This document shows, piece by piece, positions 1 through 64,000 of a DNA stretch of 64,000 nt. The DNA comes from Raja brachyura (taxonomy: Eukaryota). The DNA lies in contig OY740787.1 in the NCBI GenBank assembly GCA_963514005.1, forward strand, positions 72,416,001-72,480,000, written 5' to 3'. The stretch's first letter is position 1, and every line of letters begins with the position of its first letter. Below the pieces are notes generated by a model. That model did not search any database. It was not told the origin of the DNA and saw only the letters and a program-made list of their open reading frames with translations. Made by a program: the position numbers and the translations under genes.

Positions 1-377
1 AACCCTGTCATCAACCTAGAAATGGTTTTTGGGCAGAATTGGGGAATCCACTGATTTAAAAATGAATAACAACATGATAATTATTCATTTGGTGGAGGGG
101 TTGGAAGGGGAAGAAAATGTTGGCTGGTTGATATTAAAACTGTGGTTTACCATTCACATCCAGGGACAGGAAACAGAATCTGTGGGAAACCCTGGCTGAA
201 TAAATGTGTGTTGGTCTGCAGCAGGTGTACGTGATAAGGATTTCCCTTCTGTATTTACGGGACCTTGCTTCACAGGGTGAGCGTAGACTGAGTGCCGTGT
301 GGTGGGGGTCGGGTTTCAATGTCCGGTTTCTGTTCTGTGTGCAGTGTTCGGTGCTGGCTGCAAACCCATAAACGATC

Positions 378-1200
378 ATTGTCATTGAATGGACACATTT
401 CTGAAGATATGGAAGTACATAAATCCCTGCCCCCTGCACCATTTCCTCAGCCACACATTCATGTCCTGTATCTTCCTGTTCCTGCTCTCGCCAGCACGAG
501 GAACTGGAAGCAAACCGGAGATAACAACCCTGGAGGTCCTGCTTTCCAGCATTTTTCCGAGCTCTCTAAAATCACGCTGCAGAATATTCATCCCCTTCTT
601 TCCGACATCGTTTGTGCCGACATGCACTACCACTTCTGGCTGTTCACCTTCGCCCTTGAGGATTTTCTGCACTCTGGCCATGACATCCTGGATCCTGGCA
701 CCAGGGAGGCAGCACACCATCCTCGAATCCCGTCTGTTGCCACAGAAACCCCCGTCCGTACCTCTCACAATGGAGTCTCCAACTACCATGGCGTTGCCTG
801 ATGTTGGTCTCTTTGGTTTTGGCTCAACAGCACTTTTTGCTTCGCAAGCCAGTCTGCCGCTCAGTGTGTTAACGTCTTCTGTCCCGACAGCTTCTAAGTG
901 GGTGAACCTGTTCACAAGAGGTACAACACCCATGTTTCCTTCCCTTTCTCACCATCATCCACCTTATCTCTTCCAGTACCTTAGGTGTAACAATCTCACT
1001 GTAGGACTTGCCGAGGAACGACTCAGTTTCCCGGACGAACCTGAGGTCACCCACTTGTTTCTCCAGTTCCCCAACACGTCCTTCAGGAGCTGTACCTGAA
1101 TGCACTTCTCACATTTGTAGCAGCCAGAGGCACCATCAGTGTCCTTGCCCTCCCACATCCTGCAAGCATCACACGGAATCAGCTTGCTTGACATCTCCTT
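378..1200 (-). pseudogene. CR1-clade LINE ORF1 remnant: N-terminal Cys zinc-finger/coiled coil plus SGNH/GDSL esterase domain, frameshifted
   Basis: Overlapping ORFs 964..1194 (CDAC...CEKC), 869..1105 and 382..933 (VVGDSIVRG, VCCLPGAR, VVHVGTNDV) together give the typical CR1 ORF1 layout across three frames. Confidence 0.9.
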
Positions 1201-3936
1201 CTTTCATCTCTCCCTCTCCAGCCTTTGATGGTGCATCCTCCGCGCCGAAGAACCCCAGCCAAATACTCTCACTTTTCTCACAGGGCACTTAAAAAAAAAG
1301 CCTGGCACTTTTCTCACAGGGCATGTCCTTCAACAGGGCTGCACCCAGACAAGGCTGCACCCTTTGAGCAAGTCTTGCTTATATCAGATGCTAAATTGCC
1401 TAATTGTCCAATTTACCAAGTTTCGGAACGTAAATTGCAAGGTGCACAATTTGGAGAAGCTGATCTTCATGTTTGAATTTATTAAGATAATATGGTTGCA
1501 TTCATGTGGTCCACAGGACCATGTGTGGAATTTGGGGAGGTAGGTTTGGTATCGGGGTGGTGATGCTTGGGCCAGAAGGCCCCTTCCAGTCACGTAAAAT
1601 CAACATACAGCATGAGCCCTTGGACAAACATTCAAATGTTCACTTTATAACCTTGTGGACATGTGTCTGCACAGCTCCAAAAGACAAAACAATTAAATTG
1701 CTAATGCCTAATTTTCCAACAGCAGATAAGATATCGAGTAATGATCAACTTATGCCACCGCCATTTAAACGGTATGATTAATGCCAAACAACCATGTTGC
1801 TGTTTATCATGGTCCTGTTTTCTCTGCAGTACAAAAAACAGGTTGGATCTAAGCATTCTGATTCAACATTTATCCTTTAACAAACAACATTTTAACAGCC
1901 TTGCTTCTTTATTGCTGTTTTTGCACCTGGGGATTTAATTTGTAACTACAGTTGACACATATCTATAAACTAGCTGGAAAGTACTCTGACAGATCCTGAG
2001 ATGTGGAAGCTCCCAAATAATTTGTTTTTGCCCCAGTTCTGTACCCTTTCTTAATCTCACGTCAGTGCTTGTTAGTGCTTGCTTTGGAAGAGGCATTGTC
2101 TGCTGGCATAGCTATTGAAATGTTTCTGGCATTGCACTTAGACCTTTTGAATGCTTGTATCATTAACAATAATTCTGCCTTCCTGCTTGGCATAAACTGT
2201 ATGAGCTCAACAAATAATTCTGCACAACTTTAAGGAAAAGCTTTGCAATTGAAAAATGGTATTAGTGCAGCTCCACCATTTTTGAATACGCTAATGCCAA
2301 ATTGTAATGGTGTGAGGTTTATTGTCTATAATGGTCCACAGCCGATTAAGATTTGGCCCCTGGGACACAAAGATGGCTGGGCGAGGAGGTCGAAGGCGAC
2401 GGAGGAGGTCCTGCAGGAGCCTGGGGCTGACCAGGATCAGGAACTGCTCCTGTAGACTGAGCACTCGGTTGTTCCAGACTTTGGACTGTGGAAATGGAAC
2501 CAATACATGTCGAACCTGCATGTGTACATATACAACAATAATTTCACTGTGCAGTTGCTTGTATGACAAATAAAGCACCATTGAACGGTTAAGGAGAGCA
2601 CATTTAACATTGTCGTGCCAATGTTTGCTACTCTTCTCCAAGTCACAGTTGTGCTTTCTTCTATTTTCCAGGGTCGAATGCTTTAAATTAAACATTAATA
2701 TACCCAAAAACATGACTGCTGCCTGACTTTACCATTGATGCTGTTACTCTGCCATTTCTCTTCTTTGGATATACCATTGTCAACTCTTGCAACTGCTTTG
2801 TAGAATAAATGGAAAAAGGAGCCCAGTGTTTGATGTGGCACCTCTCTCGATCAAGGTCTCACACTTGGGTCTCTTGAGTAGGGCTGAATTTACAACTTTT
2901 TGGACTTGGCACTCAACATAAGTGAAAGGTCAAAACGCTATTTAATGAACAATATTGTCGGAATTCATGAGTTAAAGACATTTGGATCTCCAAAAAGAAA
3001 ACAGAAGTAGCATATTGTGAAACTTGATTTCACACCAAATCAAAAAAAGATGTGATCATGGGTGAGGTCAAAAAGAAATTGCTATTTTGTACTTGAGTAG
3101 AAATAACCAAAACAGTAATTTTTTCTGGACAGTTTTTAAGGGAAGGACAGAAAACAAACGTATCCTTTTTTTTTGTTGTTGTTTGGTTTCCGATGAGTCT
3201 CAAACTCTGCTGACTCAAAGCAACAACTTACATTTATAAACCACCTATTGTATAGCAGCACAGAATGAGCACGGCAAGGGTGCTGTCATTGAAAGAAATA
3301 TTGTTGACCTAATAGTGTAACTATTAAATAGATAGGTTTAAAATGTGTAGCGGTGGTTTTGGGAGTTAATTTTCAAGGGCAGGGTTAAAGCAACTGAAGC
3401 ACAATTTCCAACAATGTAGTGATGTTATATTTTGAGTTTACTTTTTGAAGGGTGCTGATACCGCAAAGGTTAATAGGCTTGGAGCAGAATGCAGAGATGG
3501 GTAAAAGACAGTGAAGAATTTGCAAACAAGGATTAGTATTTAAAAAAGTAAAACATGCAACATCACAAATCCCTCTCCTGGGACCATGCGATAATTTGAA
3601 TCACCAGTGTGAAATGCAGAATTGAGCAGGTGAAGGGTAACCTTCTATATTCCAGTCAAACTTGATTTTTGAAGGTTAAAGTCACCCCTTTTATTTGTGT
3701 TCACTTTTCCATCTACGCAAAAACAAATCTGTTTTCATCCATTTGTAGCCAAAATCTACACTCAATAAAATAGTTTGTTGTGCGGTTCCAATAACAAGTT
3801 AAACGGGTTCATGAGGACATGCAATCTTAAATAAAGCTGAAAAAAAAGAATGCGATGGGGTTTTGTTCTACTTCGTACATAGACAAAAGGTAAATGGATG
3901 GACTTGTCACTGGGAATGACTGGTGATTGTAAACAA

Positions 3937-4810
3937 TGGGAATGCTAGAGTATAAAAGGATGGTTATTGATTTGAAGAGTTGGGACATCGTGTTGTACCT
4001 GTGCATGACATAGCTTAGGCCACACTTGGAATAATTTGTGCGTTTTTGGTCGCCAGACAACAAAGAGGATGTGACAGCACTAGCAAGAGTGCAGAAATCA
4101 TTCACCAGGGTGTCATGTAGGAAGGAACTGCAGATGCTGGTTGAAATCGAAGATAGACACAAAATGCTGGCGTGACTCAGCGGGACAGGCAGCAACTCTG
4201 GAGAGAAGGAATGGGTGATGTTTTGGATCAAGACCCTTCTTCAGACTTTTCCAACTACACAAAAATTGTTTAGTTTGAAGGTCTTGACCCGAAACGTCAC
4301 CCTTTCCTTCTCTCCAGAGATGCTGCCTGTCCCGCTGAGTTACACAGTATTTTGTGTCTCTCACCAAGGTGTTGCCTGGAATGATTGGATTTAGTTACAT
4401 GGAGAGACAGGATAGGTTGGGATTGTTCTGACTGTAGCACAGGAGGCTGAGAGATAACCTTGTGAAGGATTATAAAATTATTAGGGGCATAGAAAGGATA
4501 GATATTCAAAGTATTTTCTCAAGGGTCGGGGAGATCAGAAATTGTGCTCATAAGTTTATGATGAGAGGGGAAGTATTTAAAGAGGGTCTGAGGGGCAGGT
4601 TTCATGGATAGTGGTGGGTATATGGGAGAAGCTGCAAGAGGAGGTTGCTGAGCCAGGTACATCACAATATTTAAAAGTAATTTGGTCAGATGCATGGATA
4701 GGAAGGGAATAACTGATATGGGCAAGCTGGATTGGCATTGTTACGCATTGCAGTGTGCATGGATGATGCAGGCCGAAGGGCCTGCTTCCCTGCTGTGTGA
4801 CGCTCTAACC
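3937..4810 (+). mobile_element. Degenerate CR1 LINE 3' fragment interrupted by a Penelope-derived fold-back insertion
   Basis: Similar to the 3' part of the intact CR1 at 58.8-61 kb (aggccacacttggaata..., gtgcagaaatcattcaccagg, 3' UTR ggccgaagggcctg). Confidence 0.8.
4117..4340. mobile_element. Inverted pair of Penelope 3'-repeat (pLTR) copies
   Basis: About 90-bp inverted arms (gacacaaaatgctgg...cttcttcagact / gaaggtcttgacccgaaacgtcacc...ttttgtgtc); flanked by duplicated tcaccag/aggtgt. Confidence 0.8.
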
Positions 4811-6382
4811 CTCTGTGGACTGGGTGTGAATGCTATAGCAGGCATGGAACATAAGAAACAGATGCACGAGTAGGCCTTTTAAGAAATTAAACACCTTTAT
4901 TTTGTCTAGCTGTGCAGAAAGACATGCAAGTATTTTTTTTTAAACTGCTAGACGGGTTAGGCATGCGTCTGGGGGCTATGTGAAGAACCGAGCTGAAATC
5001 TGCTGATGGTAGAAAACTGAGAATGCAGACTTGTTATAACAAGGGACAACAACAATGAGCGTCGATACATCATGAATTTGACCTTGAATAAAATGGGGGG
5101 GGGGGGGGGGGAGAGGAGAAAGAGTGATGCAGGAATATGACAGTCAAGAAATTGTTTTTGCAGGTAAGAGCAATCAGAAATATTCCATAAATGCTTCAAG
5201 CCCTCTATTCTCAAAGTGATTGTAGATTTTTCATTTATTTCTTTTAACCAGCTAAATGTTGAAGCCGAAAGATATTCATACTTATTAACAACGCCGTCAA
5301 ACATTGTGAACTGGAGAACGTCCAAGTTCTGAAATGAATCTACGGTTAATTCTTCCATAGCGACAGTAATTCTGTTCCTGGTAATGGTAAATCATTTTCT
5401 CCAGCTTTTCCTTTGCTTTCTTTCATCTTTGTGCCTGCAACATACGTGGACATGGTGCACATTTATATTAAGTAGGCTTGGCATTCATCCCTCAAACGCG
5501 GACAAAAACAGGCCTGGTATCATTGGTCTCCACAGCATCTTTAATCAGCGTGATCATGTTGTTTATTAAGAAATGTATTTAAAGACAGGACTCTTCTGAT
5601 AAAACAGATACCTCTGCATGCTCTTTTAAATTCATAAGGCTAAATGTTAATAAACTACTTTTGTGCAGTTTTATTAAATAATACAACCAATGTGAAATGC
5701 ATTATTATGTAAATTGCATTCTCTGAACAGATTAGTTAATTGTAACTCATTTGCATAATTAATGAACTCTCAAATGAATAATGCCTTTGCAAATTTTGGC
5801 GTATTGAAGAATAATGCATACTTGTCACTGTACTATAAATCAGGAAGGTCAGTATTTCCTTTCAAACAAAAATTCTGTGCAAAAAAAAATCGAGTTATGA
5901 AATCCCCAGGGTGCAACTGTACTGGCATATGCTGATAAATGTTTAATCTACTTCGAGAGTATGATTATTGTGTTGTTATTAAAATACCATTGAAAATGAA
6001 TTTTGCTATTGTATGCAGGGTGTTTGGAAGTAAATTGAGATTATTTCAACATCTTTGCAACTGATAGCTGAAACGTTTGATGCCATCAACAAATGTGTAA
6101 CATATCACAACATATCGGGGTTCGTCTTTGTTTTTCCTGATCTTTCCCATCACTCTAATCAATATCTTATCATTGGCTTCATTACCTCATCATTATTTCC
6201 TTTTTTCTTTGTACGACTTTTGTACTTTTGCAATTCCAAATACCTCCAAGGTCCCTTTCTCAAAATGGGAAAACCCCAATTTGGCCATCATTGCCTTCTC
6301 AATTTCCCAATTCAGCTGGCAATTTCATGAAATTAAATGGAACAAAAGAATAATTACAGTTTGCATTTGTGTACTACCCTTA

Positions 6383-6990
6383 AGGGCAGCACAGTGGCGC
6401 AGCAGTAGAGCTGCTGCCTTATACCCATGTCCCACTGTACGAGGTAATTCTCCAGACTTTTCCCCTGATTCGAACTCGGAGAATGTTCGTAGTGGGTCCG
6501 TAGGAGTTCGTGGATGTCTCGTAGCAGCTCATAATGCTAACGGTAGGCACTCGGGACATCCGGTAAATTGTGACGTTTATTCCACGAGTAAAAAAATATA
6601 CTCGTGATGAAAATAATTGTTACTTTTTACTCGTACGAGCCATTACGAGACATCCACAAACTCCTACAGACCCTACGACATTCTCCGAGTTCGAATCAGG
6701 GGAAAACTCGGGAGAACTCTTGAATTACCTCGTACAGTGGGACAGGGCTTTACAGCGCCAGAGACCAGTATTCATTCCTGACTACAGATTCTGTCTAGAC
6801 GGAATTTGTACGGTCTTCCTGTGGGTCTCCTCTGGGTGCTTTGGTTTCTCCCGACACTCCAAAGATGCCCTAGTTTTTAGGTTAATGGGCTCTTGTAAAT
6901 TGTCCCCAGTGTGTAGGATTGCACGAGTGTACAGAATGATCACATGGCCTTGGTGGGCCAAAGGGCCTGTTTTCATGTTGTACCTTTAAA
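6383..6990 (+). mobile_element. HE1/V-SINE-like tRNA-derived SINE, split by a MITE
   Basis: Head ggcagcacagtggcgcagcagtagagctgctgcctta|cagcgccagagacc; body ggtttctcccgacactccaaaga; CR1-type tail gggccaaagggcctgtttt. Confidence 0.85.
6422..6749. mobile_element. PIF/Harbinger-like MITE (family A) with long TIRs
   Basis: TIRs over 100 bp (tgtcccactgtacgaggtaattc... / ...gaattacctcgtacagtgggacagggct); TTA on both flanks; removing it restores the SINE sequence. Confidence 0.85.
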
Positions 6991-7127
6991 GTCTAAGGTC
7001 TAAAAGTATTTTATTATAATGATTGTACCCTTGTATGTTAAGGTGGGGGGAGGGGGGTAGCAAAGGAAAATGATGTAGTGGAGGAGGTGAAATGTGATGA
7101 TGCACCAAAAAGGAGTCCGTGAGAAAT

Positions 7128-7225
7128 ATCACCTATTCATGTTGTCTGGATGAATCACCCATTGACTTACTCCAGCACTTTGTGTCTTTTTTTGGTAAAC
7201 CAGCATCTGCAGTTCCTTGTGTCTG
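7128..7225 (+). mobile_element. Penelope 3'-repeat fragment
   Basis: ttactccagcactttgtgtc...aaaccagcatctgcagttccttg, the same tail seen next to the PLE at 61.5-61.8 kb. Confidence 0.65.
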
Positions 7226-8295
7226 CACAAAAAATGTTGTTCGAGCATAGGAATAGTGAATGTCATTTGCAAAAGTATGGAAGTTAACCTAAACTGTGTA
7301 TTCCTATGTTCAAAGGTAGAACTTGGATCATAAAGTGAAAAGAGCCTAAGGATAAATCTGTATGGGGCAGCCTCCTGAAATTCCAATCTATTAACACGGT
7401 ATAAAGTTACTTTTGGAAATTAGGTTAGAAAAGATACAAGTGCATTCCAATGGAGCTAGTTAATGGTAGAGAGTAACCGAAGGGTAGCCAATTGAATATA
7501 ATGGAGAGATAAAGATTCATGGGCAAGGTGTTACTTCACCAGATAGCTGAGAAAAGATTCAGATAATGTTAGATGCAAATAAGAACAATGGAGGACCCGG
7601 CGAAGGGGAGTTGAGGGGGGGGGGTGATGGAAGAACAAAGGGGGAACTGGCACGGATACTTTGTAACTTTGTCAGTGCCGTATGTGGTGTCTATTTGGGT
7701 ATGCAAGCCAAGAATTTCACTGTGACTTGTCACATGTGACAATAAAGTATTCCGTCCCTTCCATCCCAAAATCTAGTTGGTGACAACACATCTGAACAAA
7801 TCTGATGCCAATTTCTAGGTTCTGTGAGATGGGAGACTTTTAGATGTGGTGATTGTGGGAATGATAGAAAAAGTAGAGTGGGGGGGGGGGGGGGGGAGAG
7901 GGATGATAGTTGTACTTTCTAACAATGTTGACTAGCTTGGGCTTCAGGTGTTCTGGATTTTCTTTCTCATAACAAAAACCATGTTTTATCTGATTTTCAT
8001 GAAATCCATCAGGGTGCTACCACAGTTATAGCTTGGGGAACGATTGCACGAGAAAGGAGTCTGTGTCATGGAAATGGTTGAAGAGAAATGAGAAGGAAAT
8101 TGCAGAATGAAGAAGGATTGGTGCAACAGCTGTTGGGAACAGGGAACATGGGGAGTAAAAGAGAAAGGGAATTTGTTTACAATAACTGGACGTGGTATCT
8201 TTACTGATGTTGAAGAAGTGTTAAGAATTTCCCAAGACATTGATGGTAGTATCTTGTCCTTCAAAATAGTTCAGAGGTATCTTTTATATCCCTCT

Positions 8296-8603
8296 TAGTT
8301 TAGTTTAGGTTATAGTTTAGAGATACAGCGTGAAAACGGCCCACTAGGTCCACACCGACCGAAGACTAGTTCTATATTATCCCTCTTTCGCATCCTACAC
8401 ACTAGAGTCAATTTTACAGAAATTCATTAACCTACAATACAAACACTGCATCTCTTTGGAATGTGGGCGGAAACGGGAACTCCCAGAGAAAACCCGTGCA
8501 ATCACAGGAAGAATGTACAAGAACGTCCAAACAGATAGTCAGGTTTGAACCCGGCTCTGTTGCACTGTGAGGCAGCAGCTCTACTGCTGTGCCACTGGGC
8601 GCA
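8296..8603 (-). mobile_element. HE1-like SINE
   Basis: (tttag)n tail, agatacagcgtgaaac, attaacctaca...tctttggaatgtggg, tRNA head gaggcagcagctctactgctgtgccac. Confidence 0.8.
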
Positions 8604-9114
8604 CCATTGTTAGCTTTTGGACCTCATAGTCAGAGAGTCATACATTGTAGAAATAGGCCCTTTGACCCAACTTACCCAGGCCGATAAATATGCCCCATCT
8701 ACACGTCCCATCTGCCTGCTTTTGGCTTGCATCCATCTAAACCTGTCCTATCCATGTCCCCCCCCCCCCCCCCCCCCAATTATACCTATTTCCTCAGTGC
8801 AGATGGAATGTTGGTTGAATGTGTTTATCCTGAGGTTCATCTGATTGCTCACGCAGCGCTCGGTAAGGCACTGGAATGTTGGTCTAGATTTCTGCGCATG
8901 CGTCTCTGGGGTAAAATGTAAAATCCAAAAGCTCCTGCTGTACAGAACATGCTACCTCCAACTGGGCCAGATCCTCCTGCAACAGATTAGTTTTTAATTC
9001 AGTACATGAGATGTGGGCATTGCTGGCTGGCATTTATTACAGTTTGCTAATTGCCCACGATGGATGGATGGATGTGAACTGCACTCCTGAATTGCTACAT
9101 TTGTTTGCAATTAA

Positions 9115-10140
9115 GCTACTAATTCCGCATTGCCCCTCTCACCTTAAAGCTATGCCTTCTAGTATTTGATTTCCTTCCATCCTGGGAAACATATTCTGAA
9201 TGTCTGCCCTCTCTATGCCTCTTATAATGTTATATACCTCTATAAGGTCTCCCCGCAAACCTTTGGCATTCCAGAGAAAACATTCCAAGTCTGTCCAACT
9301 TTTCCTTGTTTATTTCTGTTTATATGTAATAGTTGAGTATAAATGAGAAGTTTGCATAGATATTTTAGATGATGATTGGAAGTTGACCTCATTCCTATGG
9401 ATCTAGCATTACATTCTGGTTAGACTTGGAAAGAACAAGTGAATCTTGTCTGTTAAGAGCACAATAATTCATAGAACATAGAACAGTACAGCGTAGGAAC
9501 AGGCTTTTTGTCCCACATACCATGTCGCACAAGTAGATAAGTTAAGCTAATGTCCTCTGCCTGCGTGTGATCCATATCTCTCCATTCTCTGCATATCCAA
9601 CTGGCTATCTAAATGCCTCTCAAATGCCACTATTGTAAAGCCCCTGTCCCACTGTAAGAAGTAATTCAAGAGTTCTCCCGAGTTTTCCCCTGATCCGAAC
9701 TCGGAGAATGTCCGTAGCGGGTCCGTAGGAGTTCGTAGGTGTCTTGTAGCGGCTCGTAATGCTAACGGTAGGTACTCGGGACATGCGGTAAACTAGTGAC
9801 ATTTTTTCATCCCTGCAAAAATACTCGTGATGAAAAGAATTGTTACTTTTTCTCGTACGAGCCGCTACGAGACATCCACGAACTCCGCTACGGACATTCT
9901 CCGAGTTCGAATCAGGGGAATACTCAGGAGAACTCTTGAATTACCTTGAACAGTGGGACAGGGGCTTAACTGTCTCCACCACCATCCCTGGCAGCACGTT
10001 CCATGCACCCACCACTCTCTGTGTTAAAAAATCTCTTTGAAACTTTGCCCCTCTCACCTTAAAACTATGCTATCGGGTCTTTGATAAATCCACCCTGGGG
10101 AATGAAAAGGTTGTGAGTGTCTACCCCACCTGTGCTTCTC
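9115..10140 (-). mobile_element. CR1 3' fragments (9115-9300 and 9471-10140), the second interrupted by a MITE
   Basis: Tail (atagaac)n and ctccaccaccatccctggcagcacgttccatgcacccaccactctctgtg, the reverse of the CR1 RT C-terminus. Confidence 0.75.
9639..9966. mobile_element. PIF/Harbinger-like MITE (family A, second copy)
   Basis: agcccctgtcccactg...cagtgggacaggggct; perfect TAA TSD (9636-9638 / 9967-9969); highly similar to 6422-6749. Confidence 0.9.
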
Positions 10141-11454
10141 GGTGTTATCTATGTTAAATCAAGACGAACATTTGAGCATGTGACTATCTAGGAGGCATTT
10201 GGGTTTATACTGTAAATGATATAGCTCCTAAATGGTCTGTGAGCAGTAGGTTTTATAACCAGAAAGATGGGATTTTGTAGATTGCGATCTGTGAGGAATA
10301 AACATTTAATCTGTTAAACAGAGATACTTTTGCTCATGTGGTGATCATGGGGAAAGTGATAGTTTCCTGCGTTGGATGCATGTTCATATTTTAAAATGCG
10401 CCTGGAAAGTAACTAATCCCTGATATTGTGACTGTATTTCATGAAAGTGTGCAATGTGATTGTCGCAGGTAAATGTTTGGATAATCATTGGTTAATCATT
10501 GGTGCCATCGTTTACCATAACCTTGATAGATTGCATATTTATTAACCTTAAGGCATGTTTTTTAATTACAACGTCCCAGTCTGTACTCTTCATACATTTA
10601 CAATTCTCTTAATTCAATTCAATTGAAGATGTCACTTTGTATGTCAACTAGAGTAAATCTAGTTAGTAAGTAGAGGATAAAATTATTATTCAGGGATGAC
10701 CACATGTAGTCACTAGGTTTGTTAACCCTTCCGATAAATCTGAGAACATCAGATGACAGATGCAGATTGTAAACATGTTTTGTCTTTCCGCTGACTGGTT
10801 AACACACAATAAAAGCTTTTCACTGTACCTCGGTACGCATGACAATAATCTCAACTAAACTAAACTAAACATTACTGTTGTATTTCATACACAACTATCA
10901 TGTCATATCACTGTGTGTGTGTCTGCCGACATCCAGCTGCCGCGTCTCCGCACTTTGATTTAGTGCTCCGCCAAAACCGGACCCTCCGACGCCGCCGTTT
11001 TTCCCACTTGGCCAGACGTTACGCTTGTACGTTACCAAAGGCGCTCCTCGTTACGTTTAGACGTTGTTACGTACACCGTTTTTAATAAAATACTTCCATC
11101 CCCCCCCCTACCCTTTTTCAAAAATCAAACTGCTCTCACCCATAGAATGTTGATAAACATTCCATCGTGTGATGTCACAATGCCCAATGCTCACAGATGG
11201 CCAATCGGAATGGATCTCATTTACATCTGCCCTCGCGCCAGCCCCCCCCCCCCCCCCTCCCCCTGATGTTCCAGCACGTTCCATTGTGTGACGTCACAAT
11301 GCCATCTCTCACAGATGGCCAATCAGAACGGATCGCATTTACATCTGCCTTGGCCCCAGCCCCAGCTCCCCCCCACTGCAGCCTGTGTCAAAGTGCTTCA
11401 TCACGTGTGTGGGAATAGAGAAAGAGGATTGGGTGTGATAGGGAGTGGGGAATA

Positions 11455-11782
11455 GATGGACTGCCCCTACCCCACCCCCTCCCTCTCTACCACCCCACTC
11501 TTTCCCCTCTCTCCCCCCACCCCTCTCCCCCTCCCTCACACTCTTCCCCCTCCCTCCCCTACCCCACCTCCCTCCTCCCCTCCCTCCCCCCTCCCCCACA
11601 TCGCTCTCACCCTTCCCATCCCTCTCCTCACCCCTCCCACCTCCTCCTCCCACCCCATCCCTCCTTCCCTCTCTTCCCCACCCCCTTCCCTCTTTCCCCC
11701 CTCCCCCTCTGTCCCTCTTCCACCACTCTCCCTACCCCTCTCCCCCTCCCTCCCTACTCTTTCACTTCTCTCCCCCTTCCCC
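11455..11782. repeat. C/T-rich low-complexity tract
   Basis: Near-pure pyrimidine; the Pro/Ser/Leu and Gly/Glu/Arg ORFs over it are compositional artefacts. Confidence 0.95.
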
Positions 11783-12944
11783 GCTTAGTGTGTGACTAGA
11801 GATTATGCTTTTGCATTCACTAATGCACTCCTCATTACATTTAGACATTGTTACATGCGCATTTTTAATAAAATCCTTCTCCCTCCCCTAATATTTCAAA
11901 ATCTTTAAAAAATCAAACTGCTCTCACCCATAGAATGTTGGTAAACATTCTATCGTGTGATGTCACAATGCCCAATGCTCACAGATGTCCAATCGGAACG
12001 GATCTCATTTACATCTGCCCTCGCATCAGCTCCAGCCCCCCCCTCCCCGCCTGATGTTCCAGCACGTTCCATTGTATGATGTCACAATGCCATCCCTCAC
12101 AAATGGCCAATCGCAATGGATCGCATTTACATCTGCCTTTGCCCCAGCCCCGGCCCCTCCCCCTGCAGCCTGTGTCGATATTTGACTGGGGGGACATTGC
12201 CAGCTCGCGTTGCCTTTGAAACCTTTTCCAGAACATTCTTCCCCAATGGTCATTCGGACTTCGTTTCTCGACAGCGATTGATCTAAACGCTGGATTTCTG
12301 CCGTTTTTTCATTTTTCATTTGACACTTTTGTTTTGAAAATCTTATTATTTCAATTTACACTTTTTTCAAAAGGTAAACGTAGACGATGTTTTCAATATT
12401 TATTTATATTTGAATAATTCTTTTTATTAAGTTCTCTGTTATTTGCTCCGCCAAATTAACACACATTTTCCCGTTTTTTTAATATTCTCTCTTTTTTCAA
12501 AGGACTCCATTACTCCACTTTGAAGAGGTTATTGCTTTTCTGTTTCTAAACTTTGCAGTTATTTTATTTGCCGATTTCCACAGCCGTGTTTTTCAAATGT
12601 TATCTTTATTTTCAATTTAATTCATTTTGAACAGATAATTGTGTTTAAAAACCTTGCGCTGTTTTAGACAAGTGATAATCTGCTGTTTTAGACAAGTGAT
12701 AATTTTATTTCATTTTCTGATTTTCATAGCTTATCTATAATTTACATTAGACAAGTAATTTTTTTTAAATGCTTAAAAAAAAAACCATTAAAAATCCGTT
12801 TTAAAAAATTCTCTTTATTCGATTTACAGCATTTTTAACATTTTTAAGAGTTCTCTGTTATTTGCTCCGCTAAATTTACCCCCATTTTTCACCGTTTTCT
12901 TTTAAATTCTTTTGTTGTGTTTGATTTAATTCTACAGGAAAGTC

Positions 12945-14190
12945 AACTCTCCCTCCCCTTTCTCTCTCTCCCCTTCCACTCTCTCCCTCTCCTCTCTCTC
13001 CCCCTCCACTCTCTCTCCACCTCCCCTCCCCCTCTTCCTCCGCTCTCCTCTCCCCGCCACCTCTCCCTTTCCTCCCCTTCTCCACCACCCCTCTGCTATC
13101 ACCTCCCCCTCTTCCCCTCTCCCCTCCCCTTCCTCATCCCTCTCTACTCCCATCACCCCCCTCCTCCTCCCACCCCCTTCCCTCTCTCCCCCACCCCCCT
13201 TCCTTCTCTCCACCTTCCCCTTCCCTCTCTCCCCCGCCCCCTTCCCCCCTACCCTTGTCCCTCTTCCACCACTCCCTTCCACCTACCCCTCTCTTCTACT
13301 CCCCCACCACCCTCCCCTCCCTCTCTCCAACTTCCACCACTCCCCCTACCCCTCTCCCCCTCCCTCCCAACTCTTCCACCTCTCTCCCTTCCCCCACCCC
13401 TCTCCCACCCCACCTCTCCCTCACCCACCCTCTCTCTCCCCTCCCTCCCTATCTCCCCCACCCCTTAAACCTTCTCCTCTCTCCCACTTCCGCCACTCTC
13501 CCCTACACCTCTCACCCTCCCTCCCCACTTCCACTTCTCTCTCCCCCATCCCCTACCTCTCCCTCTCCCTCTCCCACCCCTCTCTTCCCTCCTCCCTTCC
13601 CTCCCTCGTCACTCTTCCCCCTCTCTCCGCTCTCCCCCTCCCTCCCCACTCTTTCCCATCCCTCTACCACTCCCCCCTCCCCCACACTCTTCCCCCCTCT
13701 CCCCTTCCCCTCCCACAACTCTCACCACCTCCCTGAACCCTCTTTCACCTTCCCCCACCCCCCTCTCCTCCTCCCTCTCCCCCTCCCTCTCTCCTTACCG
13801 CTCCCACCCCTCTTCATCCCCATCTCCCCCCCACCCCCTTCCCATCGCTCCTGCACCACTCCCTGCTACCCCTCTTCCCATCACGTACCTCTCTTCTCCT
13901 CTCCCTCCCCTCCTCACCTCTCCCCCTCTCCTTTCCCTCTCTCTCCCCCTCCTTTCTCACCCCTTCTCTCTCCACACATCTCTCTCTCTCCCTCCTCTCT
14001 CTCTCTCTCCATCTCTCCCCTACCCCTCTTTCTCCCCCTCTCCTCTCCCCTCCACCTCCCTTTCCTCCCCTCTTCTCCATAACCCCTCTCCTCTCACCTT
14101 CCCCTCTCCTCTCCCCTCCCCTTCCCCTTACCCCACCCCTCTCTACCCCACTCACCCACCCTCAGGGACATGCTGCCCCCCCCCCCCCCG
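12945..14190. repeat. About 1.2-kb C/T-rich low-complexity tract
   Basis: Near-pure pyrimidine on the + strand. Confidence 0.95.
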
Positions 14191-15815
14191 CAACCGCACT
14201 TGGTCCAGTAATATTTAAAAGTGTAATAATTAATTTGGCAAATATACATTTCAATGCAAATAATTACATAAAATCTTTGGTGAGATAGTGTTAAAATGAA
14301 TGTTGATATTATGAACTACTCTGAAATATTCCCGACTCACTCGTTTCAGATACCGTTGTAATGTAAATATACAAAGTTCTTCTTTGGGAAAACCTGGATC
14401 GAAGTAGTGACATTATTAGATCACAGTGTTTTGTGAGCTAAAGTATGAATGATTTAATCTAGTCACAAGTATTATCACACCATTGTTCCAAAAATAAATT
14501 AATATAAATTCAGTAAAAAAATGGTCAACAATAAATTTAAGATTTTAAATAATTTACAACATATAAAGTGATTGGGAGGTGCAGAGAAAGTGGGATGATA
14601 TAGAACTAGTGTAAATGTGTGATCGATGGTCAGCATGGAATCCATCTGTCGAAGGACCCGTTTCCATGCTCTAAAAGCAACTGTATTTAAGTTGCATTGA
14701 CATCATCTGCCAACCGCTTTTTATATTCTGCAAAGCCTGAATGACTTATAGATGAAAGGTTTTATTTGAAAATACTGCTTTTTTTTTTTGGCCACGCAAT
14801 TTTACATTCATGTTATCAAACAGGCAGTCACTGTTCTTACCCAAGCAGTGAACTATTTAACTGCAATCTAATTCACATATCGTTGGATCTGCTGGCTTGT
14901 GCCTGAGGGTTAAGACAAATGGCCATTGAGATAGTGGATGCATTAATGTTGCTTTTAATACCCTAAACATTTTCTCATGATGGATGATGACAAATGTAAC
15001 ACTGGTAATTGGGAATGAGTAAAGTGGGATAAATATTGTCAGCAATGTAACCAGTGCTTTTGTGTGGATGGATGTGGCCGAATGGTGCACCAATACCTGT
15101 GCAATGTTAACAACTAGATTGATGGGCAGCAGCCAATATTGCTGTGTGAACTCTCATATGCAATCCGGCACTTTTTCTGTCTGCAAAGAAAGCACTGAAT
15201 ATGGCAATAGAACACGCACAAATTTTAATGGTCTGAAATTTCTTCAAAACAGCTTGCTGCCCATGCCTGCTGCTTGCTTACCTGCTAAACTTGCTCTCAC
15301 ACTCAGCAGTTCCCTTGGGGAATTTTGTCGTGAGACTGGCTCCATCTTGATTGCACAGTGTATTTCCTTCCAAAGAATTATCATTTAGAAGGCCTTGAAT
15401 AAACTTTCAATCACTGACACCATCTTCTCAGGAGAACTGTTTTGGCTGCTTATGCTGCTCTCAAGTTGTAAAACCTATCAAACTGTTTGAATGTTGATGA
15501 ATTATCTTACCATAGCATTTTAAGGGGCCTGACAGATTGGATGTTGGAGTAGGCCTTAGCTTAAAGGACTTTCTCCTGCTCATGCTTCTACTTTTTACCA
15601 TTAATAATAGAACTGTAATCCCCATTAATATTCTTAAACAGGGCTTCCAATGTTTTAAGATGCCATAACTGAAACTTTTATAATTCAGATTCACATAATC
15701 TGGAAGTGAAATTGGATTTTGAGGCTTTGTTTTGGATGCACCACATGCTCACTAGAAGCTGCTGATTATTTTTGCCAGCACTTGTATTATGGAACTCGGT
15801 GCCTCAGCTTATGTC

Positions 15816-17899
15816 TCTACATAACCTAAACTCTGATCTTGTGCTCTTCTGGTTTGTGCATTTTTTCTATTTGCGCAAAAACGGTAAGCGATAGTGCTAC
15901 GATTTTTAAAATTGTTTTCATTTAAAATTTTCCCTGAACTGACGAAGAAGTGAAGGAAGCGGAGATATATGCCACTACCCTTCCCTACACCCGCTCACCC
16001 GACCCTAGCTTCGGTTTTGAATTTGTGTTCAACCATAGCGCTACGATTTTTTGCCGGCTCACTCACCGTTCTCCTGTGCCGGGAGTGCACCATGTTTCGT
16101 TCAGATCGGTGGTAAATTGTAAAAGTTAGTGAGGTATAAAAATCTTAAAAACCGGGCGTGTGCAGATCGATCTCCTCTCCTGCCAGTCAGTGCTGTTTGG
16201 ATTAGTTTCTTCTCCTGTCACACGGCGGGATGGTCCTCCACATCCTGCGCCATCGCATCTTTACCAGAGCTGAGGGACGCTGTTGGTGGCCGGCAGAAGT
16301 CTCCAACCGGACACAATTTTCGGGACGGGGACCAGACGCGGCCCGGCATACGGGAGATGTCGCCAAACCGACAACTGACAATCTGAACCCAGCGGAGGAG
16401 AACGTCCAATGCCCGCTGTGAGTCCCTAATGCACCGCCATTGCAACGCCCCGCAGCTCCAGTCCCTTCCCTTCTGGTCCCCCTTGCTGGCTCCTGCCCCC
16501 CTCCCCCGTGATACCCCCCTCTCCCCCATGGCTCTTCCTCCATCTTTTCTCTGAGCTTCCCCCCCTCCCACCCACACCCACACTCCCCTTCCACCCACAC
16601 ACAGGCGCGGCCATAGCTGCTGGTGCTTCCGGGCTGATCCGAGGCCTGGCTCTGAGGGCGCCGATGGCTGATGCTCCTCCGGGGCACGCAAGAAGGGAGA
16701 GGAGCGGCAACCTCGAGATCCTGCAGAGGGAGAGTGAGGGAGGAGGGAATAGAGGGAGAGGAGGGAAGTAGGGTGGGGAGAGGAGTTATGGAGGGAGGGA
16801 GTGAGTGACTGAGGGTAGGGGGAGGGAGGGATTGGGGAGGGGAGGATGAAAGGGGAAAGAAGAAGGGAGGGTGAAGAGGAGGGGAGAGTGCTTGGGATGA
16901 TGGGAAATGAGCTGTGCCTGCGCTGTTGGGGGCTATGGGTGAGTGGTGGAATATTGCGTTGGGGGCCCAAGCCTCCTGCGTGACAGGGTTGTCAAGTCAA
17001 GTCAAGAGAGTTTATTGTCATGTGCCCCAGATAGGACAATGAAATTCCTGCTTGCTGCAGCACAACAGAATATTGTAGGCATAAATACAGATCAGATCAG
17101 AGTGTCTATATACCACAGAATATATATATATATACACACACATAAATAAACAGATAAAGTGCAATAGGCTGTTATAGTTCAGAGTTTGTTTGAAGTTGTG
17201 TTTAATAGTCTGATGGCTGTGGGAAGAAGCTGTTCCTGAATCTGGATGTTGCAGATTTCAGGATCCTGTACCTTCTACCTGATGGCAATGGAGAGATGAT
17301 TTTCTATGTTTCTATGAGTGTGTGGCCAGGATGGTGTGGGTCCTTGATGATGCTGGCAGCCTTTTTGAGGCAGAGCCTGCGATAGATCCCCTCGATGGTA
17401 GGGAGGTCAGAGCCGATGATGGACTGGGCAGTGTTTACAACTTTTTGCAGCCTTTTCTGCTCCTGACCCTCAGGTTGCCGTACCAAGCCACTATGTAACC
17501 AGTCAGCATGCTCTCTACTGTGCACCTGTAGAGGTTCGAGAGAGTCCTCCTTGACAAACCGACTCTCCGTAATCTTCTCAGGAAGTAGAGGCGCTGATGT
17601 GCTTTCTTTATGATTGCATCAGTATTCTGGGACCAGGAGAGATCTTTGTAAATATGCACGCCCAGGAATTTGACGTTCTTGACCCTTTCCACCATCGACC
17701 TGTTGATATAAACAGGACTATGGGTCCCCATCCTACCCCTTCTGAAGTCCACAATCAGTTCCTTGATTTTGCTGGTGTTGAGAGCCAGGTCATTATGCTG
17801 GCACCATTTGGTCAATCGGTCGATCTCACTTCTATACTTTGACTCGTCCCCATCAGTGATACGTCCCACAACAGTCCCAACGGGTCCCACTTAGTCTAG
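15816..17899 (+). mobile_element. Non-autonomous Helitron-like element with a nested LINE fragment
   Basis: 5' TCtacataacctaaactct; 3' cccaacggg hairpin remnant then tcccacttagtCTAG|T. Confidence 0.75.
16991..17873 (-). mobile_element. 5'-truncated Rex1/Babar-type (L2-related) LINE, RT C-terminus
   Basis: ORF 17435..17890: WCQHNDLALNTSKIKELIVDFRR...KFLGVHI...KKAHQRLYFLRRLRR; (cttga)n 3' tail. Confidence 0.85.
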
Positions 17900-20491
17900 T
17901 CATCTCTTAAATATGCACCGCTGAACATGCTTTTAATAGAAGGGATACCTCCTTTGATGTCCTATCAGGTGTTATTTTGATGTACATGATATATTACCCA
18001 TTGAATGAATGCCTGTTTCAATGCTAAGTTCATCGACAACAAAAAATGGCTAGCAAGTAAATACAATCTTGGTGACCTGTGCCTTTGGAGTAGAAGGGCA
18101 GGGAAGAGGCATGGATTAATTTAGGCCTATCGGGTCTCATTCTAGATGGCAATCAGTCATATTACTCACTTTCTGTAGGCCCGTTGCCAGCTTGTCAAGA
18201 TTGCCACCTGGAATGAAACAGTTGGAACAATGCCAATAGTTATAATACCCTTGAGTAGATTGTTAAATGTTCAGTTTATTAACAAATCAGTGCAAACACT
18301 GTTAAAACTATACCCAGGCCACAATCCTGCATCAACATGCAAGATTGCCACGACAGGAAAAATATGGTACCATCACTGAAAGCACTTGCAGTCTAAGAGT
18401 GTAACTCCCCAGTAATATCCTCTATCTAAAATAGTTGTCAGCTCATGGGCTGATAATTTTCTGCAGTATTTCCTGATACAATACTTTGGTGAGGGTGACC
18501 CATCCAGGGATCACTCCAGCAGGCCTCCATTCAAATGCCTATCTCCAAGGCCATCTGGCTGGAAGGAACCAAAGCCTAACGGTGCAGCTTCGCAAGAACA
18601 TAGGGCACCTCTTGAGAGCTGTTCCATCAGAATGCCAAAAGCATGCTGTTTCTCATTGCAATAACTTCTCCTGTGAATGATGTGTTCAAAGTTTTGTTGG
18701 CTACAGCCTTGTCTTTATTCTCAACCAGTTGATTCTGCCCGTGCTGAAGAATCAGTAACTGTGTCCAGTGACCAAACTACCAGAAGGCAAGACTCGCCAG
18801 GGTTTGGAACAAGCAAAATAACCATAGTTACTAATAACTTAATTACATCGAGGCCTCTGGCACTGCAGTTAATTATTTCCAGGGACACTACACTAAAGAG
18901 AGTCAAATACTCTCGGGACCATGAGTTACTTGCAAGGCATTTCCCTTATTGTACAGCATTCCTGGGAGAATGAGCACAGAGCAGGTTGAGAAGAACAAAC
19001 TGCTGGCGGAGCCAAAAGAGAAGACCTCAGCAGGAGATAGTAGCCTCTCGGGTGTTAAGAAAATAACTCCCCTGTCTGAATCTCAGCAAGGAACAACATG
19101 TGAGGTGTTTGCATTTACTGGCATCCTCATTGAGATATGTCACTTGCTTCAGCTGCAACTAACTGTCAAAAGTCACAAAGGTTGTTAAGGTGACCGTGGC
19201 AATGAGCAGTTTTACATCCAGAGCTTGAGCTATTTGAAGCATTTTGCCAGACATTCAGCCATCGAGATCTCTAAAGCGTTACTCACAGAACTTCATTCTC
19301 TGTTGCGTGAAACTAGTAGGCGGAGTGAACACATGGTGTGGTGAGAATTGTTGGCTTCCATATGATGCAGGATGTCGATACTTTTGTAAGTGTGTCGTAT
19401 TAATTTTCCCCTTTGCAGGAACCGAAAGGCTTTACAACCATGTTTCCAGCATGTTCTGTAATTGTTCCAGTCAGCAGGCCAGACAGCCGCCATGGAAAGT
19501 GAAACATGATGGTGGATTAACATGTCCCTGTAGGTACCAGGAATTGCATGTGTACGCCACTTTGGACATCGTCACTGGAAAATTGCTGCTATTTCCATAA
19601 TCAGGTTTATTAATTTACTTTAAACAGTCCTCTTGTTGTCAGTTACTTAAATGTGAATTTGCAATACAAATGTAAGAAGATACTTGTAAGTTCAATACTT
19701 ACCCCTTTCCCCTTTTCTAGAAGTAACAGACAAGGCTGATGTAGGAATGATGCACAAAGGTTTATTAAATTGCTTTATCATTTTTATTATAATCTGATCT
19801 TTCAACACAGTAATAAAGGGACGTAAACATGTCACTGAACGCTTCCACAATGCTTTATTATGGATGCAGCGGCAATTATTTTTTGCTTGCAATTTTGCCG
19901 TTCATCACTTTCTGTCTAAATAAGAACTGCTAGGTTAGAAATGTTTTGTTCCCCAACTGTGTCTAAAATGTGTGCAGAAATTTAAAATCTATTATGTCAC
20001 AACTTTGCCCAAAGAAAGCTGCAGAGATTTTACAGGCCAGAGTAGATGTACATTATTTTCCTGGTTCTGAATTATGGTTAACTGATCCTATAATTTCAAA
20101 GATGCATCTGTCTTTAATCGTACCATAACTAACAGCCAAAGAAATTAAGGTCATGAGCCTGTTAACAAAATTGATTTTAAGGGCTTCAATCCCGTCCTAT
20201 AATATTCTTCATGGATAATGTTACTTGAAGCTTAAAAATGTCTGTTCAGTTTCATGCATAAAATAATTTTTCAAATCTTATTTTTCTTTCTTGTTCCCTC
20301 AACTGGAGTTGGCGTCTTTCCCTTGCCTCTATATAATTGGCAATACTTTACACGTAATCGCTTTCCTCATCATTGTTCTATCTGTCATTAGTTACATAGT
20401 TAGCAAGGCGAGGTAGATGTTAAGCAACATATTCTTAATGCTGTTATGTGAACATAAATATAAGCAGAATGTTTCTACCATGCGGTGCACA

Positions 20492-21272
20492 TCTATATAC
20501 TTATAAAACTCGGATCGTTATTATGTTTGCTTGCTTGATCTACATACTTATAAAACTCTCATCGTTATTATGTTTGCTTGCTTGTGAATCACATCTCCTC
20601 GAAAACCCGACGCAGTAACGGTGACATTTTTATATATTCCGGTAGAGAATTATCTCATGATTTAAAAAATCCCCTCATCTGAAAATGTGGTTAATTATTT
20701 CTTTCATTATTTCTTCAAATTCTTCACCAATCTGGAGCTAAAGCTAACTTAAGCTGAAGCTAACGGGCTGATGACGTCACAATGCCTCTACTCCTCGCGG
20801 CGAGCTGCGCAGATTTTTCAAGGCAGAGCCTGCTGGCCACTCTTTCCCATGAGCTGCGAGTTATGTGCCCCCCCCCCCAAAAACTTGCACTCCGACAGCC
20901 AACCAGAGAAATAACAGCGAGCACCCGAGTGCGGCCAGCTGTAGCGCCCCGCCCCGCCCACAGCCCAGCATGCCCCTCCAGGGCTCTGTATTGACAACCC
21001 AAGAGACCGAGAAATGCAGAGGAGCACCCGAGTGCTGCCGGCCATAGTGCCCCACCCCACCCACACCCATCACCCCCCAGGGCTGAGTTACGTACCCCCC
21101 CTCCTCCACCCCCCCTCCTCCCTCCCTACCCCTCTCAACCCCCCTCCCTCCCTGTGTGTGTGGGGGTGGTTAGTGTGTGTGTGATGCCACAGCCTCCCCC
21201 GCCCCCCCCCCCCCCCCCCCCCCGCAACCGCGTATTGAGGGGACGTGACCCAATGGGTCCCCCTTGGTCTAG
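20492..21272 (+). mobile_element. Non-autonomous Helitron, both termini intact
   Basis: A|TCtatatacttataaaactc 5' end; gacccaatgggtc hairpin about 10 nt before CTAG|T; inserted between A and T with no TSD. Confidence 0.85.
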
Positions 21273-21394
21273 TTGAAAATAAAATTAAATTGAGGGAACA
21301 ATAACGTGGAAATTAAGTGACTTAACATGTATATATATATAATGACTAGCATCATAATGTATGTATAACTATGACTAGCAAAGTAATGTATTTT

Positions 21395-21960
21395 CATGAT
21401 GCTGTATTATGGGACTTTGGTTAGGCCGCATTGGGAGTATTGTTGCAGTTCTGGTCGCCCCATTGCAGGAAAGATGTGGAGGCTTTGGAGAGGGTGCAGG
21501 GGAGGTGTACCAAAATGCTGCCTGGATGGGAGGATTTCAGTTACAGGGAGAAGTTGGGTAGACTTGGATTGTTTTATCTGGAATGTCAGAGGTTGAGGTG
21601 AAACATGATAGAAGTATATAAAACTATTAGAGTTATAGAGAGGGTGCAGCGTCAGAACCTTTTTCCTAGAGTGGAAATGTCCAACACCACAATACATAGC
21701 TATAAGATGAGAGGGGGGATGTTTAATGGAGATGTGCGAGGCAGGTTTGTTACACAGAGAGTATTGGGAGCCTGGAGCGCATTGCCAGGGGTGGTGGTGG
21801 AGGCAGATATAATAGTGGTGTTTATGAGGCTTTTAGATAGGCATATCGAAGTGCAGGGAATAGAGGGATATAGATCATGTACCGGCAGATGAGTTGAACT
21901 TGGCATCATGTTCGGCACAAACATTGTGGGCCTAAGCTGTACTGTTTTCTGTTCTATGTA
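21395..21960 (+). mobile_element. CR1 LINE 3' fragment
   Basis: LYYGTLVRPHWEYC; MIEVYKTIR...FVTQRVLGAWSALP. Confidence 0.85.
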
Positions 21961-22087
21961 TAATCGTTTTTTAACTAATATCTCTACTGTTATAAAACTA
22001 ACTATGCACAGCAACTTTTGGAAAAAAAGGAAATTATCAGATGCCAGTTAGCTTTTTAGGAGAGCTTCCTGTTGAACCACATCGTGG

Positions 22088-22295
22088 GTGGCAGTGTGGC
22101 ACAGGGGTGCAGTAGGTGGAGTTGCTCCTTCACAGTTCTGATCACCAGAGTTTGATCCGAAACCTCAGTGCCTTCTGTGGAGGTGTTCTGCGGAGAGTTG
22201 ATATGAATGCAGGAGAATAAAATAGGACTTGTATAAATGGCTGTTTGATGTTCAACAAGGACTAAGGGGCCAAAACGTATATATCCGTGCTGTAA
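22088..22295 (+). mobile_element. Degenerate HE1-like SINE
   Basis: tRNA-like head ggtgcagtaggtggagttgctccttcacag...gagtttgatcc; CR1-type tail. Confidence 0.55.
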
Positions 22296-22808
22296 TTTCC
22301 GTGCTATATATTTCCTGCTAATTTAATTCCAGACCTGAAGATTAAATAACAACCTGTGCAGATGATATGGATTAGAAATTCATCCTTTTCTGCTTGTTTT
22401 TTGGAATATGTCAAATTCTCCCTTGTCATTCCCCCAAGTCTTGTTGGCAAAGGTATTGGAGGTTGATAATAATTGTACTCGTGGCATTCATATTAATAAT
22501 AATAAAGATATTGCTGATTACTGAGTGTTGCAATATTGCAACGAAGGAGATGAATATTATATTCCCACACGGAGTTTATACTTATTACTCTCAACATTAT
22601 ATTCAAGAGAATAGTGCCAATTTTAAAATAAATTATCACAAGATTCTGTCTTGCTATCAACTTCATTTATTGCTGTGAACCCCTAATAAACAGAATAGGT
22701 TATAAATATATGATGTATAATAATCCAGAATGCAACTACAGCACCTGCTTATGAGTTGAAAGATGTCTATGAAATGTGTATAACACAATGCTTGACTTAA
22801 ATTCTTGA

Positions 22809-23021
22809 AGGGCCTGTCCCATTTGGCCGTCATTTGCGCGTAATTTACGCAACATCATTTCAGGATGCACGCATCATGACACGCACGTGATGCGCGCATG
22901 GTGCGCGGTGACATAGGCAGTGACGCACGGTTGTGTGCAACGTCCCAGGATTTTGTGATGTACAAAATCTTCACGCGCCATCTGCCTGATGTTCAAATGA
23001 CGGCCAAGTGGAACAGGCCCT
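22809..23021. mobile_element. PIF/Harbinger-like MITE (family B)
   Basis: TIR agggcctgtcccatttggccgtcatttg / caaatgacggccaagtggaacaggccct; flanks TGA/TTA; CpG-rich body. Confidence 0.8.
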
Positions 23022-23407
23022 TTAGAAATCGTATTGAGAAATAAAATGTTTTTATTATGTACTAATTTTTAAAAAGTTACAACAAAAAAAAATCGTATTG
23101 AGGGAGATTTTACTTTGTTTTTTGTTGCACAAGATGTGCAAATACACAGGGGTACTAGGACATGTATTCTGACATTTGATGGCATGAATTTCTTCAGTAA
23201 GAGGTTAGTGAATCTGTGGAATGCATTGCCAGGGAAGGTTGTTGAGGCCAGATCAATTTAAGGATAATTTAGTTACTAAAACACTTCTAACACTTCTAAC
23301 ATGAGAATTTGAAGATTCGGCACGGGCTGGTTAGGTGAAGGATATTCCAGAGAGGATGTATGCTCTGGCACCAACGTGGAATTAAATGGAATGGAGCAGG
23401 ATTGGGG

Positions 23408-23815
23408 TGGGCACCACAGTGATGCAACAGAGACCAAGGTTCGCTCCTGACCTCTGGTGCAGTATGTGCGGCATTTAAGCATTTTCAGTTTGACCTCGTG
23501 GATCTCCCCCAGGTGCTCTGGTTTCCTCCAAGCTAAAGATGTACTTGGTTAATTAACTTGTATATTGCCTTGTGTTTGTGGATGGTAGTATAATCAGTGG
23601 AACTGATGGGTGCAAAAACAGACAGTGGGCTAAGGCAGATAGTACGATGATCCCCAAGGCTGGGTGAGGGACCTCACTGAAACCTGGTTGAAACCGGATG
23701 TGTAGGAAGGAACTGCAGATGCTGGTTTATACCGAAGATAGACACAAAGTGCTGAAGCAACTTAGCGGGTCAAGTAGCATCTGTGGAGAGAAGGACCAGG
23801 TGACATTTTGAGTCG
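23408..23815. mobile_element. Degenerate SINE (+, 23408-23590) followed by a Penelope 3'-repeat fragment (-, 23700-23815)
   Basis: ggtgctctggtttcctcca...aaagatgt; gtaggaaggaactgcagatgctggtttat. Confidence 0.6.
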
Positions 23816-25390
23816 GACTAAAAGTAGAGGTTGGTGGGGGGGGGGGGGGGGGAGGAGGAGGTGTTTGTGTGTGTGTGTATGTACGATATGGGTGAACTGG
23901 ACAATACCAGTCTCAGTGATCATTTGCAAATAAAAGAGACCTTCAGTGAATCTATGCCCAGATTGTGCGTGACAACCATTGCACAGACTGCAGGTAGTTC
24001 GAAACCTAATGCAGGATTATATATATTTGGCAAAAAGAACATTCAAATAACTTTTATAGCACATAGCACTGCAGAGTACGGCACAGTGGACATGAATTCC
24101 TTTATCGTATGTACTCACTGAGCATGCGGAGTAGAGATACATAAGGGGAAGTGTAGATGAGGGGTAGCATAAAAAACAATATATGCTTTGTATCTGGAAG
24201 TAGGACAGGAGAGCATCTGCCCTGGGATGGGTGTTTCCAAAGTTGGTCAATTTATACCAAAGAGGGTTTGTTCTCAAATAAACCCGGGCATGCACGTGAA
24301 TTTTACCCATCTGCATTGGGTATGCGCGAGAGAATAAGTTACAATAAAATAAGTGGGGGGATGGGAAAGATGTGATTGTATTCAGAGTGCTGAATGGTGC
24401 CTTTTGTGGCATGAGAAATATCAGAAATTTACAAATGGGAAACGGCGCTGAATAGTGTGTGGGGACGAGGAAGGGCAGGGTTGTACGGACGTTTAATATT
24501 TGGCTACAGGAAGAAAATGCAGGAAGTTGAGGACAGATAATGGACATGTACGTTTTTACGAGAGGCAGAAGGTAGGCACCGCTGTCTGGGAAAATGCTTA
24601 AATTGGTGGAGCAATAACTAACAGCTTTATCTCCAGGCAGACTGCATATTCTGCCAAAATGTAACAAAAGCACATAAAAAAATCTTGGTGCAATTCCCAA
24701 AGTGCGAAAACTGATTGGATGGTGATCTGTGTTCATTTAGCTATATGCTAATAGCGCATATATAAATTTGCATAATCCATATGTGTATTGTAGGTTGCCT
24801 GATGTGGCGGGAGTCCCCTGGGATGGCTGTATTAACCTTTATTTCGAAGGGAAGATGAGCCTCTGCTCCAGATGTTCTTTTGCGGGTCATTGTGCAGCAG
24901 ATGGTAACATTTTGTGACAGCCTGTCTTCTGAAGTGGAGGGTGGCAATGACAGCTCTCCTCTGCCAGACTCAGTTACACATGGCGAGGTCTGTAAATGTA
25001 GGTCGCAGGTTAATGACGGATGGAATTGAAACACCTTGAGTGTCATGGCACCTGTACTTGTTGGTTCCTCATGAAAATGTTGCCATCGCTTCCTGAGCCG
25101 TGTATGGCTATGCAAACCCACAAAGGAGTTTGCCTCCTCACAGTGCTTGGTTGTGCCGTTCACAAGGCTGCAGAACACAAAAATAATGAAGCAGAGTATT
25201 TGCAGAGGAAAATGTCAAAAAGTGCAAAAGTAGCAGAAGCAATTGATGCATGAAAGTCCCCCTGCGACCTACATACATGTTTTAACTATCAAATCTAATT
25301 ACGGCCATTGAAAATATAAAAGGGAAGGCAGGAAGCTGGGCATGCAGTTGGAGGCAAGGGATGGAAGGAGGAAGGAAGAGAAAAGCATAA

Positions 25391-26152
25391 CACCACCAGG
25401 GGGCGCTGCATGATGGCACCCTTGCCAGCAGTCTGTCTGTGTTTTTGTCTTTTTGTTATTTTGTGTGAGTTTTTAAAGTATGGGTTAATATTCTCTGGTT
25501 TGTTTTAGGTGGGGGAGGGGGTCGGGGAAAACTTTTTTTCAATCTCTTACCTTGCCGGAGACGCGATTGTTTTCTGGTCGCTCTGCGGCCTAACATCATG
25601 GAGCTGGCGGCCTTGCTCGGGTCTGACTTTGAGCCCTACCGCAAGGACGTGGACTTGCCATCAGAGCCGATCCCTTGCCTGGGATCAACGCTCCAACTGT
25701 GGCCTGCGGATTTCAACATCGTGCAGCTCACAGTCTCGGGTAGAAACCGAATCAGGCAGCTCCAACGATGCAGAAGGTTTGACTAGGCCTGACCGGGGTC
25801 CGATCGCCCGGTGCGGGGTAGTTGAAATCCCAGCCGTTGCAGGAGCTTGATCACCCTGATGCAGAGGGCCCGACTGCCGGCTACTGGAGCCAAGATTGCC
25901 CCGTCAACGGAAGGCTCGAGGCCCCTGACTGCGGGAGAACAAAGAAGGGAAGAGATTGAACTTTTTTTTTCGCCTTCCATCACAGTGAGGAATGTGGAGG
26001 AGTCACTGTGGTGGATGTTTATGTTAAAATGTATTTTGTGTGTCTTGTTGCTTTTTGTTGGTATGACTGTATGGCAAATTATATTCCTTGTATGTTGCAA
26101 AACATACTTGACTAATAGTGATTATGATTATGAATGTATGATTATGATTATA
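25391..26152 (+). mobile_element. GC-rich non-coding retroposon (SINE-like/bipartite), homologous to 57812-58706
   Basis: Shared 5' cagtctgtctgt+T tract, ggagac/cga hairpin, 3' gccttccatcacagtgagg...tcactgtg.tggatgttt hairpin; (gattat)n tail. Confidence 0.7.
25393..25406 (+). promoter_or_regulatory. Consensus CTCF binding motif
   Basis: CCACCAGGGGGCGC matches the CTCF core consensus CCASYAGRKGGCRS; occupancy unknown. Confidence 0.5.
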
Positions 26153-26173
26153 CTAGAAGCATGTTATGCCTCT

Positions 26174-26468
26174 GGGCAGCACAGTGGCTCAGCGGTAGAG
26201 CTGATGTCTCACAGTGCCAGAGACTCGGGGTGAATCCTGACTACGGGTGCTGCCTGTGCAGAGTTTCTACATTCTCTCTGTGACCTGCGGGGGGTTTCTC
26301 CTGGTGCTTCGGTTTCCTCCCACACTCCAAAGACCTGTGGTTTAATTGGCTTCTGTAATTTGCCAGCTAGTATGTAGGATGTAAAAGTAGGATAACATAG
26401 AAAATGTGTATGGGACCTGGGTGGGCTGAGGGACCTTCTTTCATGCTGTATCTCTAAACTAAACTAAA
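26174..26468 (+). mobile_element. HE1-like SINE
   Basis: gggcagcacagtggctcagcggtagagctg (A box), gtgaatcc (B box), ggtttcctcccacactccaaagac, (taaac)n tail. Confidence 0.85.
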
Positions 26469-26732
26469 AGGTGAGATTGGCGACCCAAAAAAATGCATAG
26501 TATTTTTTTGGGCAACAAACAATCTGCTGGAGGAACTCTGCAGGCCAACCATCCTTTGTTGAGGGAAATGAATTGTCAAAAAAAATGTTTTGGGTCCTTC
26601 AAATGTAATCATATCAACATTTCTCTCATCAGCATTTCTCTTCTGTTCAGAAATAGTATGGTCCATTTAAATCCCTCTCGTTGCTCAAAGATATTTTCTG
26701 GCTGAGACGAGCGCCAGACAACCTCCTACGTC

Positions 26733-27712
26733 ATAGAGTTGTACAGCACGGAAACATTTCAGCTCAACTCATCCATGCTGACCAAGATACCCCATTTCAG
26801 CTGGTCCCCTTTGGCTGCGTTTGACCAATATATATCTAAATATTTCCTATCCATGTATCGACTGGGCTTGTATTCACTGGAATTTTGAAGAATTTTGAAA
26901 CATCTTATAGGTGTTTCAATTCCATCCATCATTAAAATTATTAAGGGATTGGACAGGCTAGATGCAGGAAGAAAATTCCAAATTATTGAATGAAAGAAAT
27001 GAATATTTATTTATCCATGTAGATAACTGCTTTTGGAATAACATAGCAGCACAATTTACCACCACTGCAACTTTGGGTTACAATAGCGAGAACATTTGAG
27101 TATAGGAGCAAGGAGATCCTACTGCAGTTGTACAGGGTCCTGGAGAGACTACACCTGGACTATTGTGTACAGTTTTGGCCTCTTAATTTGAGGAAGGACA
27201 TTCTTGTTATTGAGTGAGTACAGCGTAGCTTCACCAGGTTAATTCCTGGGATGGCTGGACGGACATATGATGAAAGAATGGATCGACTGGGCTTGTATTC
27301 CCTGGAATTCAGAAGGGTGAGAGGGGATCTTACAGAAACATATAAAGTACTTGAGGGATTAGACAGGCTGGATGCAGGAAAAATGTCCCCGATGTTGGGG
27401 GAGTCCAGAACCAGGGGGGGTCACAGTTTAAGCATAACGGGTAGGCCATTTAGGACTGAGATGAGGAAAAGCTTTTTCACGAAGAGAGTTGTGAATCTGT
27501 GGAATTCTCTGCCACTGAAGGCAATGGAGGCCAATTCACTGGATGTTTTCAAGAGAGAGTTGGATATAGCTCTTAGGGCTAACGGAATCAAGGGATATGG
27601 GGAGAAAGCAGGAATGGGGTACTGATTCTGGATGATCAGCCATTTTCATATTGAATGATCATATTCAATGGGCCGAATGGGCTACTCCTGCACTTATTTT
27701 TCCATGTTTCTA
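26733..27712 (+). mobile_element. CR1 3' fragments (main copy 27085-27712, with short rearranged pieces upstream)
   Basis: ORF 27251..27625: LGLYSLEFRRVRGDLTETYK...FFTKRVVNLWNSLP. Confidence 0.85.
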
Positions 27713-29189
27713 CCTGACCAAATAGTCAGGTGATATAACATCAGCAGTACATTGACAGGCCCATTGGTGAATGATGACTGAATAAATAGATTGTATCTTA
27801 TTACATGCAATTCTCATACTTCCAATTCTGGCTGGTTTTATGTTTGATTCGAAAATGTAGGCTATTGATTTGCTTAGTACTTTCCAATTGGTAAGAATGT
27901 AAATCAAAGATTAATCTTTCCATATAAAATCACTCTATATATAAAAACTGCGTGGAGAAAATAAATCCTTTCCACACATTAATAAATTAGAGTTGAACTC
28001 CCAGCAAATCCTAGAGGAAAACAAGTGATGGTAGATTGAAAATAAAAGGGAAAAATAATGCTACATAGTTGTTGAGAATTTGTCACGTTAGCAAACATTA
28101 ATGTGAAGACTGCTCCTGTCAAACAAAGAGCTCTGCTACCAGGAGTGGGAATGGGAATTTGCGTAGAGTGTGCATGTTAATTGTAGCAAATTGTATTTGG
28201 GTATATGATTGGCATGTTAGTATCAGATTGGAAATAATCCAAGTTGGCGAAACATTTCCTTAAATCGTTATGGCAAGTTCAAGAATTTCCACCAGAACAT
28301 GAATTGCCACCTGCATGAACATGAACATGCATTCACAGGCTGAATACACTTTGAGTGCCAGAAGGGCAATAAACTATGAATGCCAAACAGGGGCTGCTGG
28401 TTGTCATTGCAACAGCAACTATGAAGCTTCCATATCATCAGTGCTTCTTGTGTCACGTTTCCTCTGAGTATTATCAAACTAAGCATGGCCAGGATACAAG
28501 TTTAGAAACACCATAAAGGGAGAGTGTAGGAAGCGACTACTGTGGTGAAGTTAATAAAGTCCATGAGTTATGCATGGGTGCAGGAGGCAACTCCGATGCA
28601 GTTGTCAATGTAACAGAGATAGCGGTGAAGTTATTAAAGTCCATGAGTAAAGTGCATAGAGGAAGAGGATACACACATTCCAGGGCCAGCAGAAGGGCCA
28701 TCAAGGATCAGAGGTAGAAGGATGAAAATGTTGACTTTGAGGTAATGCTTAAATGGAATTCAAGAGAGTTCAGTTAGCATCGCCTTCCTGCTGAATGGGT
28801 GAATGGCCATTAATGCAATGTAAGTAATTAGGCAGTAACAATTTTGATGACTTCAAGTTTACTAATGTTGGATCAACTGATAAATAACACGAGTACATTG
28901 GAAAACTCAAGTCTTGACACCACTGACGTGGATGAGCATTGATAAAGTCAACAATCCTACATAATTGTAAATACATGGTCACATTAATGGGGAGACAGGA
29001 GAACTATCAACGTGAGTGATGACCATCTATGGTGGAAGACAAGTCAAATAGAGAAATCATGATGAACCATGAGCAGTGGTTGTCGTGGACTCAGTGGGCG
29101 GAAGGCCTGTTTCCATGTTATTTCTTTCAATCAATCGAGAGGGACACTTACTTTGGATAAGGATATTACCTAGGATCAGAAACTATGGT

Positions 29190-29880
29190 TCTTTATCCTA
29201 TGTCAAGTGGAGATGGTTGAGAGCTGTAAGTTCCTAGGCATAGATATGATTAACAATTGTCCTTGTCCAAGTACATGGATGCTGTGACCCAAAAAGTATA
29301 CTGCCACCTCTACGTCCTCAAACTGGGGGAAATTCAGCATGTCCCAAATTACAATTACCAATTTCTATGGATGCACCATTGACACTATTGGGATGCTTTA
29401 TCAGCTTGGTTTGGTAACTGTTTAGCCCTAGATCACTAGATTCCTCTGCATCCATCCCCAACCCCTAAACTTCACACTGCTTCGAAAAAGCAATCAGCAT
29501 AATCATGAACCACTCACACCCTGGCCATTCCCTCTTCCCTGCTCTCCCATCAGGTGGAAAATACATGAGCTTGAAAGCACGTCCCACTGTATTTAATCAC
29601 AACTTCTTTCCACTGTTATGTGACTCTTGAATGCACCTCTCATTAGCTAAGGTCTGTGTTCCTGACCACCCCCCACCCCCCACCTTCCCAATTTATCCTT
29701 GGAACTTTTTCTTTAAATCTGTTCTTTCTCTGCAACTGTCACGCCATATTCTACACTATTAGCTTTCCCTTCGCTCACCATGTACTCAAGTATGGTTTTG
29801 ATTGGAGTACTTTATGATCATTTTACCCAAATAGCACTCAAACACAATTTTCCACAGGTTTTTGGTACAATGACAAACTA
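29190..29880 (+). mobile_element. Old Rex1/Babar-type LINE 3' fragment
   Basis: gtggagatggttgagagctgtaagttcctaggc; cactcacaccctggccattccctcttc; parallels 16991-17873. Confidence 0.6.
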
Positions 29881-29992
29881 AAGCCAATACTGATGGGCAC
29901 TGGAAAGCAGAGAAAATACTCACAGGGAAAATCATTTTTACATTGAGACGGGTAATGAGGATTTTAAACGGTCAAGAAGTATCACTTTGGAC

Positions 29993-30145
29993 CAAATTTG
30001 CTGGAGTAACTCAGCGAGCCAGAAAGCATCCGGCCCTGAAATGTCACCTATCCACGTCTCCCAGAGATGCTGCCAGACCCGCTGAGTTATTCCAGCACTT
30101 TGTGTCTTTTTTTTAATTTTAAAAGCATCTGCAGTTCCTTGTATC
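29993..30145. mobile_element. Penelope 3'-repeat fold-back
   Basis: tgctggagtaactcagcg ... cgctgagttattccagca inverted arms, then the agcatctgcagttcct tail. Confidence 0.7.
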
Positions 30146-30149
30146 TGAA

Positions 30150-30900
30150 TGACTTTGGGATTTGACTAGAGCAAAACCACCGAATAATTGATGGGAATTA
30201 GAGGAAGAAATATATAGTGAGATCACAGCCAAATGCAAGGATAATAGGAATGTATTACTAGCAGATTTTAAGGGCTTGGACTTGTGGAGTTTGTTAAGTA
30301 TGTTCAGGAAAATGTTCTTAATTAATTTGTAAAATAGCCCGATAAGAGAAGGGGCAAAACTTGATCTCCTCTTGGGAAATAAGGCAGGTGAGGCTACTGA
30401 GGTGCTGGTGGGGCAGCACTTTGGAATGGGTGCCATAGTTCTATTAATTTAAAAATAGATATGGAAAGAAACAGGACTGTTCTGCAAGTTGAAATCCTAA
30501 ATTAGAAAGAGGCTAATTTTCATGTAGATCGATGCAAGCTTTTAGAAGTTGATTATGGGAGGCTGTTTGCTGGCAAGGGACATCTGGCAAGTGGGAGGCT
30601 TTGTAAATGTGAGATAGCACGAATTCAGGGGCATTGTGTTTCTGTCAGAGTGGAAGGCAGGGCTGGCAGGATTAGGGAACTCTGGATAACACGAGATAGT
30701 GAGGAGCTGCTCAAGAAAAAGGAGGCAGCTGGGATCAAGCAAATCCCGTGAGGAGTAAAGGGGATGTCAGTGAACACTTGAGGAAAAACAGGAGGGCAAA
30801 AAGTGGACATGAGATAGCTTTGGCTGAAAGGTAAATGAGAATCCAAAGAGATTCTATAATGATATCAATGGCAAAAGACTAACGAGGGAGAGAATAGGAG
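30150..30900 (+). mobile_element. Degenerate CR1 ORF2 endonuclease/linker remnant
   Basis: ggggcaaaacttgatctcctcttgggaaat, ggggcagcactttgga, gagaatccaaagagattctat resemble CR1 APE-linker sequence; many stops. Confidence 0.6.
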
Positions 30901-32244
30901 TAGGAGGAACGACCAAGGGTATGATTCGGTGACGAGAACTCCACAGTCACCATCTCGATGTGACCAAGCCACATGGACAAGTTGGCAGACTGGGAGGCAG
31001 TTCTAGGCAGGATCTGATCTGCTGTTCACCTGGTAGTCATGTCCGAGTACTTCCCTCGATCCCCGATCCCATGGACCCCTGTACAGGATCTGGCTGTTTC
31101 TCTCACTAATATTGGTCAAAATACAAACCCGTCTAAAGTACCACGTCAAGGAGTTGTGGAAAGGGCTGGTCCTATTTTTCAATCATCGCAATTCATTAAT
31201 CTTTCATGTAGAGCCAGACTATTTGATGTTATAGTCTTAAGCCATTAAGTTAATGATTAACAATTGTCACAATTGATCAGAAAATAACTGAAGATCAAAA
31301 CTGAACAAAAAGTGGAAGATATCAGAGTCTATTGAGACGTAGACCTTTAAAACCTGTTTGTGTTCAGTTGTTGTCTCACGTTCATTACAATGCAGCAACA
31401 CAAATCATTGAAGTTCCTGAAGAATTTCACGCACCATCTGATCTGACAGACCTGCAAATGAAATTTAAATGCAAAAGTTACTTGCATCGACTGAGCCAAT
31501 TCAATGTTATTTAATAATATTGTTCATATAAAATGCCTAGGTGCACCAGGAATATTTGATTGCCTTTGTACATTTTCTTTGCCGTTATTCTTCCTATTTA
31601 AATTATGCGAACAAAACTCTCGTGGTGTATGTTTTTAAGAGCAACGGATATAACCATATAACCATATAATAATTACAGCACGGAAACAGGCCTTCTCAGC
31701 CCTTCCAGTCCGTGCCGACCAAATGACAATGAAAATGACAATCCTGCAAAGGAACAATGGCTGTAAGTGTTTTGTTTTAAACCTACCAATAGTCATGCCA
31801 GCTTTGTAAGTGCTGGGGAACAAGTTTGGATTGCTGCAGTTATCACCTTCACTGAGGTATCTGTCATATCTACTTCCCTTCCCAACTTATTCTCTTCCAT
31901 GTGTCCACTTACCATGTGTCCATGGATCTTTCATCACATCCACACAAAGGGTGGTCAGTCAACTTTCTAGCATGTATTTGAGAGGAAACCGGAATGTCAA
32001 GGGCAGCCCGGTGCAGACATGCAGAGAATGCAGAACCCAAGGTCCAGATGGAACCTGAGTCCCTGGAGCTGGAGTCAACAGCGGCAACCCTTGTGTCCCC
32101 CCAGGTATTGTCCAGCAGAAAACTCTTTAGGAGTCGGTCATTTTTTCAATTCTCCTTCAACCTCCCAAACATCTCAACCCTTCCAAAGTCTGATCCAGAA
32201 ACCTCCTCAGCCAAAGATATTTACCCCTCCCTGACTCTAGTTAT

Positions 32245-32535
32245 GGTTTAGTTTAAAGATACAGCATGGAAACATGGCCCTTCAGCCCACCGCGTCCATG
32301 CTAACCATCAATCACCCACTCACATTAGTTCTCTGTTACCCTGGTTTGCCATACACACAAGGGGCAATTTACAGAGGCCAATTAACCCACAAATCTACAC
32401 GTCTTTGGGATGTGGGGGGAAACCAGAGCACTCAGCCGACACAACACGGTTACAGGGAGGGCGTGCAAACTCTACAGAGACAGCTCCCATGGTGAGGGTC
32501 TGGCACTGTGAGGCAGCAGTTCTGCCAGCTGTGCC
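32245..32535 (-). mobile_element. HE1-like SINE (an older copy lies at about 31830-32100)
   Basis: tttagttt tail, ggcccttcagcccacc, ccaattaaccc...gtctttgggatgtggg, gaggcagcag head. Confidence 0.8.
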
Positions 32536-32847
32536 ATCTACCATTGTGCCATCTCACTTACCCAGTGACCGATGTGCACTGATAAATCCCAGCAGTGTGG
32601 TTTCCTTCCAAAGACGCACTGATAGATTAAATATCTACTGTGAATTACCCAGTAGTGTAGGTGAGTGGCAATAGATTGAAAGAGGAGTTAATGGGCATGT
32701 GAAAGAGAATATGTCGTGGGACTCCAAAGAGAGGGGAATGAGACTGATAGGATTGCCCTGCTGGAAGCTGATATGGATTTGATGGGCTGAATGGCTTCCT
32801 ATGTCAAAGTGACGCACGTCCCCTAATGCAAAGGCTGAAAGAATGAA

Positions 32848-33210
32848 TAGGAAGGAACTGCAGACACTGGTTTACACCGAAGATAGACACAAAATGCTGG
32901 AGTAACTTGTTTTCACTTAGCCCACAGCTAACAGTGGACCACTTCATTGATCATTGTTGCTTTTTTGCATATCTTTCATTTCCTTGTTCTATATTTTTCT
33001 ATAGTGCCAGTGCCAGTAGATGACCTTTCGGGTTGACACCATTCTTCAGACAGAGTCAGAGGAAATGGTATCTATATTACCATCTTTATCTCTTGTTTCC
33101 ATTTCCTCTGACTCTGTCTGAAGAATGGTGTCAACCCGAAAGGTCATCTACTCCTCTCCAGAGATGCTGCCTGTCCTGCTGAGTTACTCCAGCATTTTGT
33201 GTCTATCTTT
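32848..33210. mobile_element. Rearranged Penelope 3'-repeat cluster containing a perfect 53-bp inverted repeat
   Basis: Arms 33016-33068 and 33099-33151 are exact reverse complements; outer inverted gatagacacaaaatgctggagtaac. Confidence 0.8.
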
Positions 33211-33671
33211 CTGGAAGATTGAGTGATGGGTTTCAGCAATGAGTGGTGGTTGGATAGAAATTTGTCTGCCTTTCAACTGGGAACAAAGGTAAATGCTAGC
33301 AGTTACAACGGTAGCTGCCTTTATATCATTCTGTCAGCCAGTTTGTATCAGGGCCATGATGACGCTGTACAATAATCACTGAAAGAGCAAAATCTGCAAA
33401 TGACTGCTTGTTTTCAAGGAAGATGGAAAGGAGTGTAGTGATAGGTTTCCCACTGGCAAACCCCATGGGGTCAGCACTAGGTGAGGTGCAATGGGTGGGA
33501 ATGAGATTGGCACGACTATGCTCCAGCTTGCATGTGGATGCGGATTGTAGCTGGGAATGTAGGATATTCCAACTAGAGTTGCATTTGCAATGTCAAGTCT
33601 CTCTGCGGGGCTCTCAGAGGGGCGTAGAAGAACTATGGTTGGTTCTATGCTTCTTGAGATTGTTTATGCTT

Positions 33672-33922
33672 TGAGTTACAGCATTGAAACAAGTTGTTTG
33701 GTCCACTGAGTCCACGCCGACCATTGATCACCCGTTCTATGTTATCCCATTTTCACATCCACTTGACATTAAAGGGAATTGTACACAGGCCAATTAACCT
33801 ACAAACCCGTACACCTTTGGGATGTCGGAGGAAACCGGAGTATTCAAAGGAAACCCATGCAGTCATAGGGAGAATGTGCAAACTCCACACAGACAGCACC
33901 CGATGTCAGGATCGAACCCGAG
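33672..33922 (-). mobile_element. HE1-like SINE
   Basis: ccaattaacctacaaacc...ggaggaaaccggag...aactccacacagacagcacc...ggatcgaaccc. Confidence 0.8.
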
Positions 33923-34645
33923 TCATATATACAAGACCCAAATTCGAACCTGACATGGGGATCCCGACATATATATACAGCACTGATGGCTTACGGAGTG
34001 AAAGTTTCAGGTGAATATCAATGAAGAAGGCTGCTTTGTGTTGGATGTTATTGAGCCTCGAGTTTTCTTGAAAGTTGTTCCCCATTTCCAGCCACTTGAA
34101 ACAGGAACCCCACAGTTGCTACCTAACCAACTGATTGTTTCAATCATCTTCTATCTTTATTTCAGATGTGCACAAGCGTCTACATTTGAGTCTTTACAAT
34201 AATTTGTTTTTTTTGCAGAGAATATTGAAATTAGATTACAAGGGGTTTAATCATTCTTTTATTTAGGGTTGTTTTTATCACTGCAGCAGTTGGTGGAGAA
34301 TAAGAAATGTACGCATTGGAAATATAAGCAAATGGCAGGAAGCTGCATTAACACGTTGTGACAATGTATTACGTTGTCCTGCCTTTACCATATGTTCAAT
34401 TTTGCGGGTTACTAAATATGCCTTTTTTTAAATTTTCTAGTGCAGTTAACTTGTTGTTTTGCATTTGTCATCAACTAATGTGCCATCAGAAAAAAAAGCC
34501 TCTTCTTCACTTATTTTCATGATTTGACGGTACTCTACACTAGCCAGGTTTAATCTTTCACATTTAACTCTTCCTCGTCTCGTTTCTAAAGGAGCATCCT
34601 TTTATTCTCAGGCTACAGCATCTGGTCTTAGACTATCCCACTAAT

Positions 34646-34940
34646 GCGCCACAGTGGTACAGCGCTTGCAGTGCCAGAGACCTGGGTTCGATACCGACTA
34701 CAGGTGCTGTCTGTACGGAGTTTGTACGTTCTCCCCGTGACCGCGTGGGTTTACTCCGAGATCTTCGGTTTTGTCTCACACTCCAAAGACGTACAGGCGT
34801 GTGGGTTAATTGGCTTGGTGTATGTGTAAATGTCCCCTAGTGTGTGTAAGACAGTGTTAATGTGCGGGGATTGCTGGTTGGTGCAGTAGGTGGGCTGAAG
34901 GGCCTGTTTCCGCGCTGTATCTCTAAACTAAACTAAACTA
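34646..34940 (+). mobile_element. HE1-like SINE
   Basis: gagacctgggttcgatacc B box, cactccaaagacgtacagg, (taaac)n tail. Confidence 0.85.
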
Positions 34941-35199
34941 TGGAAATGTCCTCTCTACATCTACTTTATCCAGGCCCTAGGAAGAGATTCCTTAGGAATT
35001 GGGAAGCACATGGAGCAGGTGCTGCCATCCCTAGAAATGGCCTGCAGTGGCCAGGGTATAGTGGCCCCCTCCTCTCCTCCCTGCGTAGTTCCACCACCTC
35101 CCGACACAAATCCTCACATGCAGCTCAATGCACACACTGAGATCCGGGGTGATTTGTTGCTGGATTCATATAAATTCGCAGTGCAGCATTTCACAGTAA

Positions 35200-35788
35200 A
35201 GGGCCTGTCCCATCAGCATGCAACTCTATGCGATTAGCGCGACCTAACGTGGTCGCTTGAGCCGTCCGGCGTCGCGGGGCCGGTCCCACTTCGATCGCCG
35301 GAGCCGTGCGGAATTGTGCGGAGTTCGTCCCGACATCGCGCGGGGCTCCGAAAAACTGACTATGTTCAAAAATTCCGCGCGGCAACGGCTTGTCGGCTCG
35401 CAGTCGGCTCGACGCATTACACACCGCCCCGACATCGTGCCTCCGTGAACCTATCTGTAAGTGCCTCCGTGACCCTCTATGTGTGTGGCTCCGTGGCCCT
35501 CTGTGTGTGTGTGTGTGTGTGTGCCTCTGTGCCCCTCCCTGTGTGCCCCTCTCTGTCCTGGCGAACTTACCTTAGACTTCGCTCCAAGTTCGCCTCACTT
35601 TGCGCCGCGTTGCGCCACTCACCCGACCTCCGCGCGCCCCCTGCTGCCGGTTTGGTCGCGCTTGCCGCATGCAGGCGCATGCTGGTGGGAACGGCCCTGT
35701 ACAGGGGATCACCCGACCTCCGCTCGGCCCCCGCTTCTAGTTTGATCGCGTTCATCGCATAGAGTTGCATGCTTGTAGGACAGGCCCT
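35200..35788. mobile_element. PIF/Harbinger-like MITE (family C), CpG-rich
   Basis: TIR agggcctgtcccatcagcatgcaactctatgcgat / atcgcatagagttgcatgcttgtaggacaggccct; flanks TAA/TTA. Confidence 0.8.
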
Positions 35789-36297
35789 TTAGCCTTGTAA
35801 TGAAAACCAACATGGATTTCTTGCTTGCCTCTCACTTTGCCCTTTTGTTTATTAATCCACTTTACTCCTGCCCATGATCATCCCCACTTATAAATGAAAC
35901 TATCACTTGGGATTCAATTCTGAAAGTTGTTTAATACAGTATGAAGCTTCAAGGTTAGTATGTCATAAGTTTGACAATGTCAATAGTACAAATATTTGTT
36001 GTTAACTGTTGATCTGAACATATCAGAGAAGGAAAGCTGTCTTGTGTTACATCAATCAACTAACTACACTTCAGGGTTGTTGATTAATAGTAGATCAATT
36101 TCCAATTAGACCTTGCCTCCTTGCGGTAAATGAAGTCCATGTGATGTGCCTTTTTCTAACATACAGACCACTTCCAGGTTACTGTTTGGAAACAAAGTAC
36201 AAGGTGCAGTTTAGAAGCAACATAATATTGTTCAAGGGCAGGGCCTAAATGTACATAATTAGACCCAGGATATGGGTTATTATCGGGTTAATGCTCT

Positions 36298-36680
36298 GAA
36301 AAAGACACAAGGTGCTGGAGTAACTCCACGGGTCAGGCACCATCTCGAGCACGTGGCGAGCACATGGGACCCTTCTCCAGACTGAGTGTGGTGGGGGGAG
36401 GGGGGTTAGTGTTGGAAGAAAGGAGGAGCAGAACCAAGGAAAGATGAAGTACAAATTGTGAAGTTAGCGGAAGAAAAATAGGTGGGAGGGGAGGGGAGAA
36501 ATGGGAATCCGTTCATATGGGGCACAGGGAAGAGTGAGGGGAGAGGGGGGGGGGGGGGGGGGGGGGGGTGTTGTGTTGTGGTGAGGTTTTTTTAACCTAA
36601 AATTGGAGAATTCAATGCTCATACCATTAGGTTGTAAACTACCCAAGTAGAATATTGAAGTTTGGTTGGAATTTGGAGCA
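36298..36680 (-). mobile_element. Penelope 3' remnant (GIY-YIG C-terminus plus 3' repeat)
   Basis: IFYLGSLQPNGMSIEFSNF matches IFRLGSLHPLGLNIEFSQF of the PLE at 62 kb. Confidence 0.75.
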
Positions 36681-37839
36681 TCCAGATTATCCACTTTACT
36701 ACTTGTCATCGGGTTCTGATTAGCCGATGATTCCAAGGTAGATGGTTGCAAAATTACTATTTGTTACTTTATTAATATGTGATAATAAGTGTTATCATCC
36801 GGACTTTGATTTTGCATAACACTTATAAGCTTGCTATTTTCCATTTCCTGTTTTGCTGTTCTTAGCCGCAACACAACACATATTAAGGTAGAAAACACAT
36901 TCCGAGACTCGACAAAGTTACAGCAGATAGATAATATGAGGTGTTGTGATGAGAAGTAAGTCAAGGCTGGAGATCAGGCTGGACGAGTAGCAGTTAATGG
37001 AAAAATTGAAGTTATGTGTGTCTCAGTACAAGGTAACAAAGCAAAGTTAAAATTATGCAAAAGAGTGCACTCTGAAGAATTTTGACTTTTTCACAAAAAC
37101 ATTCTTTAAAACTCATCATCCTTCATGTGTCACACCACAACATCACACGTTTTGTAAACCCCTTTCAGCAGTTGACCAATATTTGAGGATTGGGCCTTTT
37201 CCAGTGTGTTAGCAGCCTTGGCTAACTGCGTTTGTCACTGAGTCCCACTGCTCTGAGCTACTGTACTTCCTGTGTCATTTACACATGGATTTCGCCAAGA
37301 TTTGACAACTTTCAGGCTATTAACATAAAATTACACTGCAGCGTTGAGCAATAGGTGGCTTTAAAATTAACTGCAGCTGATCAGAAAGAACAGAAATGTC
37401 TCTTGGGTTTGAAAGAAAATGCTCAACAACAAGGTAGAACGGGAAGATAGGAAAGCACGCAGCTTTTTGAGAAGCCTTCAATATATGGCATAATTTTAAA
37501 TTCTTGATTATGATTACTATTTGCTTGCAAATTAGCACATCAGTTAATAAATTGCCTTTGATGGCAATGAAACGTGCACTTGGAAAGTTACGCAGTGAAT
37601 CGTGGATTTAAATTAGATCTGTAAGTTTGTCAGTGTCTGCTCCATACAGATTGCTTATTGAATGCCATTACAGGCTGCTTTGGAAATGATGTGCGCATTA
37701 ATAAGCTGAGACATCTGGTTACCAGTTTTTTTTTCCTGATTCATTAACTGACATTGTGACTATGGCCAGAGGGGCTCAAAGAAAACCCGGAGGGAATTCC
37801 TGCTGCCCCGCGATGGACCCTGATGATTGTTTCAATCCT

Positions 37840-38162
37840 TAGTTTAGTTTAGAGACACAGCGCGGAAACAGGCCCTTCGGCCCACCGAGTCCGCGCCGAA
37901 CAGCGATCCCTGCACATTAACACAAGCCTACACACACTAGAGGCAATTTACACTTATACCAAGTATACAAACCCAAGCCAATTAACCTACAGACCTGTAC
38001 GTCTTTGGAGTGTGGGAGGAAACCGAAGATCTCGGAGAAAACCCACGCAGATCACGGGGAGAATGTACAAACTCCGTACAGACAGCACCCATAGTCGGGA
38101 TCGAACCTGGGTCTCTAGCGCTGCAAGCACTGTAAGGCAGCAACTGTACCGCTGTTCCACCC
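37840..38162 (-). mobile_element. HE1-like SINE (young copy)
   Basis: Close reverse complement of 34646-34940. Confidence 0.9.
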
Positions 38163-40255
38163 TTTGACCTGACTAAACTTTCCAAATCTGAGCTAATGAT
38201 TATTCTTGACATAACCTCTTTTATAATTTTTTATAATTTGTCTCTAATCGGTATTTGTAATTAAGGCACAACATTGAAGTTATTCGTATCTGAGAGTATC
38301 TTTTGCATCACTTAATATTTTCGCGCCTCGTTCTAAGAATCAAAATAGCATCAGCATTTCTCTGTAGTGAATAGTTGCAATGAAAAGTCTGCCAGTGCTT
38401 CAAGAGTTAAATGAGGACAGAAAATGATGAAAGGGTTTAAGAAATTAATGATCTCTATAGCTGGATCTGGCAAATGAAATCATCATTGCAGCCCCATCAA
38501 GTGATGCTTTTGCACAGCTGAAACAAATGAAATGCTCTAGAGAGAATGATTGAGCAAAATAAATGTGACTTGATCGTACATGTTGAGGGATGAAATGGAC
38601 AATGAAGTTTCCATATGTTGTTTCTACTCAGTAATTAGAAACTGTCACACACCGTTTCATTTCTCAGTTTCCTTGAGCTTATTTGCATCCTCAAAGTACA
38701 AATTGGAGCAGCAAACAGGCACCCAGTTGGGATCTAAGGCATTGGCTCAGTCGTGCTTCTTCCACCTTGTGGACAAGTGGCCAACGACAGTCACTGCTGT
38801 AGTCAAAGCAACAAACAAGCCACTGAGACTGTAGGTCAGAAGAAACCCCCCATCCCGGGTCCTTTAAATGACGTGCAGAATTATTTGTCCTTCGCATGAG
38901 CCGGACAAGACTGCAACAGTGTTCAACCCGGTTGATTGGCTTACAACTAATACCACAAAACGCAATTTTCTTTTGCACTAACTTGATGGCTGATGCACGC
39001 TTGCTCATTAAAACATGCTCATTGTTACAAGAATAAACACTATTTCATGATCCAAATTTCAGAGGGAGGTGTTAGCAAAAAGCATGGAGAGCGGAAACTA
39101 TAAATGTGAGCGATCAACCTCTGGACTGAGTGGGTGCCCACAGGAGACAAAGCAGTGGGTTGCGGTGCTGGCAGGAATGTCATATTCACAGTGGCACAGC
39201 TGTTGGAAAAGGCTGTGTTGGTATCTGCGGCATGTTGAAGTGTGAAGAACAAAAATGAATCCTATTTCTCAGGAGAGTCCTGCATATGTCATGTATATTG
39301 TCCCATTAAGCCAATTCATTTATCAACCCACTGAATGCCAATTAAATTGCACAGGATGGTGCAGGTATATGGTGGGCTGTTGGTGCCAAACTTTACTGCA
39401 GCTGAGGCATTCTGGCATAATATATTTTGCACATTTTTGAAGGTGAAAGCTGATGCTTAAAATGAAAAAAAAAAATTGCTGCCAGTACAAATGGCTTTGG
39501 AATATAACTCAAAAGAAATTAGTCCATAGATCAGAATAAAGAAAAATCAGTATTGCTGGTTAATACCTTAGGAAGCTTTTGTGCGATTTTTATTTCATTC
39601 AATTTACCCCAGATGAAGATGTCAGGGCACAAGTCCAAGTGGTGCCAAATGTCCGCACAGCGTGGAAATTAAATCAGTGTAATTTCATCAGGATGATTCC
39701 AGACTGCAGTTTTTTTTGCTGGATTTACTGCTGTACTTCTGGCTCCGTGTACCACAGCTGAGCCACACCACGCACTGCACTGCAACACGACAGCAATTCG
39801 CTGGATGCGCCATTTTCTCATAAGCCATGGTTAAAATGATGTGGATGTTATCATTAAAAGTGAAATCTCAACTATTGCTCCAGTTGTGGACACAAGAATA
39901 AATGCTTTAAAAAAAAAGTATTTTCTATTATTCTTGCGTGTCTGTGGTAGATATTTAAAAATATTTGAATTTATGAGCTGCAACATTTAACTCTAGGGGA
40001 ACCTTTTGTGCGGGTGGTACGAGTGCTAAGTTTGCTGCAATGACTTGTTTATACCCACTTTTGCAGCATGGGCTTTTCTGAACATATTGTGAAGGGAGCT
40101 GATAGAAGAAAGTAGCATCAGTGCATGGTGCTCATTTGACACCAGTATTGTCCAAGTCAATCTCAACAATACAGCTAATGCCACGTGTTTGAATGACACA
40201 ACGTTTGGTACTAACAAACATCCTCCATCTCAGCTAATGGGATCATCATTTGTGG

Positions 40256-40557
40256 ATGGCACGATGTTACAGCAGCAGAGCTGTTCAATCCTGACTACGG
40301 GGGTTGGGGGTACTGTCTGTACGGAGTTTGTATGTTCTACCTGTGACCTTGTGGGTTTTCTCCAGGCAAACACCGTACAGACCGTGTTGATTTTCTTCGG
40401 TTTCCTCCCACACTCCAAAGACGTAAAAGTTTGTAGGTTAATTGGCTTGGTATAATTATAAATTGTCCTTAGTGTGCATAGGATATCATTAGACAACAGG
40501 GTCGTGGTCGGCATGGATTCGGGGCCTGTTTCCACGCTGAATCTCAAACTAAACTAA
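40256..40557 (+). mobile_element. HE1-like SINE
   Basis: gttcaatcctgactacggg...ggtttcctcccacactccaaagacgt...(taaac)n. Confidence 0.8.
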
Positions 40558-41559
40558 CTCAGGCATTGCGTTGCCAACTAAAGGGACAGTTGCCTTCAAG
40601 AATATGCTTGTAATATCTAACAGGTTATTATATATTATTACAGAACAAAGATGCCTAATCTGATATTTAAAGTATTTGGGAAAAATACATTGGATGGTAT
40701 AATTGAAATTGAATGTAAAAATGCAACATAAATTGAGAGTCAATTGATATCTCAAGAGACTATGGCTCATCATCTGCTGGTTCATTTGTTGAGCATTGAG
40801 CTCTTTTTAAATGTAATGACATATCCATTTGCACCTAAACAAGGTGTAAACAGGTTACAGTGAGACGGAATAACCAACGGCAGCATTCCTGACGTGTGAT
40901 TATAAACCAGAAAAGCAAATCATTAAATTAGATCTATTAAAAGACAAATTAGATTTTTAAAAATACAGAAATATGTGGCATCTGGTTTCATGGTTTGCAA
41001 TAGACTGCTGTACTTGCAATAAGGTCTGAGTGCACAAAATAATAGCGACTTAATTGTTCGTTTTAAAAGAAATGCCAAGCACATTGGTGCATTCTTTCAA
41101 ATGTTTTAATGTCATTTTGATAATCGTACAAACCTAAATGGCTGGATGGAGAGCAATTCAGAAAACTTGACAGAAAAATCAAATTCCATGAAGTACCCAA
41201 GTCACAAAGTATATTCCAATGCGAGATACAGAGTGGTGGCCACAAATACCTCACTGTGCGGACCACACCTTTTAAATCCAGGTGCAAAGGTAATTTTGGC
41301 AAATGGACATCCTGCCAGGTTTAACTACATTCAGGTTTTCATAAGTCCACTACTGATTTCACAGTTTACACAAAGCCAAATACTGGTTCTTAACTATTTT
41401 AGCCACACTTATCTCTCTTTGTGTTTTCTTAAAGATTAACTTCTTGCTGGGCTTTGCTTCTGACACCAACGATTGTCCCTGGAAATCTGCAACAAAAGCA
41501 GATGCAACAAAAGGCAGCTAAAACTGGTAACGTGTGGGGAACCAACACATGGTATGCCC

Positions 41560-43335
41560 ACACAAGAAACCGCAAAGATGCTGGAAAATGTGCTGGAGGA
41601 ACTCAGAGGTTCAAAATGCTGGAGGAACTCAAAGGGTCAGACAACATCCAGGTGAGGGAATGGATGGATTGCTTTTTTGGAACGGGACTCTTCCTCAGAC
41701 TGATGGAGTATGGGAGAGAAAGCTGGAAAAGAGATGTGGAAGGGGGATAAAGCTTTGTAAGTGATAGGGGGTGATTTTCAAATAGATGGCGATAATAGCA
41801 GAGGCAAGAGGTGAAAATGAGACAAAGCATGTCAGATAGGAGATACAAGATGGAGTGAAAAGTAAAGTCAAATGGAGGGATATAGATGGAAGTGGGCCAG
41901 GGGAAGGGGAACAAAGGGGAATAAAAAGGAAATGGGGGATGCGGGGTCTGGGAGATTAGCGTAGAAAGGAGAGAAAAGACGCGGTGTGACTGGGGGTGGG
42001 GTGGAAGATGATGGGAGAATAAATGCAGGTTTTCAGAGCCGTGTAACATAATAAAAAAAACAGGTTGAAGTTTAAGAAAATTGTCTTTAATTTAAAGAAG
42101 ACAAAAACCCAAACCTGATTTAAACAGTCAGGGACAAGAATTGACTAACAAATAAATATAACAGTGCTCCAGCCAGCCTCACAATGGACTGTCGAACCAG
42201 AGTCTCTAATCCTGCCTAAATGGAGATAACCCTGAAACAAAATACACAAAAACCCTCAGGTCAGCCCTTATCCGTCGCAATACAACATTAAATGACAAAT
42301 ATAGGTAACAATACACAAAGTTCTATGCCATGTGGCCAGGCCTCCTGCAGCTCACACCGGAAGCCTGTTCACTTGTCGGGGTCGACGAAGAAGAGAGAGA
42401 ATTCTGGGAACTCCCGGTATTTAAGTTTCCGATGAGTCAACTGTCACCTGCGCAGCTTGGCCAATCGGGTACAGACAATGGGGTTGGGAGGGAAAGATAG
42501 ATCAAGCATGATTGATTGGCAGAGCAGACGATGGGCTCAATGGCCTAATTCTGCTCTTATGACATGAACTTATGAATGCAGTAGATGAGTTTGGAAGAAA
42601 CGCACGTGAACTGATATAATCTCCAGAAGGGCTGCTGGGCTCCCTGGATGGAAAGGAAAGAGGCTGTGACCACCGAGGCCTGCTGGAGCTCCCTGTTACT
42701 AGCCATGTTAACTCCTGTTCTTATTTCCATACTGAACCTTCTACCCTTGGCCTCCCCCATTGCTAAAGAGAGACCAATTGCAAACTTTCAGACAATGCCT
42801 CATATTCTGCTTGGGTAGCCTGCAATCCAGCAGTATGAACATTGTATTCTCCAATTGCAACTAAGAACCCCCTATCACCACTTACTTTCCCCTTCACTCT
42901 GGTGCACACATATTTCTCCCACCATCTCCCATCTCCCAGTCACCCTGCTTCTTTCCCCTCCATTGTGCGCTCCTGTCTCATCCCAGAGACCCATATTTTG
43001 CTTTTATCCCTCCCCGTCCCATTCTACCCTTATCACTCCCTCCGATTTACATTTCACTCCACCCTTCCGCTCCTATCTGACACCCTGTTGTCTCCTTGTC
43101 ACTTCTTGCCTTTGTCACTTACTCCACCCATCTGCCAATCCCCACCTCCCATCTTTCTCACTCGTATTCACACATCACTTGCTAGAGTTTGTCCCACCCC
43201 CACCTCTCTTTTACAGCTTTCTACCCCTTTTGCCAGGCAGTCTGAAGCATGGTCCCGACGTGAAAGAAACCTGGCCAATTCCTCCATGCATTTTGCCTGA
43301 TCTGCTGGGTTCCTCCAGCATTTTGCTTTGCGTAC
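41560..43335. mobile_element. Divergent inverted pair of Penelope 3' remnants (- 41560-42030; + about 42620-43335)
   Basis: gcctcatattctgcttgggtagcctgcaatcc...aacattgtattctcc (GIY-YIG C-terminus), C/T-rich 3' UTR, tgctgggttcctccagcatttt tail; mirror copy on the left. Confidence 0.7.
42042..42477 (-). mobile_element. Possible solo LTR fragment
   Basis: Minus strand runs TGT...CCAAT/AP-1 (tgactca)/TTAAATA...ATTAAA...TGTTACA; no TSD found. Confidence 0.35.
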
Positions 43336-43987
43336 AATTTTTATGTCAGTGGTTTCCTATACCTCCCAGATGGGTTACTTGCTGAGCTTGGCTTTTGACA
43401 GCAACAGTTGCTGGAATTGTGTCATAAAACCATGTGCAACAAAAGGCAGCTAAAACTGGCAATGTGTGGGGAACCACAACATTTTGTGCACTGATCACCA
43501 TTTAAATATCCTGTTGCTGCTTTGACCAAAGGTAACATGCACGACAGAGCAGGTGTTTCAAAGAAATAAGAACAAAGTCCATTTTTTAAATTCCCAACTC
43601 TACAATCTACCAGTCAAGGTCAGGGTCAGGGTAAGTGGAAAGGTTTTGGGGATGTTTTTGCAAGAGGGCCCAGTGGTGGCGGCTTGAAGGACATATTTGT
43701 TGTCTTTGGAATGCTATGTTTGGTGTGTTTGAGGTTTTATATTTAAAAAAGTGTAAGGCCCAACGGAATAGTAAGATTAAATGAGAACTTACCAGTTTGA
43801 AGTTTGATCTTTATTTTATGAGGAGTTACGATGAGGGATTACGTGAAGACCCCGCCAGCACGCATGCGCGACATTCTTCAAAGCAGTGGTGTGAAATCAC
43901 AGAAAGCAGAGTAGACTAACATAGTAAGATAAGAGAGAACTTTCATACCAGTTGAAATTTATAATAGAGGGTTTTGGGAGCGGAGGG

Positions 43988-44100
43988 CACGTAATCCCTC
44001 ATCGTAACTCCTCATAACATAAAGATCAAACTTCAAACTGGTAAGTTCTCATTCAATCTTACTATTTTACTTCGGAGTCACGTGAGTGACTACGTGAAGA
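43988..44100. repeat. DIRS internal complementary region (ICR)
   Basis: First part is the reverse complement of 43767-43845; second part is the reverse complement of 48215-48250. Confidence 0.92.
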
Positions 44101-44228
44101 TTTCAAAGCTCTGTGATTTCATGCCCTGGAACAAGTCCATGCTCACACACTGCCATGCTAGGGATGCAGGATGAACGTATTTCAGACATGATACTGTGCT
44201 GAAAAACAAAGAAGGTATTCAATCATAC

Positions 44229-45237
44229 CTAAAGTGATATGCCCCACATTGGGTAAATCATGTAACAGAACTTAACATTTTCCCCTGCAAACGTCTCAGG
44301 AGCGGCCACGGGTTTATAATAGAAGTGCTGAAAAGTCCGTTCACTGCTCCAACCCACTGTAGCAAGGATGTGGTCCATAGGAACTCCCATCATCCTAGCC
44401 GCCGATGTGGATGCAGCCCTGGTGGCGTGAGCTTTAAAAACATTAGTGTCCATCTCCGCTGCACCCAATACCACCCTTAACCAACTGGAAGTGGCTTGCA
44501 CTGTGACCTTATGATGAGGGCGTTTGTGGCTTATGGGTAAAGTCCTCTCCGTGCCCCTAGATTCTTGGTTTCTTCTATATCGTAAAATATATGTCACAAT
44601 GCAGAGCCGACTATCTGCAGGGTAGGCCAGAATGATAATTTTTGGCCAGAGGAACTGGGTCGATATAGTTTGAGTAACCCCTGTATCAGAAAGGTTATCT
44701 ACCATTGGTTAACACATGGCATCCATACTTAGCTTTATAAAGACTGGACCCGTTGTGCTTTTACAAGTGCCATAAACATAACCATATTATATGTTAGTTT
44801 ATCCAGAGTGAGCCCCGATATTGGTGTCCATCCTCGAAGCATAGTAAATTCTATGCCTAAGTCCCATGTATGGGTGTATCTAGCCCTGGGGGAATAGAAT
44901 TAATACCCCTCATCAGTTTAGATACCAGTGGGTGTGATCCTATAGGCAGGTGATCACTCCCTCGGCCCAGGTTATAGATAGGGCACTCCTTGCAAAATTA
45001 ATGGCACTGTAGCTCAAACCTTCATGGAATGAAGGGTGGCCAGAACTCCAGCACTTCAGTGATGGTGGCCGAGTCATATGAAGTGTTTGTTCTAAAGCAG
45101 AACACTCCCATCTTCTGACATATGTCAGTGCTGTCTCTGGTGGACTCCATGCACGACGCTAAATTGACATAGATCGTCCTGTCGGAGAGTCCGTAGTCCA
45201 GAAATGGCCTGTTCAGAATCTGCATCAATAGGTTCAT
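44229..45237 (-). pseudogene. DIRS tyrosine recombinase (frameshifted)
   Basis: FKAHATRAASTSAA (HxxR)...ILATVGWSSERTFQHFY (W...catalytic Y) in ORF 44229..44705; N-terminal part in 45022..45237. Confidence 0.88.
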
Positions 45238-45264
45238 TCAATCATGGCACGGATGACTTACCCG

Positions 45265-45516
45265 TCACAGGGTGTGCCAACAGGCCCGGCCGTTTGAGGA
45301 TCCGAAAGCAGTGTTCTGCGGCCATCTTTGTACTGCTGGGGACCATGGATGGGTAGGCCAGTCGGGAACCCGAAATACCCGTTGCGGAGTCTTATTTAAT
45401 TTTTTGTATGGCCCGACTGATGAGGCAGAAGGGGGGAAATGCATAGCAAAACAATCCCCCCAATGCAGCAAGAAACATCCATCGCTGCTGGCCCCGGGTC
45501 CCGATCCAACATCCAT
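45265..45516 (-). pseudogene. DIRS DNA N6-adenine methyltransferase-like domain remnant
   Basis: HFPP...VPDWPTHPW motifs located between RNase H and YR, as in vertebrate DIRS1. Confidence 0.55.
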
Positions 45517-45538
45517 TCAATGTTGTCGTTGAATTGCG

Positions 45539-46700
45539 TTACCTGGTGTCCGCCACCGTATTTAGTTTACCTGAAAGGTAAGTGGCTGAGATCCAAATCT
45601 CTCTATCCAGACACCAGTGCCAGATGTAATTAGGCAATTCATCACATGATATCGATTTTATTCCACCCATATGATTAATATAGGCCACCACTGTGGTATT
45701 ATTAATTTGTAACCGTACATGCAACTGGTGCATATCTAAGCAGTAGGCCCGGAGTCCATGAAATGCTCCCAGCATTTCTAGATAATTAATCCCTAGTGCT
45801 CCCAACAGGGTTAAATCTTGTGCACTCCATCTGCCACCACAACTAGTGGTGGTATTAGCTGCTCCCCACCTTTAACACTGGCATCAGTCTGTAATGTAAC
45901 CGAGGGATTCATGATAGTGATGGGGTCAGAGCAATGCTGAGCATTTTCTATCCACCAATATAATTCTAATTTAGCTTCTCTGGTAGTTTCATAGACCTAT
46001 CAAAAATGGCCCGCATGATTTTTAAGAGCTAGAACTTTTGCTCTTGCAGGTTTTGTTAATGGAGTGGTCCAAATTGTGCTGCTGGAATGCAGCCACTAGT
46101 TTCTCAATCACTCTGGCTACTTGCAGAATGGATGGTTCCCTGATGCCAGTGAGGGTTTTACATGCTTCCGTCAAGTCTGTCCCTTTGTTTGGTGGCAAGG
46201 TGATAGACATTTGAACAGAATCGATAGTGAACCCCAGATAATCCATGGTAGTGGAGGGTTTCATTTTTTGATTTATCTGGATATAAGTAATCCCAGCTTT
46301 TGAAAATATGTTTTGTGGCTGATACTGCCAATGTAGCCATCTCCAAATTCTCACCTACAATGAGAATATCGTCAAGGTAAACCATGGCAATATGGTTATG
46401 TTTCCTTAATTATGCTAAAGCTGGTTTTAACAATTTTGTAAGCAGCCTGGGTGCCGATGACAACCCAATGGGTAAGGCTTTATACTGCCAAGGCTGTCCC
46501 ATCCAGACAAATTTTAGATATTTCCGATGATCCTTGTGTATTGGCACTAAATAGTATGCATTCTTAAATTGATGCAAGCCATGAAGTACCTATCAGAAAT
46601 TAGCTATTTGGCTGTGACAAACGTGTCCATTTTGAAATAGGCATACTGAACGGAAGTATTTAGTTCGGTCAAATCTATAATGATGCGGCATCCGTCATCT
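45539..46700 (-). pseudogene. DIRS reverse transcriptase / RNase H (frameshifted)
   Basis: VYLDDILIV (46158..46385), MDYLGFTIDS, INYLEMLG...INNTTVVAYINHMGG...LNTVAD (45539..45805). Confidence 0.9.
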
Positions 46701-47109
46701 TTTTGTTTTTGTTAAAATATTTGATACGAACTCTTGAGATTCTGATTGCCTTCTCAATTACCCTTTTTTCCCTTTAGTCTTAACAGTTCATATACAAATT
46801 CAATTAGTACCCTGAATACTTCCGAGTATGTAAGGATCAGGGGTAAGAGTGTTCCACACATGATGAAACAAGTGCAACCGACCACCGACCCTTGATGAAT
46901 CTAAGCAGCAATGTTTTTGAGACAACCAGACCCACCTACCTCCAAGGTTACCGGTGTTGTGTGGGTTGTCTCTGTCCTTGTTTCTTCGTGTATAGTGTTG
47001 CTGTGTTGTGGGGTTGGCGCATTTTCCAAGAAGGCTGGGCTGGGCCATGGTCTAAAAAGACCGTTGTGCAGGTGGGCCGGCCTTCGAGCTTTCACCACCA
47101 GATGGTCTC

Positions 47110-48041
47110 TCATAATAACAATGTCTGGTGGATGTGTAGGGGTGCTGCCGCGGCTGATAATGGGTTTTGGTGGTGTTTGGTACCTTGATCAGGCCGATAG
47201 CCTTGGCCTCCTAATCCAGGTCTTTTACCTGTTTCGGGAGGTAGTCCCCAAACAGCAAGTTGGCGGCTGCGTGCTGCTAGTCCTGCATAATCCCGCAATA
47301 TTGGATTGTGTGCAGGCTTGATGATGCCCTTCCTGTAGCTGTAAATCTGAAAAGAGTATTGCACAGGAGTGCTAGAGCATCTAGTAGCTCTTCAGGCATC
47401 TCAACCCCATCACTGTTCTGGCCACTGCTGTGATACCAGCAGTCAGCAGTTTAAGGATTTTCTGGAGTTTGCCTCCTGGCTCCTTGTAGTTGGGCTCATG
47501 TTGCCCCAGATGGGTTGTTGACTGCAGGCACATTTAGAGAAACGCAGTTCTCTGGGTTGGTACAGCATGTTTATTACCCATGCCTACAACTCTTCTGGCA
47601 CCCCTGACACAGGTACTCTTCAGCCATTGCCCCTTCTTCAGGGTCAGCCCAGCTCTGACCACTAATGCTCCCCTGCGAAGAGGGTGAGACATTTGGCAGT
47701 CCTTGATAGGATGCTGCCGTGGGTCTGCGAAGAGACCCACTGTGACTCTGCCCCTGCAAAAGCAGGTCACGCTGGAGCAACTGCTCCACCATCCGCTCCA
47801 TGCGGGAAAGACGACCGCCGTTGCTAACCGCGAACGGGGTGTCCTCAGGTCCCGCCAAGGCAACGGACCTGTCCGACTTCCGGGTGGTTTTGCCGGCGGA
47901 CCGCGGCGAACCTGCGGTCTGTAGCGGCAAGAAGTCGGGGGCTGCTGGTAGCACCTGCAGCTCCGGAGAGACGGCACGCTGCTGGCTCCTTTCCACAGCA
48001 GCGGATTTTGCCGCTGCTCTCCGGTATTTTCCCGACTCCAT
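47110..48041 (-). pseudogene. DIRS gag-like ORF1 remnant
   Basis: ORF 47574..48041 just downstream of the 5' ITR with coiled-coil-like RLSRMERMVEQLLQ; positional inference. Confidence 0.5.
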
Positions 48042-48289
48042 GGTGCTTGTTTCGACTCTGGAAAACAGAACACCGAGTCGCCACGCTGACCAGAAAAGGT
48101 AAGACTTACCTTCGGTAGTTTTTTCAAAAACTTACGCTGGAGGAGCGGCGCTCCTCCCGACTGTCGCTTCCGCAATGCGTTCGACGATATGTCGCGCATG
48201 CGTGCTGGCGGGGTCTTCACGTAGTCACTCACGTGACTCCGAAGTAAAATTAGATTCAAGATATTCAATTTTTCTATAATCACTATTTT

Positions 48290-48570
48290 TTAGTTTTTAA
48301 AGATAAAGCATTGAAACAGGCCCCTCGATGTCACACTGGCCATTGATCACCCATTCACGATAGTCCCACTTTCTCATCCACTCCCTTCACACTGGGGGCA
48401 ATTTACAGAGGCCAATTAACCTGCAAACCTGCACGTTTCTGGATGTGAGAGGAAGCCGAAGCACTGAGAGATAACCCACGCGGTCACAGGGAGAACGTGC
48501 ACACTCCGTACAGACAGTTTCCAAGGTCGGGATCGAACCTGGATCTCTGGCAATGTGAGGCACTTCTCTA
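48290..48570 (-). mobile_element. HE1-like SINE
   Basis: gggggcaatttacagaggccaattaacc...actccgtacagacag...gggatcgaacctgg. Confidence 0.8.
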
Positions 48571-48629
48571 TGTACCCCCATGATCCACACTACATCAACT
48601 CTTGTTACTCTCTCTGACAGCAACGATTT

Positions 48630-50660
48630 ACATAGAAACATAGAAACATAGAAATTAGGTGCAGGAGTAGGCCATTCGGCCCTTCGAGCCTGCACCGCCA
48701 TTCAATATGATCATGGCTGATCATCCAACTCAGTATCCTGTACCTGCCTTCTCCCCATACCCTCTGATCCCCTTAGCCACAAGGGCCACATCTAACTCCC
48801 TCTTAAATATAGCCAATGAACTGGCCTCAACTACCCTCTGTGGCAGAGAGTTCCAGAGACCCACTACTCTCTGTGTGAAAAAAGTCCTTCTCATCTCGGT
48901 CCTAAAGGATTTCCCCCTTATCCTTAAGCTGTGACCCCTTGTCCTGGACCTCCCCAACATCGGGAACAATCTTCCTGCATCTAGCCTGTCCAACCCCTTA
49001 AGAATTTTGTAAGTTTCTATAAGATCCCCTCTCAATCTCCTAGATTCTAGAGAGTATAAACCGAGTCTATCCAGTCTTTCTTCATAAGACAGTCCCGACA
49101 TCCCAGGAATCAGTCTGGTGAACCTTCTCTGCAGTCCCTCTATGGCAATAATGCCCTTCTTCAGATTTGGAGACCAGACCTGTACTCAATACTCCAGGTG
49201 TGGTCTCACCAAGACCCTATACAACTGAAGTAGAACCTCCCTGCTTTAATACTCAAATCCTTTTGCTATGAAAGTTAACATACCATTCGCTTTCTTCACT
49301 GCCTGCTGCACCTGCATGCCTACTTTCAATGACTGGTGTACCATGACACCCAGGTTGCGCTGCATCTCCCCTTTTCCTAATCGGCCACCATTTAGATAAT
49401 AGTCTGCTTTCCTATTTTTGCCACCAAAGTGGATAACCTCACATTTATCCACATTATACTGCATCTGCCAAACATTTGCCCACTCACCCAGCCTATCCAA
49501 GTCACCTTGCAGTCTCCTAGCATCCTTCTCACAGCTAACACTGCCCCCCAGCTTAGTGTCATCCGCAAACTTGGAGATATTGCCTTCAATTCCCTCATCC
49601 AGATCATTAATGTATATTGTAAATAGCTGGGGTCCCAGCACTGAGCCTTACGGTACCCCACTAGTCACTGCCTGCCATTGTGAAAACGACCCGTTTACTC
49701 CTACTCTTTGCTTCCTGTTTGCCAGCCAGTTCTCTATCGACATCAATACTGAACCCCCAATGCCGTATGCTTTAAGTTTGTATACTAATCTCTTATGTGG
49801 GACCTTGTCGAAAGCCTTCTGGAAGTCCAGATACACCACATCCACTGGTTCTCCCCTATCCACGCTACTAGTTACATCCTTGAAAAATTCCACAAGATTC
49901 GTCAGACCCTTGCACCAGGGAGGCAACATACCATCCTGGAGTCAGGTTTGCGGCCGCAGAAACGCCTATCTATTCCCCTGACAATAGAATCCCCTATTAC
50001 TATTGCCCTTCCCCTCTTTTCCCCCCCTCATGTGCTGCAGAGCCACCCATGGTGCCATGAACTTGGCTGCTGCTGCATTCCCCTGATGAGCCATCTCCCT
50101 CAACAGTATCCAAAATGGTATACCTGTTTAGGGAGATGACCGCAGGGGACTCCTGCACTACCTGCCTACTGCTTTGCTGGCTATTGGCCACCCGCTTCCT
50201 TTCTGTCCTCTTACCTTTTACCTGTGGCGTGACCAACTCGCTGTATGTGCTGTCCACGACTTTCTCTGCATCGTGGATACTCCAGTATGAATCCAGCCGC
50301 AGCTCCAATCGTTAAATGCGGTCTGCCAGGAGCTGCAGCTGGACACACCTCCTGCAAATGTAGTCACCAGGGACACCGACAATATCCCTGATCTCCCACA
50401 TGTTGCAGGCTGAGCAAACCATGGGGCCAATCTCTACTGACATATCTTACTCCCAAAGTACTCTGTATTAAATATATCTATATATTTATTTTTAATTTTT
50501 TATTTTTATTAAACACAAAACTTTATCCTTTAAACTTTACTAATAAATACTAATAAATACTGAATCCCTAACTCCCAGAATCCTTAAACCTGAAGGCAGA
50601 AATGTAAAAATGTAAACCCCGGGTTGCACCCAATCAGCTGCTTCCTCTGGTCCTCCTCAA
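48630..50660 (-). mobile_element. Internally deleted young CR1: 5'UTR/ORF1 N-half joined to the RT domain and 3' end
   Basis: 48630-49907 nearly identical to 58812-60078; 49908-50430 homologous to the ORF1 at 700-1190; (tttctatg)n tail. Confidence 0.9.
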
Positions 50661-50867
50661 CCAATCAGAGGCTTCCACCAGATTTAGATTCACTCTGTTC
50701 CAAAACTCTTGTTCCACTTCATTTTCTGCACATTCTCTACTTTAACAAAATTCCTTTCTTCTTTTTTTCCGCGGTCATGGATGATAAATTTCAACTTTTA
50801 ATTTCTAGCACTCTCTTGGATCTTCTTCGACTTTCATATTCCTACAAATACATGGTTCTCCTACCAA

Positions 50868-51472
50868 AGTATATAAGTTGGGATGTCATGTTGCAGTTAT
50901 ATAAGACGTTGGTGAGACAACATTCAGAATATTGTGTTCAGGTCAAGGCACCACATTATAGGAAAGTTATTGTCAAGCTTGAAAGGGATCCAAAAAGATT
51001 TACGAGGATGTTGCCAGGATTAGAGGGTGTGAGCTATAGGGAGAGGTTGAGTAGGCTGGGTCTCTATTCCATGGAGTGCAGGAGGATGAGGGGGGATCTT
51101 ATGGAGGTGTACAAAATCATGAGAGGAATAGATTGCGCAGATGCACAGTGTCTCTTGCCCAGAGTAGGGGAAATCGAAGACCAGAGGACATAGGTTCAAG
51201 GTGAAGGGGAAAAGATTTAATAGGAATCTGAGGGGTAACTTTTTCACACAAAGGGTGGTGGGTGTATGGAAAGAGCTGCCAGAGGAGGTGGTTGAGGCAG
51301 GGACTATCCCATTGTTTAAGAAACAGTTAGACAAGTACATGAATTGCACAGGTTTGGAGGGATATGGACCAAACACCGGCAAGTGGGACTAGTGTAGCTG
51401 GGACATTGTTGCCTAGTGTGGGCAAGTTGGGCCAAAGGGCCTGTTTCCACACTGTATCACTCTATGACTCTA
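50868..51472 (+). mobile_element. CR1 3' fragment
   Basis: LQLYKTLVRQHSEYCVQ...RMRGDLMEVYKIMRG...FFTQRVVGVWKELP. Confidence 0.88.
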
Positions 51473-51796
51473 AACCCAATCTCACGCCCTGCTGCTTTTT
51501 CCTTGTCCCTTCCCCTCTCTGATCTTGAATGATCAGCTGGGAGAAAATTCCTTTGTATATCCCTGATGATCCCATCTCAATGAATTCCAAGTGGGGTGTG
51601 ACTATGGGCTCTGCTTAGCTGCCTTCACTTCTGTGCTCATTTCTTGGGTAGGAACCCTGCCCAGACTATGGACCCTTCTCCTCACCACCCTCCTGCTCCC
51701 CCAAACTCATTTCCAAAATGAAGAACTTATGAAACAGGAGCAGGAGCAGGAGGAGAACATTCTTTCAACTGATTGTGCCCTTCAACAGATCATTGC

Positions 51797-51909
51797 TGGC
51801 GTGGTCCGCCCTGTTTTGACTAATGCAATCAACTTGATGTGCACAAATGGAAGATCAAATAGAACAAGTTGTCCAACAACTTTAAGCTGTGCACGCCACA
51901 CGAAAGAAG
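51797..51909 (+). mobile_element. Short 5'-truncated non-LTR insertion (RTE/Vingi-type AAG tail)
   Basis: 13-bp TSD aacagatcattgc (51784-51796 / 51910-51922); ends ccacacgaaagaag. Confidence 0.7.
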
Positions 51910-52014
51910 AACAGATCATTGCGGATGTTGCACTTCACCACTATTTCCAGAATTGAGCCATTCGGGGTTCTCCCTCTGAATACTTACTATTTTTAGACCT
52001 ATTCAATAAAGATG

Positions 52015-52368
52015 TGAAGCTCACCATTTGACCTGTTTTTACAAAATGTTAAATGGTCAGCTAGACATAGATCACAAGGCCTACACCAACCCCAAACCAA
52101 TTAGGAGCAGACGAGGGCATTCGATCCAATTTGTGGTCCCAGCCTCAAAGACAGATGTGTACAGCAATTTGTTCTTTCCACGCACTATTGAAGCATGGAA
52201 TAATCTCCACCAAGCCATGGTTGCCCAGCCAGATGCAATTAAATTTAAAGTGGCACTTTCTTCCCAATAACCCTCTCTGGCTAAACCCCTCCCTTCACCA
52301 CCTCCAGTTTAAATTCCAGTTGGAATATTTTGGAGGACCAAGTAACCACGATCCAAGAACCAAGAACT
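52015..52368 (+). mobile_element. 3' fragment of a divergent CR1/L2-superclade LINE
   Basis: FYKMLNG...RGHS...YSNLFFPRTIEAWNNL; (ccaagaa)n tail. Confidence 0.7.
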
Positions 52369-53956
52369 GCCAGTATGACCATCACCCTCTTCATTTTTGC
52401 AGCGCTTTACTTGCTAACAATCAACTACAACAATGTCATCAAACCACCATGAACCGATCACTGTACGTGAAGGCATTGTTTCATTGACAGCGCTGGTGAC
52501 AAACCACCTTTCATCCACAACCTTTAACTTCACAGTCATCCAATCAGGCCTAGACCACTTCCTGCTCCTCCCTAAGTTTGCATAGCCATTGTTTCAACGT
52601 ATACTTGTTCCACAAAACTCATTTCTTCCTACCATAACTCGATATAATTCTTTCTCTATTTACGTAATCCCTTCCTGCTTACATCAATGACCTCTCCAAT
52701 GCCCTTCTGCACTTTCATAGCTCCTTGAACTGAACTTGTTTATTTTCACTATGAGCATCCAACTTTTTTACACCTCTTGCCAGCAAATTATACCTCTTAC
52801 ATTTCTTGCCAGCTTGCCTGAGAAGCTTTTTAATATTATGCCTTGGAGGTTGTAATTTGCCAGTCAGAAGAGGCCCAACTGCTCTTCTCCGCCAATACCT
52901 TTTCTTTTCTTGGGGAAATTTTGTAAGACATAGGAGCAGAATTAGGCCATTCAGTGCATGTTAGTTGAGGGATAAATATTGTTATGGAATAAGTCTTGAT
53001 ATTCTTATTTAGTGCAAGTGGTTCTTTTCTGCCGATGTAAATGGTTTGTCAGTACGCCTTTCAGCAGGGCCGGCCTTAGGAGGTGCGGGGCCCGATTGGG
53101 AAATTTTTTTTGGAGATATGTAAATAAATAATTATAAATGAGTCGCGTGTCGTGAGTAACATGACAATTGGGGGGAGAGTTCCTTTCACAGCGTGTGGGG
53201 AGTCTAGCCAGGGGTAACGTTGCGAGGAGGGAAGGAGCGTTGAGAAGGAGAGGGTCGGGGTTCATGCCAGTAACTCGCTCACTCACCGCTGCGCTCCGGG
53301 CGTGGAGCTACTGCATTGTGGCCGGGGAGGGAAGCAGCTCGCGTGGCTACAAGCGGCCTCCATCACCAGACAGCGGAACCGACTGCCGTCTCAGCGGCTT
53401 CTGCCGGCCCGCTCACCTCTGGCAGTGCTCTCCGTCTGAACAGTGAGGGGACCAGATCATAGAGCGGAGTGGGTCAGCGGGTGATGGATAACATCACAGC
53501 GGGCGGTGGAGCTTACTCCTGTGTCAGCGCGATCAAGGGATCAATTGAGGTTACTCGCACTGACACAGGAGTAAGCTCCACCGCCCGCTGCCCTGTTATC
53601 CATCACCTGCTGACCCGCTCTTGAGCTGGACGACCCTCTCCCCAGAGCCCCTGCCCGTCCCGCTGAGCCACCACAGACAGGGAGCTGAAGGTAGACACAG
53701 GGGGATCCACCTTCAACTTCAGAGCCAGACAAAAAACACAGAGTGCTGGAGGAACTCAGCGGGCAAGGCAGCACCCGAGGAGGGAACATATCACTTACGA
53801 GGAGCCGCCACGGGCCAGGACTCCCCCCCCCCCCCCCCCCACCCAACAGAAAGGAACCGCAGATGCAGCAATCACCGCAAAATGTCTAAGAAGGAACTGT
53901 GGATGTTGGAAAATCGAAGGTAGACAAAAATGCTGGAGAAACTCAGCGGGTGTGAA

Positions 53957-54875
53957 GCCCTGTCCCACTGTGCGAGTTCACCCAAGAGCTCTCCCGAGTT
54001 TTAAAAAAAATCAAAACTCGTGGTAAACACGTAGGATGAACGTAGCGGGTACTTCGGAGCTCGGGACGTTTCAATAGACAATAAACAATAGGTTCAGGAG
54101 TAGGACGTTTGGCCCTTTGAGCCAGCACCGCCATTCAATGTGATCATGGCTGATCATCCACAATCAGTACCCCGTTCCTGCCTTCTCCCCATATCCCCTG
54201 ACTCAGCTATTTTTAAGAGCCCTATCTAGCTCTCTCTTAAAAGCATTCAGAGAACCTGCCTCCACCACCCTCTGAGGTAGATAATTCCACAGACTCACCA
54301 CTCTCTGTGAGAGAAAATGTTTCCTTGTCTCTGTTCTAAATGGCTTACTCATTCTTAAACTGTGGTCCCTGGTTCTGGACTCCCCCAACATCGGGAACAT
54401 GTTTCCTGCCTCTAGCGTGTCCAAGCACTTAACAATCTATATGTTTCAATGAGATATCCTCTCATCCTTCTAAAGTCCAGAGTGTACAAGCCCAGCTGCT
54501 CCATTCGCTCAGCATATGACAGTCCCGCCATCCCGGGAATTAACCTTGTAAACCTACGCTGCACTCCCTCAATAGCAGGAATGTCCTTCCTCAAATAAGG
54601 GGACCAAAACTGCACACAATACTCCAGGTGCAGTCTCACTAGAACTCTGTACAACTGCAGAAGGTCCTCTTTGCTCCTATATTTGATTCCTCTTGTTATA
54701 AAGGTGAACATGCCATTTCTTAGTGCTAACGTCAGTACTCGGGAAACGTGGTAACTGGTGAAGATTTTTCAACATGTTGAAAAATGTCCACATGTAAAAT
54801 ATACTCAGGATGTTAAAATTTGATACTTTGTAACACGTAGTCATACCGTAGTAACTCGTGAGTTTACCGTAGTAG
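53957..54875. mobile_element. Harbinger-like MITE (related to family A), right end lost, interrupted by CR1
   Basis: agccctgtcccactgtgcgag start; resumes at about 54719 with tgctaacgtcagtactcggga, as in family A. Confidence 0.7.
54074..54718 (-). mobile_element. CR1 3' fragment
   Basis: LQLYRVLVRLHLEYCVQFWSP...QRVVSLWNYLP. Confidence 0.9.
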
Positions 54876-55763
54876 GACCTGGTGTCCTATATCACTATTG
54901 TATGCTCATGATGGAAATAAGAATACTCTGTATATTCATTACCTTTGAATTGTAGTTTTACGTAATCCTCCCATAAATTCTGGGTTCCATTTCACAATAT
55001 CTATCAGACATAGAGAATGTTGCAAGGTAATATCTTGCCCAAACTCAGTTGTATCTTTCTATCTCAATAAATATCACAAAATATGCCATTGTTTCAGCCA
55101 CATTATGACAAAATATAGAATGTAGGTTATTTGTTATCAGAAATCCCATCCCAGAAACAACAGTACTTAAAGAACATTTGTTTTACTAATTTATGAGCAT
55201 GTACCATAGGTTTATCCATATCCAACAAAATGTTGTGATAATTGCATAAAATGTATTATTGTCTAAGAAAGTTGGTGTGTGAATGATAATCCATCTCAGT
55301 ACTCATTTAGGCAAGTCCCAAACTATAGATACTTTCCCCAATCCCCCTCGCCCAATCTTCATTGAACCTACCATTTGACCGATCCTTTACTCAGCTGCTG
55401 TAACGTTTCCTTCCTATCAAAATCTGTGTGTAGCATCTCTGTCCCTATCTTCCAATTCCCACTTTGAAATAAAATACAACTTTCGACAAATATTTCGCAA
55501 TTGTAATGTACTGTATCATTAAAAAATACTACATCAACCAGGTGTGAAAATTACACTGAATCGAACGATGATTGAAAATGCGTGGGAATCGACGAATCGG
55601 GATCCTGCTGCGAAATGTTTAAGTCAAAAACTGTATTTTATTTCAAAATGGGAATTTGAAGATAGGAACAGAGATGCTACACAGAGATTTTAAGTTTTGG
55701 GTGAAGTCGCACAGTAGGACAGGGCTTGAGGCAGCATCTATGGAGCAAAGGAAAAAGCCGGGT

Positions 55764-55791
55764 CTGAAGAAGGGTTTCGACCCGAAACGTT
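55764..55791 (+). ncRNA. Minimal type I hammerhead ribozyme-like motif (Penelope-derived)
   Basis: CUGAAGA-A-GGGU(UUCG)ACCC-GAAA-CG-UU: intact core boxes, stem II with UUCG loop, palindromic ACGU in place of stem III. Confidence 0.6.
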
Positions 55792-55884
55792 GCATATTTC
55801 CTTCGCTCCATAGATGCTGCCTCACCCGCTAAGTTTCTCCATCACTTTTGTCTACCGCAAAACGTCAATGATTCCGGGAATGCC

Positions 55885-55965
55885 GAGAGAGCTAGAGAGA
55901 GAGGTGGGGAACGGGAGTGAGAGAGAGAGAGAGCGTGCGCGAGAGAGAGAGGGAGGGAGAGAGCG
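55885..55965. repeat. (GA)n-rich microsatellite
   Basis: gagagagagagagcgtgcgcgagagagagagggag. Confidence 0.85.
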
Positions 55966-57811
55966 AAAGACGGAGATCGGTAGGTAAAGTGAATGACTAA
56001 CCTGCACTCCAAGAACTTCACCAAAAAGAAGTTAGTACTCATGATGATGAGTTTTAAGAAATTCTCAATGTGTCATCAATGCATCAATCTACATTCCAAA
56101 GTAAAATGTAATTATGTTTTGAAGCAGTGTTAATGACGCCGCGTGAATTGCATTCAAAGGAACGCAGCGTCATTAATACCTCATCTAAAACACAATTACA
56201 CATTTACTGAGGAATGTGGATCGATGCATTGATGACGCATTGGATAACTACTTTTGTTAACTACTAGCTGTTAACACAACTGGCTGTTAACACTACAGTG
56301 GGTAACACATTGTTTGTGTCTGATGACCGTACAGCGCTTGTATTCGATGTAAAAAAATCCATATGGCGAATGTTTTAAAAAAAATCTTTATTTGACAAAG
56401 CGAATTTGTATTTCCACATGAAATACGGAAAATTAACGCAGGGCCCCCCTTGGGCGCAGGGCACAATTTGGAAAAATCGGTCCAATCGGCCTAGGACCGG
56501 CCCTGCCTTTCAGTGTCTCCTCTGCTTGCTCTCTCAGCACTGTGCTAATCTGGACAGTCAGGTCTTTGAGGCAGGATTTGAACCTAGAATTTTCTGACAG
56601 GTGAGAATGCGATCACTTTGCAATAAAGAGAAATGTAAGAAATTGATGCGTCCATATGTCACTGCTTTAGAGGCATGTGTAACTTTTTTTCCTCTCCGAG
56701 AACCGGAGCTCAAAATTAATTTCTGATGTTCAGCATTAGTGCCAAAGCAGCTTAAATATTCATGCGTCACTCATTTTAAAAGTAAACCTTAACATAAGAC
56801 ACAACTTGACAATAACTTGTCAGCCTTTTTTAGAGCGGTAAAAAAAACTGAAGTGGTAAGCAAATTTGGGTGTATTTTGGGAACAGTATAAAAAGAACAT
56901 TATTGTGCAACTGAAGAGTTTACTGGTTTCCAACTGCATGAGATTTTGTGGTTTCAGCATTGACTCTGTGACCAAATGTAATCCAAGGCACAGGAGTGAT
57001 ATGAAGAACATATTGCAAACAAACACAACACTTTTGACCTATTTATTCTGCTGCATATATGGCAGGGACTTTGGGGCCCAGTTTCAGTTTGATTTTATTC
57101 AGTAGTGCCACGTAAACATTGCGCCGTGATCTGACAGCGAACTGTGGAGTTCAAGGGTTTCAAAACAAGAAGTGGCGAGAAGCATAGGTTGTAAGAATAA
57201 TTGACTAGAAAAATGTTTTTTTCAAAAGGCACATTAAACTAGCAATATGCACGGAAAGGTGGGGCGCATTTGCTGATAGGTTCATGGGCGCCTTGCAGAA
57301 TATTTCCTTTTATGTGAGGCTCAGTACATTGTGTGCAGTAGAATAAATCTTGTACTGAAAATGTATAGAGCGACCTCAGAACTTGGGTAGGAAGTAGAGG
57401 TGGAGGGATGTGGTTGACTGAGACCTCTTCTGTGGTTTGGGTGCTGGTTGGATATTGGTTGGATATTGGTTGGGATGTATTTCTAACTGGTAGAGGGGGT
57501 CCTATAAAATATTTAATTTCTGAAGAGGATGGTGTAGGTGCTAGAAGGGCAACTAATAGTAGAAATCTAAAAAGCTCATCTCAAGGAGGGTACATTTGTT
57601 GGATTTCACTGCCTCAGAGCTGGTCAAAGCAGTCTCTAAATTCCTAAGAAATGGGCTTTGCCCATCTTGTGATGGCAGTTTTCAAGGGGAGCTGACTGCT
57701 TAAATGAACACTTTGCATTTGATGTCAAAACATCTATCGCATCCCATGGAACACTTGGATACATCTGGAAGTAGACTTGATGGGCCAAATGGCCTTATTC
57801 TACTCCTATCC

Positions 57812-58706
57812 ATTGATTTGATTTGATTTTGATTTGATTTTATTGCTTGTCATTCGAACCTTAGAGAGGCTCGAACGAAACTCCGTTTCTACAACCAGAA
57901 CAATTCATACAAAACACACAAACAATTCAATTGACACAAACATCCATCACAGTGAATCTCCTCCTCACTGTGATGGAAGGCAAAGTCTTCTCTCTCCCCC
58001 GCACCATTTCTCTCCCGAGGTCGAAGCCCCAGACGGGCGGTGCCAAGTCCCACGGCCCTGGAGGCCGCGCTGGGCCGGGTGATGTACGGCCCCGCTCTAG
58101 GCCCAAAGTCACAGCGTTGGAGCCCCCGGCGGGCGCTGGAATGTCCCGCTGGAATTTCCCGCGGACACCGAAGCCGCGCCGGGCGATGTACGGCCCCGCT
58201 CCGGGTCGCTCCAACCCCGCGACACGGGCTGGAGAAGCTGTGTTGCGGGAGCTCCGGAGACCGGTCTCTCACCCGGACCCGCGAGCCCCCGATATCCCGA
58301 CAGTCCACCCGGAGTCGGGAGTCGGGCCGCAGCGGCGAGCCACCACCGCTCCCCACGCGGAGTTCCGGAGCCCGGAGTCGGGCTGCAGCGGCGAGCCACC
58401 ACCGCTCCCCACGTTCCGAGGCCGGCCAGCCCCACGATGGTGAGTCCGCAGCTCATCCCGGTCGGAGGCCGCTCCACTGTGCCAGGCCCACACGACAATG
58501 GAGACCCGACAGGGAAAAAAGTCGGGTCTCCCGTGCAGGGAAGAGACTCCAAAGTTTCCCCCCCCCCCCACCACCCCCCACACATACACAGTTAGGAACA
58601 CGATACAAAAAAAAAGACGAACAACTACATTTAACTAGACAAAAAATAAAAAAAAAGACAGACAGGCTGTAGGGGCCGCTGCAACGTGAGTCGCGCCCGC
58701 CCACCA
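57812..58706 (-). mobile_element. GC-rich non-coding retroposon, same family as 25391-26152
   Basis: (aatca)n tail, catcacagtga...tcactgtgatg hairpin, ggagacccgac/gtcgggtctcc hairpin, internal tandem gcagcggcgagccaccaccgctccccacg x2. Confidence 0.75.
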
Positions 58707-58811
58707 AAAAAAGATGATTATGACCATTATGATCATATCATCAAACGTGAACCTGGATCAAGTTTGACTTCCAACAAGAACTTTGCAATAAGTATCTGAT
58801 TGCTAATAACA

Positions 58812-61004
58812 AAGAAACATAGAAATTAGGTGCAGGAGTAGGCCATTCGGCCCTTCGAGCCTGCACCGCCATTCAATATGATCATGGCTGATCATCCAAC
58901 TCAGTATCCCGTACCTGCCTTCTCTCCATATGCTCTGATCCCCTTAGCCACAGGGGCCACACCTAATTCCCTCTTAAATATAGCCAATGAACTGGCCTCA
59001 ACTACCCTCTGTGGCAGAGAGTTCCAGAGACCCACCACTCTCTGTGTGAAAAAAGTCCTTCTCATCTCGGTCCTAAAGGATTTCCCCCTTATCCTTAAGC
59101 TGTGACCCCTTGTCCTGGACCTCCCCAACATCGGGAACAATCTTCCTGCATCTAGTCTGTCCAACCCCTTAAGAATTTTGTAAGTTTCTATAAGATCCCC
59201 TCTCAATCTCCTAAATTCTAGAGAATATAAACTGAGTCTATCCAGTCTTTCTTCATAAGACAGTCCTGACATCCCAGGAATCAGTCTGGTGAACCTTCTC
59301 TGCACTCCCTCTATGGCAATAATGTCCTTCCTCAGATTTGGAGACAAGAACTGTACGCAATACTCCAGGTGTGGTCTCACCAAGACCCTATACAACTGAA
59401 GTAGAACCTCCCTGCTCCTATACTCAAATCCTTTTGCTATGAAAGCTATCATACCATTCGCTTTCTTCACTGCCTGCTGCACCTGCATGCCTACTTTCAA
59501 TGACTGGTGTACCATGACACCCAGGTCGCGCTGCATCTCCCCTTTTCCTAATCGGCCACCATTTAGATAATAGTCTGCTTTCCTATTTTTGCCACCAAAG
59601 TGGATAACCTCACATTTATCCACATTATACTGCATCTGCCAAACATTTGCCCACTCACCCAGCCTATCCAAGTCACCTTGCAGTCTCCTAGCATCCTCCT
59701 CACAGCTAACACTGCCCCCCAGCTTAGTGTCATCCACAAACTTGGAGATATTGCCTTCAATTCCCTCATCCAGATCATTAATGTATATTGTAAATAGCTG
59801 GGGTCCCAGCACTGAGCCTTGCGGTACCATACTAGTCACTGCCTGCCATTGTGAAAACGACCCGTTTACTCCTACTCTTTGCTTCCTGTTTGCCAGCCAG
59901 TTCTCTATCCACATCAATACTGAACCCCCAATGCCGTATGCTTTAAGTATATATACTAATCTCTTATGTGGGGCCTTGTCGAAAGCCTTCTGGAAGTCCA
60001 GATACACCACATCCACTGGTTCTCCCCTATCCACGCTACTAGTTACATCCTCGAAAAACTCCACAAGATTCGTCAGACATGACTTACCTTTCGTAAATCC
60101 ATGCTGACTTTGTCCAATAATTTCACCACTTTCCAAATGTGCTGCTATCCCATCTTTAATAACTGACTCTAGCAGTTTCCCCACTACCGATGTTAGACTA
60201 ACTGGCCTGTTATTCCCCGTTTTCTCTCTCCCCCCCTTCTTAAAAAGAGTGGTTACGTTTGCTACCCGCCAATCCTCAGGAACTACTCCAGAATCTAAAG
60301 AGTTTTGAAAGATTATCACTAATGCATCCACTATTTCCGGAGCTACTTCGTTAAGTACTCTGGGATGCAGCCTATCTGGCCCTGGGGATTTATCGGCCTT
60401 TAATCCATTCAATTTACCCAACACCACTTCCCGACTAACCTGGATTTCACTCAAGTCCTCCTTTGACCCGCGGTCCCCTGCTATTTCCGGCAGATTATTT
60501 ATGTCTTCCTTAGTGAAGACGGAACCAAAGTTGTTATTCAATTGGTCCGCCATATCCTTGTTCCCCATGATCAACTCACCTGTTTCTGACTGCAAGGGAC
60601 CTACATTTGTTTTAACTAATCGTTTTCTCTTCACACATCTATAAAAACTTTTGCAGTCAGTTTTTATGTTCCCTGCCAGTTTTCTTTCATAATCTATTTT
60701 TCCTTTCCTAATCAAGCCCTTTGTCCTCCTCTGCTGGTCTCTGAATTTCTCCCAGTCCTCTGGCATGCTGCTTTTTCTGGCTACTTTGTACGCATCATCC
60801 TTTGCTTTGATACTATCCCTGATTTCCCTTGTTATCCACGGATGCACTACCTTCCCTGATCTATTCTTTTGCCAAACTGGGATGAACAATTTTTGTAGTT
60901 CATCCATGCAGTCTTTAAATGTCTTCCATTGCGTATCCACCGTTAACCCTTTTAGAATTGATTGCCAGTCAATCTTGGCCAATTCACATCTCATACCCTC
61001 AAAG
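58812..61004 (-). mobile_element. Young 5'-truncated CR1 LINE
   Basis: Contains the open ORF2 RT and complete 3' UTR/tail. Confidence 0.95.
58901..60994 (-). CDS. CR1 ORF2 reverse transcriptase (lacks N-terminal endonuclease; 697 aa uninterrupted)
   Basis: KSPGPD, RPVSLTS, QHGF, YLDFQKAFD, VPQGSVLGP, KFVDD, LVRPHLEYC motifs. Confidence 0.93.
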   Translation of the reverse strand: MRCELAKIDWQSILKGLTVDTQWKTFKDCMDELQKLFIPVWQKNRSGKVVHPWITREIRDSIKAKDDAYKVARKSSMPEDWEKFRDQQRRTKGLIRKGKIDYERKLAGNIKTDCKSFYRCVKRKRLVKTNVGPLQSETGELIMGNKDMADQLNNNFGSVFTKEDINNLPEIAGDRGSKEDLSEIQVSREVVLGKLNGLKADKSPGPDRLHPRVLNEVAPEIVDALVIIFQNSLDSGVVPEDWRVANVTTLFKKGGREKTGNNRPVSLTSVVGKLLESVIKDGIAAHLESGEIIGQSQHGFTKGKSCLTNLVEFFEDVTSSVDRGEPVDVVYLDFQKAFDKAPHKRLVYILKAYGIGGSVLMWIENWLANRKQRVGVNGSFSQWQAVTSMVPQGSVLGPQLFTIYINDLDEGIEGNISKFVDDTKLGGSVSCEEDARRLQGDLDRLGEWANVWQMQYNVDKCEVIHFGGKNRKADYYLNGGRLGKGEMQRDLGVMVHQSLKVGMQVQQAVKKANGMIAFIAKGFEYRSREVLLQLYRVLVRPHLEYCVQFLSPNLRKDIIAIEGVQRRFTRLIPGMSGLSYEERLDRLSLYSLEFRRLRGDLIETYKILKGLDRLDAGRLFPMLGRSRTRGHSLRIRGKSFRTEMRRTFFTQRVVGLWNSLPQRVVEASSLAIFKRELGVAPVAKGIRAYGEKAGTGY

Positions 61005-61125
61005 TAATAATTAGTTTTTAAAATTTAAATTCCTTTGCACAGAGAGTCAAATGTTGCATTACACAAAGTAATTGCTCACATTCTTAAAATAATATTTCAG
61101 TATTTCCAAATTTACGATGTCTGCT

Positions 61126-61323
61126 TTATAAGGCAGAAACTTGAGATAGAGGATGACTTATGTCCGTTCTGGTTCTGTGGGTTTCGAGGTGGCTGATGAG
61201 GGCAACATGGGACCGACTAGCCTGACCACAGATGGAGCAGCAGATGTTTGATGTAACAGGCAGGCGGGTAGTTGGCGAGATGACGTGTACATCATCTGAA
61301 GTTTGCATTGTGCTTTCACCCAT
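61126..61323 (-). mobile_element. RTE-clade LINE 3' remnant (terminal C2H2 finger)
   Basis: CSICGQASRSHVALISHLETH resembles the RTE C-terminal CxxC..SxIGLxSHxxxH. Confidence 0.5.
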
Positions 61324-61374
61324 CGCACAAACTCATGGCTGTCAATTCCAAGTGTAATCTCATCTGGTAATCTC

Positions 61375-61575
61375 TTCCTGTGGCATGGGGTAGTTTACTG
61401 CCCAAGGGTATGAATATTGAAGTCTCCAATTTTAGGTAAAAAATTTAGAAAAAGGGTTTTGATCTGAAACATCACCCATTCCTTCTGTCTAGATGCTGCC
61501 TGTCCTGCCGAGTTACTCCAGCATTTTGTATCTATCTTTGGTGTAAACCAGCATCTGCAGTTCCTTCCTATACAT
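61375..61575 (+). mobile_element. Penelope 3' remnant, tail-to-tail with the large PLE
   Basis: gggtagtttactgcccaagggtatgaatattgaagtctccaattttagg followed by the 3' repeat. Confidence 0.7.
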
Positions 61576-61737
61576 TTCTGAAAATTAGAGATTCGCTATT
61601 CAGGAGAGAAAAGCTAATTGGACCAGATTCTTAGGAGCCCAGATGGATGTCCAACCCTACTTCAATACTGGGGGTTACACAAAAAGCTGGAGAAACTCAG
61701 CGGGTGCAGCAGCATCTAAGGGGCGAAGGAGATAGGC

Positions 61738-61765
61738 GACATTTCGGGTCGAGACCCTTCTTCAG
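61738..61765 (-). ncRNA. Minimal hammerhead ribozyme-like motif in the PLE 3' repeat
   Basis: Minus strand: CUGAAGA-A-GGGU(CUCG)ACCC-GAAA-UG-UC-G. Confidence 0.6.
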
Positions 61766-62003
61766 ACTGGTCAGGGATCAGGGAAACGAGAGATATAAAC
61801 AGTGATGTGGAGAGATAAGGAACAATGAGTGAAAGATATGCAAAAAAGTATTGGTGACAAAGGAAGCAGGCCATTGTAAGCTGTTTGTGGTGTGAAAATG
61901 AGAAGCTAGCGCGACTGGGGAGGGGGGGGGGGGGGGGGGGGAGATGGAGAAGGAATGTCAGGGCCAGAGGGCTGAGGGAGAGGTGGGGGGGAGGCAGTCT
62001 GGG

Positions 62004-62440
62004 TTAACAGAATTGAGAAAATTCAATGTTTAAGCCCAGAGGATGCAGACTCCCCAAGCGGAATATGAGGTGCTGTTCCTCAAACTTGCGGTGTTGATCA
62101 CTCTGGCCGTGGAGGAGGCCCAGGACCGAGAGGTCGGATACGCAGTGGGAGGGGGAGTTGAAGTGCTGAGCCACCGGGAGGTCGGGTTGGTTATTGCGGA
62201 CCGAGCGGAGGTGTTCGGCGAAACGATCGCCCAGCCTCCGCTTGGTCTCACCGATGTAGATCAGCTGGCATCTGGAGCAACGGATGCAGTAGATGAGGTT
62301 GGAGGAGGTGCAGGTGAACCTCTGTCGGACTTGGAATGACTGCTTGGGTCCCTGAAAGGAGTGGATGGGGGAGGTGAAGGGACAAGTGTAGCATCTCTTG
62401 CGGTTGCAAGGGAAAGTACCCGGGGAAGGAGTGGAGCGGG
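62004..62440 (-). CDS. PLE Cys linker + GIY-YIG endonuclease (frameshifted relative to RT)
   Basis: CNRKRCYTC linker; NLIYCIRCSRCQLIYIGET...RFAEH...VAQHF...GLN. Confidence 0.9.
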
Positions 62441-63771
62441 AGGGAAGAATTGACGAGGGAGTTGCGGAGGGAGCGGTCTTTGCGGAAGGCAGACAGGGGG
62501 GGAGATGGGAAGATGTGGCGAGTGGAGGGGTCACGTTGGAGGTGACGAAACTGGCGGAGGACTATCTGTTGTATGCGCTGGCTGGTGGGGTGAAAGGTGA
62601 GGACCAGGGGGACTCGGCCCTTGTTGTGAGTGGGGGAATGGGGAGAGAGGGCAGTGTTGCGGGGTATGGAGGAGACCCTGGTGCGAGCCTCATCTATAGT
62701 GGGGGAGGAGAAACCCCGTTCTCTGAAGAACGAGGACATTTGCGATGACCTGGTGTGGAACACGTCATCCTGGGAGCAGATGCGGCGTAGACGGAGGAAT
62801 TGGGAATAGGGGATGGAGTCCTTACAGGAAGCAGGGTGGGAGGAAGAGTAGTCCAGGTAGCTGTGGGAGTCAGTTGGTTTGTAGTGGATGTCAATCAGGA
62901 GTGTATCACCTGCAATAGAGATGGTGAGGTCAAGGAATGGTAGGGAAATGTCGGAAATGGTCCAAGTATATTTGAGTGCCGGATGGAAGTTGGTGGTGAA
63001 ATGGATGAAGTCAGTCAGTTCTGCGTGGGTGCAGGAGGCGACACCAAAGCAGTCGTCAATGTAACGGAGGTAAAGGTCGGGGGTGGGGCCCTGGTACGCC
63101 GAGAACAAAGATTGTTCGACGTGCCCGACAAAGAGGCAGGTGTAGCTAGGGCCCATGCGTGTGCCCATAGCTACGCCTTGTGTTTGGAGGAAATGGGAGG
63201 AGTCAAAAGAAAAGTTGTTGAGGGTAAGGACCAACTCTGCTAGGCGGAGGAGGGTGTCAGTGGATGGGTATGGGTTGCTCCTCTGGTCGAGGAAGTACCG
63301 GAGGGCTTTGAGACCATCCTGGTGGGGGATGCAGGTGTATAGTGACTGGACGTCCATGGTGAAGATGAGAGGATGGGGGCCTGGACAACGGAATGTGCGG
63401 AGCCGACGGAGAGTGTCTGAGGTGTCTTGAACATAGGTGGGGAGGGATTTAACAAAGGGGGATAGGATGGAGTCAAGGTATGTGGAAATGTGTTCGGTGG
63501 GGCACGAACAGGCAGAGACAATGAGTCTGCCGGGGCAGTCGGGTTTGTGGATTTTGGGGAGAAGGTAAAATCGGGCTGTGCGGGGCTGGGGAACGATGAG
63601 GTTGGAGGCTCGGGGGGGTAAGGAGCCGGAGTTGATGAAGCCGGTTATGGTGCTCGAGATGGTGGCCTGGTGCTCGTCAGTGGGGTCATGGTCCAGGGGT
63701 AAGTAGGAGGAGGTGTCCGAGAGTTGGCGCGTGGCCTCTGCTTTGTAGAGATCGACGTGCCAGACTACCAC
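62248..63771 (-). CDS. PLE reverse transcriptase (true frame ends near 62445)
   Basis: FYLLPKIHK, DVQSLYT, QTQGVAMGTRMGP, YLRYIDD, LPFLDL, YKPTDSHSYL. Confidence 0.93.
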   Translation of the reverse strand: MVVWHVDLYKAEATRQLSDTSSYLPLDHDPTDEHQATISSTITGFINSGSLPPRASNLIVPQPRTARFYLLPKIHKPDCPGRLIVSACSCPTEHISTYLDSILSPFVKSLPTYVQDTSDTLRRLRTFRCPGPHPLIFTMDVQSLYTCIPHQDGLKALRYFLDQRSNPYPSTDTLLRLAELVLTLNNFSFDSSHFLQTQGVAMGTRMGPSYTCLFVGHVEQSLFSAYQGPTPDLYLRYIDDCFGVASCTHAELTDFIHFTTNFHPALKYTWTISDISLPFLDLTISIAGDTLLIDIHYKPTDSHSYLDYSSSHPASCKDSIPYSQFLRLRRICSQDDVFHTRSSQMSSFFRERGFSSPTIDEARTRVSSIPRNTALSPHSPTHNKGRVPLVLTFHPTSQRIQQIVLRQFRHLQRDPSTRHIFPSPPLSAFRKDRSLRNSLVNSSLPLHSFPGYFPLQPQEMLHLSLHLPHPLLSGTQAVIPSPTEVHLHLLQPHLLHPLLQMPADLHR

Positions 63772-64000
63772 AGCACCTCCCTTGTCGGCGGGTTTGATAA
63801 CCCAGTCTGGGTTGTTGCGGAGTGAGTCGATGGCAATACGTTCGGAGGGGGAGAGATTGGAGTGAGACAGGGGAGTGGAGAAGTCGAGGCGGTTGATGTC
63901 CCGACGGCAGTTCTGAATAAAGAGTTGTAAAGCTGGAGGGCCACGAGGGGGGGTCCACGAGGAGGGGGTACGTGGGAGACAGGAAAAGGGATCATCAGTG

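What the first reader, a model, noticed from the sequence alone, without database searches (positions are those of the whole stretch)
61375..64000. Penelope element plus a window-wide swarm of its hammerhead-bearing 3' repeat: a ribozyme/retroelement system
Seen: downstream of the GIY-YIG ORF the element carries CUGAAGA-A-GGGUcucgACCC-GAAA-(C/U)GUC followed by a conserved ~100-nt tail. The same unit recurs more than ten times in the window (about 4.2, 7.2, 23.7, 30.0, 33.0, 36.3, 41.6, 43.3, 53.8, 55.8, 61.5 and 61.7 kb), mostly without coding DNA and often inverted. Known: PLE terminal repeats encode minimal type I hammerheads lacking a stable helix III, proposed to cleave as dimers, and non-autonomous retrozymes exploit such motifs. 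Inference: this genome hosts a very high-copy, Neptune-mobilised mini-hammerhead retroposon. If the window is intronic, the copies could influence host pre-mRNA through cleavage or dsRNA formation.
Basis: partly seen in the sequence, partly recalled or inferred. Interest (0 to 1): 0.7.

Follow-up and report, generated by a model that had tools for sequence, protein, structure and literature searches.

The report
Fish Penelope element with hammerhead-bearing ends
This is a young copy of a known kind of jumping gene in a shark or ray relative, and the many short repeats around it are likely short copies of that gene's RNA start rather than a separate self-cutting element; their ends suggest that the copying enzyme starts on both DNA strands at two fixed places.

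Summary
All 12 listed repeats are present (21 hits, 0 in reversed DNA). They are the pseudo-LTR unit of a Neptune-type Penelope-like element (PLE), with a minimal hammerhead of a published kind. The window is not special: about 1.1 million copies are estimated genome-wide, 50,608 with an exact core. The interpretation needs correcting. In intact 1,200-codon elements the unit is the 5' UTR. Short copies mostly start at the hammerhead's 5' edge (53 of 100), hardly ever at the GUC cut site (1 of 100). Only 2 of 21 window hits keep an intact motif, helix I has 2 bp, and catalytic G12 decays like other CpG sites. Close tandem pairs are rare, so this is not a retrozyme. Head-to-head pairs are single insertions: 13 of 16 carry a target duplication, and all 16 have one short and one long 3' end, which suggests priming on both target strands. 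The window probably lies between genes; this insertion ends 435 bp before an integrin alpha-4 start codon and is absent from two other organisms. Cleavage itself was not testable. This scan reached a similar reading on other DNA of this genome (59 notes).

The parts
62410..64000 (-). Reverse-transcriptase part of a 5'-truncated PLE ORF. It continues to extended position 64197; beyond that lies an inverted pseudo-LTR with tail (64198-64503) and the second target-duplication copy (64504-64519).
   Evidence: 96.8% protein identity to residues 556-1087 of an intact 1,221-residue frame
62004..62456 (-). CX4CX2C linker and GIY-YIG endonuclease, out of frame with the RT in this copy (5 nt shorter in the linker than an intact copy)
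61770..62003 (-). Pyrimidine-rich 3' UTR, the upstream part of the pseudo-LTR; differs between subfamilies
61738..61765 (-). Minimal type I hammerhead core (CUGAAGA, bulged A, 4-bp stem II with tetraloop, GAAA-U-GUC; helix I 2 bp). The preferred 5' edge of short copies lies at 61763-61769.
61672..61737 (-). Conserved stretch after the core, predicted to form a hairpin; ends at the shorter of the two preferred 3' ends (no tail)
61656..61671 (+). Left copy of the 16-bp target-site duplication; single copy at the empty site in two other organisms
61388..61577 (+). Separate older PLE fragment: last codons of the ORF joined to a decayed unit with tail (8 of 11 core bases)
   Evidence: sequence
4122..4367 (.). 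Head-to-head pair, one arm with tail; cores broken; inserted in a CR1-like fragment
7120..7218 (+). Decayed unit with tail, core largely lost
23707..23816 (-). Decayed unit with tail, 5' part lost
26507..26596 (-).
29985..30140 (.). Head-to-head pair, cores lost
32852..33210 (.). Inverted arrangement with 3' UTR pieces; both cores keep 11 of 11 bases but the first stem II pair is broken
36295..36660 (-). Older 5'-truncated PLE: ORF end, 3' UTR and decayed unit
41577..41702 (-). Decayed unit with a partial direct duplication
43238..43333 (+). Decayed unit
53730..53952 (-). Two 3' fragments without the hammerhead core
55705..55853 (.). Head-to-head pair; the plus arm has an intact core of the GUU / UUCG-loop subfamily

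Best explanation
This is a young, 5'-truncated insertion of a Neptune-type Penelope-like retrotransposon, and the short repeats are likely run-off copies of the start of that element's RNA. Shown: in full-length copies the hammerhead unit plus tail is the 5' UTR, about 165 nt before the ATG; copies have two preferred 3' ends about 35 nt apart and one preferred 5' edge at the first letters of the hammerhead; head-to-head pairs sit inside one target duplication with one arm ending at each 3' site. Inferred: the RNA usually begins at the initiator-like YCAGTC just before CUGA. The RT-endonuclease binds this 5' UTR, nicks both target strands about 11-17 bp apart and primes each at one of two internal RNA sites, as shown in vitro for the Anolis element. 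On the RNA's first unit the cDNA runs off after 100-135 nt, giving solo units and hairpin pairs; on a downstream unit of a read-through RNA it copies back into the ORF, giving long copies like this one. The hammerhead is probably kept in source elements and at most cuts weakly with protein help; the dispersed copies are mostly dead.
For: Full-length anatomy: 20 of 20 fetched copies (chosen for long open frames) have frames of 1,161-1,372 codons with YIDD and GIY motifs, and 12 of the 20 have the unit directly before the ORF; 14 ORFs are 96-99.9% identical. 5' edges of the first 100 young copies picked by a downstream 31-mer, counted by eye: 41 run on upstream, 42 start at unit positions 1-6, 11 at 7-13, 4 at 14-32, 1 at the cut site, 1 at 34-50. 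Genome-wide, 4,590 and 7,074 edges at -3 and -2 against 208 raw at the cut site, 87 three bases before it and 183 three bases after it. Junctions pile up at the same edge in contigs of three organisms. 3' ends cluster at 94-100 and 131-138 in 79 young copies; 15 of 32 solos have a target duplication of 7 bp or more, control 36 of 992. Head-to-head neighbours 63 against 17 expected; one tail in 39 of 55 pairs, p = 0.0009; 16 of 16 young pairs have one tail and 13 of 16 a duplication of 11-17 bp. Two internal RT starts, extension of both strands and insertion without hammerhead cleavage were reported for the Anolis PLE (PMC11167929).
Against: No RNA end was seen: only assembled contigs were available, so the transcription start is inferred from DNA copies. 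The same YCAG after a pyrimidine tract also reads as a splice acceptor, and in Drosophila Penelope the intron ends at helix I and the start lies upstream (PMC4209133, PMC2377424). A G is over-represented before the edge (51 of 100 and 62 of 100), but many cases come from inversions or small duplications, so it does not prove a cap. Non-CpG core bases match the profile slightly better than invariant downstream bases (0.941 against 0.911, p = 4e-5), which could mean some selection or an alignment-edge bias. In vitro the Anolis RT showed no strand preference for its two starts, unlike the one-of-each rule here. Six of the 42 edge entries are three repeats of one pair, and the young samples come from the first 4 Mb of one contig.
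Confidence: 0.68

Rival explanations
1. The short units are a separate non-autonomous retroposon or retrozyme: a small RNA cut out by its hammerheads, perhaps circularised, and copied by the PLE enzyme.
For: Most units have no coding DNA: 27 of 282 have an ORF remnant within 700 bp upstream. They have fixed ends and their own target duplications. 1,339 close direct pairs exist. Animal retrozymes were proposed to derive from PLE pseudo-LTRs (bioRxiv 2026.07.22.740005).
Against: A cut-and-circle unit should begin after GUC or be permuted; 1 of 100 does and the cut site shows no clear excess over neighbours. Short copies carry the same subfamily letters as full-length elements. Direct neighbours are not enriched (32 against 35 expected), only 2 of 32 keep both cores, and spacings vary from about 50 to 280 nt.
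Confidence: 0.1
2. The anatomy is as described, but the shared 5' edge is not a transcription start. It is a splice junction, a trimmed RNA end, or a point where RNA structure or bound protein stops the RT.
For: A pyrimidine tract plus YAG precedes the core in all 14 UTR-bearing variants listed; Drosophila Penelope has an intron ending at helix I (PMC4209133). Edges spread over positions 1-13.
Against: Solos share no upstream exon sequence; unique flank or target duplication follows at once. RT passes the site freely in 41 of 100 copies and rarely stops in the next 60 nt. Small duplications and jumps back at this point fit a template end.
Confidence: 0.17
3. The hammerhead is an active, protein-assisted or dimer ribozyme that trims read-through RNA of tandem source elements. 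Cut RNA loses part of its 5' UTR and is seldom copied, so it leaves little trace in DNA. This is compatible with the best explanation but gives cleavage a real role.
For: Subfamily variants avoid the core: 0 of 10 non-CpG core positions vary against 19 of 58 downstream, p = 0.03. Variants near the core keep pairing or stay within the NUH rule. The palindromic ACGU allows a dimer helix III. The Anolis hammerhead cuts when protein is added (PMC11167929). A few short arrays restart at the cut site.
Against: Helix I is 2 bp in 12 of 14 listed variants and 0 in the other 2; the forced monomer fold is 7 kcal/mol less stable than the free fold. Two units of a full-length element are about 4 kb apart. 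Of 12 full-length copies with an upstream unit, 8 run through it into the 3' UTR and none starts at the cut site. Restarts also occur three bases downstream. No compensatory double changes were seen in stem II.
Confidence: 0.35

Closest known systems
Minimal hammerheads (min-HHR) in pseudo-LTRs of metazoan PLEs, Cervera and De la Pena 2014 (PMC4209133; parts 1-2 of 4 read, figures and supplements not seen)
   Same: Same core, bulged base after A9, G10.1-C11.1 pair, palindromic 15.2/16.2, mostly single dispersed motifs, some close pairs on opposite strands; reported from Neptune elements of fishes.
   Different: Helix II is 4 bp and helix I 2 bp, against 7-8 and 4-5 bp in the Schistosoma families (2 bp occurs in Drosophila virilis). 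One exact 28-mer occurs 50,608 times, against about 4,000 and 9,000 motifs in coelacanth and Xenopus. No cartilaginous fish is mentioned in the parts read.
Neptune-clade EN+ Penelope-like elements (Craig et al. 2021, PMC8557442; 12 passages read)
   Same: One RT plus C-terminal GIY-YIG ORF, cysteine linker motif, DKG motif, partial tandems, inverted 5' copy, 30-40-bp tail at one end only.
   Different: About 1.1 million short fragments, 3.6% of sampled DNA; clear 11-17-bp target duplications; a sharp 5' edge at the hammerhead is not described in the passages read.
Poseidon element of Anolis carolinensis, PAc (Frangieh et al. 2024, PMC11167929; parts 1-2 of 4 read)
   Same: Two internal RT starts that define the tail, extension of both target strands, hammerhead at the pseudo-LTR/ORF junction, uncut RNA used for insertion.
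   Different: Different clade. In PAc the starts lie inside the ORF; here they lie in the 5' UTR. PAc showed no strand difference in start site; here each pair uses one of each.
Animal non-LTR retrozymes (PMC7229834, 12 passages; bioRxiv 2026.07.22.740005, parts 1-3 of 5)
   Same: Non-coding, hammerhead-bearing, related to PLE pseudo-LTRs, many monomers.
   Different: Retrozymes are head-to-tail arrays of 150-450-bp units, mostly with canonical hammerheads and circular RNA. Here units are solo or head-to-head, the motif is minimal, and tandems are rare with irregular spacing.

Membership tests
EN+ Penelope-like element | Single ORF with RT and C-terminal GIY-YIG endonuclease | tested here: met
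   Intact 1,221-residue frame with both Pfam matches, each below the curated cut-off; motifs. The window copy itself is truncated and frameshifted.
EN+ Penelope-like element | Pseudo-LTRs, inverted 5' copy and a 30-40-bp tail at one end | tested here: met
Neptune clade | CX2-5CXXC linker between RT and endonuclease | tested here: met
   CNRKRCYTC at residue 1088; motif definition from PMC8557442
Neptune clade | Placement in an RT tree with named Neptune and Nematis references | not testable with these tools
   No named references were held. Neptune is by elimination: only Neptune and Poseidon were reported in vertebrates, and the linker motif is given only for Neptune and Nematis.
Minimal type I hammerhead (min-HHR) | CUGANGA and GAAA boxes, NUH site, helix II, palindromic 15.2/16.2 | tested here: met
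   28 of 117 core-spanning sampled hits and 2 of 21 window hits. Rfam has no matching hammerhead model.
Minimal type I hammerhead (min-HHR) | Helix I of 4-5 bp | tested here: not met
   2 bp in 12 of 14 listed variants, 0 in 2; a 2-bp helix I is published for Drosophila virilis
Minimal type I hammerhead (min-HHR) | Self-cleavage after NUH as dimer or with protein | not testable with these tools
   No raw reads were offered; copy ends show no clear excess at the site
Non-LTR retrozyme | Head-to-tail arrays with a complete hammerhead in consecutive units | tested here: not met
   None in the window; 2 of 32 close direct neighbours keep both cores; 1,339 irregular close pairs genome-wide, some of which would pass a two-unit definition
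Non-LTR retrozyme | Unit-length linear and circular RNA | not testable with these tools
   contigs only
SINE-like non-autonomous partner | Own 5' sequence and own master lineage distinct from the autonomous element | tested here: not met
   Short copies match the full-length 5' UTR and begin in unique flank; no tree of copies was built

The most novel reading that the evidence does not exclude
The genome holds a million-copy record of how a PLE inserts: the RNA starts at the hammerhead, one enzyme dimer primes both target strands, always one at each of two fixed RNA sites, and most events abort by running off the RNA start. The tail, the inverted repeats and the scattered minimal hammerheads of many animals would then all be products of one two-ended reaction, and the hammerhead would serve mainly as RNA start and protein-binding fold.
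Probability: 0.45. Interest if true: 0.62.

Novelty: new member of a known kind. Interest (0 to 1): 0.4.

Why it matters
The element class and its hammerhead are known. What this family adds is scale and youth: many intact, near-identical ORFs and about a million short copies make end positions countable. They bear on two open points in the papers read: why PLEs carry hammerheads, and how tandem and inverted insertions with a one-sided tail arise. The counts favour two-strand priming from uncut RNA. They also warn that solo minimal hammerheads in animal genomes need not be retrozymes. For the host, 3.6% of sampled DNA is this unit, a third of it in hairpin pairs, and this insertion sits next to an integrin alpha-4 start.

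Tried and rejected
Rfam found no hammerhead model, only chance microRNA hairpin matches below cut-off. The bare motif search was at chance. No solved structure matched the full-length protein by sequence. A conserved or programmed RT-endonuclease frameshift was suspected because the best 150 matches shared the offset; rejected, since the query selected such copies and intact frames are common. A cap-derived G at the 5' edge was looked for; the G excess is confounded by inversions and duplications. A spliced first exon was looked for among solos and not found. A 30-nt junction found 340 times looked like a non-autonomous derivative; it is a set of units nested in a 3-kb DNA transposon. RNA ends, circles, editing and expression could not be tested: 24 runs were offered, all as contigs, and the best RNA label is a guess. 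Strand bias in introns was not tested for lack of annotation. The DNA further upstream than 20 kb was not read, and no full exon scan of the window was made. Searches for the end pattern in print found no paper on it; the library is partial, repeat databases were not searchable, and supplements of the papers were not seen, so the family may already be catalogued.

Full report
Setting. The window lies on contig C7 of a 2.70-Gb genome. The closest named relatives of the RT are shark and ray proteins at 66-74% identity, so the host is an elasmobranch. Exon 1 of an integrin alpha-4 gene starts at extended position 64954 on the plus strand. The nearest ubiquitin-conjugating-enzyme exons found lie 176 kb before the window. 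The gene order UBE2E3-ITGA4 is recalled from other vertebrates. The window is therefore probably intergenic; a non-coding transcript is not excluded and no full exon scan was made.

The element. The minus strand carries RT and GIY-YIG coding DNA, a 234-nt pyrimidine-rich 3' UTR, the hammerhead-like core (61738-61765) and a conserved stretch ending at 61672. Past the window the body stops at 64197 and is followed by an inverted copy of the 3' UTR and unit, with a tail, ending at 64503. The same 16 bp stand on both sides. In two other organisms single contigs join the two flanks with one copy of the 16-mer (runs X20 and X22), so this is a true target duplication and a recent insertion. A contig of a third organism carries 23 letters of the element side, which suggests but does not prove presence. 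The copy is 96.3% identical to an intact element and is out of frame in the linker. The stretch 61388-61577 is a separate older fragment on the plus strand.

The swarm. A profile built from sampled copies finds 21 hits in the window, including all 12 named places, and none in reversed DNA. In 76 stretches of 10 kb from eleven large contigs it finds 307 hits, 4.04 +/- 0.37 per 10 kb, or about 1.1 million genome-wide and 3.6% of the sampled DNA. One exact 28-mer occurs 50,608 times, control 0. Only 27 of 282 hits with room upstream have an ORF remnant there.

Full-length elements. Twenty copies chosen for long open frames all hold RT and GIY motifs in one frame; 14 of them are 96-99.9% identical. 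In 12 of the 20 the unit with its tail lies directly before the ORF, the ATG about 165 nt after the core's start. The CX4CX2C linker marks Neptune or Nematis (PMC8557442, passages); only Neptune and Poseidon were reported in vertebrates (bioRxiv 2026.07.22.740005). No tree with named references could be built.

Ends of copies. Numbering the unit so that C3 is position 5 and the cut product would start at 33: of the first 100 young copies picked by a downstream 31-mer (46,301 in all), counted by eye, 41 run on upstream, 42 start at 1-6, 11 at 7-13, 4 at 14-32, 1 at 33 and 1 at 34-50 (six entries are three repeats of one pair). Of 79 young copies among 92 with an exact core, 47 extend 0-6 nt upstream of C3, 2 extend 7-14 and 30 extend further (13 older copies were dropped). 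Genome-wide patterns give 4,590 and 7,074 edges just before the core (one-mismatch filter). With a two-mismatch filter there are 87, 208 and 183 raw hits at positions 30, 33 and 36. By eye about 32 of 87, 39 of the first 100 and 11 of the first 100 are mutated or deleted longer copies, leaving roughly 55, 125 and 160. The cut site thus lies between its neighbours and about 25-40 times below the 5' edge; rare cleavage is neither shown nor excluded. 3' ends cluster at 94-100 and 131-138, matching the two internal RT starts that define the tail in the Anolis element (PMC11167929).

Inverted pairs. Neighbours within 400 bp are head-to-head in 63 cases against 17 expected, tail-to-tail in 18 against 17, and direct in 32 against 35. 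Of 55 tight pairs, 39 have exactly one tail (expected 27, p = 0.0009). Among 16 young pairs all have one short and one long arm, and 13 have an 11-17-bp duplication around the pair. The window's own element follows the same rule. In contigs of three organisms the best-supported joints link the two units at this same 5' edge. One-sided tails and inverted copies are known descriptively; I read the rule as priming of both target strands, one at each RNA site. That step is inference.

Is the hammerhead under selection? In dispersed copies catalytic G12, which lies in a CpG, matches in 150 of 215 cases, like other CpG guanines (499 of 688, p = 0.44). Non-CpG core bases match at 0.941 against 0.911 for invariant downstream bases (p = 4e-5); this difference is against my reading, though alignment edges and minor subfamily alleles may cause it. 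At the level of source elements, none of 10 non-CpG core positions carries a common variant against 19 of 58 downstream positions (p = 0.03), so the motif is probably kept in active lineages. 28 of 117 core-spanning hits are intact. Helix I has only 2 bp and the forced monomer fold is -5.1 against -12.2 kcal/mol free. Published minimal hammerheads cut poorly even as dimers (PMC4209133), and the Anolis one cuts only with protein and is not needed for insertion in vitro.

Retrozyme test. No tandem array of the unit lies in the window. Genome-wide there are 1,339 close direct pairs with spacings from about 50 to 280 nt, many restarting at the same 5' edge. They look like copying stutters. Some would meet the two-unit definition of the 2026 preprint, in which 8 of 9 tested dimers did not cut.

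Mechanism. Shown: anatomy, end clusters, target duplications, one-of-each tails, neutral decay of G12. Inferred: the RNA begins at the initiator-like YCAGTC (consensus recalled); the protein primes both nicked strands at two internal sites; copying of the first unit runs off after 100-135 nt; copying from a downstream unit of read-through RNA gives long copies. An internal promoter in the pseudo-LTR is published for Drosophila Penelope, though there the start lies upstream of an intron (PMC2377424, passages).

Earlier notes. I wrote this reading down before consulting the scan's notes. 59 notes on other DNA of this genome fit; 8 were shown, and most reach the same reading. They are not independent support. 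One claims rare self-cleavage, which prompted; two describe tandems, which prompted. None lies near this window.

Verdict. A new member of a known kind. The ribozyme-swarm reading is not supported; the value lies in the countable ends. Interest 0.4.

Noticed in passing
window 61672 to extended 64519 (L263:1672-4519); start codon at L011:954: The insertion ends 435 bp before the start codon of an integrin alpha-4 gene and is absent at this site in two other organisms. It could affect that promoter; untested.
   Followed up: partly
L264:1754-4721 and L251-L270: A 3-kb non-coding element with terminal inverted repeats and an apparent 8-bp target duplication (hAT-like, label recalled) carries several nested PLE units; one of its junctions occurs 340 times, so part of the swarm spreads as passengers.
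   Followed up: partly
window 58901-61024 (-) and 48733-49905 (-): Young CR1-like LINE copies; the first has a 707-codon open frame with an RT domain.
   Followed up: partly
window 53448-53635: A long near-perfect GC-rich hairpin of unknown origin; Rfam gives only chance microRNA matches.
   Followed up: no
window 56108-56233: An inverted repeat of about 60 bp per arm, like a miniature DNA transposon.
   Followed up: no
L248, about 2.6-3.1 kb before its ORF frame: A tandem array with a 54-nt period made from unit positions 38-96, without the hammerhead core; similar 61-63-nt arrays start at the cut site.
   Followed up: partly
L011:4522-4621 (+): An intact core of the GUU subfamily lies in sense orientation after exon 2 of the integrin gene, probably in an intron; the gene's extent was not mapped.
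   Followed up: no
window 28541-28621 (-): An isolated 27-codon piece of PLE RT with no unit beside it.
   Followed up: no
best matches: At least 150 copies are out of frame in the C-rich RT-endonuclease linker, probably an indel hot spot; intact frames are also common.
   Followed up: partly
window 57865-58700: A GC-rich repeat-like stretch with a short internal duplication, flanked by simple repeats; not identified.
   Followed up: no
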